Shown: one piece after another, positions 1-36,559 of the stretch
Layout of the letters: each line of letters begins with the position of its first letter
How positions within the stretch are numbered: position 1 is the first letter of the stretch
Virus record (IMG/VR): IMGVR_UViG_3300045988_045243
Span: 1-36,559 of that record
Length of the DNA: 36,559 nucleotides
DNA from: a virus
Strand: one strand, 5' to 3'
The notes under the pieces: model-generated
What the model saw: only the letters and a program-made list of their open reading frames with translations
Database searches by the model: none
What the model was told of the DNA's origin: nothing
Position numbers and translations under genes: made by a program

Positions 1-99
1 ATTTTTTTTGATAGCTGATCCATATTTTTCTCCTTTTAGTTATTTCGATTTTCGCTCGGTAATTAAAGTATAGGAGACAGTAAAAAAATATGCAAGTAA
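1..99. repeat. 99-bp terminal direct repeat, identical to 36461..36559; circular-contig overlap
   Basis: Base-by-base comparison of the first 99 nt with the last 99 nt shows identity. The minus-strand gene starting at 36483 begins inside the repeat. Confidence 0.95.
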
Positions 100-116
100 A
101 AGAGGAGGTGTGGTAG

Positions 117-488
117 ATGGGGGTAAAAAAATTAGAAACGATAAAAATTAGTATGGAAAAAGGCAAAGCAAAAGTAGAAGTAAATGGTGAAGATATTTCA
201 TCATACGGAAGTTATCTGAACCTTACGTTTGAAAATGGAGAATGGTCGCTGATGACTACAAGAGATAGTTTTTATTGTTCAGGTGATCGTAAGCCTTTAA
301 TCATAGGGAAAACAAACGATAAGACACGGTATTGCCCGAAGTGTTTTTCAGAATTGCCGGAAGATGCAAATTATTGTCCAAAATGTGGGAAATGTATGCG
401 AGAACAGTTTAAGTATGAACAAGGTTATATTGGCGAAAAGTCGAAAACTGTAACTGTTGGTTTTCAAGATAAGGCAATTAAATTATAG
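117..488 (+). CDS. Hypothetical protein with a C-terminal zinc ribbon (CPKC..CPKC)
   Basis: ORF preceded by AGAGGAGGTG. It has two CxxC pairs (YCPKCFSELPEDANYCPKCG). Confidence 0.7.
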   Translation: MGVKKLETIKISMEKGKAKVEVNGEDISSYGSYLNLTFENGEWSLMTTRDSFYCSGDRKPLIIGKTNDKTRYCPKCFSELPEDANYCPKCGKCMREQFKYEQGYIGEKSKTVTVGFQDKAIKL

Positions 489-535
489 GAAACACGTACA
501 ACCCGTAACACATAGAGTTTAGAGAGGTGGTGTAA

Positions 536-634
536 GTGAAACCAGATATGGTGAAAATTATGCAGATTATGATCAGCTTGCTGGAAGAGCAAGAAGAGGC
601 AGTGATCGAATACGAATTAGAGGAAACCGCTTAG
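536..634 (+). CDS. Small acidic hypothetical protein (32 aa, GTG start)
   Basis: GTG preceded by AGAGAGGTGGTG. Hand translation: VKPDMVKIMQIMISLLEEQEEAVIEYELEETA. Confidence 0.3.
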   Translation: MKPDMVKIMQIMISLLEEQEEAVIEYELEETA

Positions 635-657
635 GCGGTAGAGGGGAGGGACAAGCA

Positions 658-801
658 GTGAAAAGCAACAGCATTAAGGCAAAACGCCAGAGACGAGATA
701 TCCTAACCGGAGTTCTAATCGGCTTCGGTGCCGGAGTGGTAGCAGCAGGATTATTTTTGATAGTATTGCTGGTTTACTGCCGAATGGCAGGACCGATATA
801 G
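658..801 (+). CDS. Small single-pass membrane protein (47 aa, GTG start)
   Basis: GTG preceded by GAGGGGAGGG. A basic N-terminus is followed by the hydrophobic stretch ILTGVLIGFGAGVVAAGLFLIVLLVY. Confidence 0.4.
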   Translation: MKSNSIKAKRQRRDILTGVLIGFGAGVVAAGLFLIVLLVYCRMAGPI

Positions 802-816
802 AAGGAGGTGAGGAAG

Positions 817-1056
817 ATGGATAGACCGAAGTGGATAAAAGCTGGTCTGGAGATTGCAGAACACTTGAAAGCGATCCAGAGGATTATCGAGCAAAACGGT
901 ATGGACAGACTCAGTATGGCTTCTTTTTCGCATGATAGAACATGGGGAACGTACATTGATGATAATAATGACAAAAAGCATTGGACCGTAGAAGTGGACG
1001 AAAAAGGTGTCGTGAATTTAGAGGAGAGTAGTTTTAAATTCTATACAAAAATGTAG
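817..1056 (+). CDS. Hypothetical protein
   Basis: ATG at 817 lies 7 nt after GAAGGAGGTG. The ORF track extends to a GTG at 808. Confidence 0.6.
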   Translation: MDRPKWIKAGLEIAEHLKAIQRIIEQNGMDRLSMASFSHDRTWGTYIDDNNDKKHWTVEVDEKGVVNLEESSFKFYTKM

Positions 1057-1138
1057 AGCGCTTACATATGCCCGGCAAGGCGTAAGCACTCTGAAAATTA
1101 ACCAATTAAATTATATCGAAGTAAAGGAGTTTAGTCAA

Positions 1139-1603
1139 ATGGCAAATTTGTATGAAATTAATGAGCAGATTTTAAGTTGTGTAGATATGGAGACGGGAGA
1201 AATTATTGATGCGGATAAGTTGCAGGACTTACAGCTTGCGTTTGATGAAAAAGTGGAGGGGATTGCTTGCTGGATTAAGAATCTTCTTTCCGATGCAGCT
1301 GCTATTAAGGCAGAGAAAGACGCATTAGCGGAAAGGGAAAAGGCATGTAAGAATAAAGCGGAATCTTTAAAGAACTACTTATCAAGTGTTCTATCCGGTA
1401 CTAAGTTTAAAAGTCCGAAAGTATCAATTTCTTATCGAAAATCAGAATCGGTTGAAGTAGTGGATGTAACTAGGGTCCCTGAAGAGTTCCTGAAATATGC
1501 CGAACCGACGGTGGATAAAACAAAAGTTAAAGAGGCTATTAAGAATGGAATGGAACTTAAAGGTGTTTCTTTGATAGAAAAGCAGAACATTCAGATTAAA
1601 TAG
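1139..1603 (+). CDS. Siphovirus Gp157-like protein (recombination module)
   Basis: N-terminal MANLYEINEQI, a central coiled coil, and C-terminal SISYRKSESVEV..DVTRVPEEF..DKTKVKEAIKNG..GVSL fit my recollection of the Gp157 family. It sits upstream of a Sak4-like ATPase. Confidence 0.7.
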   Translation: MANLYEINEQILSCVDMETGEIIDADKLQDLQLAFDEKVEGIACWIKNLLSDAAAIKAEKDALAEREKACKNKAESLKNYLSSVLSGTKFKSPKVSISYRKSESVEVVDVTRVPEEFLKYAEPTVDKTKVKEAIKNGMELKGVSLIEKQNIQIK

Positions 1604-1611
1604 GGAGGTTA

Positions 1612-1815
1612 GTGATGGCGGATGGATTAATACATATTCCGGCAAGAAAGAAGCAGCCAGTCGAAGAGCAAACTGTCGTGAAGCTTACGCCGGAAGCATA
1701 TAACGCATTAGTAGATATCTATAATGAATCAACATTATCCTTAAAGCAGATTGCCAGTTTGCTAATTGTAAAATCTGTAGATAGGGTTGTATTTGATAAG
1801 GAGGACGGAAGATAA
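1612..1815 (+). CDS. Hypothetical protein
   Basis: ORF with a GGAGG RBS, tightly packed in the early operon. Confidence 0.55.
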   Translation: MMADGLIHIPARKKQPVEEQTVVKLTPEAYNALVDIYNESTLSLKQIASLLIVKSVDRVVFDKEDGR

Positions 1816-2457
1816 ATGAGCAAAGTAATTTGTATTGCCGGAGAATCAGGCTCCGGAAAAACGACAAGCATGAGAAATCTAGATCCGAAGACAACATATT
1901 ATATTGATGCAGATTGCAAGGGATTGTCTTGGAAAGGGTGGAGAAAACAGTATAACACAGAAAACAGGAACTACAAAGCAACGGATGATGCAAATATTGT
2001 AAGGCAGTATATCAAGAGATTGGCAGAGGGATGTCCGAACATCAAAGTCATTGTAATTGACACAATCAACGGGCTTATGGTAGCTGATGAGATGCGCAGG
2101 AGTAAGGAAAAGGGATATGACAAATGGGTGGACTTGGCTGCGTGCGTGTGGGACTTAGTGTGTGAGTGCTATACCTACAGGGACGATCTAACAATAATTT
2201 TCACAGCGCATACCCAGACGGATCACGATGAGAACGGCTATATGTTTACGAGAATCAAAACTTCCGGGAAGAAACTGGACAAGATTGTGCTTGAGAGTAA
2301 GTTTACAACGGTGCTCCTTAGCAAATGTGTTGATGGGCAGTATAAATTTGAAACACAAGCAAATAACAGCACAGCAAAATCTCCGCTGGGAGCGTTTAAA
2401 GAATTTGAAATCGATAACGATATTGTAGAAGTAATTAAAGCATTGGAGGACTTTTAA
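1816..2457 (+). CDS. AAA-family (AAA_24 / Sak4-like, RecA-core) ATPase
   Basis: Walker A GESGSGKT and Walker B-like VIVIDT. Size and position between Gp157 and a DUF669-like gene are typical of phage Sak4 modules. Confidence 0.8.
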   Translation: MSKVICIAGESGSGKTTSMRNLDPKTTYYIDADCKGLSWKGWRKQYNTENRNYKATDDANIVRQYIKRLAEGCPNIKVIVIDTINGLMVADEMRRSKEKGYDKWVDLAACVWDLVCECYTYRDDLTIIFTAHTQTDHDENGYMFTRIKTSGKKLDKIVLESKFTTVLLSKCVDGQYKFETQANNSTAKSPLGAFKEFEIDNDIVEVIKALEDF

Positions 2458-2458
2458 C

Positions 2459-3064
2459 ATGAAAAAACCTAACAACTACGAAAATACACAGGCGCAGGGG
2501 GAATTTACCCCCGTGGAGCTTGGCGGTCACTATATGATCATTAAAGAAGTTTTAGAAATGCAGTCCAAAACTGGAAAAGATATGATAAAAATTTCTTTTG
2601 ATTTTTCTACCGCAGACAAACAGGCGGGATATTTCACGGAAGTATTTAAAAACGACATCCGGCCAGAAAAGAAGTGGCCGAATCAGGCAACGCAGTACAT
2701 TTTGACAGAGGATCAAGATGGAAATTGTAGCCGGTCATTTAAAACATTCCTTACTTGTGTAGAACACTCCAACACAGGGTTTGAAACACAGTGGGGAGAC
2801 AATTTCGGAGCTCAGTTCAAGAATAAAATCGTCGGGGGAGTATTTGGACCTCAGATGGATTATTACGATGGAAGAGAGCGCGAGAAAAGAGTCCTTCGCT
2901 GGTTTATTTCCACTGACAAGGTGAAAGAAGCGCAGGTTCCAGAAATGTCGGAAACGCAAGCCTACAAGAATCGAATGAATGGTTATCATCCGGCATCCAC
3001 TCCGGCAGGAGATGGCTTCATGAACATCCCGGACGGAATTGATGAAGAATTACCATTTAATTAG
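2459..3064 (+). CDS. DUF669-like phage protein (putative ssDNA-binding partner of Sak4)
   Basis: Position directly after the AAA_24 ATPase. The N-terminal segment GEFTPVELGGHYMIIKEV..SKTGKDMIKISF resembles DUF669 as I recall it. Confidence 0.5.
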   Translation: MKKPNNYENTQAQGEFTPVELGGHYMIIKEVLEMQSKTGKDMIKISFDFSTADKQAGYFTEVFKNDIRPEKKWPNQATQYILTEDQDGNCSRSFKTFLTCVEHSNTGFETQWGDNFGAQFKNKIVGGVFGPQMDYYDGREREKRVLRWFISTDKVKEAQVPEMSETQAYKNRMNGYHPASTPAGDGFMNIPDGIDEELPFN

Positions 3065-3590
3065 GGGTGATGTTGTGGATATACAAATTGATACAAGAGA
3101 AAAGCAAAGAGCTATTCGAAAAATCATTAAGACATTCGACGATCATGGTATTAAGCATTTTTCGAGCAAGCTTATGGTTGGGGATTACATGTCCTTAGAT
3201 AATCCCCGGCTTATTATTGACAGGAAGCAGAATCTGCAGGAGCTCTGTGGAAATGTCTGCCAGCAACATGAGCGGTTTAAACGTGAGCTGCTAAAGGCGA
3301 TAGATGCAGGGATACAGATCGTGATACTTGTGGAGCATGGACCGGACATAAAAACGCTGGAAGATGTTTATTTTTGGAAGAACCCAAGGAAGCACGAGGT
3401 GCGGTGGAGATGGGTTAACGGAAAGCGAGAGAAATATATTGTTTCCTCAAAAGCGGTTGACGGAAACCAATTATATAAATCTCTGTGTACGATTCGTGAC
3501 CGGTACAATGTACAATTTGAGTTTTGTGAAAAGAAAGATACTGGGGACGAAATCATCCGGATATTAAGCGGTGAGCACTATGACCAGTGA
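3039..3590 (+). CDS. ERCC4/XPF-type nuclease (putative junction resolvase)
   Basis: GDY...DRK...ELCGN...ERFKRE pattern. The true start may be the GTG at 3075, after AGGGGTGATG. Confidence 0.6.
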   Translation: MMKNYHLIRGDVVDIQIDTREKQRAIRKIIKTFDDHGIKHFSSKLMVGDYMSLDNPRLIIDRKQNLQELCGNVCQQHERFKRELLKAIDAGIQIVILVEHGPDIKTLEDVYFWKNPRKHEVRWRWVNGKREKYIVSSKAVDGNQLYKSLCTIRDRYNVQFEFCEKKDTGDEIIRILSGEHYDQ

Positions 3591-4071
3591 TGATATCAAA
3601 AAAATATATAGTATGCAAGATATTATTTATAAATGTGGGCTTGGGCATCCGAACCGAGCAGGCTTTATCAGGTGCCCGTTCCACAACGAAAAAACCGCAT
3701 CTATGAAGATATATCGAGATTCGTATTATTGCTTTGGTTGCGGAGAAAATGGAGATATATTCACTTTTCTACAGAAATTCTACGGAATCCCATTTAAAGA
3801 CGCTTTTAGAATGCTTGGCGGATCATATGAAAAACCGACATTTTCGTCTAACCTTGCTATATATAAGGCGAAAAAAGAGCAGGAAATGCGTAAGAAGAAG
3901 GAAGAGCAACTTAAAAGGAAGCAGGAACATAACAATATGCTGATTGATATATACCGAGACTGGATGAACCGGTCAGAACCATTATCTGATACATGGTGCG
4001 ATTGCTGCAATGCATTGCAACTAGAATTATATCATCACGAAATTTTAAACGAAGAAAGGGCAGGACGTTGA
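3571..4071 (+). CDS. CHC2 zinc-finger primase-type protein with no TOPRIM domain visible
   Basis: CPFHNEKTASMKIYRDSYYCFGCGENGD is the DnaG-type zf-CHC2 motif. The rest is Lys/Glu-rich. Confidence 0.8.
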   Translation: MSTMTSDDIKKIYSMQDIIYKCGLGHPNRAGFIRCPFHNEKTASMKIYRDSYYCFGCGENGDIFTFLQKFYGIPFKDAFRMLGGSYEKPTFSSNLAIYKAKKEQEMRKKKEEQLKRKQEHNNMLIDIYRDWMNRSEPLSDTWCDCCNALQLELYHHEILNEERAGR

Positions 4072-5924
4072 AAAATTTAATTGAATATGACCAAAAAAGC
4101 ATCCTGTCGGAGGAAGTGTTTATTGAGGTATTCGAACAGGAAGATGTAATACTGCAGGCGAGGATGTTGCTATCTCTTCAAGATCGGGCGAAGGAGCTTG
4201 GAGTAAAACAGAAATTTGATGATCTTGTAAAAGTTTATAAAAGTGTGGATCGGGAAAGGCGAAAAAGTAAGGCATCAAAAACCATGCTGGATCAATGGAC
4301 AAATTTTACCGGTCCGTATGACAACATGATGTGTGGTGCCTGGATTGCTGGTGATGATGGAATACATACATTTAATAAGGATTATTCGAATGAGGTCCTT
4401 GCCTGTTATCATCCAATACTTCCGATCAAGCGAATGAAAAACTTAGAGACAGGAGAAGAACAGCTCCGAGTAGCTTATAAAAGAAACCATTCCTGGAAAG
4501 AGATCACAGTGCCCAAAGATTTAGTGTCGTCTGCCAGCAAGATTGTCTCTCTATCAAAACTGGGTGTGGCCGTTACGTCAGAAAATGCGAAGCTGTTGGT
4601 AAAGTATCTTTCAGATGTGGAGAACTTAAATGATGACGCAATTCCGGTTCAGATGTCGAGCTCTAAACTTGGATGGATTGGTGATGGGTTTATTCCCTAC
4701 GATACAGAGATTGTATTTGATGGAGATATGCAGTTTAAGTCGGTTTTTGAAAGTATTTCATCTAATGGAAATAAAACTGTATGGTTAGATTATCTTAAAA
4801 ATCTTCGCAAGACAGGAAGAATGGAAATCAAATTCCTTTTAGCTGCTTCGCTGGCGAGCGTGTTAGTCGCTCAAGTTGGAGCACTTCCGTTTATCGTGGA
4901 TCTATGGGGAGAAACTGAAGGTGGAAAGACAGTGGCGCTTATGATGGCTGCATCCGTTTGGGCGAACCCGGCAGATAGTCAGTATATTGGAGATTTTAAA
5001 ACTACAGACGTGGCGCTGGAAACAAAGTGTAATCTATTAAATCATTTGCCGCTTATGTTGGATGATTCCTCTAAGACCAGTGCCAGAATCAGGGATAACT
5101 TTGAAGGAGTTGTGTACGATCTGTGTTCAGGAAAAGGAAAGAGCCGATCAAATAAAGAACTTGGGATTCGCAGAGAAAATAACTGGAAAAATGTGATTAT
5201 AACAAATGGTGAGCGTCCTTTGTCTTCTTATGTAGGACAGGGCGGAGCAATCAACCGAATCTTGGAGGTTGAGTGTAAGGATCATGTATTTCCGGATCCA
5301 CAGGAAGCAGCAGAAACATTTAAGAAAAATTATGGTCATTTAGGAAAACAATTTGTGAAGGTTTTGAAAAAGCTTGGTAGGGACGGAATAAGAGAGATAC
5401 AACAGGAGATCCAGCGTAAAGTCTATAAAGAAGATAAGATGCAGAAGCAGAGCATCTCATTATCTATCGTGCTCACTGCTGACAAGATTGCCACGGACTA
5501 TATATTCCATGATGGAATGTATATAGACATCTCGGAAGCGCAGGAAGTCCTTGTGGATCATTCGGAGTTATCTGAGCATGAAAGATGCTATAACTATTTA
5601 CTTGACAAGATAAGCATGAATAATCAGCGTTTTGACACAGAAACCAAAGTGGAAAAATGGGGAATTATTGAGGACGGATACGCAATTATTTATCTACAGG
5701 CATTTAAGGAATTATGTAATCAGGGCGGATTTTCTGATAAAGCATTCCTTGCCTGGGCAGATAGAAATGCGGTGATTCAAACATCCAACGGACGCTTGAA
5801 TAAACTAAAAAAGATAAATGGGAAGCCGAAGCGCTGCATTTTCCTTAAGCTTAATGAGTATGAGGACGAGGACGGATTTGAGCCAGAAGATCTATATGAT
5901 CAGGAAGAACTACCGTTTAGATAA
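4068..5924 (+). CDS. Replicative SF3-type helicase (DUF927/primase-helicase-like)
   Basis: Walker A GETEGGKT and Walker B LPLMLDD. The proposed TTG start at 4068 overlaps the upstream TGA (gTTGA). The ORF stays open back to 3993. Confidence 0.65.
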   Translation: MKNLIEYDQKSILSEEVFIEVFEQEDVILQARMLLSLQDRAKELGVKQKFDDLVKVYKSVDRERRKSKASKTMLDQWTNFTGPYDNMMCGAWIAGDDGIHTFNKDYSNEVLACYHPILPIKRMKNLETGEEQLRVAYKRNHSWKEITVPKDLVSSASKIVSLSKLGVAVTSENAKLLVKYLSDVENLNDDAIPVQMSSSKLGWIGDGFIPYDTEIVFDGDMQFKSVFESISSNGNKTVWLDYLKNLRKTGRMEIKFLLAASLASVLVAQVGALPFIVDLWGETEGGKTVALMMAASVWANPADSQYIGDFKTTDVALETKCNLLNHLPLMLDDSSKTSARIRDNFEGVVYDLCSGKGKSRSNKELGIRRENNWKNVIITNGERPLSSYVGQGGAINRILEVECKDHVFPDPQEAAETFKKNYGHLGKQFVKVLKKLGRDGIREIQQEIQRKVYKEDKMQKQSISLSIVLTADKIATDYIFHDGMYIDISEAQEVLVDHSELSEHERCYNYLLDKISMNNQRFDTETKVEKWGIIEDGYAIIYLQAFKELCNQGGFSDKAFLAWADRNAVIQTSNGRLNKLKKINGKPKRCIFLKLNEYEDEDGFEPEDLYDQEELPFR

Positions 5925-5935
5925 AAGGCAAAGAG

Positions 5936-6157
5936 GGTAACCGGTAACCAAGGTAACCGAGTAACCATGCGTTTTCTATATATACATATATGTGTGTGGG
6001 TGTGTGGATGGAACACAGACACAAAGTCCCTTATAAGGAAAATCAATGGTTACCTTGGTTACCATAAAGGAAATACCAGAAAAACCGCATAAAATCAACG
6101 AAAAACAGGGTAACCGAATTGTGGTTACAAAATTGTAAAAATGGTTACGTTGGTTAC
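5936..6157. repeat. Iteron cluster: 10 copies of GGTAAC(C)/GGTTAC(C) around an AT/alternating-purine-pyrimidine core; candidate replication origin
   Basis: Copies on one strand: 5936, 5943, 5952, 5961 and 6109. Inverted copies: 6048, 6057, 6123, 6143 and 6152. The central tract is tatatatacatatatgtgtgtgggtgtgtgg. Confidence 0.6.
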
Positions 6158-6170
6158 GGAGGATAGGAAT

Positions 6171-6401
6171 ATGGAAGATATTATACAGAGAATCAGCGAC
6201 ATTTACAACGATTGCTGGAAAAGCTATAAGCAATATTTAGAAGATAACAATATGGCAGCATACAATAAGAGATCCAAAAAGCTCATGGAAAAATATTCGT
6301 GCAAATCGGACATTACAGATCTGCTGCTATGGTTTGCTGGAAAAGTAAATGCTCTGCACGAAATCTATATGGGAGGTGAGGGGCATGTCAATCATTCGTA
6401 G
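6171..6401 (+). CDS. Hypothetical protein
   Basis: ATG at 6171 follows GGAGGATAGG. The upstream ATG at 6141 lies inside an iteron. Confidence 0.55.
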   Translation: MEDIIQRISDIYNDCWKSYKQYLEDNNMAAYNKRSKKLMEKYSCKSDITDLLLWFAGKVNALHEIYMGGEGHVNHS

Positions 6402-6582
6402 CATTAGAGGTGGGAGTGCAGGTTTAAACGAAGAAGATAGGATGACAATTGCAGGACTTCTAATGAAGGCAGGATATAGGGTACAGATTGGTTATCGCGT
6501 TATTCCTGGGAACACAAAAGGCAAGAAGGAGTATGTGATCGAATATGAAGAAATTGAGCAGAAAGAATGTGCTGAGAAATGA
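6385..6582 (+). CDS. Hypothetical protein
   Basis: ATG at 6385 follows GGGAGGTGAGGGG. Confidence 0.5.
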   Translation: MSIIRSIRGGSAGLNEEDRMTIAGLLMKAGYRVQIGYRVIPGNTKGKKEYVIEYEEIEQKECAEK

Positions 6583-7039
6583 AATTCCGGGACAGATGAG
6601 TATTGAGGACTTTCCGGAATATCTACCGGAAAGTTATAGCAGGGGGGGGCAAATGAGCAGGGCAGAGGTAAGGCGCCGAAAGCGCGAAAATGAAAAGAAG
6701 GCTAAGACATTCGTAATGACCGCCGAGGAACTCCAAAAAGTCCGGCTACAGGAACGTGAGAAAGTTAAACAGGAGCTCCGAGAGCGTGAGGATGAGCTGG
6801 CAGAGCAAATATGGTTCATGCTCTTGGCAATACCGACCAATGTCTTGATTGCCGATTACTGGCCAAAGACAGCCAGGAAACGGATTCCGGAGTTCGTAGA
6901 AAAGTGTATGGATCTCTATCAAGCGTGGGAACAGGGTGCGGTAGATATGACACAGATGCAGGCGTTAACAGAAGAGTATGCCAAGATAAAGCTTGTTAAA
7001 GAGGGCACGGCAACAGCCAAAGTTGCAAAAAAGATGTAA
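6545..7039 (+). CDS. Hypothetical protein with a charged coiled-coil region
   Basis: The start is ambiguous: 6545, 6596 or 6653. The gene contains a G8 homopolymer at 6642..6649. Confidence 0.55.
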   Translation: MKKLSRKNVLRNEIPGQMSIEDFPEYLPESYSRGGQMSRAEVRRRKRENEKKAKTFVMTAEELQKVRLQEREKVKQELREREDELAEQIWFMLLAIPTNVLIADYWPKTARKRIPEFVEKCMDLYQAWEQGAVDMTQMQALTEEYAKIKLVKEGTATAKVAKKM

Positions 7040-7175
7040 AAAGATAGGGTAATTTAGGTGAGTATGCGTAACTAAAAAATAGCAGCGGACTATATGTCTT
7101 GCCGGACCGTCCACTGCTCATCTTTCTAAGGACATTATAACACATGCGTCCTTAGGAAACAAGGAGGACGATGTT

Positions 7176-8237
7176 ATGTGTACGAAAAAAGAAGAATTAA
7201 GAGACACAATATTAACAGGTATGCAGCCATTTTTAAATGCGCCACTTATGGAGATTCTGAACCAAGTAGTAGTGCAGGCGCTCTTCGGGATTGAGGTGAC
7301 AGAGAGTGAGACATTGCCGGCAACGATAGACGATACGAACCAGCGGATCATAGCAATCTATATGACCAAGAAAGCGCCGAAGCTAAGTCCAAAGACAGTA
7401 GAGTATTATATGCTCACAATCCGAAACTTTATCGAGTTCGTTCAGAAATCTCTTTTAGACGTATCCGACATGGATGTGGAGTTTTATTTACAGTCCTATG
7501 CCAGAAAAGGTAATCAAGCAAGTACGATTAATAACGAGCGCCGGAACTTAAGTGCTTTCTTCACTTGGATGAGAAAGAGCCATTTGAGAAGTGACAATCC
7601 AGTGGACAGTGTGGAACCGTATCGAGAGATGGACAAGCCTATTGACCATCTGACCGATGGTGAACTGGAAGCATTGAGAGATGCGTGTAAGGTTAAGGTG
7701 AGAAATAAAGTAACAGACTTGGACGAGTATAAAGAGAGCCTTAGAGACAGGGCGCTGTTGGAGTTTCTCCGGAGTACCGCTGTGAGGGTAAGCGAATGCG
7801 TATCGGTAAACGTGCAGGATATCAACTGGCAGTCTGGCGAACTTATGGTCTATGGACAGAAAAACAGGACGTGGAGAACCGTCTGCTTAGATGATACCGC
7901 GAAGTACCATCTGAAAAAGTACATCGATAGCCGAAACGATAAAGAGCCGGCACTGTTTATCTCCAGCAAGCGAGACTGTAAGCGATTAGCGAAACCGGGA
8001 ATTGAGAGTGCCATCGGCAGGATAGCAGAGAGGTCTGGACTTAAGAGACGAGTATATCCGCATCTCTTCCGTAAGACAACAGCAACCAATATGGTTAAAC
8101 GCGGCTGTCCGAGAGAATTGGTAGCGTTTTATCTTGGTCATAAAAACGGAGATGCGAGAACGCTTAATAAACATTATGCTGCTACTACTCCGGATCAGGT
8201 ACTTGGAGCGTTTAGGAAGTACGGTGCGGCTGCATAG
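7176..8237 (+). CDS. Tyrosine site-specific recombinase (XerC/D-like phage integrase family)
   Basis: N-terminal SAM-like core-binding domain. Catalytic pattern: R (TAVRVSE), HLFRKT (H-x-x-R), LGH and a terminal KHY tyrosine. RBS is AAGGAGG. Confidence 0.85.
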   Translation: MCTKKEELRDTILTGMQPFLNAPLMEILNQVVVQALFGIEVTESETLPATIDDTNQRIIAIYMTKKAPKLSPKTVEYYMLTIRNFIEFVQKSLLDVSDMDVEFYLQSYARKGNQASTINNERRNLSAFFTWMRKSHLRSDNPVDSVEPYREMDKPIDHLTDGELEALRDACKVKVRNKVTDLDEYKESLRDRALLEFLRSTAVRVSECVSVNVQDINWQSGELMVYGQKNRTWRTVCLDDTAKYHLKKYIDSRNDKEPALFISSKRDCKRLAKPGIESAIGRIAERSGLKRRVYPHLFRKTTATNMVKRGCPRELVAFYLGHKNGDARTLNKHYAATTPDQVLGAFRKYGAAA

Positions 8238-8345
8238 CAACTAACAGTATAGAACCTATACCAGTAGTGCGTGTCCTATACTGCTGGTTGGGTTAGATAG
8301 AATTAACTAAGTAACTAAATTAGTATTTAGGAGAGGTAATAGAAA

Positions 8346-8780
8346 ATGGAAGAGAGCGTTGACCTTGAATATTATGATTTGAAAGGTGGAACACACCACA
8401 TTTACATGGCTCCAGGAAATGTGCAGTGGATTTGCAACATTCTGTTTAATACAGAGAAAATGTTTGATGACTTTATCAATGATCCACCAGAGTGGGCAAA
8501 AGATATAGCCGGATGGGATTGGGATATGCAGATAAAACGTGATCGTATCCACAAAATACGAATGCAGGTCGAAGAAGGACTTGGATATAGCACAGAGGAA
8601 CATTGGAAGAAATGCTTAAAGAAACGTGGAAAGAAGAAAAATGATGATATTGGCGGAGATGCTTTAGAACTTGCATTTAATAGAGCGTATGAAAAGAAAA
8701 ATGAAGTTCCAAAAGAACCGACACAGGAAAAACTAGTCAAAAAGGATAAACAGATGAGCATCTTTGACATCATGAAATAA
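8346..8780 (+). CDS. Hypothetical protein
   Basis: ORF with RBS GGAGAGG. Confidence 0.6.
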   Translation: MEESVDLEYYDLKGGTHHIYMAPGNVQWICNILFNTEKMFDDFINDPPEWAKDIAGWDWDMQIKRDRIHKIRMQVEEGLGYSTEEHWKKCLKKRGKKKNDDIGGDALELAFNRAYEKKNEVPKEPTQEKLVKKDKQMSIFDIMK

Positions 8781-8805
8781 ACTGAGATTTAGTGAGGTGA
8801 TAAGT

Positions 8806-8961
8806 ATGCAAACTGTAGTTAGAACATATCCAACACCAACAAGATACAATTGCGATCCAGATTGTTACAAGATTTTAGACAAATTATTGCGTGATGGCTG
8901 GAAAGTAATTATGTGCAACAAGATAGGGAACGATCTGGAATATATCTTAGAAAAGGATTAA
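8806..8961 (+). CDS. Small hypothetical protein (51 aa), absent from the ORF track
   Basis: ATG follows AGTGAGGTGA. Hand translation: MQTVVRTYPTPTRYNCDPDCYKILDKLLRDGWKVIMCNKIGNDLEYILEKD. Confidence 0.5.
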   Translation: MQTVVRTYPTPTRYNCDPDCYKILDKLLRDGWKVIMCNKIGNDLEYILEKD

Positions 8962-8995
8962 GTCAAAGAATTAGATAAATTTTAAGGTGGGAAGA

Positions 8996-9283
8996 ATGGA
9001 TGAAAAGAAAATTGTAGAAGCGTTAGAAACTCTCAGTAAAACAATTGTTGATTTAAAAATTATGGAAGACGAAACGAATGGTGTTTTATCTGCAAATGTT
9101 TCGCCTTATGAAACAGCAATCGAAGCACTGGAAAAGCAGTTGTCGAAGAAAGTAATAGATAGAAGTTTAGTGAAAGATAATGAAGTCGTTGTTGGATCTG
9201 TTGGCAGATGTCCTTGTTGTAATGAAATTATTGATGATACTACGACAGTTTGTGATTGCGGACAGAAACTTAATTGGGCATAA
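8996..9283 (+). CDS. Hypothetical protein with a C-terminal zinc ribbon
   Basis: ATG at 8996 follows AAGGTGGGA. C-terminal motif is CPCCNEIIDDTTTVCDCG. Confidence 0.6.
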   Translation: MDEKKIVEALETLSKTIVDLKIMEDETNGVLSANVSPYETAIEALEKQLSKKVIDRSLVKDNEVVVGSVGRCPCCNEIIDDTTTVCDCGQKLNWA

Positions 9284-9349
9284 TAAATTATTTGAGTTTC
9301 CTGTAAGTCTCTTTTGAGTGGACTCGTAGGAAACTTTGGAAGGTAAGAA

Positions 9350-9580
9350 ATGAAATTATTAGATAAGCTTGAAAAATATTTTATAAACGTCTGTATTATA
9401 AGTGGAATAATTGCTCTTATGGGGTTAATTATTTTAGGATTTGGGAACGAAAATGCATTTTATAAAATGCTTATTTTGTCAATGAGAAGTTTTTTAATCC
9501 TAATATCTTTATCTGTAATAAGAATTTTATTAGAGGTGTTATTTAAGAGAATGAAGGAGTGGAATAAATGGAAAAACTAA
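9350..9580 (+). CDS. Small membrane protein (two predicted TM helices)
   Basis: Hydrophobic segments CIISGIIALMGLIILGF and ILSMRSFLILISLSVIRILL. Confidence 0.55.
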   Translation: MKLLDKLEKYFINVCIISGIIALMGLIILGFGNENAFYKMLILSMRSFLILISLSVIRILLEVLFKRMKEWNKWKN

Positions 9581-9789
9581 AGAAATGTCCGTTTTGCGGT
9601 GGAGAAGCAAAAATAAAAATGGAAAGAAAAAATAATGTTGGTTGGACTATTTGGTGTGAATGCGAAAAATGTTATGCAAAAGCGGAAGGATATTGTCCTA
9701 GTATGCAAAATGCAGACAACGCACTAAAAAATATTAATACTTGCAAAATAAATGCAATCAAAGCATGGAATAGGAGAGTGGAAGAATGA
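9568..9789 (+). CDS. Lar-family restriction-alleviation-like protein
   Basis: LKKCPFCGGEA...WCECEKC...AIKAWNRR matches the CPFCG...C..C...AWNRR pattern of the Lar family as I recall it. Confidence 0.65.
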   Translation: MEKLKKCPFCGGEAKIKMERKNNVGWTIWCECEKCYAKAEGYCPSMQNADNALKNINTCKINAIKAWNRRVEE

Positions 9790-9968
9790 TTTTATTTTGT
9801 CCTGACTTAGTCGGAAAAGAAGAAGTAAAAGCAGTGATGATTGGTCATGGAGATTTTGTAAGACCAGTATTGAATCCGTGCATAAAAGAAAAATGCGTAG
9901 CTTACAGAGATGGATTTTGCAGAAAGTACCATCAGAATGTGGAGGTAGAAGAAAATGAAAATATATGA
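9786..9968 (+). CDS. Hypothetical protein
   Basis: ORF overlapping its neighbours by a few nt, consistent with translational coupling. Confidence 0.45.
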   Translation: MILFCPDLVGKEEVKAVMIGHGDFVRPVLNPCIKEKCVAYRDGFCRKYHQNVEVEENENI

Positions 9969-10269
9969 TCCAAATATTTATAAAGGAGTACATACAGTAA
10001 AAATAACATTGCAGAAGTGGGAATACAAAGGACACATTATCCGTCGTGTATGTGGAAACTGCAAAGGGAGAATTGTTTTAGATTTCGATTTTGAATGCGA
10101 AGATAATTTTCCTGATAACGATTGTCAACTGGAATACTATGAAGATCGAGATTATTTTTCTTGCGTTTTGAAGGGCAAAAACGGCAATACATTAGAGTGT
10201 AGCGGAGACGCAGAAGATATGAACGATATGATAGTTGGCGTTAAGATTATTGATTTTTGTGAGGAGTAA
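9955..10269 (+). CDS. Hypothetical Cys-rich acidic protein
   Basis: ORF with an upstream GGAGG. Confidence 0.55.
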   Translation: MKIYDPNIYKGVHTVKITLQKWEYKGHIIRRVCGNCKGRIVLDFDFECEDNFPDNDCQLEYYEDRDYFSCVLKGKNGNTLECSGDAEDMNDMIVGVKIIDFCEE

Positions 10270-10271
10270 TT

Positions 10272-10691
10272 ATGAATAGAGAAATCCTTTTTAAAGCAAA
10301 GAGAAAAAATAATGGTGAATGGGTGGAAGGGTATTATCTAAACATAGCAAAAATAAACCGTTTTATCTGCACTGGGAAAATAAAACTTGATGGAGCGGTA
10401 AAGGGCATTATAGCTCCTGAAATGTATGAAATCGACCCAGACACCATCTGCCAGTTCACAGGACTTACCGACAAGAACGGTAAGAAGATTTGGGAGAATG
10501 ATATTCTTAGAAGAGATGGATATTGGGATATAAGAATTGAATTTGAAAACGGTGCATTCATGGTTAGAAATGCCGACAAGGTGCAGTATATCAATCGTGT
10601 TGCATGCACACCTATTAGTACATTCGATATAAAAGCGTACGAAGTAATCGGCAACATTTTCGATAATGCAGATTTGTTGGAGGTGGAGTGA
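10272..10691 (+). CDS. YopX-family protein
   Basis: ILFKAKRKNNGEWVEGYY ... ICQFTGLTDKNGKKIWENDIL is the typical YopX signature. Confidence 0.75.
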   Translation: MNREILFKAKRKNNGEWVEGYYLNIAKINRFICTGKIKLDGAVKGIIAPEMYEIDPDTICQFTGLTDKNGKKIWENDILRRDGYWDIRIEFENGAFMVRNADKVQYINRVACTPISTFDIKAYEVIGNIFDNADLLEVE

Positions 10692-11293
10692 TGGTTGATT
10701 TAAAATTTCAGAAAAAACAATTTGTGAATCATATAGCAAAATTCACAGATTATGGAAACATCAAGATTGTAGATTTTAAACGTTCTGATAGCAATGAATA
10801 CAGAATCAGATTTCTTTTTGAAGAAGATTATTGCAGATTACATATATCTGGTGATTTAGGAGAATTGATTGCATCGAATTATAACAACATGACCTTCAAA
10901 GGATTTTCAGACTTTGTAAATAATGTGGGTTATTTCCGAGAAAAAATCGATTGTCATAATCGTGAAATATACACATATGATTCCGAAGATGCGAAAAAAG
11001 ACTTAAAGGAATTATTGGAAGAATGGGATATGATGGAAGAAATTCTTCAACATGATAGATTTGATTTTGAAACAGATGAAGATAAATTAGAAGAATTTTA
11101 TGAAGATGTACTAGAAGATTTTTCTGATGACACAGGAGTTGGTTCAAAAGGATATGATGCATTGTCAGAACATTTCTGTGATGCATGGGAATTCGCTGGA
11201 GATATCGGGAAAAGATCAACAGGAATTTTGGACGTGTATATGTTGGCTTTCCAATTAGCTACGGAACAGCTAAAAGAGAAAGGAGTTATTTAA
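10688..11293 (+). CDS. Hypothetical acidic protein
   Basis: ORF with RBS GGAGGTGGAG. Confidence 0.6.
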   Translation: MMVDLKFQKKQFVNHIAKFTDYGNIKIVDFKRSDSNEYRIRFLFEEDYCRLHISGDLGELIASNYNNMTFKGFSDFVNNVGYFREKIDCHNREIYTYDSEDAKKDLKELLEEWDMMEEILQHDRFDFETDEDKLEEFYEDVLEDFSDDTGVGSKGYDALSEHFCDAWEFAGDIGKRSTGILDVYMLAFQLATEQLKEKGVI

Positions 11294-11661
11294 TGAACGT
11301 ACTAGAGAAGATTTTGGGAGAGATTGAGGAACTGAAACGAAATCAAGATAGCAAGAACCAAGATTTTGTAACAGGGTATATAAGCGCATTATCTACGGTT
11401 GAAGGGGTTATTGCTGGATTAGACGAAGCTAAGGACATAAATGTCCCTAGCAATGACGGTTGGATTCCGGTAGAAGATGGATTGCCGGAAGAAAAGATGG
11501 AAGTATTATGTTGTTTTGAAAATGGAACAGTACAATCTTTGTGGCAAAATTGGAAAAATGATGGTCTTGGTGATTATTTTGATGATGATTTAATTCCAAC
11601 GGAGGTAATCGCATGGCAACCACTTCCAGAACCATACAAGGGTGGTGATGATCGTGCATAA
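11293..11661 (+). CDS. DUF551-like protein
   Basis: ATG at 11293 follows AAAGGAG. The segments GWIPVEDGLPEE...VIAWQPLPEPYKG resemble DUF551. Confidence 0.6.
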   Translation: MNVLEKILGEIEELKRNQDSKNQDFVTGYISALSTVEGVIAGLDEAKDINVPSNDGWIPVEDGLPEEKMEVLCCFENGTVQSLWQNWKNDGLGDYFDDDLIPTEVIAWQPLPEPYKGGDDRA

Positions 11662-11839
11662 AGAACGCAGAGACAGACACCTGCAGAAGCTGGATCGGGA
11701 GCAACACCATGAGGAGCTGGAAGGGTGCAAGGCATCTGACAAAGCAAGGGAGAGATTCCAGCGTCCGCCATATCAAGTCATGGACGTGGCGGCATATATG
11801 GCAAAGAAATATGACATAAAAAGGGAGATGAGAGAGTGA
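11642..11839 (+). CDS. Hypothetical basic protein
   Basis: ORF in the operon; the exact start is uncertain. Confidence 0.45.
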   Translation: MVMIVHKERRDRHLQKLDREQHHEELEGCKASDKARERFQRPPYQVMDVAAYMAKKYDIKREMRE

Positions 11840-12252
11840 AAGAGTTATTTAGCCGGTACAGACGTAACAGGCGTGAACTGGATCTGATAGCGGATCAGAT
11901 TGACCGCTTGAATGAACGACTTGAGGATGTGCCGGAGGTAGCAGGGAAAGTTACAAAGTCAAGCAAAGACTTTCCGTACATAGAAGAGCATATGACTGTG
12001 CGGATGAAAGAACCGAAGGAGGCTACTCTGATTAAGGATAAGCTCCGGAAGAAAGAAAAAAGACAGGCACAGCTTTTACAAGAGATTACAAAGGTAGAGA
12101 ACTTTATTGATAGTCTTCCAGAAGGAATTGAGAAGCAAATCATGGAGATGGTATACCTGGAGGGGATGAGTCAAACTGATGCAGCGGAGATGCTAGGGTA
12201 TACGCAGGCAAGGGTATCCCAGATTATAAGAAACACATTGAAAGATTTATAA
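11836..12252 (+). CDS. Sigma-70 region-4-like / DUF1492-type late transcriptional activator
   Basis: C-terminal HTH EGMSQTDAAEMLGYTQARVSQIIRN. It is the last gene before the packaging module. Confidence 0.65.
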   Translation: MKELFSRYRRNRRELDLIADQIDRLNERLEDVPEVAGKVTKSSKDFPYIEEHMTVRMKEPKEATLIKDKLRKKEKRQAQLLQEITKVENFIDSLPEGIEKQIMEMVYLEGMSQTDAAEMLGYTQARVSQIIRNTLKDL

Positions 12253-12339
12253 CATTTATAATTTAGATATGTTATAATTATTCTAGAAAAGCTAGAATTA
12301 TTTCTAGTCTTCCTTCAAAAATCATAAAATCTTAGAAAG

Positions 12340-12370
12340 TACACCTTGTAGAAATGCAGGGTGTATTTTT
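12340..12370 (+). terminator. Rho-independent terminator
   Basis: TACACCTTG-tagaaatg-CAGGGTGTA followed by TTTTT. Confidence 0.6.
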
Positions 12371-12437
12371 GTGCGAAGAATTTATAATAGAAATGTTTGG
12401 TGTTTTATTATACAATGAAAAGAAAAGGGGTGGAAAT

Positions 12438-13295
12438 ATGAAATTTAAAGTAAAATATAAGAGACAAAAATATAAAGTATCATTATGTGATAAAATAAAG
12501 ATAATAATTATAAAATTTATTTTAACCTTAAAGAGAATTACAAGAGGAGCAATACGATTAATTCCACATAACCTAACTCTTTATATATTTGTTACGATAT
12601 TTTGGATTGTTTTTGGTGTAATAACATATCGCAGTGGTATAGTTTATAAAGCTCCTGATAAATATACTATTTGGGATACTATCTGGGAATTAAAAAATTC
12701 ATATTTCACATCAGTTGTACTAACATTGCTAATAACAAGCTATAATCAAAATAAAGGGTATAGAGATAAATTAGAGAGACAACATAGTATCTATTATGAT
12801 ATAATAAGTGATTTTGATAAATTATTTGCTCCTTTTATAGGAGAGGAGATTCTACATTATATGCCCTTTTATAATGACAAATGTCTTTCGGATACGATGA
12901 ATTATATTATGAATAAAAAACTACTGGAACAGTTTGATGAAAGCAGATTAATTGAATCTATCAGCGATGTTTTAGAAAAAATCACATTATTAAAACACCT
13001 TGAAAGGCAAGGAGGTATTATAGAAAATCGCAATAGAGATTTACTGAAAGATATTATTAAAACAGAGAATGATTTGATGAAAGTAAAAGCTAATCCTAAA
13101 ACTATTATAGGAAAATTGAAGGATATTTCGAATGAATTGTTTCAAATTATTGAAGAGATAAGGAGACCTTGGCGGCGTGATAATAAGTATGATATAAAGA
13201 TACTTCAACTATTAAATAAAGAAAATGATGTAGAAGAAGATTTTTATTATAAAATGCATTTATTTGGTCATACTTTTGAGGATGATAATAAATAG
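12438..13295 (+). CDS. AT-rich moron: membrane protein with two or three N-terminal TM segments and a helical cytoplasmic domain; function unknown
   Basis: ATG at 12438 follows AAAGGGGTGGA. TM segments include LYIFVTIFWIVFGVITY and SVVLTLLITSY. Terminators flank it on both sides. Two 60-nt lines counted by hand gave 22-23% GC, against 55% in a line of the adjacent terminase gene. Confidence 0.7.
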   Translation: MKFKVKYKRQKYKVSLCDKIKIIIIKFILTLKRITRGAIRLIPHNLTLYIFVTIFWIVFGVITYRSGIVYKAPDKYTIWDTIWELKNSYFTSVVLTLLITSYNQNKGYRDKLERQHSIYYDIISDFDKLFAPFIGEEILHYMPFYNDKCLSDTMNYIMNKKLLEQFDESRLIESISDVLEKITLLKHLERQGGIIENRNRDLLKDIIKTENDLMKVKANPKTIIGKLKDISNELFQIIEEIRRPWRRDNKYDIKILQLLNKENDVEEDFYYKMHLFGHTFEDDNK

Positions 13296-13326
13296 AAAGT
13301 CTTTATGATAAAACGAGAAATAGATA

Positions 13327-13350
13327 AAAGCACCCCGCAGGGTGCTTTTC
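13327..13350 (+). terminator. Rho-independent terminator
   Basis: AAAGCACCC-cgca-GGGTGCTTT followed by TC. Confidence 0.7.
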
Positions 13351-13494
13351 TAATACAGAAAACAATCGTACAGCGTGCACAGCTCCAGCGGATCTACATT
13401 TCATCCTTACTCCTTAGTGGTCGCAATCGGCGGTCATAATGGAGCTGGCAGGACTGTATTTTTTATATAATTAACCGGAATTGAAGGTGGTGGT

Positions 13495-13962
13495 GTGGCG
13501 AATTATGAAAACATAAAAGATTATGGTTTTGATAAACGAACAGCGAAGGAACAGCGAGAGATTGCTGTTATGGGCGGTAAAGCAAGTGGAGAAGCGAGGC
13601 GCCGGAAAGCAGATTTCCGGAAGACGCTGAACATGCTTTTGACCGCTAAAATAGATAGTGAAGAATGGAAACCGGTTCTAGAGGCGCTTGGTGTTGAGTG
13701 CACTTTGGAATCGGCTATGTTAATGGCGCAAATTAAAGAGGCTATGGCAGGAAATACAAAGGCAGCTACATTCGTGGCTAAGTATTCCGGACAATCTGCT
13801 GAACCAGAGGAGAACAGACGAAACCGTGAAGCCGATACTGAGTTAAAACAGGCAAGAAAAAAGGCTGTCACAGGAGAAAATGAAACGGATGAAGCACTTG
13901 ACAAGCTTGATCAGATACTGAAGGAGATGTATGAGAATGCAGTTAAGCAAGAAGCAGAATGA
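13495..13962 (+). CDS. terS: Terminase small subunit
   Basis: GTG start after GAAGGTGGTGG. It sits directly upstream of, and overlaps, TerL. It has a GGKASGEARRRK basic region and AMAGNTKAATFVAKYSG. Confidence 0.65.
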   Translation: MANYENIKDYGFDKRTAKEQREIAVMGGKASGEARRRKADFRKTLNMLLTAKIDSEEWKPVLEALGVECTLESAMLMAQIKEAMAGNTKAATFVAKYSGQSAEPEENRRNREADTELKQARKKAVTGENETDEALDKLDQILKEMYENAVKQEAE

Positions 13963-15256
13963 GTACATTGTGAATGCAACCCACAGATGGAACATTAAGT
14001 CCGGTGCGGTTCGTTCGGGGAAGTCTTATGTGGATACTGCATTTGTAATTCCGTTTAGGATACGGGAAAGAGCTGGAAAGCCTGGGCTGAACGTTATACT
14101 TGGAGTATCAAAAAGCTCTATCGAACGAAATGTCTTGTCTCCAATGCGAGAAATCTACACGGATAAGCTGATTGGTACGATTAACAATCGGAACATTGCA
14201 AGGATATGTGGGGAGGATGTATATTGCCTTGGCGCTGAAAAAGTTAGCCAAGTAGCAAAAATACAGGGAGCATCCATCAAGTATTGTTATGGTGATGAGA
14301 TTGCGAAGTGGAACAAAGAAGTGTTCCAGATGTTGAAATCCCGTCTTGATAAACCGTACAGTTGCTTTGATGGAGCCTGCAATCCAGAGAACCCAACACA
14401 CTGGTTAAAAGAATTTCTGGATAATGTGGAACTGGATATATACCTTCAAAGATACACGATATTCGATAATCCATATCTTCCGGAAGAATTTGTTGAGCAG
14501 CTTTGCAAGGAATATGAAGGTACAATATATTATGACAGATTGATTCTGGGATTATGGAAACGTGCGGAAGGAGCAATCTATAAACGATTTGCAGATAATC
14601 CAGAATCATTCCGGTGTCAGATTGTAGATGAGCCCGCGCCGGATAAAGAGTATAAGCAGTTTCGAAAGGAAGATATTACTTCAATAGAGATTGGGCTTGA
14701 CTTCGGAGGAAATCAGTCCGGTCATTCTTTTGTCGCAAGAGGGTACACGGATGATTATCGGGACGTGATTGCCTTAAGATCAAAACGAATCATGGCAAAG
14801 GACGAAGATGAGGATATCGACAGTAATATGTTAGATGCAATGTTCTGTGAGTTTGTGCAGGAGGTAATAGATAAGTATGCAGTTGTCGTGAAACGTGGAG
14901 AATATGTGGAGTACTGCAATGTGGAAACGGTTTACTACGACAATGCGGAGACAGTTCTTGGTAATTCTATCAGGAACGCTGTAGAAAAGCAGTTTCCGTG
15001 GATCAGTGTGAGGAAGGCAAAGAAAGAGATTATCAATGACCGGATACGATGTACCGTCAAGCTCATGGGGGCAGGACGGTTTTTTATTACAGATGATTGC
15101 GGAAGCTTAAAAACAGCTTTATCGGATGCGGTGTGGAATAAAGAGATTATTGGAAAAGATGAGCGTCTTGATGATGGCAGCACAGATATCGATAGCTTGG
15201 ATGCATTTGAGTACACGATTGAGCGTGATATGAAATACCTAATAGAAGAGGTGTGA
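13931..15256 (+). CDS. terL: Terminase large subunit (PBSX/XtmB-like)
   Basis: Walker A GAVRSGKS and Walker B-like YCYGDE. A C-terminal nuclease half carries acidic residues. Size is typical. Confidence 0.85.
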   Translation: MRMQLSKKQNEYIVNATHRWNIKSGAVRSGKSYVDTAFVIPFRIRERAGKPGLNVILGVSKSSIERNVLSPMREIYTDKLIGTINNRNIARICGEDVYCLGAEKVSQVAKIQGASIKYCYGDEIAKWNKEVFQMLKSRLDKPYSCFDGACNPENPTHWLKEFLDNVELDIYLQRYTIFDNPYLPEEFVEQLCKEYEGTIYYDRLILGLWKRAEGAIYKRFADNPESFRCQIVDEPAPDKEYKQFRKEDITSIEIGLDFGGNQSGHSFVARGYTDDYRDVIALRSKRIMAKDEDEDIDSNMLDAMFCEFVQEVIDKYAVVVKRGEYVEYCNVETVYYDNAETVLGNSIRNAVEKQFPWISVRKAKKEIINDRIRCTVKLMGAGRFFITDDCGSLKTALSDAVWNKEIIGKDERLDDGSTDIDSLDAFEYTIERDMKYLIEEV

Positions 15257-15257
15257 G

Positions 15258-16607
15258 ATGGGATTATTTGAAAATATATGGAAAGGAATAAGGCGTATGT
15301 TTGGGTACACAACACTGAAAACAATCGTCGGGAAAGACGTAGCTCTATCTAGTAGGATGATAGATGCAATAAATGACTGGAAGAGTATGCTTACTGGGAA
15401 CGCTGAGTGGTTGACAGACTCGATACAGTCGTTACGGATTGAGCAAGGAATCTGCAGGGAGTTCGCAGATGTGGTTCTTTCGGAAATGGAAACATCTGTA
15501 AGCTCAGAAAAACTGGATAAAATTTATCAAAAATGCCTGACTGGATTGAATGAAAACCTGCAGGACGGTCTAGGACTTGGATCTTTTATCTTGAAACCGC
15601 TAGGTGGGGATAAGGCAGAATTTGTCACTGCTGATAAGTTTGTTCCGATTTCTTTCGGGGATGATGGGAAACCGACAGACATTGCATTTTTCACATTGAA
15701 AAGAGTTGGAGAAAATGATTATTTCACGAGGGTAGAAAGACATTATTTTGAAGGTGGAAATCTTGTTATTTCAAACAAATGTTATCATTCGCAAGATTCC
15801 TCGGATATCGGGCAGTTGTGTTCCCTGGAAGAAGTGGAAGAATGGAAGAACATTAACCCGGGTCCGGTTATGTTCCGTGGTATGCAGCAGATGGACTTTG
15901 GATATTATAGGAACCCGATTAAGAATAACATAGATGGCTCAGCGTGTGGCGTGTCTATCTTCGATGCTGCCAGAGAACGAATTAAGAAAGCAGATCTGCG
16001 AGGAAGTCAACTTGACTGGGAATATGAATCCGGTGAAAGAGCAATTCACGTAGCTACTAGGGCGCTCAAACATGATAAGGCTACTGGGCGCTTCGGCATG
16101 GCAAGGCTTAATAAGAGATTGTACAGGGGCTTAGAGTTAGACGCTGGCAAAGATCAAGAACTTCTGAAAGAGTATTCACCAGAACTCAGAGACGAAGCCT
16201 ATAAGCGTGGGCTTGAAGAGGTAAAGAGAGAGATAGAATTCATTGTAGGGCTTGCTTATGGAGATCTGTCTGATGTGCAGGAGGTATCGAAGACAGCAAC
16301 AGAGATCAAGGTATCGAAGCAGCGCAAGTACAACCGTGTTAATGCGATAGAAGAAAAGCTCGAAGAGTGCCTGAGAGACTTTGTGGCAGGCTTGGCGTTT
16401 TACAACAAAATGTACCGCTCTGGATACGAGCTTAGTTGTAAATTCAGTGACTCCATTTTGACCGATGAAGAGTCGGAACGTCAGCAGGATCGGCAGGATG
16501 TATCTATGGGCGTTATGAGCCACGCAGAGTACAGAGCCAAGTGGTACGGCGAGACATTGGAAGAGGCAGAAGAGAACCTGCCAGCACAAAGTCAGGTGAT
16601 GGAGTAG
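15258..16607 (+). CDS. Portal protein
   Basis: 449 aa, immediately after TerL and before the MuF-like head morphogenesis protein. Confidence 0.75.
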   Translation: MGLFENIWKGIRRMFGYTTLKTIVGKDVALSSRMIDAINDWKSMLTGNAEWLTDSIQSLRIEQGICREFADVVLSEMETSVSSEKLDKIYQKCLTGLNENLQDGLGLGSFILKPLGGDKAEFVTADKFVPISFGDDGKPTDIAFFTLKRVGENDYFTRVERHYFEGGNLVISNKCYHSQDSSDIGQLCSLEEVEEWKNINPGPVMFRGMQQMDFGYYRNPIKNNIDGSACGVSIFDAARERIKKADLRGSQLDWEYESGERAIHVATRALKHDKATGRFGMARLNKRLYRGLELDAGKDQELLKEYSPELRDEAYKRGLEEVKREIEFIVGLAYGDLSDVQEVSKTATEIKVSKQRKYNRVNAIEEKLEECLRDFVAGLAFYNKMYRSGYELSCKFSDSILTDEESERQQDRQDVSMGVMSHAEYRAKWYGETLEEAEENLPAQSQVME

Positions 16608-16608
16608 G

Positions 16609-18375
16609 ATGCGAAAAGAATACCAGGACAAGATGGTCGATAAAATGACTGCCAGGTTTACTGCTCTTGAGGGCAGGATTATGCAAGATATTGTCCGCAG
16701 GATTAATATGACAGGAAAAATCACAAGCACTGCAGACTGGCAGATTAACCGGCTTAAGGTATTAGGTTATCCTTCCGAGGATATCGAGGCGTCTCTGAAG
16801 GAGACGTTAAATGCCACATACCCGGAAATGTTTGAACTGTACGATAAGGTGATTAACTGGGAATACGTTAGGAATAAGGATGTATACGAACAGATTAACG
16901 CTGAGTATATACCTTATGAAGAGAATGAACAGTTGCGGCAGATTACGGAAGGCATTAAGAGGCAGACAAGGGATGAGTTGGACAATATTACGCAGTCACT
17001 AGGGTTTTATCTCGACTATGGAGATGGAAAGCGAATTCTAACACCTATTGCACAGGTGTATCAAGGTTTTCTTGATGCTGCATGTATAGACATCGTATCC
17101 GGCGCATTTGATTATAACTCGGTTCTTAGGAGAGTAGTTACGCAGTTGACCAATAGCGGACTGCGACAGATAGATTATGCATCTGGTAGAGCGAACCGGA
17201 TTGACGTAGCAGCACGAAGAGCGATTATGACAGGTATGTCTCAGATAACAGGGAAGATCACAGACTACAATGCTGAGAAGCTGGGCGCAGATCATTTCGA
17301 AGTTGCCTGGCATTCCGGAGCCAGACCAACCCACGCAGTGTGGCAGGGAAAGGTTTGGACGAGGGAACAGCTTGTTAATGTGTGTGGTCTTGGCAGCGCT
17401 ACAGGGTTGTTAGGTATTAACTGCTACCATGAATATTATCCATTCTTTCCGGGGATTTCCGAACGCAACTGGACGGATGAGTGGCTAGAAGAGCAGAACC
17501 GTAAGGAGAACACACCGAAGACCTTTAACGGCAAAGAATACACGCTGTATGAAGCAAAGCAACGTCAGAGGCAGATGGAAACTTGTATGAGGGCGCAGCG
17601 TGAAAAGGTAAAACTTCTGGAAGCTGGTGGCGCTGATCCGGATGATGTGATGCTTGCCAGGGCAAAATATCAAGGGCAGCTTGGGGAATATGTAAGGTTC
17701 TGCAAGAAGATGGGACTTACAGAAGAAAGAGAGCGCATCTATTATGATATGCGTGGAAGGATTGCACCGAGAAAATATATTGATATATCTGCACAACGTG
17801 ATATAATCAAAGAGAAAAAGGTACTCGAAAGCAAGACATATTCTTCAGCAATAAAAGCAGAAGAAAAGAAAATTTATAAAGACAATGTAGAAACGGCAGT
17901 GCTTTTTGACAGTCGAGGAAATGTATTATTCCACGAAAGCAGCGGAGCTTCAAATTATGTTAAGTTTTCAAAAGAACAGTTAAGTAGAATGAAAGGTGCT
18001 ACATTGACACATAACCATCCATCAAGTAGTACTTTTAGTCCTGCGGATGTATCCATTATGACAGAGCAAGGACTTAACGTAATTAGAGCAACAGGCACAT
18101 CAAAAACATATCAATTGAAAAAGTTGAATGGAGCAGAAGTGAACCATGACTTTTCAATTGATTACGAAAAAGCGATGAGTGACAATAAAAAAATAACAGA
18201 TAAGGACTTCCGTAAGTATGAGAAAGAACGCAAACAGGGGAAAATAAGTCCACTAGAGTATCAAGATAAAATCAACGCACTAAACAAGAAATGGAATGAT
18301 TTAAATAGTGATTGGCTCAAGAAGAATTCAAAAAAATATGGTTACAAATATGGCGTTATCGAAAGGGGAAAATAA
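16609..18375 (+). CDS. MuF / SPP1 gp7-like minor head protein with an extra C-terminal domain of about 190 aa
   Basis: The MuF core motif FEVAWHSGARPTHAVWQGKVW is present. The C-terminal third is AT-richer and contains THNHPSSSTFSPAD. Confidence 0.8.
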   Translation: MRKEYQDKMVDKMTARFTALEGRIMQDIVRRINMTGKITSTADWQINRLKVLGYPSEDIEASLKETLNATYPEMFELYDKVINWEYVRNKDVYEQINAEYIPYEENEQLRQITEGIKRQTRDELDNITQSLGFYLDYGDGKRILTPIAQVYQGFLDAACIDIVSGAFDYNSVLRRVVTQLTNSGLRQIDYASGRANRIDVAARRAIMTGMSQITGKITDYNAEKLGADHFEVAWHSGARPTHAVWQGKVWTREQLVNVCGLGSATGLLGINCYHEYYPFFPGISERNWTDEWLEEQNRKENTPKTFNGKEYTLYEAKQRQRQMETCMRAQREKVKLLEAGGADPDDVMLARAKYQGQLGEYVRFCKKMGLTEERERIYYDMRGRIAPRKYIDISAQRDIIKEKKVLESKTYSSAIKAEEKKIYKDNVETAVLFDSRGNVLFHESSGASNYVKFSKEQLSRMKGATLTHNHPSSSTFSPADVSIMTEQGLNVIRATGTSKTYQLKKLNGAEVNHDFSIDYEKAMSDNKKITDKDFRKYEKERKQGKISPLEYQDKINALNKKWNDLNSDWLKKNSKKYGYKYGVIERGK

Positions 18376-18376
18376 A

Positions 18377-18490
18377 ATGCTAAAAACAGAAGATGGGGGC
18401 TTCATTTTAGATGATAGTGGGATGTGTCCGTATAGTATAAATGAAAAACCCGAAAAAGAAAAAGAGAATAAAGAGGAAAAAGATAATTAA
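18377..18490 (+). CDS. Small hypothetical protein (37 aa)
   Basis: ATG follows AAAGGGGAAAA. Hand translation: MLKTEDGGFILDDSGMCPYSINEKPEKEKENKEEKDN. Confidence 0.4.
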   Translation: MLKTEDGGFILDDSGMCPYSINEKPEKEKENKEEKDN

Positions 18491-18526
18491 TACCACCCAT
18501 TCTTAACAGAGTGAGTGGTATTTTTG
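18490..18526 (+). terminator. Rho-independent terminator
   Basis: TACCAC...GTGGTA stem followed by TTTTTG. Confidence 0.65.
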
Positions 18527-18611
18527 TATCAAATTTTAGGAAAGGAGGATTGTCATGGAACTTTTTGAACAGGATGTAGGAAAGGTATGGTGATCCAATT
18601 ATCTCCCGTTG

Positions 18612-18639
18612 AGACGCAGGGTGAAGCGTCTTATTTTTA
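18612..18639 (+). terminator. Second rho-independent terminator, downstream of a 12-codon mini-ORF
   Basis: AGACGC-agggtgaa-GCGTCT followed by TATTTTTA. Confidence 0.55.
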
Positions 18640-18756
18640 TGCCCTGCCATATGGCTATAAACTGGGCAACTACCCGGCCTGAGGTCTAGCAGGCTATATC
18701 CCTTACCGCTGAAAGAGCGGTCAATAAAATATTTCAGGAAGAAAGGAAAAGTAACT

Positions 18757-19320
18757 ATGAAAAATATTTATGAGATTCTTAAAGACTTTGGATTGGAGAT
18801 TCCGGCGGAGAAAAAAACAGATTTTGAAAAGGCGTGGAAAGAAAACTATCGTACCAAATCAGAGTATGATAACGCGGTTACAAAGAGAGATGAGTATAAA
18901 AGTTCTCTCGATACGGTAAGTGAGCAGCTGAAAGCGTTTGATGGTGTTGATGTGGCTGATCTGAACGGACAGATCAAGAAGCTTCAAGACGATTTGAAGG
19001 CTAAAGATGATGAATACGCTGCCAAAGAAGCAGATCGTATCTTTTCCGACACACTCAAGGAAGCCATCAAGACCGCCGGAGGGCGTAACGAAAAGGCAGT
19101 AATGGCTATGCTGGATATGGACACATTGAAAGCATCAAAAAACCAGTCTGAGGACATTAAGAAAGCATTGGAAACCGTAAAGGAGTCTGATGCTTATTTA
19201 TTTGGAACTGATGAACCATTTTCTAATCCGGTAGGAGCTACAGGCGGAACAGGTGGCAGCGGAGGAGATAATCTCTCTGCGATCAGAGCAGCAATGGGCT
19301 TGCCGGCAAAGAAAGACTAA
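18757..19320 (+). CDS. Scaffolding protein (phage GP20-like)
   Basis: Helical, charged, 187 aa, immediately upstream of the capsid gene. The N-terminus IYEILKDFGLEIPAEKK is typical of GP20 scaffold proteins. Confidence 0.75.
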   Translation: MKNIYEILKDFGLEIPAEKKTDFEKAWKENYRTKSEYDNAVTKRDEYKSSLDTVSEQLKAFDGVDVADLNGQIKKLQDDLKAKDDEYAAKEADRIFSDTLKEAIKTAGGRNEKAVMAMLDMDTLKASKNQSEDIKKALETVKESDAYLFGTDEPFSNPVGATGGTGGSGGDNLSAIRAAMGLPAKKD

Positions 19321-19344
19321 AAGAAAGAATGAGGTAATTTAATT

Positions 19345-20202
19345 ATGGCAAACACTATCGCATTAAGAAAAGCGTATTCTACGATGCTAGATGAAGTTTA
19401 TAAGCTGGCATCTCTTACAGCCGTTTTGGACGGACCAAACGACCTTGTGAAAGAGGGCGCAAACGCAAATGAAATTTTGATTCCTAAACTGTCTATGCAG
19501 GGACTCGCTAACTACAACAAGCAGACAGGCTATGTTGCTGGTGATGTAACGCTTGAGTACGAAACAAAGAAATGTACTTATGATCGTGGACGTATGTTCA
19601 CCGTAGACGCAATGGATAACATTGAGTCCGCAGGTGTGGCGTTCGGAAGACTGTCCGGAGAGTTCCTGCGAACACAAGTTGTTCCTGAGCTTGACGCTTG
19701 GAGGCTTGCATCTTATGCAGGATACGCACCAGCAACGCAGAAAGTTGCGGATGCTATTGCAGATGCAAAAGCAGGTATTGCAGCAATCAGAAAAGGAAAG
19801 ACGGCGATCGAAAACGCAGAAGCGAAGCCAGAGACATGCTATCTGTTTATTTCCAATCAGTTGAAGGGAGATATTGAGGACCTCGATACCACAGCATCTA
19901 AGAAAGTGCTTGACGGATGGGCTGGTGTTATTCCAGTACCAGAGGGACGTTTCTATGACAAGATTACTCTTACCGCTTCCGGTGCTGGTGGGTATGCAAC
20001 AAGCGGCGGAAAGAAGATTAACTTTTTGATCGTTGATAAAAATGCAGTCATCCAGAATCAGAAGCATACTGTATCTAAGATCATTACACCGGATCAGAAC
20101 CAAGATGCAGATGCTTGGAAGTTTGGCTACAGAACAGTTGGAATCGCAGAGGCTAAGGATAATAAGAAAGTTGCTATCTACGCTCACACTGCGGCAGAAT
20201 AG
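19345..20202 (+). CDS. Major capsid protein
   Basis: Position after the scaffold gene, 285 aa, strong RBS GAGGTAA. Confidence 0.75.
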   Translation: MANTIALRKAYSTMLDEVYKLASLTAVLDGPNDLVKEGANANEILIPKLSMQGLANYNKQTGYVAGDVTLEYETKKCTYDRGRMFTVDAMDNIESAGVAFGRLSGEFLRTQVVPELDAWRLASYAGYAPATQKVADAIADAKAGIAAIRKGKTAIENAEAKPETCYLFISNQLKGDIEDLDTTASKKVLDGWAGVIPVPEGRFYDKITLTASGAGGYATSGGKKINFLIVDKNAVIQNQKHTVSKIITPDQNQDADAWKFGYRTVGIAEAKDNKKVAIYAHTAAE

Positions 20203-20214
20203 GAGTGATGCTTT

Positions 20215-20565
20215 GTGCTAAAGTATAGTTATTATATAGGAACATACGGTGGTACAGATATATCTGAGAACGAGTGGAACAGAGTATCTCAAAAAGCTGA
20301 ACAGCGGCTGAACAGTTATACGTTTGGTCGCTTATCTAGCCCGTGGAATGACTCTGAGTGGAGCGAACGAATTAGTTGTGCAATATGCGAAATGTCAGAA
20401 CTGATTTACGCAGCTGAGAAAAGTGCCGGAAAGGTGTCTGAAAATAATGATGGATATTCGGTGTCCTACACAGATAAGAGCTTGTTGGAACCGAGTCTGT
20501 ACAATATTGCGTGCGTGTATCTTGGCGACACAGGACTTTTATATGCGGGGGTGGAAGAATGCTGA
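20215..20565 (+). CDS. Head-tail connector / DNA-packaging adaptor protein
   Basis: GTG start 7 nt after AGGAGTG. Size and position are typical. Confidence 0.55.
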   Translation: MLKYSYYIGTYGGTDISENEWNRVSQKAEQRLNSYTFGRLSSPWNDSEWSERISCAICEMSELIYAAEKSAGKVSENNDGYSVSYTDKSLLEPSLYNIACVYLGDTGLLYAGVEEC

Positions 20566-20963
20566 CCAATGCAGACATTACGATTTACAACCGTAAGTTT
20601 GACAAGAAAACCGGCTTTGATCTATGGAACCGAACTGTGATCCGAGACGTGCACGTTTACGTTGACCATAAAGTATCCGTTGGAGATACCGGCTTAAATA
20701 GCGCAGACGTTTACAAGATTCGTATTCCTGATAATGTAGGGAATGCGGATCTTTATCTTCCGCCGGAAGAATATGCAGCACTTGAAAATCCGTCTGGTCA
20801 TTGGACAATACAGAACGATGACCATATCGTACTCGGTGTGTGTGACCTTAAAATTGAACGCCCAGCAGAATTGCAGGCGATAAGATTGTTGCACTGTAAG
20901 GTGACAAGCTGGTCGGATAACCGGTTCGGAGGTTTACCGCACTGGCGTATCGGAGGTGAGTAG
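20559..20963 (+). CDS. Head-closure / head-tail joining protein
   Basis: ATG at 20559 follows GGGGGTGGAAG. Assigned by position. Confidence 0.5.
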   Translation: MLTNADITIYNRKFDKKTGFDLWNRTVIRDVHVYVDHKVSVGDTGLNSADVYKIRIPDNVGNADLYLPPEEYAALENPSGHWTIQNDDHIVLGVCDLKIERPAELQAIRLLHCKVTSWSDNRFGGLPHWRIGGE

Positions 20964-21347
20964 ATGGCGCAGAAGCGTACAATCAAGATAACATCTCCTC
21001 GTGGCAGTGTTGTTACGCGTCAGACAAAAAACGGGAGTGTTAGTGCAGAAATTGTATGGAACTCCGGCTTTGCAAGAAAAAAGGGACAAGCATTTGAAAG
21101 TGCACAGGAATTTGTTGATTCTGAGTGCATCAGGTGCATGGAGCCACTTACACCGCGAAGAACAGGCATGATGATTAAGTCAGCAAAACTTGGAACTGTG
21201 ATTGGAAGTGGAAACATTGAATACCTAGCCCCTTATGCGCGGAGGCAATACTACGAGCACAAAGAAAAAGCACATTGGTTTGAAACGATGAAAGCGAGCA
21301 AGAAAGACGTGATACTGAAAGGGGCTGAGCAGATTGCAGGCAGGTAA
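20964..21347 (+). CDS. Minor capsid / tail-completion protein (HK97 gp10-like position)
   Basis: Assigned by position and size. Contains the motif YLAPYARRQYYE. Confidence 0.5.
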   Translation: MAQKRTIKITSPRGSVVTRQTKNGSVSAEIVWNSGFARKKGQAFESAQEFVDSECIRCMEPLTPRRTGMMIKSAKLGTVIGSGNIEYLAPYARRQYYEHKEKAHWFETMKASKKDVILKGAEQIAGR

Positions 21348-21753
21348 GACACCGATTATTGAAAGCGTGCGAAACTACATTATGGCGTGCGACTTTCTAA
21401 AAGATGGAAGAGTGAATATTGATTATCTCCCAGACAAGATGGCATATTCCATCGACACGATCGGATGTGATCCGGTTTACAAAAAATACGTTGATGGTAC
21501 ATGCTTAAAGCAATTCCAGTTTGCACTCACGAGTAAGGAGGCTTATGACGGAGATGCAAGAACTGGTATTGCGAATAGCGGATTCTATCAGTATTTCGAG
21601 GAGTGGATTGAAAGTAACAACTTAAATGATATCTACCCTGCGCTAGAGGGGCACGATGCGATAAGAGTGGACGTGTTGCAGAGCGGCTATCTGTTCTCTA
21701 CGGAAGTCGATCTAGGTAGGTATCAGATTATTTGCAGATTGATTTATAAATAG
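21334..21753 (+). CDS. Tail-completion / minor capsid protein
   Basis: TTG start at 21334; a later ATG is possible. Assigned by position. Confidence 0.45.
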   Translation: MQAGKTPIIESVRNYIMACDFLKDGRVNIDYLPDKMAYSIDTIGCDPVYKKYVDGTCLKQFQFALTSKEAYDGDARTGIANSGFYQYFEEWIESNNLNDIYPALEGHDAIRVDVLQSGYLFSTEVDLGRYQIICRLIYK

Positions 21754-21759
21754 GAGGCT

Positions 21760-22278
21760 ATGAATATGGCAGTTGAAAAGAAAGAGCTTGTCGGCAGACA
21801 TAAGCGTTTGGCGTTTATGGATGTCGAAGGAACAGGAACGACATTTACTAGAATGACAGGATTTACATCTATGTCTGAGGGTAAAGAAGCAAAAGAGTAC
21901 AGCCGTCAGTATGTGGACGAGGCTACGGAACGCAATGATGTAGTGGGATATGCTACTTCTGTTGAGTATGAGTTTGACCGTTACACAAATGACAAGGTGT
22001 GCGAGAAGATTTGCACCATTACAGACGACGAGCTGACCGGTACAGATGCACAGGTGGATATCGTCACGGTGGACGTGTTTACTGCGAACGAGAAGAAGCA
22101 GGCAATTGCAAGAAAGCGCACATACAGTGTTATTCCAGATACATCCGGTGATGGAACAGATGCGCTGATCTACAGCGGAAGCTTTTCAGCAGCGTCTGAG
22201 ATTACGAAAGGATATGTAACTTTGGATGACAAAATGGAAACATGCACTTTTACAGAAGGAGCAATTCCATCAGAGTAG
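21760..22278 (+). CDS. Major tail protein
   Basis: Position upstream of the chaperones and tape measure. The ATG at 21766 has better spacing from TAGGAGG than the one at 21760. Confidence 0.65.
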   Translation: MNMAVEKKELVGRHKRLAFMDVEGTGTTFTRMTGFTSMSEGKEAKEYSRQYVDEATERNDVVGYATSVEYEFDRYTNDKVCEKICTITDDELTGTDAQVDIVTVDVFTANEKKQAIARKRTYSVIPDTSGDGTDALIYSGSFSAASEITKGYVTLDDKMETCTFTEGAIPSE

Positions 22279-22298
22279 AAAGATAGGAGAGTGAGCCG

Positions 22299-22691
22299 AT
22301 GAGCCAGTGGAAATTTGGAAATTTTGAAACAGAGATTGATTTTACGGACGTGGATTTTCTTGATCGGATTGACGAGGGAAAACAGTTAATGCAGGAAGCT
22401 GAGCAGAATGTATTAAATGTTGGAAAGAACTCGGATATTATCCGGTCACATTGTGAGGTATTCTATACTTTCTTTGATCATGTTTTCGGACGTGACGCAA
22501 GAGAAGCTATGTTTGAAGGAAAGACAAGTCTTATGCTATGTGTGAAAGCAAGCGAGTCTCTGAGTGCATTTGAACATCAAGAGGCGGACAGAATTGGCAG
22601 CACGTACAAAAAGTACGAGGTACAGAATCACGGGAACAGACAGCAGAGAAGAGCGTACAATAAACAGAACCGGAAGAAGGGACATAAGTAA
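22299..22691 (+). CDS. Tail assembly chaperone (gpG-like position)
   Basis: Assigned by position. Acidic N-terminus and basic C-terminus. Confidence 0.55.
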   Translation: MSQWKFGNFETEIDFTDVDFLDRIDEGKQLMQEAEQNVLNVGKNSDIIRSHCEVFYTFFDHVFGRDAREAMFEGKTSLMLCVKASESLSAFEHQEADRIGSTYKKYEVQNHGNRQQRRAYNKQNRKKGHK

Positions 22692-23254
22692 TGCATATCC
22701 TCTACAGAGAGTTTCCAGAAAGCGTGAGAGTGTCCGGCAGGAGTTACGCCATTGAAACTGACTTTCGTGAATGGATAAGATTTCTTGAACTCGCAGAAGA
22801 CGAGGAAGTCCCGTGGCAGATTAAATGCCAATTAATTTTGCAGTGGTTCACAAGCGAAGTCCCCGAAGACATAGAACAAGCTATCTATGCGCTTGGGGAC
22901 TTTTGTTCTGGCTATTTAGATGCGGACGATCAGGAAGAGAGACGCGGACGAACCAAACAGGTTTATTCGTTCGAGCAGGATGCAGACTGTATATATACAG
23001 CGTTCCGAGAGATGTATGGTATTAATCTGCAAACAGTCCCATATATGCACTGGTGGGAGTTCCAGACATTACTTTTAGGGCTTCCGGAGAAAACTGAGAT
23101 AAAACAGCGCATGATATATCGGTCGATTGACCTTCGGGACATAAAAGATAAAAATGAGCGTAAGCGTATACAGAAGATACAGAAATCTATTGCTCTAAAG
23201 AAAAAGAAGAGGGCAAGAAAGATGGACCCATATGAGATAGGAGCGATGTTCTGA
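22691..23254 (+). CDS. Phage Gp15-family protein (second tail chaperone position)
   Basis: Position before the tape measure. N-terminal ILYREFPESVRVSGRSYAIETDFREWIRF resembles Gp15 family members. Confidence 0.55.
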   Translation: MHILYREFPESVRVSGRSYAIETDFREWIRFLELAEDEEVPWQIKCQLILQWFTSEVPEDIEQAIYALGDFCSGYLDADDQEERRGRTKQVYSFEQDADCIYTAFREMYGINLQTVPYMHWWEFQTLLLGLPEKTEIKQRMIYRSIDLRDIKDKNERKRIQKIQKSIALKKKKRARKMDPYEIGAMF

Positions 23255-23409
23255 TGATGAAAAAAAATATCCGGATACCCACAGAACGAAAGTGGTATGT
23301 CTGCCCGTACTGCGGGAAGAATCTTGTAGTATATAACGATATAGCAGTTTGTAAAGGTGTATATATCCGGTGCAAAGAGTGCCGGAAAGAAGTTGAGATA
23401 AAGATATAA
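23254..23409 (+). CDS. Cysteine-rich KTR-like zinc-ribbon protein (51 aa), absent from the ORF track
   Basis: Hand translation: MMKKNIRIPTERKWYVCPYCGKNLVVYNDIAVCKGVYIRCKECRKEVEIKI. Two CxxC pairs. The ATG overlaps the upstream TGA. Confidence 0.5.
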   Translation: MMKKNIRIPTERKWYVCPYCGKNLVVYNDIAVCKGVYIRCKECRKEVEIKI

Positions 23410-23467
23410 GTATGATGCACATGTGAGCCGATGAGCCGTGCTATTTTCGAAAGGATGTGAAGATAGT

Positions 23468-25900
23468 ATGGCTGATGGCTATTTGAATTTTGATACAAAA
23501 ATAAATGAGGCTGGTTTTAATAAGGGTATATCGAAGCTGAGTAATATTGCTCAAACCGGTCTCGGTGTTGTAGTCGGTAATATCGCAACATCTGCTATGC
23601 AAAAAATCGGACAGCTTGGTTCCGAGTTGGTTGCCGGTCTTAATGAATCATCCGCAGCATGGAAGACGTTCCAGGCTAATATGCAGATGAACGGGAAAAC
23701 TGCAGATGAAATCTCCAAAATAAAAGGAGAGTTGAAAGACTTTGCAGAACAAACGATCTACAGCGCATCGAATATGGCGAGTACATACTCCCAGCTTGAA
23801 GCGGTGGGAACCAAGAATACAACCGCTCTTGTCAAGGGATTTGGCGGTTTGGCAGCAGCTGCTTCAGATCCAACGCAGGCAATGAAGACGTTGAGCCAGC
23901 AAGCAACACAGATGGCAGCTAAGCCAAAAGTGGCGTGGGAAGACTTTCGATTTATGCTCGAACAGACTCCAGCTGGTATGGCTGCGGTTGCAAAGCAGTT
24001 GGGAATGTCTGCAACGGAAATGGTTGCGAGAGTAAAAGATGGGGAGCTTGCTACAGAGGACTTTTTTGATGCAATTGCAAAAGTCGGAACAAACGATGCA
24101 TTCACAAAGTTAACTACAGAATATAAGACCGTAGGGCAAGCTACAGACGGTCTGATTGAGACTCTGACTGGACAGTTACAGCCGGCGTTTGACACATTGT
24201 CACAGGTCGGAATTAATGCAATTAGTGGCATCACAGACAAAATAAGTGCTGGATCTCCAATTATTGAGAAATTGACCACAACTGTGAATACGCTTGTTGA
24301 TAAGCTGAACTCCATGTCTACGGAAGAGCTTGTGAACCTTGCCAAGATGGGAGGCTTGCTAGTAACAGCAGTACCGGCATTGGCAGGAATCGGCAAGGGA
24401 ATGGAAGTTGCAAGTACAGCATCAGGAGCGTTCACTAGTGCACTTAGCGGTATAGGAAATGGTGTAAAGAGCATTCCTGGAAAATTTGATTCTGCAAAGA
24501 AATCAATCGGAGGACTTGGAAAAAGTTTTGGAACATTAGGAAGCACGATCACTGGTCCATTTGATGTTATGATGCCGAAAGTAACTGGAAGTGTCCGAAA
24601 GATTGGAAGTACCGTTGCATCTCTTCCGGGTAAAATAGTCAGTCCAATAGGGAAGATAGGGAAAGCAGTTGCCGGGAAATTTCCAGGAATTACAAGTGCG
24701 TTTTCTGATTTTACTGGCTATTTAGGTGCGTGGGGTGGAAATGTAGGCTCCGCTCTTTCTGGTGTGCTTGGAAATGTCGGAAAGTTTATGCCGGGATTTG
24801 CCAAGCTTATGAACTTCGGTCTTGTTGCTGGTGTTCTTGTAGCTGGGCTTGGATTGCTCAATACGCAGTTTGGAGAGCAGATCAATACCATCTTAACGAC
24901 TATGCAGCTTAAAGGGCCAGAGGTGATTACCAATTTCTGTAATGGTATTGTAACAGCGTTGCCTAATTTGATTGCGCAAGGCGGTCAGATTCTTAACAAC
25001 TTGATGCTCGCGATTACAGCGAATCTGCCAGCAATTATCCAGGGCGGCATAGCCATCATATCGTCTTTGATTTCCGGAATTGCACAGCAGTTGCCGACCT
25101 TAATTCCAACAGCTGTTAATATGATTTTAACCTTGGCAACTTCATTGCTTAGTAATATTGATCAGATTATAGATGCCGGAATTGATTTGCTCGTGGGATT
25201 AGCACAGGGGCTTGTGAATGCGCTCCCTCAACTGATCAACAAAGCTCCTACGATTATTGGTCAGTTAGCTTCTGCCATTATTCGTAATCTTCCTAAAATT
25301 TTGCAGGCAGGTATTAAAATCCTTGGAATGTTGGCGACAGGTTTAATCCAAGCGGTACCTCAGCTGATTAGTAAGATTCCATCGATTATTTCGCAGATCA
25401 AAAACGCATTTACATCTATTGACTGGGGGACTGTTGGCTCTAATATCATTAAGGGGATTGCCAGTGGTTTGAAAAGTGCTGGCGGTGCGATCGTGGAGGC
25501 GGCAAAAAACGCGGCGAAGAGTGCGTTAAATGCAGCTAAAGATTTCTTGGGTATTCACTCGCCATCAAGGGTGTTCCGCGACCAAGTAGGTAAGATGATG
25601 GCGCTCGGTATGGGCATAGGCTTTGATAAAAATGTGCCGATAAAGAGTATGAATGCAAGCTTAAAAACAGCTTTAGGAAGCCTAAAAGAAAATGCAGGAA
25701 CTGTATTAAGCGGTGGAAGCTTAAACAGAGGTGGCGTTGGTCGAATGAAAGCGTTGAGTGATGCGACAGATGGCATTGACTATGACCGTCTGGAGAGAAT
25801 ACAAATGAAAGCAGCGGACAAGATGGCGAAGAGACCGATCTATCTCGATAAGAATAGAATAGACAAGCCGTTACCGAAAGGAGCAGTGCCAGTATGGTAA
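23468..25900 (+). CDS. Tape measure protein
   Basis: 810 aa, Ala/Gly/Ile-rich helical repeats with a TM-like central region. ATG at 23468. Confidence 0.85.
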   Translation: MADGYLNFDTKINEAGFNKGISKLSNIAQTGLGVVVGNIATSAMQKIGQLGSELVAGLNESSAAWKTFQANMQMNGKTADEISKIKGELKDFAEQTIYSASNMASTYSQLEAVGTKNTTALVKGFGGLAAAASDPTQAMKTLSQQATQMAAKPKVAWEDFRFMLEQTPAGMAAVAKQLGMSATEMVARVKDGELATEDFFDAIAKVGTNDAFTKLTTEYKTVGQATDGLIETLTGQLQPAFDTLSQVGINAISGITDKISAGSPIIEKLTTTVNTLVDKLNSMSTEELVNLAKMGGLLVTAVPALAGIGKGMEVASTASGAFTSALSGIGNGVKSIPGKFDSAKKSIGGLGKSFGTLGSTITGPFDVMMPKVTGSVRKIGSTVASLPGKIVSPIGKIGKAVAGKFPGITSAFSDFTGYLGAWGGNVGSALSGVLGNVGKFMPGFAKLMNFGLVAGVLVAGLGLLNTQFGEQINTILTTMQLKGPEVITNFCNGIVTALPNLIAQGGQILNNLMLAITANLPAIIQGGIAIISSLISGIAQQLPTLIPTAVNMILTLATSLLSNIDQIIDAGIDLLVGLAQGLVNALPQLINKAPTIIGQLASAIIRNLPKILQAGIKILGMLATGLIQAVPQLISKIPSIISQIKNAFTSIDWGTVGSNIIKGIASGLKSAGGAIVEAAKNAAKSALNAAKDFLGIHSPSRVFRDQVGKMMALGMGIGFDKNVPIKSMNASLKTALGSLKENAGTVLSGGSLNRGGVGRMKALSDATDGIDYDRLERIQMKAADKMAKRPIYLDKNRIDKPLPKGAVPVW

Positions 25901-26679
25901 GAGCGTATTATAAAAACAGTAAAGGAGAGGTGCTTTGGCTGACCAAGGCGCCTTTTAAAACTGTAGAGTCAGACTGGTTTGATTCCAGTTGGGAAGATTC
26001 TACAGAGGGATACGAGAAAACAGTATCTATAGATGTCTTTGGAAAACGAGAAGAATTTACGTCCAATATGGAAAAATTATACAGGGTGATATCTTACGAT
26101 TCTGAGATGGGTGCTCTTGGCCGACTGTACGTGAACGATACGTTTCTTCCGTGCCAGATCATCCGTACATCCAAAAGTGGATGGAAGGGGTATGTGTACA
26201 GTGAGGTAGAATTAACGTTTTGGGCGCCGGAACTCTCATGGATCACAGAAGTTAAAAAGAGCTTCTATCCACAGACTATTGCGAAAGCGGCAGACGGTTT
26301 GGATTTCCCGCTTGATTTTCCTTTTGATTTCGCAAACGAGAAAAGGGGATCAGAAGTATTCGAGGTTGATCATATCATTTCTTCTGATTTTGAAATGACA
26401 ATATATGGTCCATGTGTGAACCCAAGAGTGCTAATAAACGGATATCCTTATGAGGTTTTAACTACATTAGAAGCTGGGGAATATCTTGTGATAAATAGTG
26501 CGGAGCAGACAGTTGTAAAACACTTAAATAATGGTCTTATATCGAATCTATTTGATGTAAGAGGTTATGAATACTCTATTTTTAATAAGATTCCATCTGG
26601 CATGATTCGAATGAATTGGACTGGTGACTATGGTATTGATTTAGTTCTGTATTTAAAGAGGAGGGAAGCAGCATGGTAA
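25894..26679 (+). CDS. Distal tail protein (Dit, siphovirus tail family)
   Basis: Immediately after, and overlapping, the tape measure gene. 261 aa. Confidence 0.65.
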   Translation: MVRAYYKNSKGEVLWLTKAPFKTVESDWFDSSWEDSTEGYEKTVSIDVFGKREEFTSNMEKLYRVISYDSEMGALGRLYVNDTFLPCQIIRTSKSGWKGYVYSEVELTFWAPELSWITEVKKSFYPQTIAKAADGLDFPLDFPFDFANEKRGSEVFEVDHIISSDFEMTIYGPCVNPRVLINGYPYEVLTTLEAGEYLVINSAEQTVVKHLNNGLISNLFDVRGYEYSIFNKIPSGMIRMNWTGDYGIDLVLYLKRREAAW

Positions 26680-27665
26680 TACTTGCAACGAGAGATCGAG
26701 AAATTGGCGCAAGACCGCTAAGGGATGCCAACTGCAGTTTTGATGCGAATAACAACAAGACTTTTTCCGTGCAGATTGCAAGAGCATACTGGACAGAGGA
26801 CATGACCTTTGGAAATCTCGTATATGTTCCAAATACCGAGTTTGGTGGAATTATCGGAAATGTATTGACAAGTACTGCTCTTGATTATGTAGAGCTAAAA
26901 GGCTATACATGGCGTGGGCAGATGGATAAGAAAATCATACAGCCTCCGAACGGACAGGACTATAAACGAGTATCCGGTGAACTAAATACAGTGCTGAAGG
27001 CGCTGGTCGAGCCGGAGTTCGATGGTTTGTATGTTGTCCCAACAATAGATACCGGGGTATCGGTTTCCAATTATCAATTTGACAGATATTGCACCTTGTT
27101 AGATGGCCTTACAAAGATGCTTTCCAGTAAAGGATATCGGTTAGACATCCGGCACCGGAGAGAGCATGGGACGACCGGCTATATATCGGTCTGTGCAGTC
27201 CCAATTCAGGATTACTCGAAAGAGATTGAATTGTCTAAGGACTCTGGGCTAACTTATACGATGGACGATAAAAGGAACGGAGTCAATCACTTAATCGTTG
27301 CTGGTAAAGGCGAGTTGCAGGACAGAAACGTGCTACATCTATATGTACATCCGGATGGCAGCATTAAAAAGACACAGTATTACAAAGGACTCGATGAGAT
27401 TGCAGAAGTCTATGAAAATACGTCCACAGAGACAGCCCAGCTAGAGAGCCAGTCAAAAGATAAGCTCTTAGAACTTTGCAGCAAAAAGACATTTGGAATG
27501 GATATAGATAGACTCGGGCTGGAAGTATCTATAGGAGATATCGTCGGAGGGCGAGACTACCTTACTGGAATGTATATGGCGAAGCCAATAGAGAACATTA
27601 TTTATGAAGTTACTAACAGAATGGAATCGAAGATCTACGAGCTGGAAGGAGAGAATGAAGAATGA
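26673..27665 (+). CDS. Tail-associated baseplate protein (Gp37-like / Tal position)
   Basis: Assigned by position after Dit. 330 aa. Confidence 0.5.
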   Translation: MVILATRDREIGARPLRDANCSFDANNNKTFSVQIARAYWTEDMTFGNLVYVPNTEFGGIIGNVLTSTALDYVELKGYTWRGQMDKKIIQPPNGQDYKRVSGELNTVLKALVEPEFDGLYVVPTIDTGVSVSNYQFDRYCTLLDGLTKMLSSKGYRLDIRHRREHGTTGYISVCAVPIQDYSKEIELSKDSGLTYTMDDKRNGVNHLIVAGKGELQDRNVLHLYVHPDGSIKKTQYYKGLDEIAEVYENTSTETAQLESQSKDKLLELCSKKTFGMDIDRLGLEVSIGDIVGGRDYLTGMYMAKPIENIIYEVTNRMESKIYELEGENEE

Positions 27666-28438
27666 AGATAGTAAGCGGAAAGACCGGAACGCCACATGTG
27701 ACATCGGAGCAGTTCCGGCAGATCATAGAGGGAACCGTCGGGCAGGGAAGTTATATTTTGACATCCGGAGAGAACCTAGAACCGGAGTTAGCATCTAACA
27801 ATATGCTTAAGATTAGAGGCGGAATGATGTCACATCATGGGAACGTGTCTTGTGTGGAACTTAACACATACGACGAGGTAACGCTCACGAACGGAAGCCA
27901 AGGGGTGAAGAGAATTGACCTTGTTGTGAACCGATACACAAGAAACGATGAAACGGGGCTTGAGAAAAATGAGTGGATAGTAATCATTGGTACGCCGGAT
28001 GCATCTAGTCCGAAAGTACCGCAGCATACCATTGGCAATCTGCAGAATGGAGATTTGATTGATGATTGCCCAGTATTTGAGGTGCATTATGATGGGATCA
28101 ATGTCACAGAGGTTAAAAAGTTACTTCCAGTGATGAGTAATTTGGACTTACTAAATGGCAATATCATATCCGCAGAACACAAAGATATTGGCATACATGC
28201 TGTTAATGCAGGATCGTATACAGATATTGCTGTAGATCTTAAGCAATTTGGAATGAGTAAGATTGTATCTGTAATCCCAATTATGCAAGGTCGTAGTTCA
28301 TCATCGAGTTATGGCCTCTTAACATTGGGACTGTATGAGTTTAATCAAAACACAGCGACACTTAGAGCATTCAATGCTGATGGGGTAAAAAGGGAGCCGC
28401 GTATTAATGTGTGTGTAATCGGCTTTAAACAGCAATAA
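27662..28438 (+). CDS. Distal tail / putative receptor-binding protein, currently expressed form (constant part residues 1-166 plus variable C-terminus A)
   Basis: Last gene of the tail operon. It carries the left inverted repeat in codons D162-L-L-N-G-N167. Confidence 0.7.
   Translation: MKIVSGKTGTPHVTSEQFRQIIEGTVGQGSYILTSGENLEPELASNNMLKIRGGMMSHHGNVSCVELNTYDEVTLTNGSQGVKRIDLVVNRYTRNDETGLEKNEWIVIIGTPDASSPKVPQHTIGNLQNGDLIDDCPVFEVHYDGINVTEVKKLLPVMSNLDLLNGNIISAEHKDIGIHAVNAGSYTDIAVDLKQFGMSKIVSVIPIMQGRSSSSSYGLLTLGLYEFNQNTATLRAFNADGVKREPRINVCVIGFKQQ
28146..28161. repeat. Left inverted repeat ACTTACTAAATGGCAA of the putative invertible segment
   Basis: Exact reverse complement of 28762..28777, checked base by base. 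Confidence 0.95.
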
Positions 28439-28777
28439 TTTTTCTCAGCCCAAATCTTTTATTTTGGGTGTTAGAATTAGTCGTCTGACCAACAATTTTA
28501 TCGTTATGGATGTACAAATATTTTTGGCTCCAAGTATTCCAGAAAAGGTTAAATTGATGCCCATCTCCCGGTCGGCTTTCGACAAGAGTCTTTGGAACAA
28601 AACAACTATGCCAAGCGTAATCTTGTGCTTTTTCGTTCTCCACAAACGAGAAAACCAAAACAATTCCGCTTTTGGTTTGGTCTATAGGTGTGGATAATTT
28701 AACCTCTTGTCCGCCTTGCATATAAAGAAATCCATCCCATAAAGTATTTTGTTCTTTTATTTTGCCATTTAGTAAGT
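28425..28777 (-). CDS. Start-less, promoter-less alternative C-terminal cassette B for the tail protein
   Basis: Hand translation: YLLNGKIKEQNTLWDGFLYMQGGQEVKLS...NKRFGLRKIIAV. Protein-like composition, open for about 117 codons. There is no ATG/GTG/TTG between the repeat and Met54. Its stop overlaps the stop of 27662..28438 tail-to-tail by 14 nt. Confidence 0.65.
28762..28777. repeat. Right inverted repeat (TTGCCATTTAGTAAGT on the + strand)
   Basis: Reverse complement of 28146..28161. It lies in codons L-L-N-G-K of the minus-strand ORF, in the same frame phase as the left copy. Confidence 0.95.
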
Positions 28778-28798
28778 AAAAATGTAACTCGTCAACCA

Positions 28799-28823
28799 GA
28801 GAGCCATAGTGGCTCTCGTTTTT
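28799..28823 (+). terminator. Rho-independent terminator just outside the invertible segment
   Basis: GAGAGCCA-tag-TGGCTCTC followed by GTTTTTA. Confidence 0.7.
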
Positions 28824-28854
28824 ATGTGTGCGACATCGCACAGAAAGGAGTAAT

Positions 28855-29529
28855 ATGAAAATTATATTCAACGATGCCACGGAACTACAGGTACAAAAGG
28901 TTGAGCAAAAAGGCGACTATCTTCGCGTTTTAACCGTGTCGGCAACACCGGAGCAGTTGAGAAGAATCTTTGAAGATATAGTAAAAACCGCAACTATGGT
29001 AGTAGAAGAGCGTGGACAAAAAGGAGAGCCACTTGTAGGATATACGACATTCTATCGTACGGAAGAGTATCCGGGGAAAATTTATGGAATTGTACAGTAC
29101 CGACCAGAAAGAACTCCAGAAGCACAGACAGAAGTGCAAGAAGCTGCAATCATAATGGCGAAGATACAGGCGGAAAGCCTTCCAGAGGAACAGGCATTAC
29201 AGGTTAAAGCTCTGTACGATTCATGGAGCGGAGATGGAGTTGCTTATAAAACAGGTAAATATCTTACATATAAAGATATCTTGTACAAGGTACTTCAAAA
29301 TCATACATCTCAGACCGACTGGACACCGGACACAGCTTCCAGTCTATACGCAAAGGTACTTACAGATCCATCCGGGAAGGTGCTGCCTTGGGAGCAGCCA
29401 CAAAGCACCAATCCATATAAAAAAGGAGATCGAGTAACCCACAAGGGAAAAACTTGGGAGTCTTTGGTGGATAGTAATGTCTGGGAACCGGGAGCGGTTG
29501 GAACGGAAAGCCTATGGAAAGAAGTATAA
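28855..29529 (+). CDS. Tail/host-recognition accessory protein with two C-terminal CBM5/12-like carbohydrate-binding repeats
   Basis: ATG at 28855 follows GAAAGGAG. The repeats are AYKTGKYLTYKDILYKVLQNHTSQTDWTPD..SLYAKV and PYKKGDRVTHKGKTWESLVDSNVWEPG..SLWKEV. Confidence 0.6.
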   Translation: MKIIFNDATELQVQKVEQKGDYLRVLTVSATPEQLRRIFEDIVKTATMVVEERGQKGEPLVGYTTFYRTEEYPGKIYGIVQYRPERTPEAQTEVQEAAIIMAKIQAESLPEEQALQVKALYDSWSGDGVAYKTGKYLTYKDILYKVLQNHTSQTDWTPDTASSLYAKVLTDPSGKVLPWEQPQSTNPYKKGDRVTHKGKTWESLVDSNVWEPGAVGTESLWKEV

Positions 29530-29546
29530 GAAAGGAAAAATAATCT

Positions 29547-29855
29547 ATGGATACACCAATTGATAGAGCAGAGCACCTAGAGTTTGCAAAGCGAATGGAA
29601 GATGAGCATAAGCGCATCAACCACCGTCTTACGGACTTGGAAGAAACCGTGCGCCAGATAGGGGAACTGACTACCAGTGTGCACAGCTTAGCACAGAGTG
29701 TGGAGCAGTTGGTTAAGTCCCAGAACCGACAGGAGAGCCGGTTGGAAGAACTGGAAAACAGGGACGGTGACACATGGCGCAAGGTTAAGTGGTACTTATT
29801 AACATTAGCGATCGGAGCAGTGTTTGGGCTTTTGGTCGCACAGATTGGATTGTAG
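29547..29855 (+). CDS. xhlA: XhlA-family lysis-associated membrane protein
   Basis: Coiled-coil N-terminus (RLTDLEETV..RLEELENR) and a single C-terminal TM segment, directly upstream of the holin. Confidence 0.7.
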   Translation: MDTPIDRAEHLEFAKRMEDEHKRINHRLTDLEETVRQIGELTTSVHSLAQSVEQLVKSQNRQESRLEELENRDGDTWRKVKWYLLTLAIGAVFGLLVAQIGL

Positions 29856-29871
29856 AAAGGAAGAATGAATT

Positions 29872-30204
29872 ATGAACATGGAAATTTTAATGCAGTATGT
29901 AATGTATATGCTGGCAGGTATCGGAGTACTTGCCTTTTTTGTAAGCGTAGTGGTGCAGGTAGTGAAAGAAATGCCTGGATTGAATAAAATCCAGACGAAT
30001 GTAGTTGCACTTGCGGCATCGATTGTGATTACGCCGATTGCCGTGGTTATTTTATGTATGTATTTTGGAATTGTGATTACGTGGCAATATGTTTTCGCAT
30101 CTATATTAGCGGCATTTGTGGTATATCTTGTATCAACTGGAGGTTGGGAAAAGGTTTCGAAGATGTGGGATCGTAGCAAGTATAATAAGAAAAATCAGTT
30201 GTAG
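29872..30204 (+). CDS. Holin
   Basis: 110 aa with three hydrophobic segments and a charged C-terminus (DRSKYNKKNQ). It sits between xhlA and the endolysin. Confidence 0.75.
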   Translation: MNMEILMQYVMYMLAGIGVLAFFVSVVVQVVKEMPGLNKIQTNVVALAASIVITPIAVVILCMYFGIVITWQYVFASILAAFVVYLVSTGGWEKVSKMWDRSKYNKKNQL

Positions 30205-30230
30205 AGGACGAGCAATCGTCCTCTTCTTAT
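30203..30230 (+). terminator. Hairpin/terminator after the holin gene
   Basis: AGAGGACG-agcaat-CGTCCTCT followed by TCTTAT, a weak T-run. Confidence 0.4.
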
Positions 30231-30249
30231 ATAGAAAAGGAGAATTATT

Positions 30250-30924
30250 ATGGCTAAAGTATTTTTAAGCGCCGGACATGGTGGAAGTGATCCGGGAGCA
30301 GTAGCTTACGGAATGAAAGAGAAAGACATTAACTTGCAGATCATGCTTGCCTGTCATAATGAGCTGGTAAGACATGGAGTGACAGTTGTATGCAGTAGAA
30401 CCAAAGACGAAAACGATCCAGTGTCGCAAGAAGTAAAAGAGGCGAATGCGTGTGGAGCTTCTGTGGCAGTTTCTTTCCATACAAACGCTGGGAAAGGTGA
30501 TGGCTCAGAAAGCTATTACTATGCTACAAGCGCAAAAGGGAAGAAGTTAGCGCAGTATTGCGAAGAAGAAACTAAGAAAATCGGGCAGAATTCCAGAGGG
30601 GTTAAGACGAAGAATCTTGCCTTTACCAGAGGCACGAAGATGGTGGCTGTACTGTGCGAGTGTGCATTTATCGACAATGACAAGGACAACGACATCATCG
30701 ACACCGTGGCAGAGCAAAAAGCCTTTGGTATTGCCTATGCAAAAGCTATCTTGAGATATCTTGGTATTGCATATAAGAGTCAAAGTTCAAGTGGCAGTGC
30801 TGGTTCAAGCTCTGGCGCATTGTACCGAGTACAGGTTGGAGCATTTGGCAGCAAGAAAAACGCAGAGAAGCTTGCTGCCGAATTAAAGGCAAAAGGATAT
30901 TCTGTTATTATCAAACAGTACTAA
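30250..30924 (+). CDS. Endolysin: N-acetylmuramoyl-L-alanine amidase (Amidase_3) with a C-terminal SPOR domain
   Basis: N-terminal VFLSAGHGGSDPGA...SFHTNAG...E (zinc amidase pattern). A Ser/Gly linker leads to YRVQVGAFGSKKNAEKLAAELKAKGY (SPOR). Confidence 0.85.
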   Translation: MAKVFLSAGHGGSDPGAVAYGMKEKDINLQIMLACHNELVRHGVTVVCSRTKDENDPVSQEVKEANACGASVAVSFHTNAGKGDGSESYYYATSAKGKKLAQYCEEETKKIGQNSRGVKTKNLAFTRGTKMVAVLCECAFIDNDKDNDIIDTVAEQKAFGIAYAKAILRYLGIAYKSQSSSGSAGSSSGALYRVQVGAFGSKKNAEKLAAELKAKGYSVIIKQY

Positions 30925-30928
30925 AAAT

Positions 30929-30954
30929 TCCCGACAGCCTAAAAACTGTCGGGA
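30929..30954 (-). terminator. Hairpin terminator between the convergent endolysin and integrase genes
   Basis: TCCCGACAG-N8-CTGTCGGGA. On the minus strand it is followed by ATTTTTA. Confidence 0.55.
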
Positions 30955-31016
30955 GTACTATAGAAATTGTACTAAAAAGTTCGCTCCAAACGGAGCAATA
31001 AACTTAGTACAAGACA

Positions 31017-32408
31017 CTACAAAAAGTCAACACTTTCTACCGTGTAATTTTCATTCAAATGAATTTCTTCTATGGTAGATCTCCAGAATGTGCGCCGATT
31101 TTCCGGTGTTAATTGTTCATATATTTTCTTGAAATCGGAGCGCAGGAGTTCTTCCAGATATGTAAAATCTTTTTCGGCTTCCGGATGGATAGCGGAAAGC
31201 TCTTTCAGTTCTTTTTCAATCCGGTCATATTCAGCACTGTAATATTCCCATGTGATGCGGTCCTTCTGGAAGAGTAGATTTAAGCGATCCAGTTCTTTGT
31301 TTAGCTTTTCTGGTGTTCGTGTATCTTTCATTTTCTTTTTCTGTTCGCAGATCTTCGTATATCGAATCTGATATTTCTTATATTCTTCTGATAAATTTTC
31401 AAGTAGATATTTTTCGATGAGGTTTTGACTGACTCGGTGTCGGCTGGTACATAACCGATCAAGGATGGCACGGTTGCAGCGATAATAGCAATAGGTCCGC
31501 TTTTCTTTTGTCTTCCGGTTTATGATAGAAGAGCAGCCAGTACCGGCTAGTTTTTGTCCGCATACTGGACACCTTATCAGCCCGCTGAATAAGTAGATTC
31601 TTCCGGATGGAGTCTGCTTTATGTTTTTTCTAGAAAGCTCTTGAAGCTGAAGCCATTCCTGTTCCGTGATATAAGCTGGGCAGTAGGGGATGCCACGGTA
31701 GGTGCCTTTGTAAAATTCACTTGATACCATAGTGCGTAGCATACTATAAGAGAAATCTGGATAATAATGCTTCTGCATATATCTTACAGTTTCCGATTTA
31801 TTCTGGTGAGTGAGCAGATATTTGAAAAAAGCTTCGGTGGCTTCTTCCGTTTCCGGATCTTTGATCATTCGCTTCACACCATCCACAACACCGGACTTAT
31901 AACCAAACCCCATGTTAGCCTCTCCGAAAATTAATTTGCCTTGCCGGATAGATGCCTCATTTACAAATTTAATACGCTCAGAAGTAGTATCTACTTCATT
32001 TTGACCAATAGACAAGACAACATTAAGCTGCAGTCGTCCGTCTCTGGTTTCCATGTTGATACCCGGCTCGGATGCAGACAGCCAATGTACGTCATATTCG
32101 TCAAGGATGTCCTGTACTTTGTAGAAATCGGAGAGATTACGAAACCACCGATCAAGACGCCAGAAGAGTATAATATCAATTTTCCCGGCTTTTACATCTT
32201 CAAGCAGTGCGTGAATAGCCTTACGCTTTTTTAGTTCCTTACGGGCAGTTTTGCCCTCATCAGCATAGATCCCTACAACGATCATATTATGTTCTTTGGC
32301 GTAACGTTCTAAATATTCCCGTTGAGCTTCCAGAGACTTTCCGTGCATCATTTGCTCTGATGTGCTGACACGGATATAGATTGCGCAGCGTTTTATTTTT
32401 TCTGACAT
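31017..32408 (-). CDS. int: Large serine recombinase (phage integrase)
   Basis: N-terminal resolvase catalytic motif CAIYIRVSTSEQ, a recombinase domain, a zinc ribbon CPVCGQKL...YYRC and a C-terminal coiled coil. 463 aa. Confidence 0.9.
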   Translation of the reverse strand: MSEKIKRCAIYIRVSTSEQMMHGKSLEAQREYLERYAKEHNMIVVGIYADEGKTARKELKKRKAIHALLEDVKAGKIDIILFWRLDRWFRNLSDFYKVQDILDEYDVHWLSASEPGINMETRDGRLQLNVVLSIGQNEVDTTSERIKFVNEASIRQGKLIFGEANMGFGYKSGVVDGVKRMIKDPETEEATEAFFKYLLTHQNKSETVRYMQKHYYPDFSYSMLRTMVSSEFYKGTYRGIPYCPAYITEQEWLQLQELSRKNIKQTPSGRIYLFSGLIRCPVCGQKLAGTGCSSIINRKTKEKRTYCYYRCNRAILDRLCTSRHRVSQNLIEKYLLENLSEEYKKYQIRYTKICEQKKKMKDTRTPEKLNKELDRLNLLFQKDRITWEYYSAEYDRIEKELKELSAIHPEAEKDFTYLEELLRSDFKKIYEQLTPENRRTFWRSTIEEIHLNENYTVESVDFL

Positions 32409-32582
32409 GCAGCATCACCTTCCTTTTGTATGGTATGTAAAAATGGGTACAAAAATAACAGCCAGCATGGAACGAGTGTTCCGCTTGCGTAGGCTGCCCG
32501 AAGATGATACAATATTTTTGTTGAATTGGTGTATATCTTCGGATATATTCCAGAGCCGTTCCTGTTGGCGCAGGGGCGGTTC

Positions 32583-32610
32583 TTGACTTTTACGGTACAT
32601 TTGCTATAAT
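32583..32610 (+). promoter_or_regulatory. Near-consensus sigma-A promoter with an extended -10
   Basis: TTGACT, 16-nt spacer, TGcTATAAT. No credible ORF follows it. Confidence 0.45.
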
Positions 32611-32616
32611 GTACTT

Positions 32617-32727
32617 AACAAGACAACTGGGAAAGATGGGTGCACTCCATCCGACCCGGGCAAATAATTAAGTTACTATTGAAATAGTCGTCCTATTCTT
32701 TGTCAGGGAGCAGGACGGCTATTTTCT
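32617..32727 (+). ncRNA. Putative sRNA of about 110 nt, convergent with the small toxin ORF (candidate type I antitoxin)
   Basis: It is bounded by the promoter above and by a hairpin (CGTCCT..AGGACG, 32689..32717) followed by CTATTTTCT. The only ORF is 11 codons with a poor RBS. Confidence 0.3.
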
Positions 32728-32802
32728 ATGTGTAAAAGTCAGAATTGCTATAAGTAAATTGCAAGCTGTCAAAAGTATCATGAACTCTTCGTAAGTACTC
32801 AT
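32719..32802 (-). CDS. 27-aa hydrophobic peptide, holin-like toxin (Hol-Tox / type I toxin-like)
   Basis: Hand translation: MSTYEEFMILLTACNLLIAILTFTHRK. Strong RBS GGAAGAGGTGGTG. The MSTYE...hydrophobic...basic-tail pattern resembles 'putative holin-like toxin' peptides of Firmicutes. Confidence 0.5.
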   Translation of the reverse strand: MSTYEEFMILLTACNLLIAILTFTHRK

Positions 32803-32886
32803 AGACACCACCTCTTCCGTAAGACTCCGGAACAGATGGAAAGCTGTCCTTCCCAGTTGTCTGGGTAAATGCATTATTTAATTGTT

Positions 32887-32910
32887 CCCCTGCCCGCTGT
32901 GGAGCAGGGG
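32887..32910 (-). terminator. Hairpin downstream of the HNH gene
   Basis: CCCCTGC-N10-GCAGGGG. The T-run on the minus strand is weak. Confidence 0.35.
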
Positions 32911-32919
32911 TGGATATAG

Positions 32920-33888
32920 CTAATAGAGTTTAGAGCCTTTCTTTCGATTACAACGCCAACAAAGCGTTTGTAAATTATCCTCAGTAGTTAAACCACCTTT
33001 AGAAACAGGGACTATATGGTCAATTTCTAATAAGAGGTTTGGTTCTTGCCTTATAGAAGCACCGCATTGTTTACAAGTAAAATTATCGCGTTCTTTAATT
33101 TGTTGGCGGAGCTTGCTGGTCATTAGCGCACGCTGACCAGCAGCGCTTTTTTTGAATTTAATTTTTTCAGATAAAAATAAAATGAATCTGTTTAGATTAT
33201 CTGGATCCATAACAACGTCACACTTTGTGGCAGCGTTACCACCAGAACTTGTATACTGAAACACATATCTTGGGAAATATGCTGTACTCATATCTACTTG
33301 TTTAAAGCCAAGATTTTGCTCTAGTTTTTGTTTACTAAACTTTTTAATGAGTGTTGGGACTTCATTCTGTATGCTATCTAAAATTTTCTTTTTTTCATCG
33401 TTTAAATGTTTTTTTCCTTCTTCAGCTGCTTCAAAATTGTTCAAAACATTTTCAAAACTTGACAAATCTTCTTCTGTAGCTTTTATTCCAAAGTACTTAC
33501 ATATATACTCAAATGGTTTTTTTCGAGCATTATCACAAACAGTACGAGAGCAGTTGTGTATGTTCGGCGCATATTCTTGATTTTTCAAGTATTTTCTTTG
33601 ATAATTCCAGCTACTTGCATCTTTGTAATTTGCATTTCCATAGTCTGTTTTATCAGAAATAAGGCTAGTGTGTTTAAGGTCTTCGATATGCTGGTTCAGA
33701 TCGTTGCAATCGTCAATATAATTTGTTATTTTTTGTTTTATTTCCAAGAACGAAGAGCTTTTGTAGTAGTAAATTTCATATGCTTTCCAAGCGATATATA
33801 CCAGTGCTGCAATCAAAAATAATGGCCATATTGCGCTAAACAAAGATACAATTAAACACAAAACGATTATTCCTAAAATGATTTCCAT
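32920..33888 (-). CDS. Membrane-anchored HNH endonuclease-domain protein (candidate defence/exclusion gene)
   Basis: Two N-terminal TM helices (IILGIIVLCLIVSLFSAIWPLFLIAALVYIAW) and a central region of about 230 aa of unknown function. The C-terminal HNH motif is CKQCG...EIDHIVPVSKGG..NLQTLCWRCNRKKG. One 60-nt line counted by hand gave 23% GC. Confidence 0.8.
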   Translation of the reverse strand: MEIILGIIVLCLIVSLFSAIWPLFLIAALVYIAWKAYEIYYYKSSSFLEIKQKITNYIDDCNDLNQHIEDLKHTSLISDKTDYGNANYKDASSWNYQRKYLKNQEYAPNIHNCSRTVCDNARKKPFEYICKYFGIKATEEDLSSFENVLNNFEAAEEGKKHLNDEKKKILDSIQNEVPTLIKKFSKQKLEQNLGFKQVDMSTAYFPRYVFQYTSSGGNAATKCDVVMDPDNLNRFILFLSEKIKFKKSAAGQRALMTSKLRQQIKERDNFTCKQCGASIRQEPNLLLEIDHIVPVSKGGLTTEDNLQTLCWRCNRKKGSKLY

Positions 33889-33920
33889 AGTTTCTTCCTC
33901 TCTTTCCTCTTTTGACCGAC

Positions 33921-34391
33921 CTACATTGAGAAATCTATCCTACCAACATTTAAGTTGGGGATGAACATAATATAATAATTATCCAGCGTGGTTCCGACGC
34001 CGTATTTGTTGCGGTAACATGCCAAGCATTCTTCCAGAAATTCTTCTGTTACTTCTAGGTATTCAGCAATTTCGAATCTGCTCTGGCATCCATGCTCGAA
34101 CGCTTCGATGATACCGGACAGCCCAATCAGCTTATTGTAAGCCCACAAGCGTGCTTGACGTTCCTGTTTTCGGTTTCCGGTCAAATCCATGTCTAAGATA
34201 TTTCCGACAGAAGTGTGATGGTGACCGAGCTCTTCAGCTAGAGTGCAAGCCTTTTTCTTGGATGTCTCTATATCTTTTCTAATACCTATTTTATTTCCTT
34301 TTATACGCCCATCACTAGAGCGTAGCGGGAGTTCCTTCACTTTAAGCCCTGTATCGTTTGCTTCATCTAAAAGTGCTTCGTAATTGTTCAT
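33921..34391 (-). CDS. ImmA/IrrE-family metallopeptidase
   Basis: LAEELGHHH zinc-binding-like motif. The gene is immediately downstream of the XRE repressor. ATG at 34391 follows GGAGGTG. Confidence 0.75.
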   Translation of the reverse strand: MNNYEALLDEANDTGLKVKELPLRSSDGRIKGNKIGIRKDIETSKKKACTLAEELGHHHTSVGNILDMDLTGNRKQERQARLWAYNKLIGLSGIIEAFEHGCQSRFEIAEYLEVTEEFLEECLACYRNKYGVGTTLDNYYIMFIPNLNVGRIDFSM

Positions 34392-34444
34392 CGTATAACA
34401 CCTCCGATGCAAGTTTAGCATATTAGATGGTCAATAATTAGGAC

Positions 34445-34930
34445 TTACCACTCACCGTCCATTAAGTCGTCATCGTGCTTACGCATTTCATCCGTGACTT
34501 CGATGTCAGTGCGTTCGTGGGCTGCCTGAACTTCTAAATCAGTTTCCATATTTTGTAAAGATAAAAGTTGATCGATATAGTTGTCAGCTTTCTTGCGGTT
34601 TATTTCAAATAATCGAAGATATTTAATGAAATGATTTTTTTCACTTGGAGACAAAGAAGATATGTTCTCTATGGTTTCAAATAGATTGGCATTTGAGAAT
34701 ATATTTCCTATATCTTCATCAGTTACAGGCTCCCACCCCATTAAATATGACGGTGTAGTTTCAAGAGCTTTTGCAAAGGCAATAATTTTTGATTGTGGTA
34801 AATCTACAAGCCCTTTTTCTATTTTTGCTATCATACTCTTATCAGCGTATCCCATTTTGTCAGCTAATTCTGATTGAGTTAAATGTAACTCGGTTCTTCT
34901 TTCTTTTATGTTCTTATATAATTGAAGCAT
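34445..34930 (-). CDS. XRE-family HTH repressor (CI-like)
   Basis: HTH LTQSELADKMGYADKSMIAKIEKG. It is divergent from the Cro-like gene. Confidence 0.85.
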   Translation of the reverse strand: MLQLYKNIKERRTELHLTQSELADKMGYADKSMIAKIEKGLVDLPQSKIIAFAKALETTPSYLMGWEPVTDEDIGNIFSNANLFETIENISSLSPSEKNHFIKYLRLFEINRKKADNYIDQLLSLQNMETDLEVQAAHERTDIEVTDEMRKHDDDLMDGEW

Positions 34931-34950
34931 TTCGATACCTCCTTAAACTC

Positions 34951-34979
34951 ATAATATCATAGGATAGAAAATAATTCAA
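34951..34979 (-). promoter_or_regulatory. Candidate repressor promoter
   Basis: On the minus strand: TTGAAT, 17 nt, TATTAT. The -35 element overlaps operator copy 1. Confidence 0.4.
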
Positions 34980-35040
34980 CATTTTTGTGAAAAATGGTTG
35001 ACACAAATTCAACAGGATGTTATAGTAATGGTGTTGAATT
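34973..35040. promoter_or_regulatory. Three 9-bp operator-like sites AATTCAACA (34973, 35006) and inverted TGTTGAATT (35032)
   Basis: Exact 9-mers read directly from the sequence. They overlap both divergent promoters. Confidence 0.5.
34998..35026 (+). promoter_or_regulatory. Candidate early lytic promoter
   Basis: TTGACA, 17 nt, TATAGT. Confidence 0.5.
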
Positions 35041-35067
35041 TAATGCAACATAGAAAGGAGGATGAAA

Positions 35068-35283
35068 ATGCCGGATGTTATTCTTTTAAAAGAAAAAATC
35101 AAAGAGAGTGGAATGACAGTTAAGGCCATTGCGGAGAAGAGTGGAATTCTTAGAGAAACGCTTTATAATCGCTTAAAAGGCAATGGCGAATTTACAGCTT
35201 CTGAGATTGTTTCTCTTACAAGAGTTTTAAATCTTTCTATTTCTGAAAGAGACAAAATTTTTTTAAACGAAAAGTTGAATTAA
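35068..35283 (+). CDS. Cro-like / DUF739-type HTH protein
   Basis: ATG at 35068 follows AAAGGAGG. The sequence is LLKEKIKESGMTVKAIAEKSGILRETLYNRLKG.GEFTASEIVSLTRVLNL. Confidence 0.7.
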   Translation: MPDVILLKEKIKESGMTVKAIAEKSGILRETLYNRLKGNGEFTASEIVSLTRVLNLSISERDKIFLNEKLN

Positions 35284-35309
35284 ATGACACATTTGGGGAA
35301 GGAGGAAAC

Positions 35310-36065
35310 ATGAACGAATTAATCAAAATCAACTATGAAACAGAACAGCCGACAGTATCGGCAAGAGATTTACATGAAAAATTGAATATTGGAACCAAGT
35401 TTACTACATGGTTTGAAAGAATGAAAGAATACGGATTTACAGAAGGAAATGAGTTTTTCCCAGAATTGGGAGAAACCTCGGAACAAGGCGGAAGACCGGC
35501 AACAGATTTCCAAATTTCCATTGACATGGCAAAACAGATTTGCATGATTCAGAGGACACCAGAAGGGAAAAAGATTCGCCAGTATTTCATTGACCTAGAG
35601 AAAGCATGGAACACACCGGAACAAATTTTTGCAAGAGCATTGAAGATGGCAGACGAAGAGTTGCGGCGGGTGAAGGCTGATAATCAGTATTTGATTGCCG
35701 ACAACGAACGTATGAAGCCGAAAGAAATTTTTGCAGATGCTGTAGCAAGCAGTAAAACATCTATTTTGGTTGGTGATTTAGCTAAGTTACTGAAGCAGAA
35801 CGGAGTAGAGACAGGGCAGAAAAGATTGTTTCAGTGGTTACGGGATAATGGCTATTTGATTAAAAGGTCAGGAGCCGATTATAACAGCCCTACACAGCGC
35901 GCAATGGAAATGAAGTTGTTTGAGATTAAGGAAACGACAATTAGTAACCCAGATGGAAGCACCAGAACCACTAAGACGACTAAGGTTACAGGAAAGGGAC
36001 AGCAGTATTTCATTAATAAGTTTTTGGGCGGGGATCGGCTTAGCACGGAAGAGGAGGTGGGGTAG
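35310..36065 (+). CDS. Antirepressor (AntA/AntB N-terminal domain plus KilAC C-terminal domain)
   Basis: N-terminal PTVSARDLHEKLNIGTKFTTWFERM..YGF.EG.EF and C-terminal ILVGDLAKLLKQNGVETGQKRLFQWLRDNGYLIKR. Confidence 0.8.
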   Translation: MNELIKINYETEQPTVSARDLHEKLNIGTKFTTWFERMKEYGFTEGNEFFPELGETSEQGGRPATDFQISIDMAKQICMIQRTPEGKKIRQYFIDLEKAWNTPEQIFARALKMADEELRRVKADNQYLIADNERMKPKEIFADAVASSKTSILVGDLAKLLKQNGVETGQKRLFQWLRDNGYLIKRSGADYNSPTQRAMEMKLFEIKETTISNPDGSTRTTKTTKVTGKGQQYFINKFLGGDRLSTEEEVG

Positions 36066-36191
36066 ATGAAAAGAGAGGATGATTGGATCAAGGAAACAGA
36101 TAAAAAAATAATCCACTACATATGGACTATTTTCCTCAGCATGATGATTTCCATTATAACAACTTTGTCAGTAGTAGCGTTACTAGGGTAG
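36066..36191 (+). CDS. Small membrane protein (41 aa), absent from the ORF track
   Basis: ATG directly follows the upstream TAG and comes after GAGGAGGTGGGG. Hand translation: MKREDDWIKETDKKIIHYIWTIFLSMMISIITTLSVVALLG. Confidence 0.4.
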   Translation: MKREDDWIKETDKKIIHYIWTIFLSMMISIITTLSVVALLG

Positions 36192-36483
36192 TAAAAAAAG
36201 AAACAAGAATAGGTGTAAGTATACTCCGAAACAGAAAAGATTTGATAGAAACCCACGTAAAGTACTTTCTGTGCAAGCATTTATGTGAAAGTTTAATTCC
36301 TATCACTCTTTCATTTCGGACAATTTCATCCAAATAACCGTTATCTGTAAGATATTTGATGGCAGCTGATACGAGAGGATAGGGAGCAATGTCCGAAAAA
36401 GGTTCTTTATCAACGTAAAACATACAAGTGTAATTTGGTGAAGATTCCAAGGCTTTAATAATTTTTTTTGATAGCTGATCCAT
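36154..36483 (-). CDS. Hypothetical protein (wHTH-like N-terminus, hydrophobic C-terminus), spanning the circular junction
   Basis: ATG at 36483 follows AAAGGAGAAAAAT. It is transcribed divergently from gene 117..488 across the junction. Confidence 0.6.
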   Translation of the reverse strand: MDQLSKKIIKALESSPNYTCMFYVDKEPFSDIAPYPLVSAAIKYLTDNGYLDEIVRNERVIGIKLSHKCLHRKYFTWVSIKSFLFRSILTPILVSFFTTLVTLLLTKLL

Positions 36484-36559
36484 ATTTTTCTCCTTTTAGT
36501 TATTTCGATTTTCGCTCGGTAATTAAAGTATAGGAGACAGTAAAAAAATATGCAAGTAA
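36461..36559. repeat. Second copy of the 99-bp terminal repeat
   Basis: Identical to 1..99. Confidence 0.95.

Follow-up and report, generated by a model that had tools for sequence, protein, structure and literature searches.

The stretch of DNA analysed here, referred to as the window (36,559 nucleotides), derives from a temperate phage whose host belongs to the gut Lachnospiraceae (Dorea-type), and a search of GenBank phage nucleotide sequences with positions 26673-29600 returned no match. The features discussed below are collected in Table 1. The gene at the centre of this study had been described in the first-pass annotation as encoding the distal tail protein, a name that could not be retained, as Dit is encoded at 25894-26679 while the gene in question is the third after that of the tape measure protein (TMP). 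By sequence comparison, its product is a predicted small receptor-binding protein (RBP) or fibre-like protein.

Profile matches of the N-terminal 160-187 residues of this protein are limited to the N-termini of phrog_9994, phrog_25635 and phrog_13141. The constant part, which we designate Rc, is 94-100% identical in dozens of proteins whose C-termini are unrelated and whose total length ranges from 247 to 308 aa; residues N165 and G166, with which it ends, are invariant in both alignments (A1, A2), and approximately 3,800 homologues of the domain are present in public data. The model of the N-terminal domain allowed no fold assignment (pLDDT <50, 29 sequences), and the role of residues 1-166 is assumed to be the anchoring of the protein to the tail tip.

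At the end of this constant domain lies the left arm of an inverted repeat, ACTTACTAAATGGCAA, of which the 36.6-kb window contains exactly two copies, one on each strand; no third copy was found in the window even when 2 mismatches were allowed, and a shuffled-sequence control yielded a mean of 0.04 matches. The two copies remain 88% identical when extended to 25 nt (28140-28164 and 28759-28783), and the 10-nt minimal core of the repeat, TAAATGGCAA, is confined to the same two places in the window. Inspection of the compiled arm sequences revealed nothing convincing in the way of the dyad that is typical of tyrosine-recombinase core sites. The two arms share a codon phase, and reverse-complementing the segment in silico continues the reading frame of residues 1-166 into KIKEQNTLWDGF...RKIIAV, so that the protein would have 278 aa and not 258 aa. 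The two C-termini lie tail to tail with stop codons overlapping by 14 nt (28425-28438), and the hairpin that occupies 28799-28817 and onward is the sole terminator-like site in the interval 27400-29100; being located beyond the segment, it would serve either orientation. An exact 16-bp repeat with arms in the same codon phase, an in-frame fusion ending in RKIIAV, overlapping stops and a single terminator just beyond the right repeat had all been claimed on first reading, and each of these claims was confirmed by the sequence scan and the in-silico flip.

Table 1. Features of the window that bear on the proposed tail tip switch.
Feature	Position	Strand	Remarks
Xer-like ('armless') tyrosine recombinase	7176..8237	+	PF00589 and SAM-like N-terminal domain; early/middle gene module, ~20 kb from segment
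Tape measure protein (TMP)	23438-25900		
Dit	25894-26679		
Minor tail protein	26673-27665		
Predicted tail receptor-binding (fibre-like) protein, window orientation	27662..28438	+	258 aa; third gene after TMP
Constant N-terminal domain (Rc)	27662..28159	+	residues 1-166; ends in invariant N165-G166
Left arm of inverted repeat, presumed crossover site	28146..28161		codons 162-167, D-L-L-N-G-N; core TAAATGGCAA at 28152-28161
Invertible segment	28146..28777		632 bp; locus L001 corresponds to the window with precisely 28146-28777 reverse-complemented
Expressed C-terminal cassette	28160..28438	+	residues 167-258, 92 aa; predicted beta-sandwich tip domain
Silent alternative C-terminal cassette	28425..28763	-	112 codons and stop; residues 167-278 after inversion
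Right arm of inverted repeat, presumed crossover site	28762..28777		
Intrinsic-terminator-like hairpin with T-run	about 28799..28824	+	beyond right arm
Large serine recombinase	31017-32408		463 aa; Resolvase, Recombinase and Zn-ribbon domains; 2.2 kb from segment

Structure prediction of both tips fused to residues 1-166, an experiment suggested in the first-pass annotation, returned tips of receptor-binding type which were modelled with confidence as independent domains of different fold, each predicted to start directly after N165-G166 (pLDDT 84-91 from residue about 168 for the native tip and 80-90 from residue about 171 for the alternative), and in both models the domain boundary coincides with the repeat. 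Foldseek matches of the whole models were disregarded outside the C-terminal domains. The native tip resembles H-type lectins, the R1-pyocin fibre tip and tailspike C-terminal domains (6cxb, 3wmp, 2ccv, 4ru5 and 4mtm), and a relative that is 70% identical to the native protein over 98% of its length (P0111) carries the Pfam domains H_lectin and Gp53-like_C. The fold of the silent cassette resembles the monocin side fibre and the RBP of phage K/phi812 (9j1l_2, E 1.2e-7, 26% identity), and its sequence matches the extreme C-terminus of the phrog_7389 'tail fiber protein' (residues 614-731 of 732, E 2e-19). As the folds of the two tips are unrelated, they would not be the product of point mutagenesis of a single template of the type performed by diversity-generating retroelements (DGR).

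At the repeat, the silent cassette has no start codon. In every native-orientation contig, gene callers nevertheless predict a minus-strand ORF of 98 aa that starts at an internal ATG (28425-28721), and a weak GGATGG motif is located about 10 nt upstream of this ATG at 28721, so that an independent small gene, encoding for example a fibre chaperone, has to be considered. Such a gene is extremely improbable in view of the fact that both the homology to tail-fibre C-termini and the conservation among relatives commence at the repeat, 18 codons before the ATG, that the same sequence is encountered as the C-terminus of 278-aa proteins, and that a scan of the minus strand revealed nothing promoter-like, and the frame upstream of the right repeat crosses the terminator. 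The latter two observations agree with the original description of the ORF as a promoterless cassette whose upstream frame passes through a terminator; its description as a startless silent cassette holds in that homology begins at the repeat, whereas the callers' use of an internal ATG departs from it.

Public assemblies revealed that the inversion has happened in nature at exactly these sites, thereby substantiating the earlier claim of an in-frame inversion that swaps the receptor-binding C-terminus. One protein cluster (P0001) is the predicted 278-aa flipped fusion at 100% identity and 100% coverage, and 15 further clusters (P0001-P0016 in all), representing about 32 contigs, are at least 89% identical to the fusion over the full length. 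In locus L001 (sample ERZ28638844) the segment is exactly inverted with 3 substitutions inside it, at 28647-28651, while the flanks show no mismatch in the adjoining 3,607 bp and two in about 8.7 kb overall. A second strain, recovered in five runs (L156-L160, from SRR32372946-55), is also flipped, its silent partner being the native tip (256 of 258 residues), and the inversion breakpoint in this strain and in L001 is the left arm. The native orientation, or the exact native protein, is present in at least 23 public contigs. As flipped and unflipped copies have at most two differing bases in over 8 kb of flanking sequence, the inversion must be very recent. The 3' ends of contigs cluster at the arms (7 of 75 in a 110-bp junction interval as against about 0.8 expected), an enrichment that could also stem from co-occurring strains with different cassettes.

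The flipped and native states came from different samples, and among the 21 places listed, none was a sample from which the same phage had been recovered in both orientations. This would be in keeping with old, fixed alleles that arose by rare illegitimate or homologous recombination, the repeat being a conserved peptide hinge in which some nucleotide identity is expected because it encodes a conserved motif (invariant N165-G166). We regard such a scenario, in which no active switch exists, as very unlikely. A 16-bp repeat is too short for efficient RecA-dependent exchange, old alleles are difficult to reconcile with the near-identity of flipped and unflipped flanks described above, and further counter-evidence comes from the relatives of this phage.

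For that comparison, 87 other loci with an N-terminal domain 68-96% identical to that of the window were used. Of these, 35 contain an exact repeat, 11 nt or longer, whose left arm falls at about codons 161-167, and in all 35 flipping the segment in silico yields an alternative protein of 250-308 aa in frame. The repeat sequences and cassettes vary from lineage to lineage. The maintenance of open and in-frame silent cassettes in about 35 loci points to selection on their expression and argues against fixed alleles, as does the recurrence of both orientations in four lineages, reciprocal pairs being observed in three besides that of the window (L024/L025, L034/L047 and L036/L038). The architecture is conserved in many Lachnospiraceae phage relatives. 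About 22 relatives carry a tyrosine recombinase directly 3' of the segment, and in three (L022, L041 and L056), which have four sites and four cassettes, the recombinase separates one cassette pair from the other; such dedicated recombinases beside or inside the arrays are likewise not anticipated for fixed alleles. The sites that accompany the cassette-adjacent recombinase clade are CTGAATTAAGTAGCAA. No junction repeat was detected in L012, L014, L015 and about 30 other relatives, even by a permissive search, and these appear to be fixed single-tip versions. Taken with the natural inversions, these data indicate that the segment 28146-28777 is, in all likelihood, an active inversion switch.

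One further locus, L167, which seemed to be a phage of the window type with an adjacent integrase, was rejected as an assembly chimera: its sequence beyond the right arm is that of a 90%-identical N-terminal region in reverse complement, followed by the Nextera adapter AGATGTGTATAAGAGACAG and then by unrelated DNA.

Concerning the enzyme that would act on these sites, the first-pass annotation had suggested the 7176-8237 recombinase, which emerges as the best-supported candidate through its homology and the co-occurrence of its close relatives with the core site; its assignment as the invertase is on balance probable. The protein is composed of a SAM-like domain (residues 66-134) and a catalytic domain (183-335) in which the catalytic residues are kept (the catalytic Tyr being that of ...NKHY...), and its top NCBIfam families are XerA, XerD and XerC, all below cutoff. 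Against the cassette-adjacent or internal recombinases of relatives it scores 150-163 bits, with 33% identity end to end, as compared with 21-24 bits against ordinary phage integrases. Two loci (L132 and L115) encode an enzyme 97-99% identical to that of the window together with divergent tail genes whose tips are in-frame invertible, and their core site is TTACTAAATGGCAA or TAAATGGCAA, the constant-side sequence beside the core not being conserved. When the 14-nt core TTACTAAATGGCAA was searched for in viral contigs, the matches listed were chance single matches. The distal recombinase clade to which the window enzyme belongs (42-99% identity, 26 viral loci) is never cassette-adjacent, and the link between enzyme and switch consequently rests on the 33% homology and the two cases of co-occurrence. 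Phage phiCs5676-1, whose gp15 is 39% identical to Rc, counts against this link in that it carries a distal-clade enzyme yet has no detectable junction repeat (10 nt or longer) in a homologous tail gene of the same overall plan; its antisense ORF abuts a transposase, and the locus is probably a decayed copy which provides no support either way.

Since no recombinase gene adjoins the segment in the window and the enzyme's clade is never found next to cassettes, the inversion might alternatively be performed in trans by a host-encoded invertase. Mpi of Bacteroides is an invertase that acts globally in trans. A 500-bp tail-gene inversion without a flanking recombinase, for which an enzyme acting in trans was suggested, has also been described (PMC6109161). 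We nonetheless consider a host enzyme unlikely, given that the phage encodes, as its second recombinase, a tyrosine enzyme with no other evident role which is a specific homologue of the cassette-adjacent enzymes, and that the core site goes with enzymes of this type across phages of differing tail genes.

A much less probable candidate is the large serine recombinase, which would perform inversion in addition to integration. It is the sole serine recombinase in the window and has a weak secondary match to the phrog_125 'DNA invertase' (E 8e-22). By far its best match, however, is the integrase phrog_95 (E 7e-101), with the domain set of large serine enzymes, and its gene adjoins attP, at the end of the prophage (about 30990), as is expected of an integrase, which this protein therefore is. 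Large serine integrases use att sites of about 40-50 bp, to which a 16-bp repeat does not conform, and relatives with the same switch design carry tyrosine and not serine recombinases alongside. An additional role in inversion is accordingly highly improbable.

Based on these findings, we propose as a likely full explanation that the locus is a two-state, site-specific inversion switch of a siphophage RBP tip on which the 7176-8237 enzyme acts. A 16-bp site lies at the domain boundary (…L-L-N-G…), and the antisense cassette, which is promoterless and startless, is headed by an inverted copy of this site, 600 bp downstream of the first; recombination between the two sites would flip 632 bp. The lectin-like tip of 92 aa would thereby be replaced in frame by the 112-aa tip resembling the monocin side fibre, the other tip being silenced, and one terminator beyond the segment would serve both states, while the Xer-like recombinase would act in trans on the conserved core TAAATGGCAA. 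The identity of the enzyme, the frequency and timing of switching and the different receptors of the tips are what we infer here.

Tyrosine-recombinase-based RBP switching has been described as the Rin shufflon of Bifidobacterium breve and B. longum prophages (Mavrich et al. 2018, PMC6109161) and has also been reported in Eggerthella lenta prophages (PMC8778435), and the assertion in the first-pass annotation that such a system was new to Gram-positive siphoviruses without a Gin/Hin-type invertase is for this reason not upheld. A literature search revealed no such switch in phages of Firmicutes or Lachnospiraceae. In common with Rin, the present system involves a Gram-positive host, a tailed phage of siphovirus type and, as target, the RBP gene after TMP and Dit; it combines a constant N-terminal part with promoterless C-terminal cassettes, has short crossover sites (10-16 bp, compared to 11 bp for rix) at the domain boundary, and would employ an armless Xer-like tyrosine recombinase (core-binding and catalytic domains, as judged from sequence) and not a Gin-type serine invertase. 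H-type lectin-like cassettes are frequent in Rin systems (PMC8778435), and the native tip is lectin-like. What is new relative to Rin is the Firmicutes host (Lachnospiraceae), a different recombinase clade and site, the presence of two states and a distally encoded enzyme. The site ACTTACTAAATGGCAA is unrelated to rix, TTCCCTAACCC; two cassettes and two sites allow a simple flip and not a shufflon, in contrast to the relatives with four; and the recombinase is encoded in the early/middle module, at a distance of 20 kb, whereas the gene for Rin, like that of about 22 relatives, flanks the cassettes. The comparison with Rin was made through Bifidobacterium phage PMBT6, whose recombinase aligns with the window enzyme at 16-21 bits, a score that does not exceed those obtained with ordinary integrases.

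PMBT6 lies outside the originally described Rin phages. Rc is homologous to its protein QDF14885 (29% identity over 174 columns, E 4e-13), and the corresponding gene contains rix-like repeats, the first of which, TTCCGTAACCC, lies at about codon 167, where the window, too, has its repeat, and matches the published rix at 10 of 11 positions; the PMBT6 locus would thus appear to be Rin-like. A broader reading, which we offer tentatively and as possible at best, would see an undescribed and large family of RBP-tip inversions in human-gut Lachnospiraceae phages, with a constant-domain hinge shared with Bifidobacterium Rin-type loci across phyla and joined to different tyrosine recombinases on independent occasions; the gene for the recombinase would have moved between cassette-adjacent and distal positions, and the distal enzyme would be made in lytic development and act in trans. 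If true, one burst would release virions of two receptor specificities, owing to production of the distal enzyme during lytic development. Switching in Mu takes place in the prophage state, a timing that differs from the lytic-phase switching proposed for the distal form.

The human gut is rich in phages of Lachnospiraceae (Dorea, Mediterraneibacter, [Ruminococcus] torques and [Clostridium] scindens), which have hardly been studied by experiment, and the present locus would extend tyrosine-recombinase RBP switching from phages of Actinobacteria to those of Firmicutes. A reversible, programmed choice among two or more tips would help to explain both the persistence of temperate phages through strain turnover and the breaks in metagenomic assemblies at the tail locus. 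The system would furthermore provide compact parts for testing or engineering host range, comprising a site of 16 bp, a pair of cassettes (about 100 aa each) and a single candidate recombinase, while antisense 'hypothetical' ORFs after such tail genes, and the second 'integrase' of these phages, would need to be re-labelled.

The systems driven by Gin, Cin, Min and Pin belong to myoviruses of Proteobacteria and comprise a small (~190 aa) adjacent serine invertase, longer repeats and a co-inverted chaperone gene (U/U'). The switch proposed here resembles Mu G (Gin), P1 C (Cin), p15B Min and e14 Pin in that inversion exchanges a fibre C-terminus in frame; it differs from them in the absence of a small serine invertase (the sole serine recombinase has 463 aa and is 2.2 kb away), in its 16-bp repeat and in the halves of the segment, which hold C-terminal cassettes and no second gene. 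The Fis-dependent recombinational enhancer of Gin-type switches is not expected with a tyrosine recombinase. As in the R64/IncI shufflon (Rci), a tyrosine recombinase would swap C-terminal adhesin segments in frame; the R64 target is, however, the conjugative pilus tip adhesin pilV on a plasmid, with multiple segments and an adjacent Rci, whereas here it is a phage tail gene. In the sfx sites of R64 only a short asymmetric core is conserved, comparable to the divergence of the constant side in L132 and L115. In Mu G-type systems, a constant fibre N-terminus is joined to one of at least two C-termini, which results in a host-range switch (PMC6109161). A counterpart in overall layout is found in the tRNA-Met-integrated bifidophages 689b-1 and Bb423phi2, in which ~500 bp of a tail gene is inverted between 8-bp repeats with no flanking recombinase (PMC6109161), and where, as in the window, a single invertible segment consists of the 3' end of a structural gene and a small antisense gene; no gene function and no candidate recombinase was named for those phages, while the window presents tips with RBP-type folds and a phage-encoded candidate.

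An inverted repeat in codon phase on both strands, a silent minus-strand frame, overlapping stop codons and a terminator had been described at the end of the tail gene termed here the switch gene, and all of these elements are present in the sequence (see table). No third copy of the arm sequence ACTTACTAAATGGCAA was detected across the 36.6-kb window with two mismatches permitted, the chance expectation in shuffled sequences being a mean of 0.04 matches. The arms form part of a longer repeat of 25 nt (88% identity between arms), and a 10-nt core, TAAATGGCAA, occurs in both arms and nowhere else in the window. Reverse complementing positions 28146-28777 in silico joins residues 1-166, the constant domain, in frame to 112 new residues, resulting in a 278-aa protein, while the stop codons of the native and alternative frames overlap by 14 nt. 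No minus-strand promoter-like site was found around the segment. A second inverted repeat of 16 nt (28808-28823 and 29018-29033; 94% identity), pairing the terminator's descending stem arm and T-run with the interior of the CBM gene, is probably due to chance.

Features of the tail region and the candidate invertase gene
Feature	Position	Strand	Remarks
Xer-like tyrosine recombinase	7176-8237	+	second recombinase besides the integrase; catalytic residues intact
Tape measure protein	23438-25900		
Dit	25894-26679		
Minor tail protein	26673-27665		330 aa
Switch gene	27662-28438		after the minor tail protein gene, before the terminator
Left arm, ACTTACTAAATGGCAA	28146-28161	+	codons 162-167 (D-L-L-N-G-N) of the 258-aa ORF 27662-28438
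Right arm, exact reverse complement of ACTTACTAAATGGCAA	28762-28777		in a minus-strand open frame, codon phase as left arm
Terminator-like hairpin	28799-28817, then T-run		just beyond the right arm; sole such hairpin of the region
CBM protein, two CBM_5_12 carbohydrate-binding repeats	28855-29529		224 aa; directly after the terminator
Holin-like genes and amidase			3' of the CBM_5_12 gene

Inversion has happened at exactly these repeats, and recently, and both states are common, as is evident from natural variants among public contigs, which bear out the in-frame inversion of 28146-28777 proposed in the first-pass annotation. Protein cluster P0001 matches the predicted fusion protein with 100% identity along 100% of the sequence, and another 15 clusters match it at full length with at least 89% identity (approximately 32 contigs in all), while the native protein is encoded by at least 23 contigs. 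Contig L001, which encodes P0001, has a gene spacing identical to that of native-orientation contigs, with no mismatch to the window in the immediate flanks (1,484 + 2,123 bp) and two in approximately 8.7 kb of all aligned flanks; the stretch bounded by the repeats is an exact reverse complement of that in the window save for three substitutions clustered at 28647-28651. These substitutions, confined within 5 bp of the alternative cassette, are the sole differences between the two segments. The flipped state was also seen in a second strain, sequenced in five runs (L156-L160), whose silent partner is the native tip of the window (after in silico flipping, 256 of 258 residues agree). The two orientations of the window phage itself were seen in separate samples. 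Of 75 contig 3' ends, seven fall in the 110-bp junction interval against approximately 0.8 expected, and ten more lie near the right arm, a pile-up which fits mixed orientations within samples, although strain mixtures would have an equal effect. Contig L167 (2601-3296) is a metagenomic chimera and was rejected: beyond the right repeat comes an N-terminal region, 90% identical and in reverse complement, as from a co-occurring strain in the flipped state, and Nextera adapter sequence then leads over to an unrelated integrase fragment.

The switch gene had been taken to encode the distal tail protein, an identification that does not hold, as Dit is encoded two genes upstream; the gene order of the tail module thus identifies the product as a small fibre or RBP-like protein. 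Over the first 166 residues, dozens of proteins with unrelated C-termini (247-308 aa in total) share 94-100% identity, and N165-G166 is invariant in the alignments. The silent cassette matches the extreme end of a PHROG tail-fibre family, and some tips carried on this constant domain belong to the Pfam Gp53-like_C or H-type lectin families. AlphaFold structures were predicted for both forms, as had been proposed earlier, and residues 1-168 modelled poorly because of the shallow alignment. Both tips were modelled confidently (pLDDT about 85-90), each starting right after the junction, and they differ in receptor-binding fold: that of the native form is similar to the tip of the R1-pyocin fibre, to C-terminal domains of tailspikes and to H-type lectins, and the alternative one is similar to the side fibre of monocin (E 1e-7, 26% identity) and to the receptor-binding protein of phage K/phi812. 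As modelled, two distinct receptor-binding folds are borne on a single anchor, and the tips would obviously be expected to differ in receptor specificity. The CBM_5_12 protein could be a second, non-variable adhesin or a cell-wall-binding tail component.

Homologues of the N-terminal domain were collected from 95 loci, eight of which represent the window phage itself. An exact repeat of at least 11 nt, with its left arm at about codons 161-167, is present in 35 of the 87 other loci, and flipping each of the 35 in silico yields an alternative protein that is in frame and at least 250 aa long (range 250-308 aa); about ten additional loci stop at the junction and are not scorable. The repeat sequence varies by lineage (ACTTACTAAATGGCAA, CTGAATTAAGTAGCAATTT, ACTAAATAGTAATTT, AAATAAGGATTTG and AATGCAGATTTGGCGGAGTT being examples), as do the cassettes and, to judge from their sequences, the silent cassettes must be selected for expression, because they remain open and in phase despite such divergence. 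Reciprocal pairs, in which the same two tips occur in opposite orientation, were observed in three further lineages. About 30 relatives have no repeat at the junction and look like fixed single-tip versions. At L022:874-3467, L041:2890-5628 and L056:10495-13074, four junction sites (two per orientation) accompany four C-terminal cassettes, with a tyrosine recombinase gene embedded between two cassette pairs (e.g. L056:11222-12238), and these loci are therefore true shufflons. The family is large and ranges from fixed single-tip genes to four-cassette shufflons. One tip (…KIEKxTLYSSAEKQIGVTDSGEP…) is found on two quite different constant domains (L132, reverse complement, 5193-5934, and L009:10001-10668), which suggests that cassettes may be exchanged horizontally between phages via the shared junction site. 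Clostridium phage phiCs5676-1 (OR574845; 12878-14556 and 36127-37173) has a window-like plan: besides a true integrase it encodes a second, Xer-like 'integrase' in its early region, and its tail gene is homologous and comes with an antisense ORF. A junction repeat was not detected at its tail locus, a transposase gene abuts the antisense ORF, and this is possibly a switch inactivated by IS insertion.

Concerning the invertase, about 22 relatives encode a tyrosine recombinase immediately 3' of the segment. The window has no recombinase gene adjacent to its segment, and the main rival explanation is that a host enzyme performs the inversion in trans. We assign the inversion, with moderate confidence, to the Xer-like enzyme of the window, based on its homology to cassette-adjacent enzymes and on a site that appears to follow the enzyme. 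Its gene lies in the rightward early/middle module, between those of the primase-helicase and a sigma-like regulator, and the protein aligns end to end with cassette-adjacent enzymes (33% identity, E 2e-50, 150-163 bits), as against only 21-24 bits with ordinary phage tyrosine integrases. The subfamily in viral contigs comprises two clades: a 'distal' clade, 42-99% identical to the window enzyme, with none of 26 loci beside cassettes, and an 'adjacent' clade (30-37% identity), in which 44 of 54 loci lie beside cassettes. Contigs L132 and L115 encode a 97-99% identical enzyme and reach the tail region; their constant domains are unlike that of the window, nucleotide similarity to the tail gene of the window is absent from the L132 tail region, and both contigs possess an in-frame invertible tip bounded by TTACTAAATGGCAA or TAAATGGCAA. 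With near-identical enzymes, differing tail genes and a retained core, the site would thus go with the enzyme and not the tail gene. In one cassette-adjacent recombinase (L060:11102-12094) similarity is lost before the catalytic tyrosine through an apparent frameshift, possibly reflecting a pseudogene or a sequencing error.

The window holds the entire genome of a temperate siphophage, excised and circularly permuted. Metagenome contigs with prophage copies match it only up to 30990 (approximately 66 bp beyond the lysin gene) and continue into host genes; attP therefore lies beside the 3' terminus of 31017-32408, the gene for the large serine recombinase. This identifies the enzyme as the integrase, and it is unlikely to perform the inversion. 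In L002 (9296 onward; window 30957) the right-end divergence occurs 33 bp earlier than in L001 and L003-L007, which may indicate another integration site or variation in the att core.

The switch shares the logic of Mu G, P1 C and p15B Min, although their defining parts (a small adjacent serine invertase, long repeats and a co-inverted chaperone gene) are all absent. Among described systems, the Rin shufflon of Bifidobacterium prophages comes closest; it combines a constant Rc with variable Rv cassettes and recombines at 11-bp rix sites through an armless tyrosine invertase, called the first phage-encoded one (PMC6109161). It was later noted in Eggerthella prophages, with H-type lectins as cassettes (PMC8778435). 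Also on record is a simple tail-gene inversion of 500 bp that has no adjacent recombinase (PMC6109161). The kinship with Rin-type loci appears to exceed analogy, because the constant domain has a homologue in Bifidobacterium phage PMBT6 (QDF14885; 29% identity, E 4e-13), the gene for which has a rix-like site. In PMBT6 (MK932884), TTCCGTAACCC, a 10/11 match to rix, occurs at 5489 (codon ~167 of QDF14885), with further copies at 5791 and 6082 and an inverted copy near 6499-6510, followed 3' by small ORFs and an adjoining 290-aa tyrosine recombinase annotated as 'integrase'. The region 4989-7385 is an unannotated Rin-like locus, the record bearing no shufflon label. In contrast to the Rin-type loci, the window has two states only, its candidate enzyme is encoded 20 kb away and its site sequence is unrelated, while the PMBT6 recombinase is as distant from that of the window as any ordinary integrase. 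Among the papers searched, none was found to describe such a switch for phages of Firmicutes or Lachnospiraceae, and general surveys of gene-altering inversions list tail-fibre genes but not this family (PMC9881135). The earlier claim that the switch was undescribed for a Gram-positive siphovirus lacking a Gin/Hin-type invertase was overstated, given the known Rin shufflons (PMC6109161, PMC8778435): RBP switching by tyrosine recombinases is already known, and the window would add a two-state tip switch of this type in a Lachnospiraceae siphophage.

Close relatives of the phage have Dorea, Mediterraneibacter, [Ruminococcus] torques and a Clostridium species as hosts. A 322-aa protein with a C-terminal HNH nuclease domain is encoded at 32920-33888 (minus strand), between the serine integrase and the M78-peptidase/repressor pair, an unusual location for an HNH gene. 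In L003, 1-2261 is joined to 2260-9329 (window 34137-36397 joined to 23921), such that the antirepressor region abuts the middle of the tape measure gene, reflecting either a heavily deleted prophage or a misassembly. Compared with the window, L005 has lost two internal stretches, so that 17508 adjoins 21533 and 26876 adjoins 27607; one of these deletions takes out most of the gene for the minor tail protein, which directly precedes the switch gene.

Follow-up and report, generated by a model that had tools for sequence, protein, structure and literature searches.

Organization of the locus

The window analysed here is a stretch of 36,559 nucleotides of viral DNA, and the gene under study occupies positions 32920..33888 of its minus strand. 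It is a complete open reading frame with an ATG start, predicted to encode a membrane-anchored HNH nuclease of 322 amino acids, and its translation is exactly identical to the protein sequence given in an initial annotation of this DNA. The existence of 120 full-length homologues, with identities of 69–99%, indicates that the open reading frame is a real gene. From the N to the C terminus, the protein consists of a hydrophobic anchor, an uncharacterised middle domain, a linker helix and the HNH domain. An AlphaFold2 model of the whole protein was obtained with a pLDDT of 87 and a pTM of 0.78. The gene had been described as very AT-rich, which holds in direction and not in degree: its GC content is 0.330 versus 0.406 for the window, 0.412 for the integrase gene and 0.421 for immA, and it falls within the bottom 5.7% of windows of the same size, so that the bias is moderate and not extreme. 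Three further AT-rich islands occur in the window.

The location of the gene between an integrase gene and an immA/xre pair was confirmed by Pfam matches for all three flanking genes. They lie on the minus strand and correspond to an Xre repressor (34445-34930; HTH_3, E 1.6e-10), an ImmA/IrrE metalloprotease (33921-34421; Peptidase_M78, E 2.8e-10) and, at the other end of the slot, a large serine integrase (31017..32408; Resolvase, Recombinase and Zn_ribbon_recom domains). The direct flanks of the gene are immA on one side, and a small open reading frame followed by the integrase gene on the other. A search for the ImmA of the window retrieved one short contig only.

Concerning expression, a consensus scan gave a promoter-like site (TTGAAT-17-TATTAT with TG) at 34951..34979 on the minus strand, predicted to serve a xre-immA-HNH unit, and a stronger, divergent promoter-like site at 34998-35026 on the plus strand, for cro-like and antirepressor genes; the same scan detected no promoter for the HNH gene itself. 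A purine-rich putative ribosome-binding region (AAAGAGGAAAGAGAGGAAGAA; 33892..33912, minus strand) can be read within the 32-nt gap that follows the immA stop codon. This short gap, and the fact that neither a promoter nor a terminator was detected, suggest co-transcription with the repressor: the HNH gene is most likely transcribed by read-through from the xre-immA operon, and would be expressed in the lysogen. The gene does have a downstream hairpin of its own, as previously noted, with a 9-bp stem (CCCCUGCUC/GGGCAGGGG) and a 6-nt loop (32887..32910, minus strand), which begins 9 nt past the stop codon; RNAfold gave −18.2 kcal/mol for the 55-nt segment around it. Since a U-tract is absent, this hairpin is not a canonical intrinsic terminator, and it is missing from the list produced by a terminator scan.

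The gene travels in a mobile cassette (32877..33989), delimited by blastn against L001, L002 and L003, which extends from 101 nt before the ATG to 43 nt beyond the stop codon and includes the hairpin. This 1.1-kb cassette shows 97.8% identity to a prophage with a different repressor/immunity module and extra cargo, and in L001 it is adjoined by a PBECR3 gene. When 1,402 neighbour ORFs from 86 sequences (85 loci plus the window) were clustered all against all, no conserved partner gene emerged, and the idea of a conserved immunity or antitoxin partner was rejected. Having such a cassette and no conserved partner, the gene is a mobile unit complete in itself. The proposal that its slot is a hotspot for defence cargo was borne out by prophages that have an identical integrase and carry other defence-like cargo there, either an AAA_15/21 ATPase with a Dam-type methyltransferase or an HSDR_N nuclease-like gene. 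At the 79 IMG/VR loci with relatives of the gene, an HTH repressor, often accompanied by ImmA, was found upstream in 64, an integrase downstream in 50, and both in 48. The order repressor-gene-integrase is also that of the closest genome loci, and temperate phages of gut Bacillota almost always have the gene in this slot. No match was obtained when the lysogeny region was compared by megablast with 50,697 phage records, and by tblastn two records only covered most of the protein: gp29 of the Mycobacterium abscessus prophage prophiGD13-2, which is 39% identical and belongs to a three-gene cassette in reverse orientation, and a faecal contig without annotation.

The C-terminal HNH domain

The C-terminal domain (aa 271-320; 32929..33078, minus strand) is a canonical HNH nuclease domain, as had been proposed. 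It matches PF01844 over aa 272-320 with E 4e-15 and 56 bits (cut-off 21.4), and HNH_5 is a second Pfam match in this region. The motif CKQC...DH...N...CWRC-N is complete, with catalytic residues D290-H291, N305 and N314, and with zinc ligands C272, C275, C310 and C313, which are near-invariant across the family. In the AlphaFold model, the core is formed by strands 287-291 and 306-310 and helix 311-320, so that the domain has the beta-beta-alpha-metal core with its His...Asn...His/Asn motif, and the CxxC...CxxC zinc site, of the HNH superfamily. The DH dyad is kept in 120/120 close homologues and in 61/68 family representatives, the catalytic His being absent from about 10% of the latter; this retention indicates that the catalytic site is under selection. 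Nuclease activity of the protein is predicted on these sequence grounds.

Foldseek matches of the full model were Gme HNH 4h9d, ScoMcrA and the HNH of Cas9. The McrA-like or type IV HNH enzymes and the Gme HNH nickase (5zmm, 6ghc, 4h9d) have the same HNH subfamily fold as the window protein, sharing such details as the CxxC...CxxC zinc site and the helix that precedes it. However, these enzymes are soluble and carry SRA or SBD modification readers, while the window protein is predicted to be membrane-anchored and its middle domain is unrelated to theirs. In PADLOC-DB v2.0.0, the HNH core alone (aa ~230-320) matched the REase_II, PtuB, ZorE and mREase_IV models, and there was no full-length match to any system protein model. 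The score with the ZorE equivalog NF041791 was 21 bits versus a cut-off of 600, again from the HNH core only.

The top PHROG matches were generic phage 'HNH endonuclease' families. These matches and the mobility of the cassette would fit a gene without defensive function, either a selfish or homing HNH endonuclease or one used by the phage for its own packaging or replication; the HNH core and the occurrence in phages are common to all of them. Such a role seems highly improbable. The PHROG similarity is restricted to the nuclease core of about 60-100 aa, while the conserved anchor and middle domain are foreign to homing and packaging HNH enzymes. The gene does not adjoin the large terminase gene, which is found at 13931-15256 on the plus strand, 17.5 kb away; this distance, the opposite strand and the position in the lysogeny module speak against a packaging-associated HNH. 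Neither is the gene inserted in a conserved gene, and none of the homing modules NUMOD, AP2 and IENR was found in the protein; a homing HNH is rejected on account of the conserved anchor and middle domain and of the cargo-slot position. Moreover, members of the family are found also in cellular genomes, in surroundings free of phage genes.

The linker and the middle domain

The HNH domain is preceded by a highly conserved linker and pre-HNH helix (aa 246-270, AGQRALMTSKLRQQIKERD; 33079..33153, minus strand), where the model places a helix at 258-267. Upstream of it, the middle domain (aa 40-245; 33154..33771, minus strand) is modelled as a helix-rich domain with a three-stranded sheet. The central region had been described as containing no recognisable motif, and this was sustained by the searches: aa ~40-255, a domain of roughly 210 aa, did not rise above noise anywhere in Pfam, PADLOC, PHROGs or NCBIfam. 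A per-member Pfam scan of 26 relatives gave no middle-domain match either, and the best E value of this domain when the family profile was compared with PDB sequences was 0.57. The domain has conserved motifs (YF-S--F, DCNELN, NCS, PFKYxCKYF and YxFxYxSxGGN) and residues that are invariant in the alignment (K131, F210 and Y212), together with a variable loop of low model confidence (aa 73-109).

Structural comparisons were run with the full AlphaFold model against PDB and BFVD, where Foldseek matched the HNH core only, and with a domain-only model (pLDDT 83) against PDB, where the best E value was 0.5. With the latter, Foldseek also returned PD-(D/E)xK nucleases (lambda exonuclease, MGME1, SSO0001) with probability ≤ 0.06, which were not trusted because the middle domain lacks conserved acidic/lysine motifs on its strands. 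In the window protein this domain has a pI of 7.7 and is not basic, and its charge gives no indication that it binds DNA.

Family distribution

The window protein belongs to a large and uncharacterised family, which has a broad phylogenetic range, extends outside prophages and is described in no paper found in the published literature. An exhaustive search gave 249 representatives at 50% clustering, and a genome scan with a 17-sequence alignment located the family in at least 551 species genomes of many phyla. The order anchor, middle domain, HNH is conserved. Members were found in Saccharibacteria, Kaiserbacteria and Moraniibacteriota, and also at loci of Pseudomonadota and Bacteroidota with housekeeping neighbours; many copies outside Bacillota, for instance in Ferriphaselus, have housekeeping surroundings with no prophage or defence island near. 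Identities across phyla of 48-78% indicate frequent transfer.

This distribution could be accounted for by another cellular role, only secondarily prophage-borne, such as the restriction of conjugative or transforming DNA, nucleotide scavenging, or DNA uptake in bacteria with reduced genomes. The members in those three reduced lineages, the housekeeping neighbourhoods and the identities across phyla are in its favour, but the strongest and most repeated context of the family is the prophage lysogeny slot with defence neighbours, and the neighbour census gave no link to competence or conjugation genes. We regard such a role as quite unlikely.

Defence genes next to the family and their relation to the window protein

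Among the neighbours, a stand-alone Ltp lipoprotein, provided with a lipobox, is encoded immediately downstream of relatives of the gene at 12 loci, all of one prophage lineage. In addition, two family clusters (P0133 and P0134) are fused to 3-6 Ltp repeats, and the Psychrobacter Ltp fusion (WP_369958166.1; 48 cluster members) directly follows a complete type I Zorya operon. The window protein itself has no PF07553 match, no lipobox and no Ltp repeat. Ltp of phage TP-J34 has the tape measure protein as its target and prevents the injection of DNA (PMC3952083). In temperate phages that infect Gram-positive bacteria, both Ltp and the window gene are part of the lysogeny module, and Ltp is expressed from the prophage, as is assumed for the window gene. 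On the other hand, Ltp is extracellular and stops injection without a nuclease, whereas the window protein carries a nuclease domain. Zorya is likewise a membrane-embedded defence with a nuclease effector acting on incoming DNA at the entry site, but it uses separate ZorAB and ZorE (type II) proteins, while in the window protein the anchor and the nuclease are in one polypeptide. No ZorA or ZorB was found in the flanks of the window gene.

In a sister prophage, the position of Ltp beside a relative of the gene is taken by a true SNIPE homologue (hhalign E 1.6e-49). SNIPE (PD-lambda-1) associates with the tape measure protein and cuts phage DNA during injection, as a direct and not abortive defence; bacteria thereby distinguish the DNA of a phage from their own according to the place and time of its appearance at the membrane (Saxton et al., Nature 2026, PMC13190303). 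The initial annotation had considered a membrane-tethered DNA nuclease to be unusual; with SNIPE, an anti-phage nuclease of this kind now has a published precedent (PMC13190303). The idea that tethering would bring the nuclease to where DNA enters is supported by this experimental precedent. Both Ltp and SNIPE act at genome entry, and their being neighbours of the family is counted here in favour of a defence acting at that step.

The resemblance of SNIPE to the window protein is architectural. Both have an anchor, a middle domain of about 200 aa, a linker helix and a small C-terminal nuclease; in both, the anchor has one or two transmembrane segments of variable sequence and conservation climbs toward the nuclease. 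SNIPE is likewise a single-gene system carried in prophages, and the E. coli SNIPE gene, recovered via published primer sequences, lies in a lambdoid prophage. They differ in the nuclease, which is a zinc-finger HNH in the window protein versus GIY-YIG/T5orf172 in SNIPE, and in the frequency of the transmembrane anchor, present in more than 90% of the family of the window protein versus 66% of SNIPE. SNIPE homologues carry PF10544, PF13455 and PF13250. The window protein had no match to PF13250 (DUF4041) at E ≤ 1, nor any Pfam match to T5orf172 or MUG113, and PF13250 was not among the 25 most-matched Pfam families listed for 26 relatives. Its PADLOC matches were HNH-domain families only, with no PD-Lambda-1 model. 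Comparison by hhalign with a 26-sequence SNIPE alignment gave a probability of 0.2%, and a shared 'ELGF' string is short and not significant. Since profile comparison did not reveal homology, the window protein is to be considered an analogue and not a member of SNIPE.

Membrane anchor and topology

Hydropathy scans defined an N-terminal hydrophobic anchor at aa 1-37 (33778..33888, minus strand). Two N-terminal transmembrane helices had been claimed for it. The hydrophobic stretch is there, but it is uninterrupted over aa 1-37 and could be a single helix, as in the AlphaFold model, which has one helix over residues 2-43. In the alignment of close homologues, on the contrary, the hydrophobic stretch is split into two halves by a polar loop, an arrangement more in line with a two-helix hairpin. 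Given this disagreement, the anchor is referred to as one or two transmembrane helices. In nearly all full-length representatives, 1-4 transmembrane segments are located right before the middle domain. No other part of the protein varies as much across the family as the anchor, which among close homologues also has the highest entropy and evolves fastest; in a diverse alignment, column conservation rises from the anchor (0.25) through the middle domain (0.45) and the linker (0.62) to the nuclease (0.68).

With respect to orientation, members with a single transmembrane segment have practically no N-terminal flank, with K/R there in only 3/27, while those with two segments have K/R in the N-terminal flank in 18/44; the 15 residues past the last segment contain about 3-4 K/R. 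The soluble part of the window protein has 9 cysteines, including the four-Cys zinc site; exported proteins of Bacillota are usually poor in cysteine. In one family member the protein is joined to RNase_T, TerB and BRCT domains and to an Lsr2 DNA-binding domain, all of them cytoplasmic. The charge rules, the cysteine pattern and these fusion partners favour a cytoplasmic location of the C-terminal part.

The Ltp fusions argue in the opposite direction. They have no transmembrane segment separating the HNH domain from the Ltp repeats, and, with stand-alone Ltp being extracellular, a C-in model would leave the repeats in the cytoplasm; these fusions stay unexplained under a cytoplasmic model. 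They would be better accommodated by a surface-exposed nuclease similar to EndA or NucA, with an N-in anchor and with the middle domain and the HNH domain outside, which, alone or with Ltp, would degrade DNA of blocked injections or extracellular DNA. Membrane-anchored extracellular nucleases of the beta-beta-alpha-Me type exist, EndA being an example, and the Ltp encoded next to relatives of the gene is a lipobox lipoprotein. Nevertheless, this arrangement appears rather improbable in view of the charge distribution of one- and two-segment members, which is a C-in pattern, the 9 cysteines with their zinc site, and the member fused to cytoplasmic domains. Besides, the topology of SNIPE was experimentally shown to be N-out, C-in (PMC13190303).

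Proposed mechanism

It seems reasonable to interpret the gene as prophage cargo that guards the lysogen, its product being a cytoplasm-facing, membrane-sequestered nuclease that would cleave incoming phage DNA. This is proposed tentatively, as a reading with a good chance of being right that falls somewhat short of probable, and we infer from it both a protection phenotype and a target for what is a candidate anti-phage gene. The protein would be produced constitutively in the lysogen, probably by the read-through suggested above. Its N-terminal segment would anchor it in the cytoplasmic membrane, with the middle domain and the HNH domain facing the cytoplasm, and the tether, probably helped by auto-inhibition by the middle domain, would hold the nuclease off the chromosome. 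During genome injection by a superinfecting phage, contact with the entry complex, the entering DNA or both would be made by the middle domain together with the variable anchor; suspected partners are the tape measure protein and membrane proteins of the host. The HNH domain would then cut the incoming DNA, giving direct, non-abortive immunity. The mechanism would be as in SNIPE, with an unrelated middle domain and with HNH replacing GIY-YIG.

The same architecture would fit abortive infection, in which the anchor and the middle domain would sense envelope or membrane perturbation by injection or holin, and the nuclease, once released or activated, would degrade host and phage DNA so that the cell dies. 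Many prophage morons are Abi systems, the HNH domain resembles in PADLOC the effectors of Septu (PtuB) and Zorya II (ZorE), and one family member is found beside a Zorya operon, a system that senses envelope perturbation. However, nothing was found that could bring about the release of the nuclease, be it a protease site, a partner gene or a second-messenger domain, SNIPE as the closest architectural precedent defends directly, and the neighbours Ltp and SNIPE work at entry and not via suicide. Abortive infection is, for these reasons, considered unlikely.

Returning to direct cleavage of incoming DNA, a wider and still more tentative proposal is that the SNIPE strategy arose independently in this family, from non-homologous parts: a membrane nuclease would tell self from non-self DNA by location, cutting DNA only on its way in, and the family would have spread horizontally over most bacterial phyla including CPR. 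The middle domain would then be a new module for recognition of the ejection complex, and the recurrent adjacency or fusion to Ltp could reflect direct capture of the tape measure protein. If so, the SNIPE-like strategy would be a case of convergence, its distribution would go far beyond the DUF4041 family, and it would reach Gram-positive gut commensals and their prophages, shaping phage-phage competition. It would also mean a new protein domain engaging the injection machinery, an explanation for the very common 'HNH endonuclease' annotation beside prophage integrases, and a compact single-gene tool against siphovirus infection. The slot between repressor/ImmA and integrase would be a place to mine more entry-blocking genes in Lachnospiraceae phages. 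Across the family, the ±2 neighbours of members include scattered defence-model matches, and one member is located near GmrSD.

Anatomy of the window gene and its product

The window gene (32920–33888, minus strand) begins with an ATG and encodes 322 residues, the same protein as quoted in the initial annotation. The C-terminal HNH/zinc-finger motif described there was recovered by Pfam as an HNH domain at residues 272–320 (PF01844, E 4e-15; HNH_5, E 5e-11), with all the zinc ligands (C272/C275/C310/C313) retained and the catalytic set D290-H291...N305...N314 complete. Concerning the two N-terminal transmembrane helices also annotated, the hydrophobic anchor stands and the helix count is less certain. 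Residues 1–37 form a single unbroken hydrophobic stretch, the alignment of close homologues displays a polar loop midway along it, and the AlphaFold model has one helix (residues 2–43), so the anchor could be either a tight hairpin of two helices or a single long one.

For the region in between (residues ~40–255), where no motif had been recognised, searches of Pfam, PADLOC, PHROGs and NCBIfam gave nothing better than noise. The matches in these four collections were confined to the nuclease core; the PADLOC search, which had been recommended as a check, returned HNH-domain families only. An AlphaFold2 model based on a 34-sequence alignment (pLDDT 87, pTM 0.78) opens at the N-terminus with a long helix, after which come a helix-rich domain containing three strands, a linker helix and, last, the HNH finger. 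The strands take in the invariant motif F210-x-Y212-x-S-x-x-G, and residues 73–109 are a variable loop modelled with low confidence. When the full model was run with Foldseek against PDB and BFVD, the matches were restricted to the HNH finger (Gme HNH 4h9d, ScoMcrA, Cas9 HNH and many phage HNH proteins), and the best Foldseek hit of a domain-only model (pLDDT 83) was no better than E 0.5. Neither the comparison of the family profile with all PDB sequences nor the Pfam scan of 26 diverse members taken singly gave a consistent match. Structure prediction of the central domain thus provided a confident model but not a recognisable fold match, and the middle domain is uncharacterised.

The gene is AT-rich, as noted earlier, but moderately so: its GC content of 0.330, versus 0.406 for the window, falls in the bottom 5.7% of windows of equal size, and the genes on either side, integrase (0.412) and immA (0.421), are both higher. 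The downstream hairpin is also present, as a 9-bp stem 9 nt beyond the stop codon, although no U-run follows it.

A widespread family with a variable anchor and a conserved nuclease

Sequence comparison indicates that the window protein is not a one-off but belongs to a family, of which no description was found in the literature searched. A search of 5.8 billion proteins yielded 120 full-length relatives with 69–99% identity, most of them unnamed and a few labelled 'HNH endonuclease' or 'HNHc'; the named ones come from Clostridium scindens, Anaerostipes, Allisonella and Caudoviricetes. With residues 40–255 alone as the query, an exhaustive HMMER search hit 249 cluster representatives (clustered at 50% identity), 157 of them at E < 1e-10. 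In nearly every full-length representative, one to four hydrophobic helices are followed by the middle domain and then by HNH. A pattern-based scan of GTDB, with each species represented by one genome, confirmed at least 551 relatives, the best 80 of which (48–78% identity) occur in Bacillota, Actinomycetota, Saccharibacteria and other CPR lineages, Pseudomonadota, Bacteroidota, Fusobacteriota and Gastranaerophilales. Such a spread at these identities implies frequent horizontal transfer. One 39%-identical relative, gp29 of Mycobacterium phage prophiGD13-2 (an M. abscessus prophage, annotated 'HNH endonuclease'), sits in a three-gene cassette, gp27–gp29, oriented opposite to the surrounding early genes, as is typical of lysogen-expressed cargo.

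Column conservation increases from the N- to the C-terminus (anchor 0.25, middle domain 0.45, linker 0.62, HNH 0.68), and in the set of close homologues variability peaks in the anchor, with the HNH domain nearly invariant. All 120 close homologues, and 61 of the 68 representatives covering the region, retain the catalytic Asp-His dyad. Its loss in about 10% of the representatives (P0140, P0158, P0168, P0194, P0202, P0206 and P0242), which keep the rest of the protein, suggests that some lineages have either a decaying gene or a protein whose role does not need the nuclease.

The genomic slot and its cargo

Pfam identified the neighbours as Xre (HTH_3; 34445–34930), ImmA (Peptidase_M78; 33921–34421) and a large serine integrase (31017–32408), in agreement with the placement first proposed. 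Clustering of the 1,402 ORFs that surround the gene in 85 loci and in the window (86 sequences in all) revealed no conserved partner gene, the only recurrent neighbours being HTH repressors, ImmA-like proteases and integrases. In a context census of 79 loci, out of 140 relatives found in IMG/VR, an HTH repressor lay up to three genes upstream in 64, ImmA was present in 37, a tyrosine or serine integrase lay up to three genes downstream in 50, and repressor and integrase were both present in 48. These counts indicate that the gene occupies the same slot in many temperate phages with differing repressors and integrase types.

The window gene behaves as a cassette. It is 97.8% identical to its counterpart in prophage L001 from 101 nt before the ATG to 43 nt beyond the stop, and the integrase is also shared (95% identity), while the immunity genes and the content between cassette and integrase differ. 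In that gap L001 carries a PBECR3 gene and lacks the small Hol-Tox-like ORF of the window (32719–32874, minus strand; C-terminal end MSTYEEFMILLTACNLLIAILTFTHRK). The latter, which probably starts at an internal ATG near 32802, may encode a type I toxin-like peptide, its match to Hol_Tox (PF16935; E 0.0046, 17.2 bits) being below the cut-off of 23.3.

The slot is a cargo hotspot, as had been supposed. Across prophages with an identical 463-aa integrase at the same chromosomal site, it holds either the window gene, or genes for an AAA_15/AAA_21 ATPase and a Dam-type methyltransferase (MethyltransfD12; L179:2295–4827), or a gene for a 350-aa HSDR_N-domain nuclease-like protein (L183:3395–4447). 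The last two cargoes both lie behind a LexA-type repressor (HTH_3 + Peptidase_S24). That the window gene is a selfish, homing or packaging HNH nuclease is considered very improbable. In one copy of the window-type prophage (L181:6716–11392), a PBECR2-like gene, a 954-aa gene of unknown type and an MmeI-type restriction-modification gene stand just past the integrase, replacing the usual NMT1 neighbourhood.

As to expression, two promoter-like sites pointing away from each other occupy the interval between xre and the cro-like gene, and neither a promoter nor a convincing terminator was found between xre, immA and the window gene. This, together with the immA-to-window gene gap of 32 nt, makes putative read-through from xre/immA in the lysogen likely.

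Exclusion and defence genes near family members

In 12 near-identical IMG/VR loci of one prophage lineage (L098–L109), a stand-alone Ltp lipoprotein with lipobox LTAC and three PF07553 repeats is encoded directly downstream of the family gene (e.g., L099:1027–1710). In phage TP-J34 the lysogeny module encodes Ltp, the classic protein of superinfection exclusion, which blocks DNA injection and has a proposed binding site in the tape measure protein (PMC3952083). At exactly the position of Ltp in these sister prophages, between the HNH family gene and the serine integrase, L097 (UViG_3300045988_168577; 7159–8610, plus strand) encodes a 484-aa SNIPE homologue (T5orf172/MUG113; hhalign probability 100%, E 1.6e-49 against the SNIPE family alignment). 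An Ltp-like gene also occurs upstream of a family gene, on the opposite strand, in a genome locus (L040:6901–7746).

Two family clusters contain natural fusions of anchor, middle domain and HNH with 3–6 Ltp repeats. In one finished genome (Psychrobacter sp. CLB018, CP166085.1; L171:32–10145) and in two metagenome contigs (L172 and L173), the Psychrobacter fusion WP_369958166.1, from a cluster of 48 members, comes immediately after a complete type I Zorya operon. The finished genome has genes for ZorA-like, MotB_plug ZorB, EH_Signature ZorC and SNF2 ZorD proteins, then a gap of 489 nt and, in the same orientation, the gene for the 714-aa member with six Ltp repeats; a 363-aa P. glacincola member without repeats belongs to the same 90% cluster. 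Another member is a few genes away from GmrSD, and scattered defence-model matches within two neighbours in genomes include type I RM, AbiEi, SspH, MADS, SoFic, PD-T4-3 and PADLOC candidates. On the other hand, in Ferriphaselus and many other non-Bacillota genomes the family gene stands amid housekeeping genes, contexts which do not fit the genome-entry or defence picture. Another cellular role is considered rather improbable.

Comparison with SNIPE, topology and proposed mechanism

SNIPE (PD-lambda-1) combines in one polypeptide an N-out transmembrane helix and three parts facing the cytoplasm, namely a DUF4041 middle domain, a further helix and a GIY-YIG nuclease; it cuts lambda DNA during injection, its partners are ManYZ and the tape measure protein, it is toxic without its anchor, and across its homologues the nuclease is conserved and the N-terminus varies (PMC13190303). 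The window family shares this layout and this conservation gradient, but its nuclease is HNH and its middle domain lacks homology to DUF4041. The SNIPE gene was rebuilt from published primers and located in an E. coli lambdoid prophage, and its homologues were collected for profile comparison. Membership was ruled out by an hhalign probability of 0.2% (whole protein and middle domain alike), by no DUF4041 match in Pfam scans of the window protein and family members, and by the absence of the PD-Lambda-1 model from the PADLOC scan of the window protein. As judged from these profiles, the window protein is not a SNIPE family member and at most works like SNIPE. The strategy that it would share is already known from SNIPE, and the parts here are unrelated.

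A cytoplasmic location of the middle domain and nuclease is predicted from the ~3–4 K/R among the 15 residues following the last helix, the nine cysteines of the soluble part (zinc site included) and P0220, an 896-aa actinobacterial member (L174:6569–9259) extended at its C-terminus by RNase_T exonuclease, TerB, BRCT and Lsr2 DNA-binding domains. Ahead of the helix, K/R occur in 3 of 27 single-helix members, where the helix begins at once; of the 44 two-helix members, 18 carry positive charge at the N-terminus. These features argue against an outward-facing surface nuclease, which seems quite unlikely; it keeps some weight mainly because no transmembrane segment separates HNH from the Ltp repeats in the fusions, stand-alone Ltp being extracellular. 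The P0220 gene is flanked by transposases.

The defence or superinfection-exclusion reading is supported to the extent of a strong candidate by the cargo slot, the Ltp, SNIPE and Zorya neighbours and the SNIPE-like layout, and the sequence observation underlying it is real. Some anti-phage or exclusion role is probable, counting in both the surface variant and an abortive-infection nuclease, the latter being unlikely in itself. As the likeliest mechanism we tentatively propose that the lysogen would make a membrane-sequestered HNH nuclease facing the cytoplasm, which would cleave phage DNA on entry as SNIPE does.

Other features of the window

Two further AT-rich islands occur in the window at 8531–10430 and 11801–13670, with GC down to 0.26. 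The second contains, immediately upstream of the terminase genes, a 313-aa ORF (12354–13295) with no significant Pfam match, which may be another moron. Past the antirepressor gene, a 109-aa ORF with a hydrophobic C-terminus (36154–36483, minus strand), likewise with no Pfam match, recurs in the related prophages L177 and L178.
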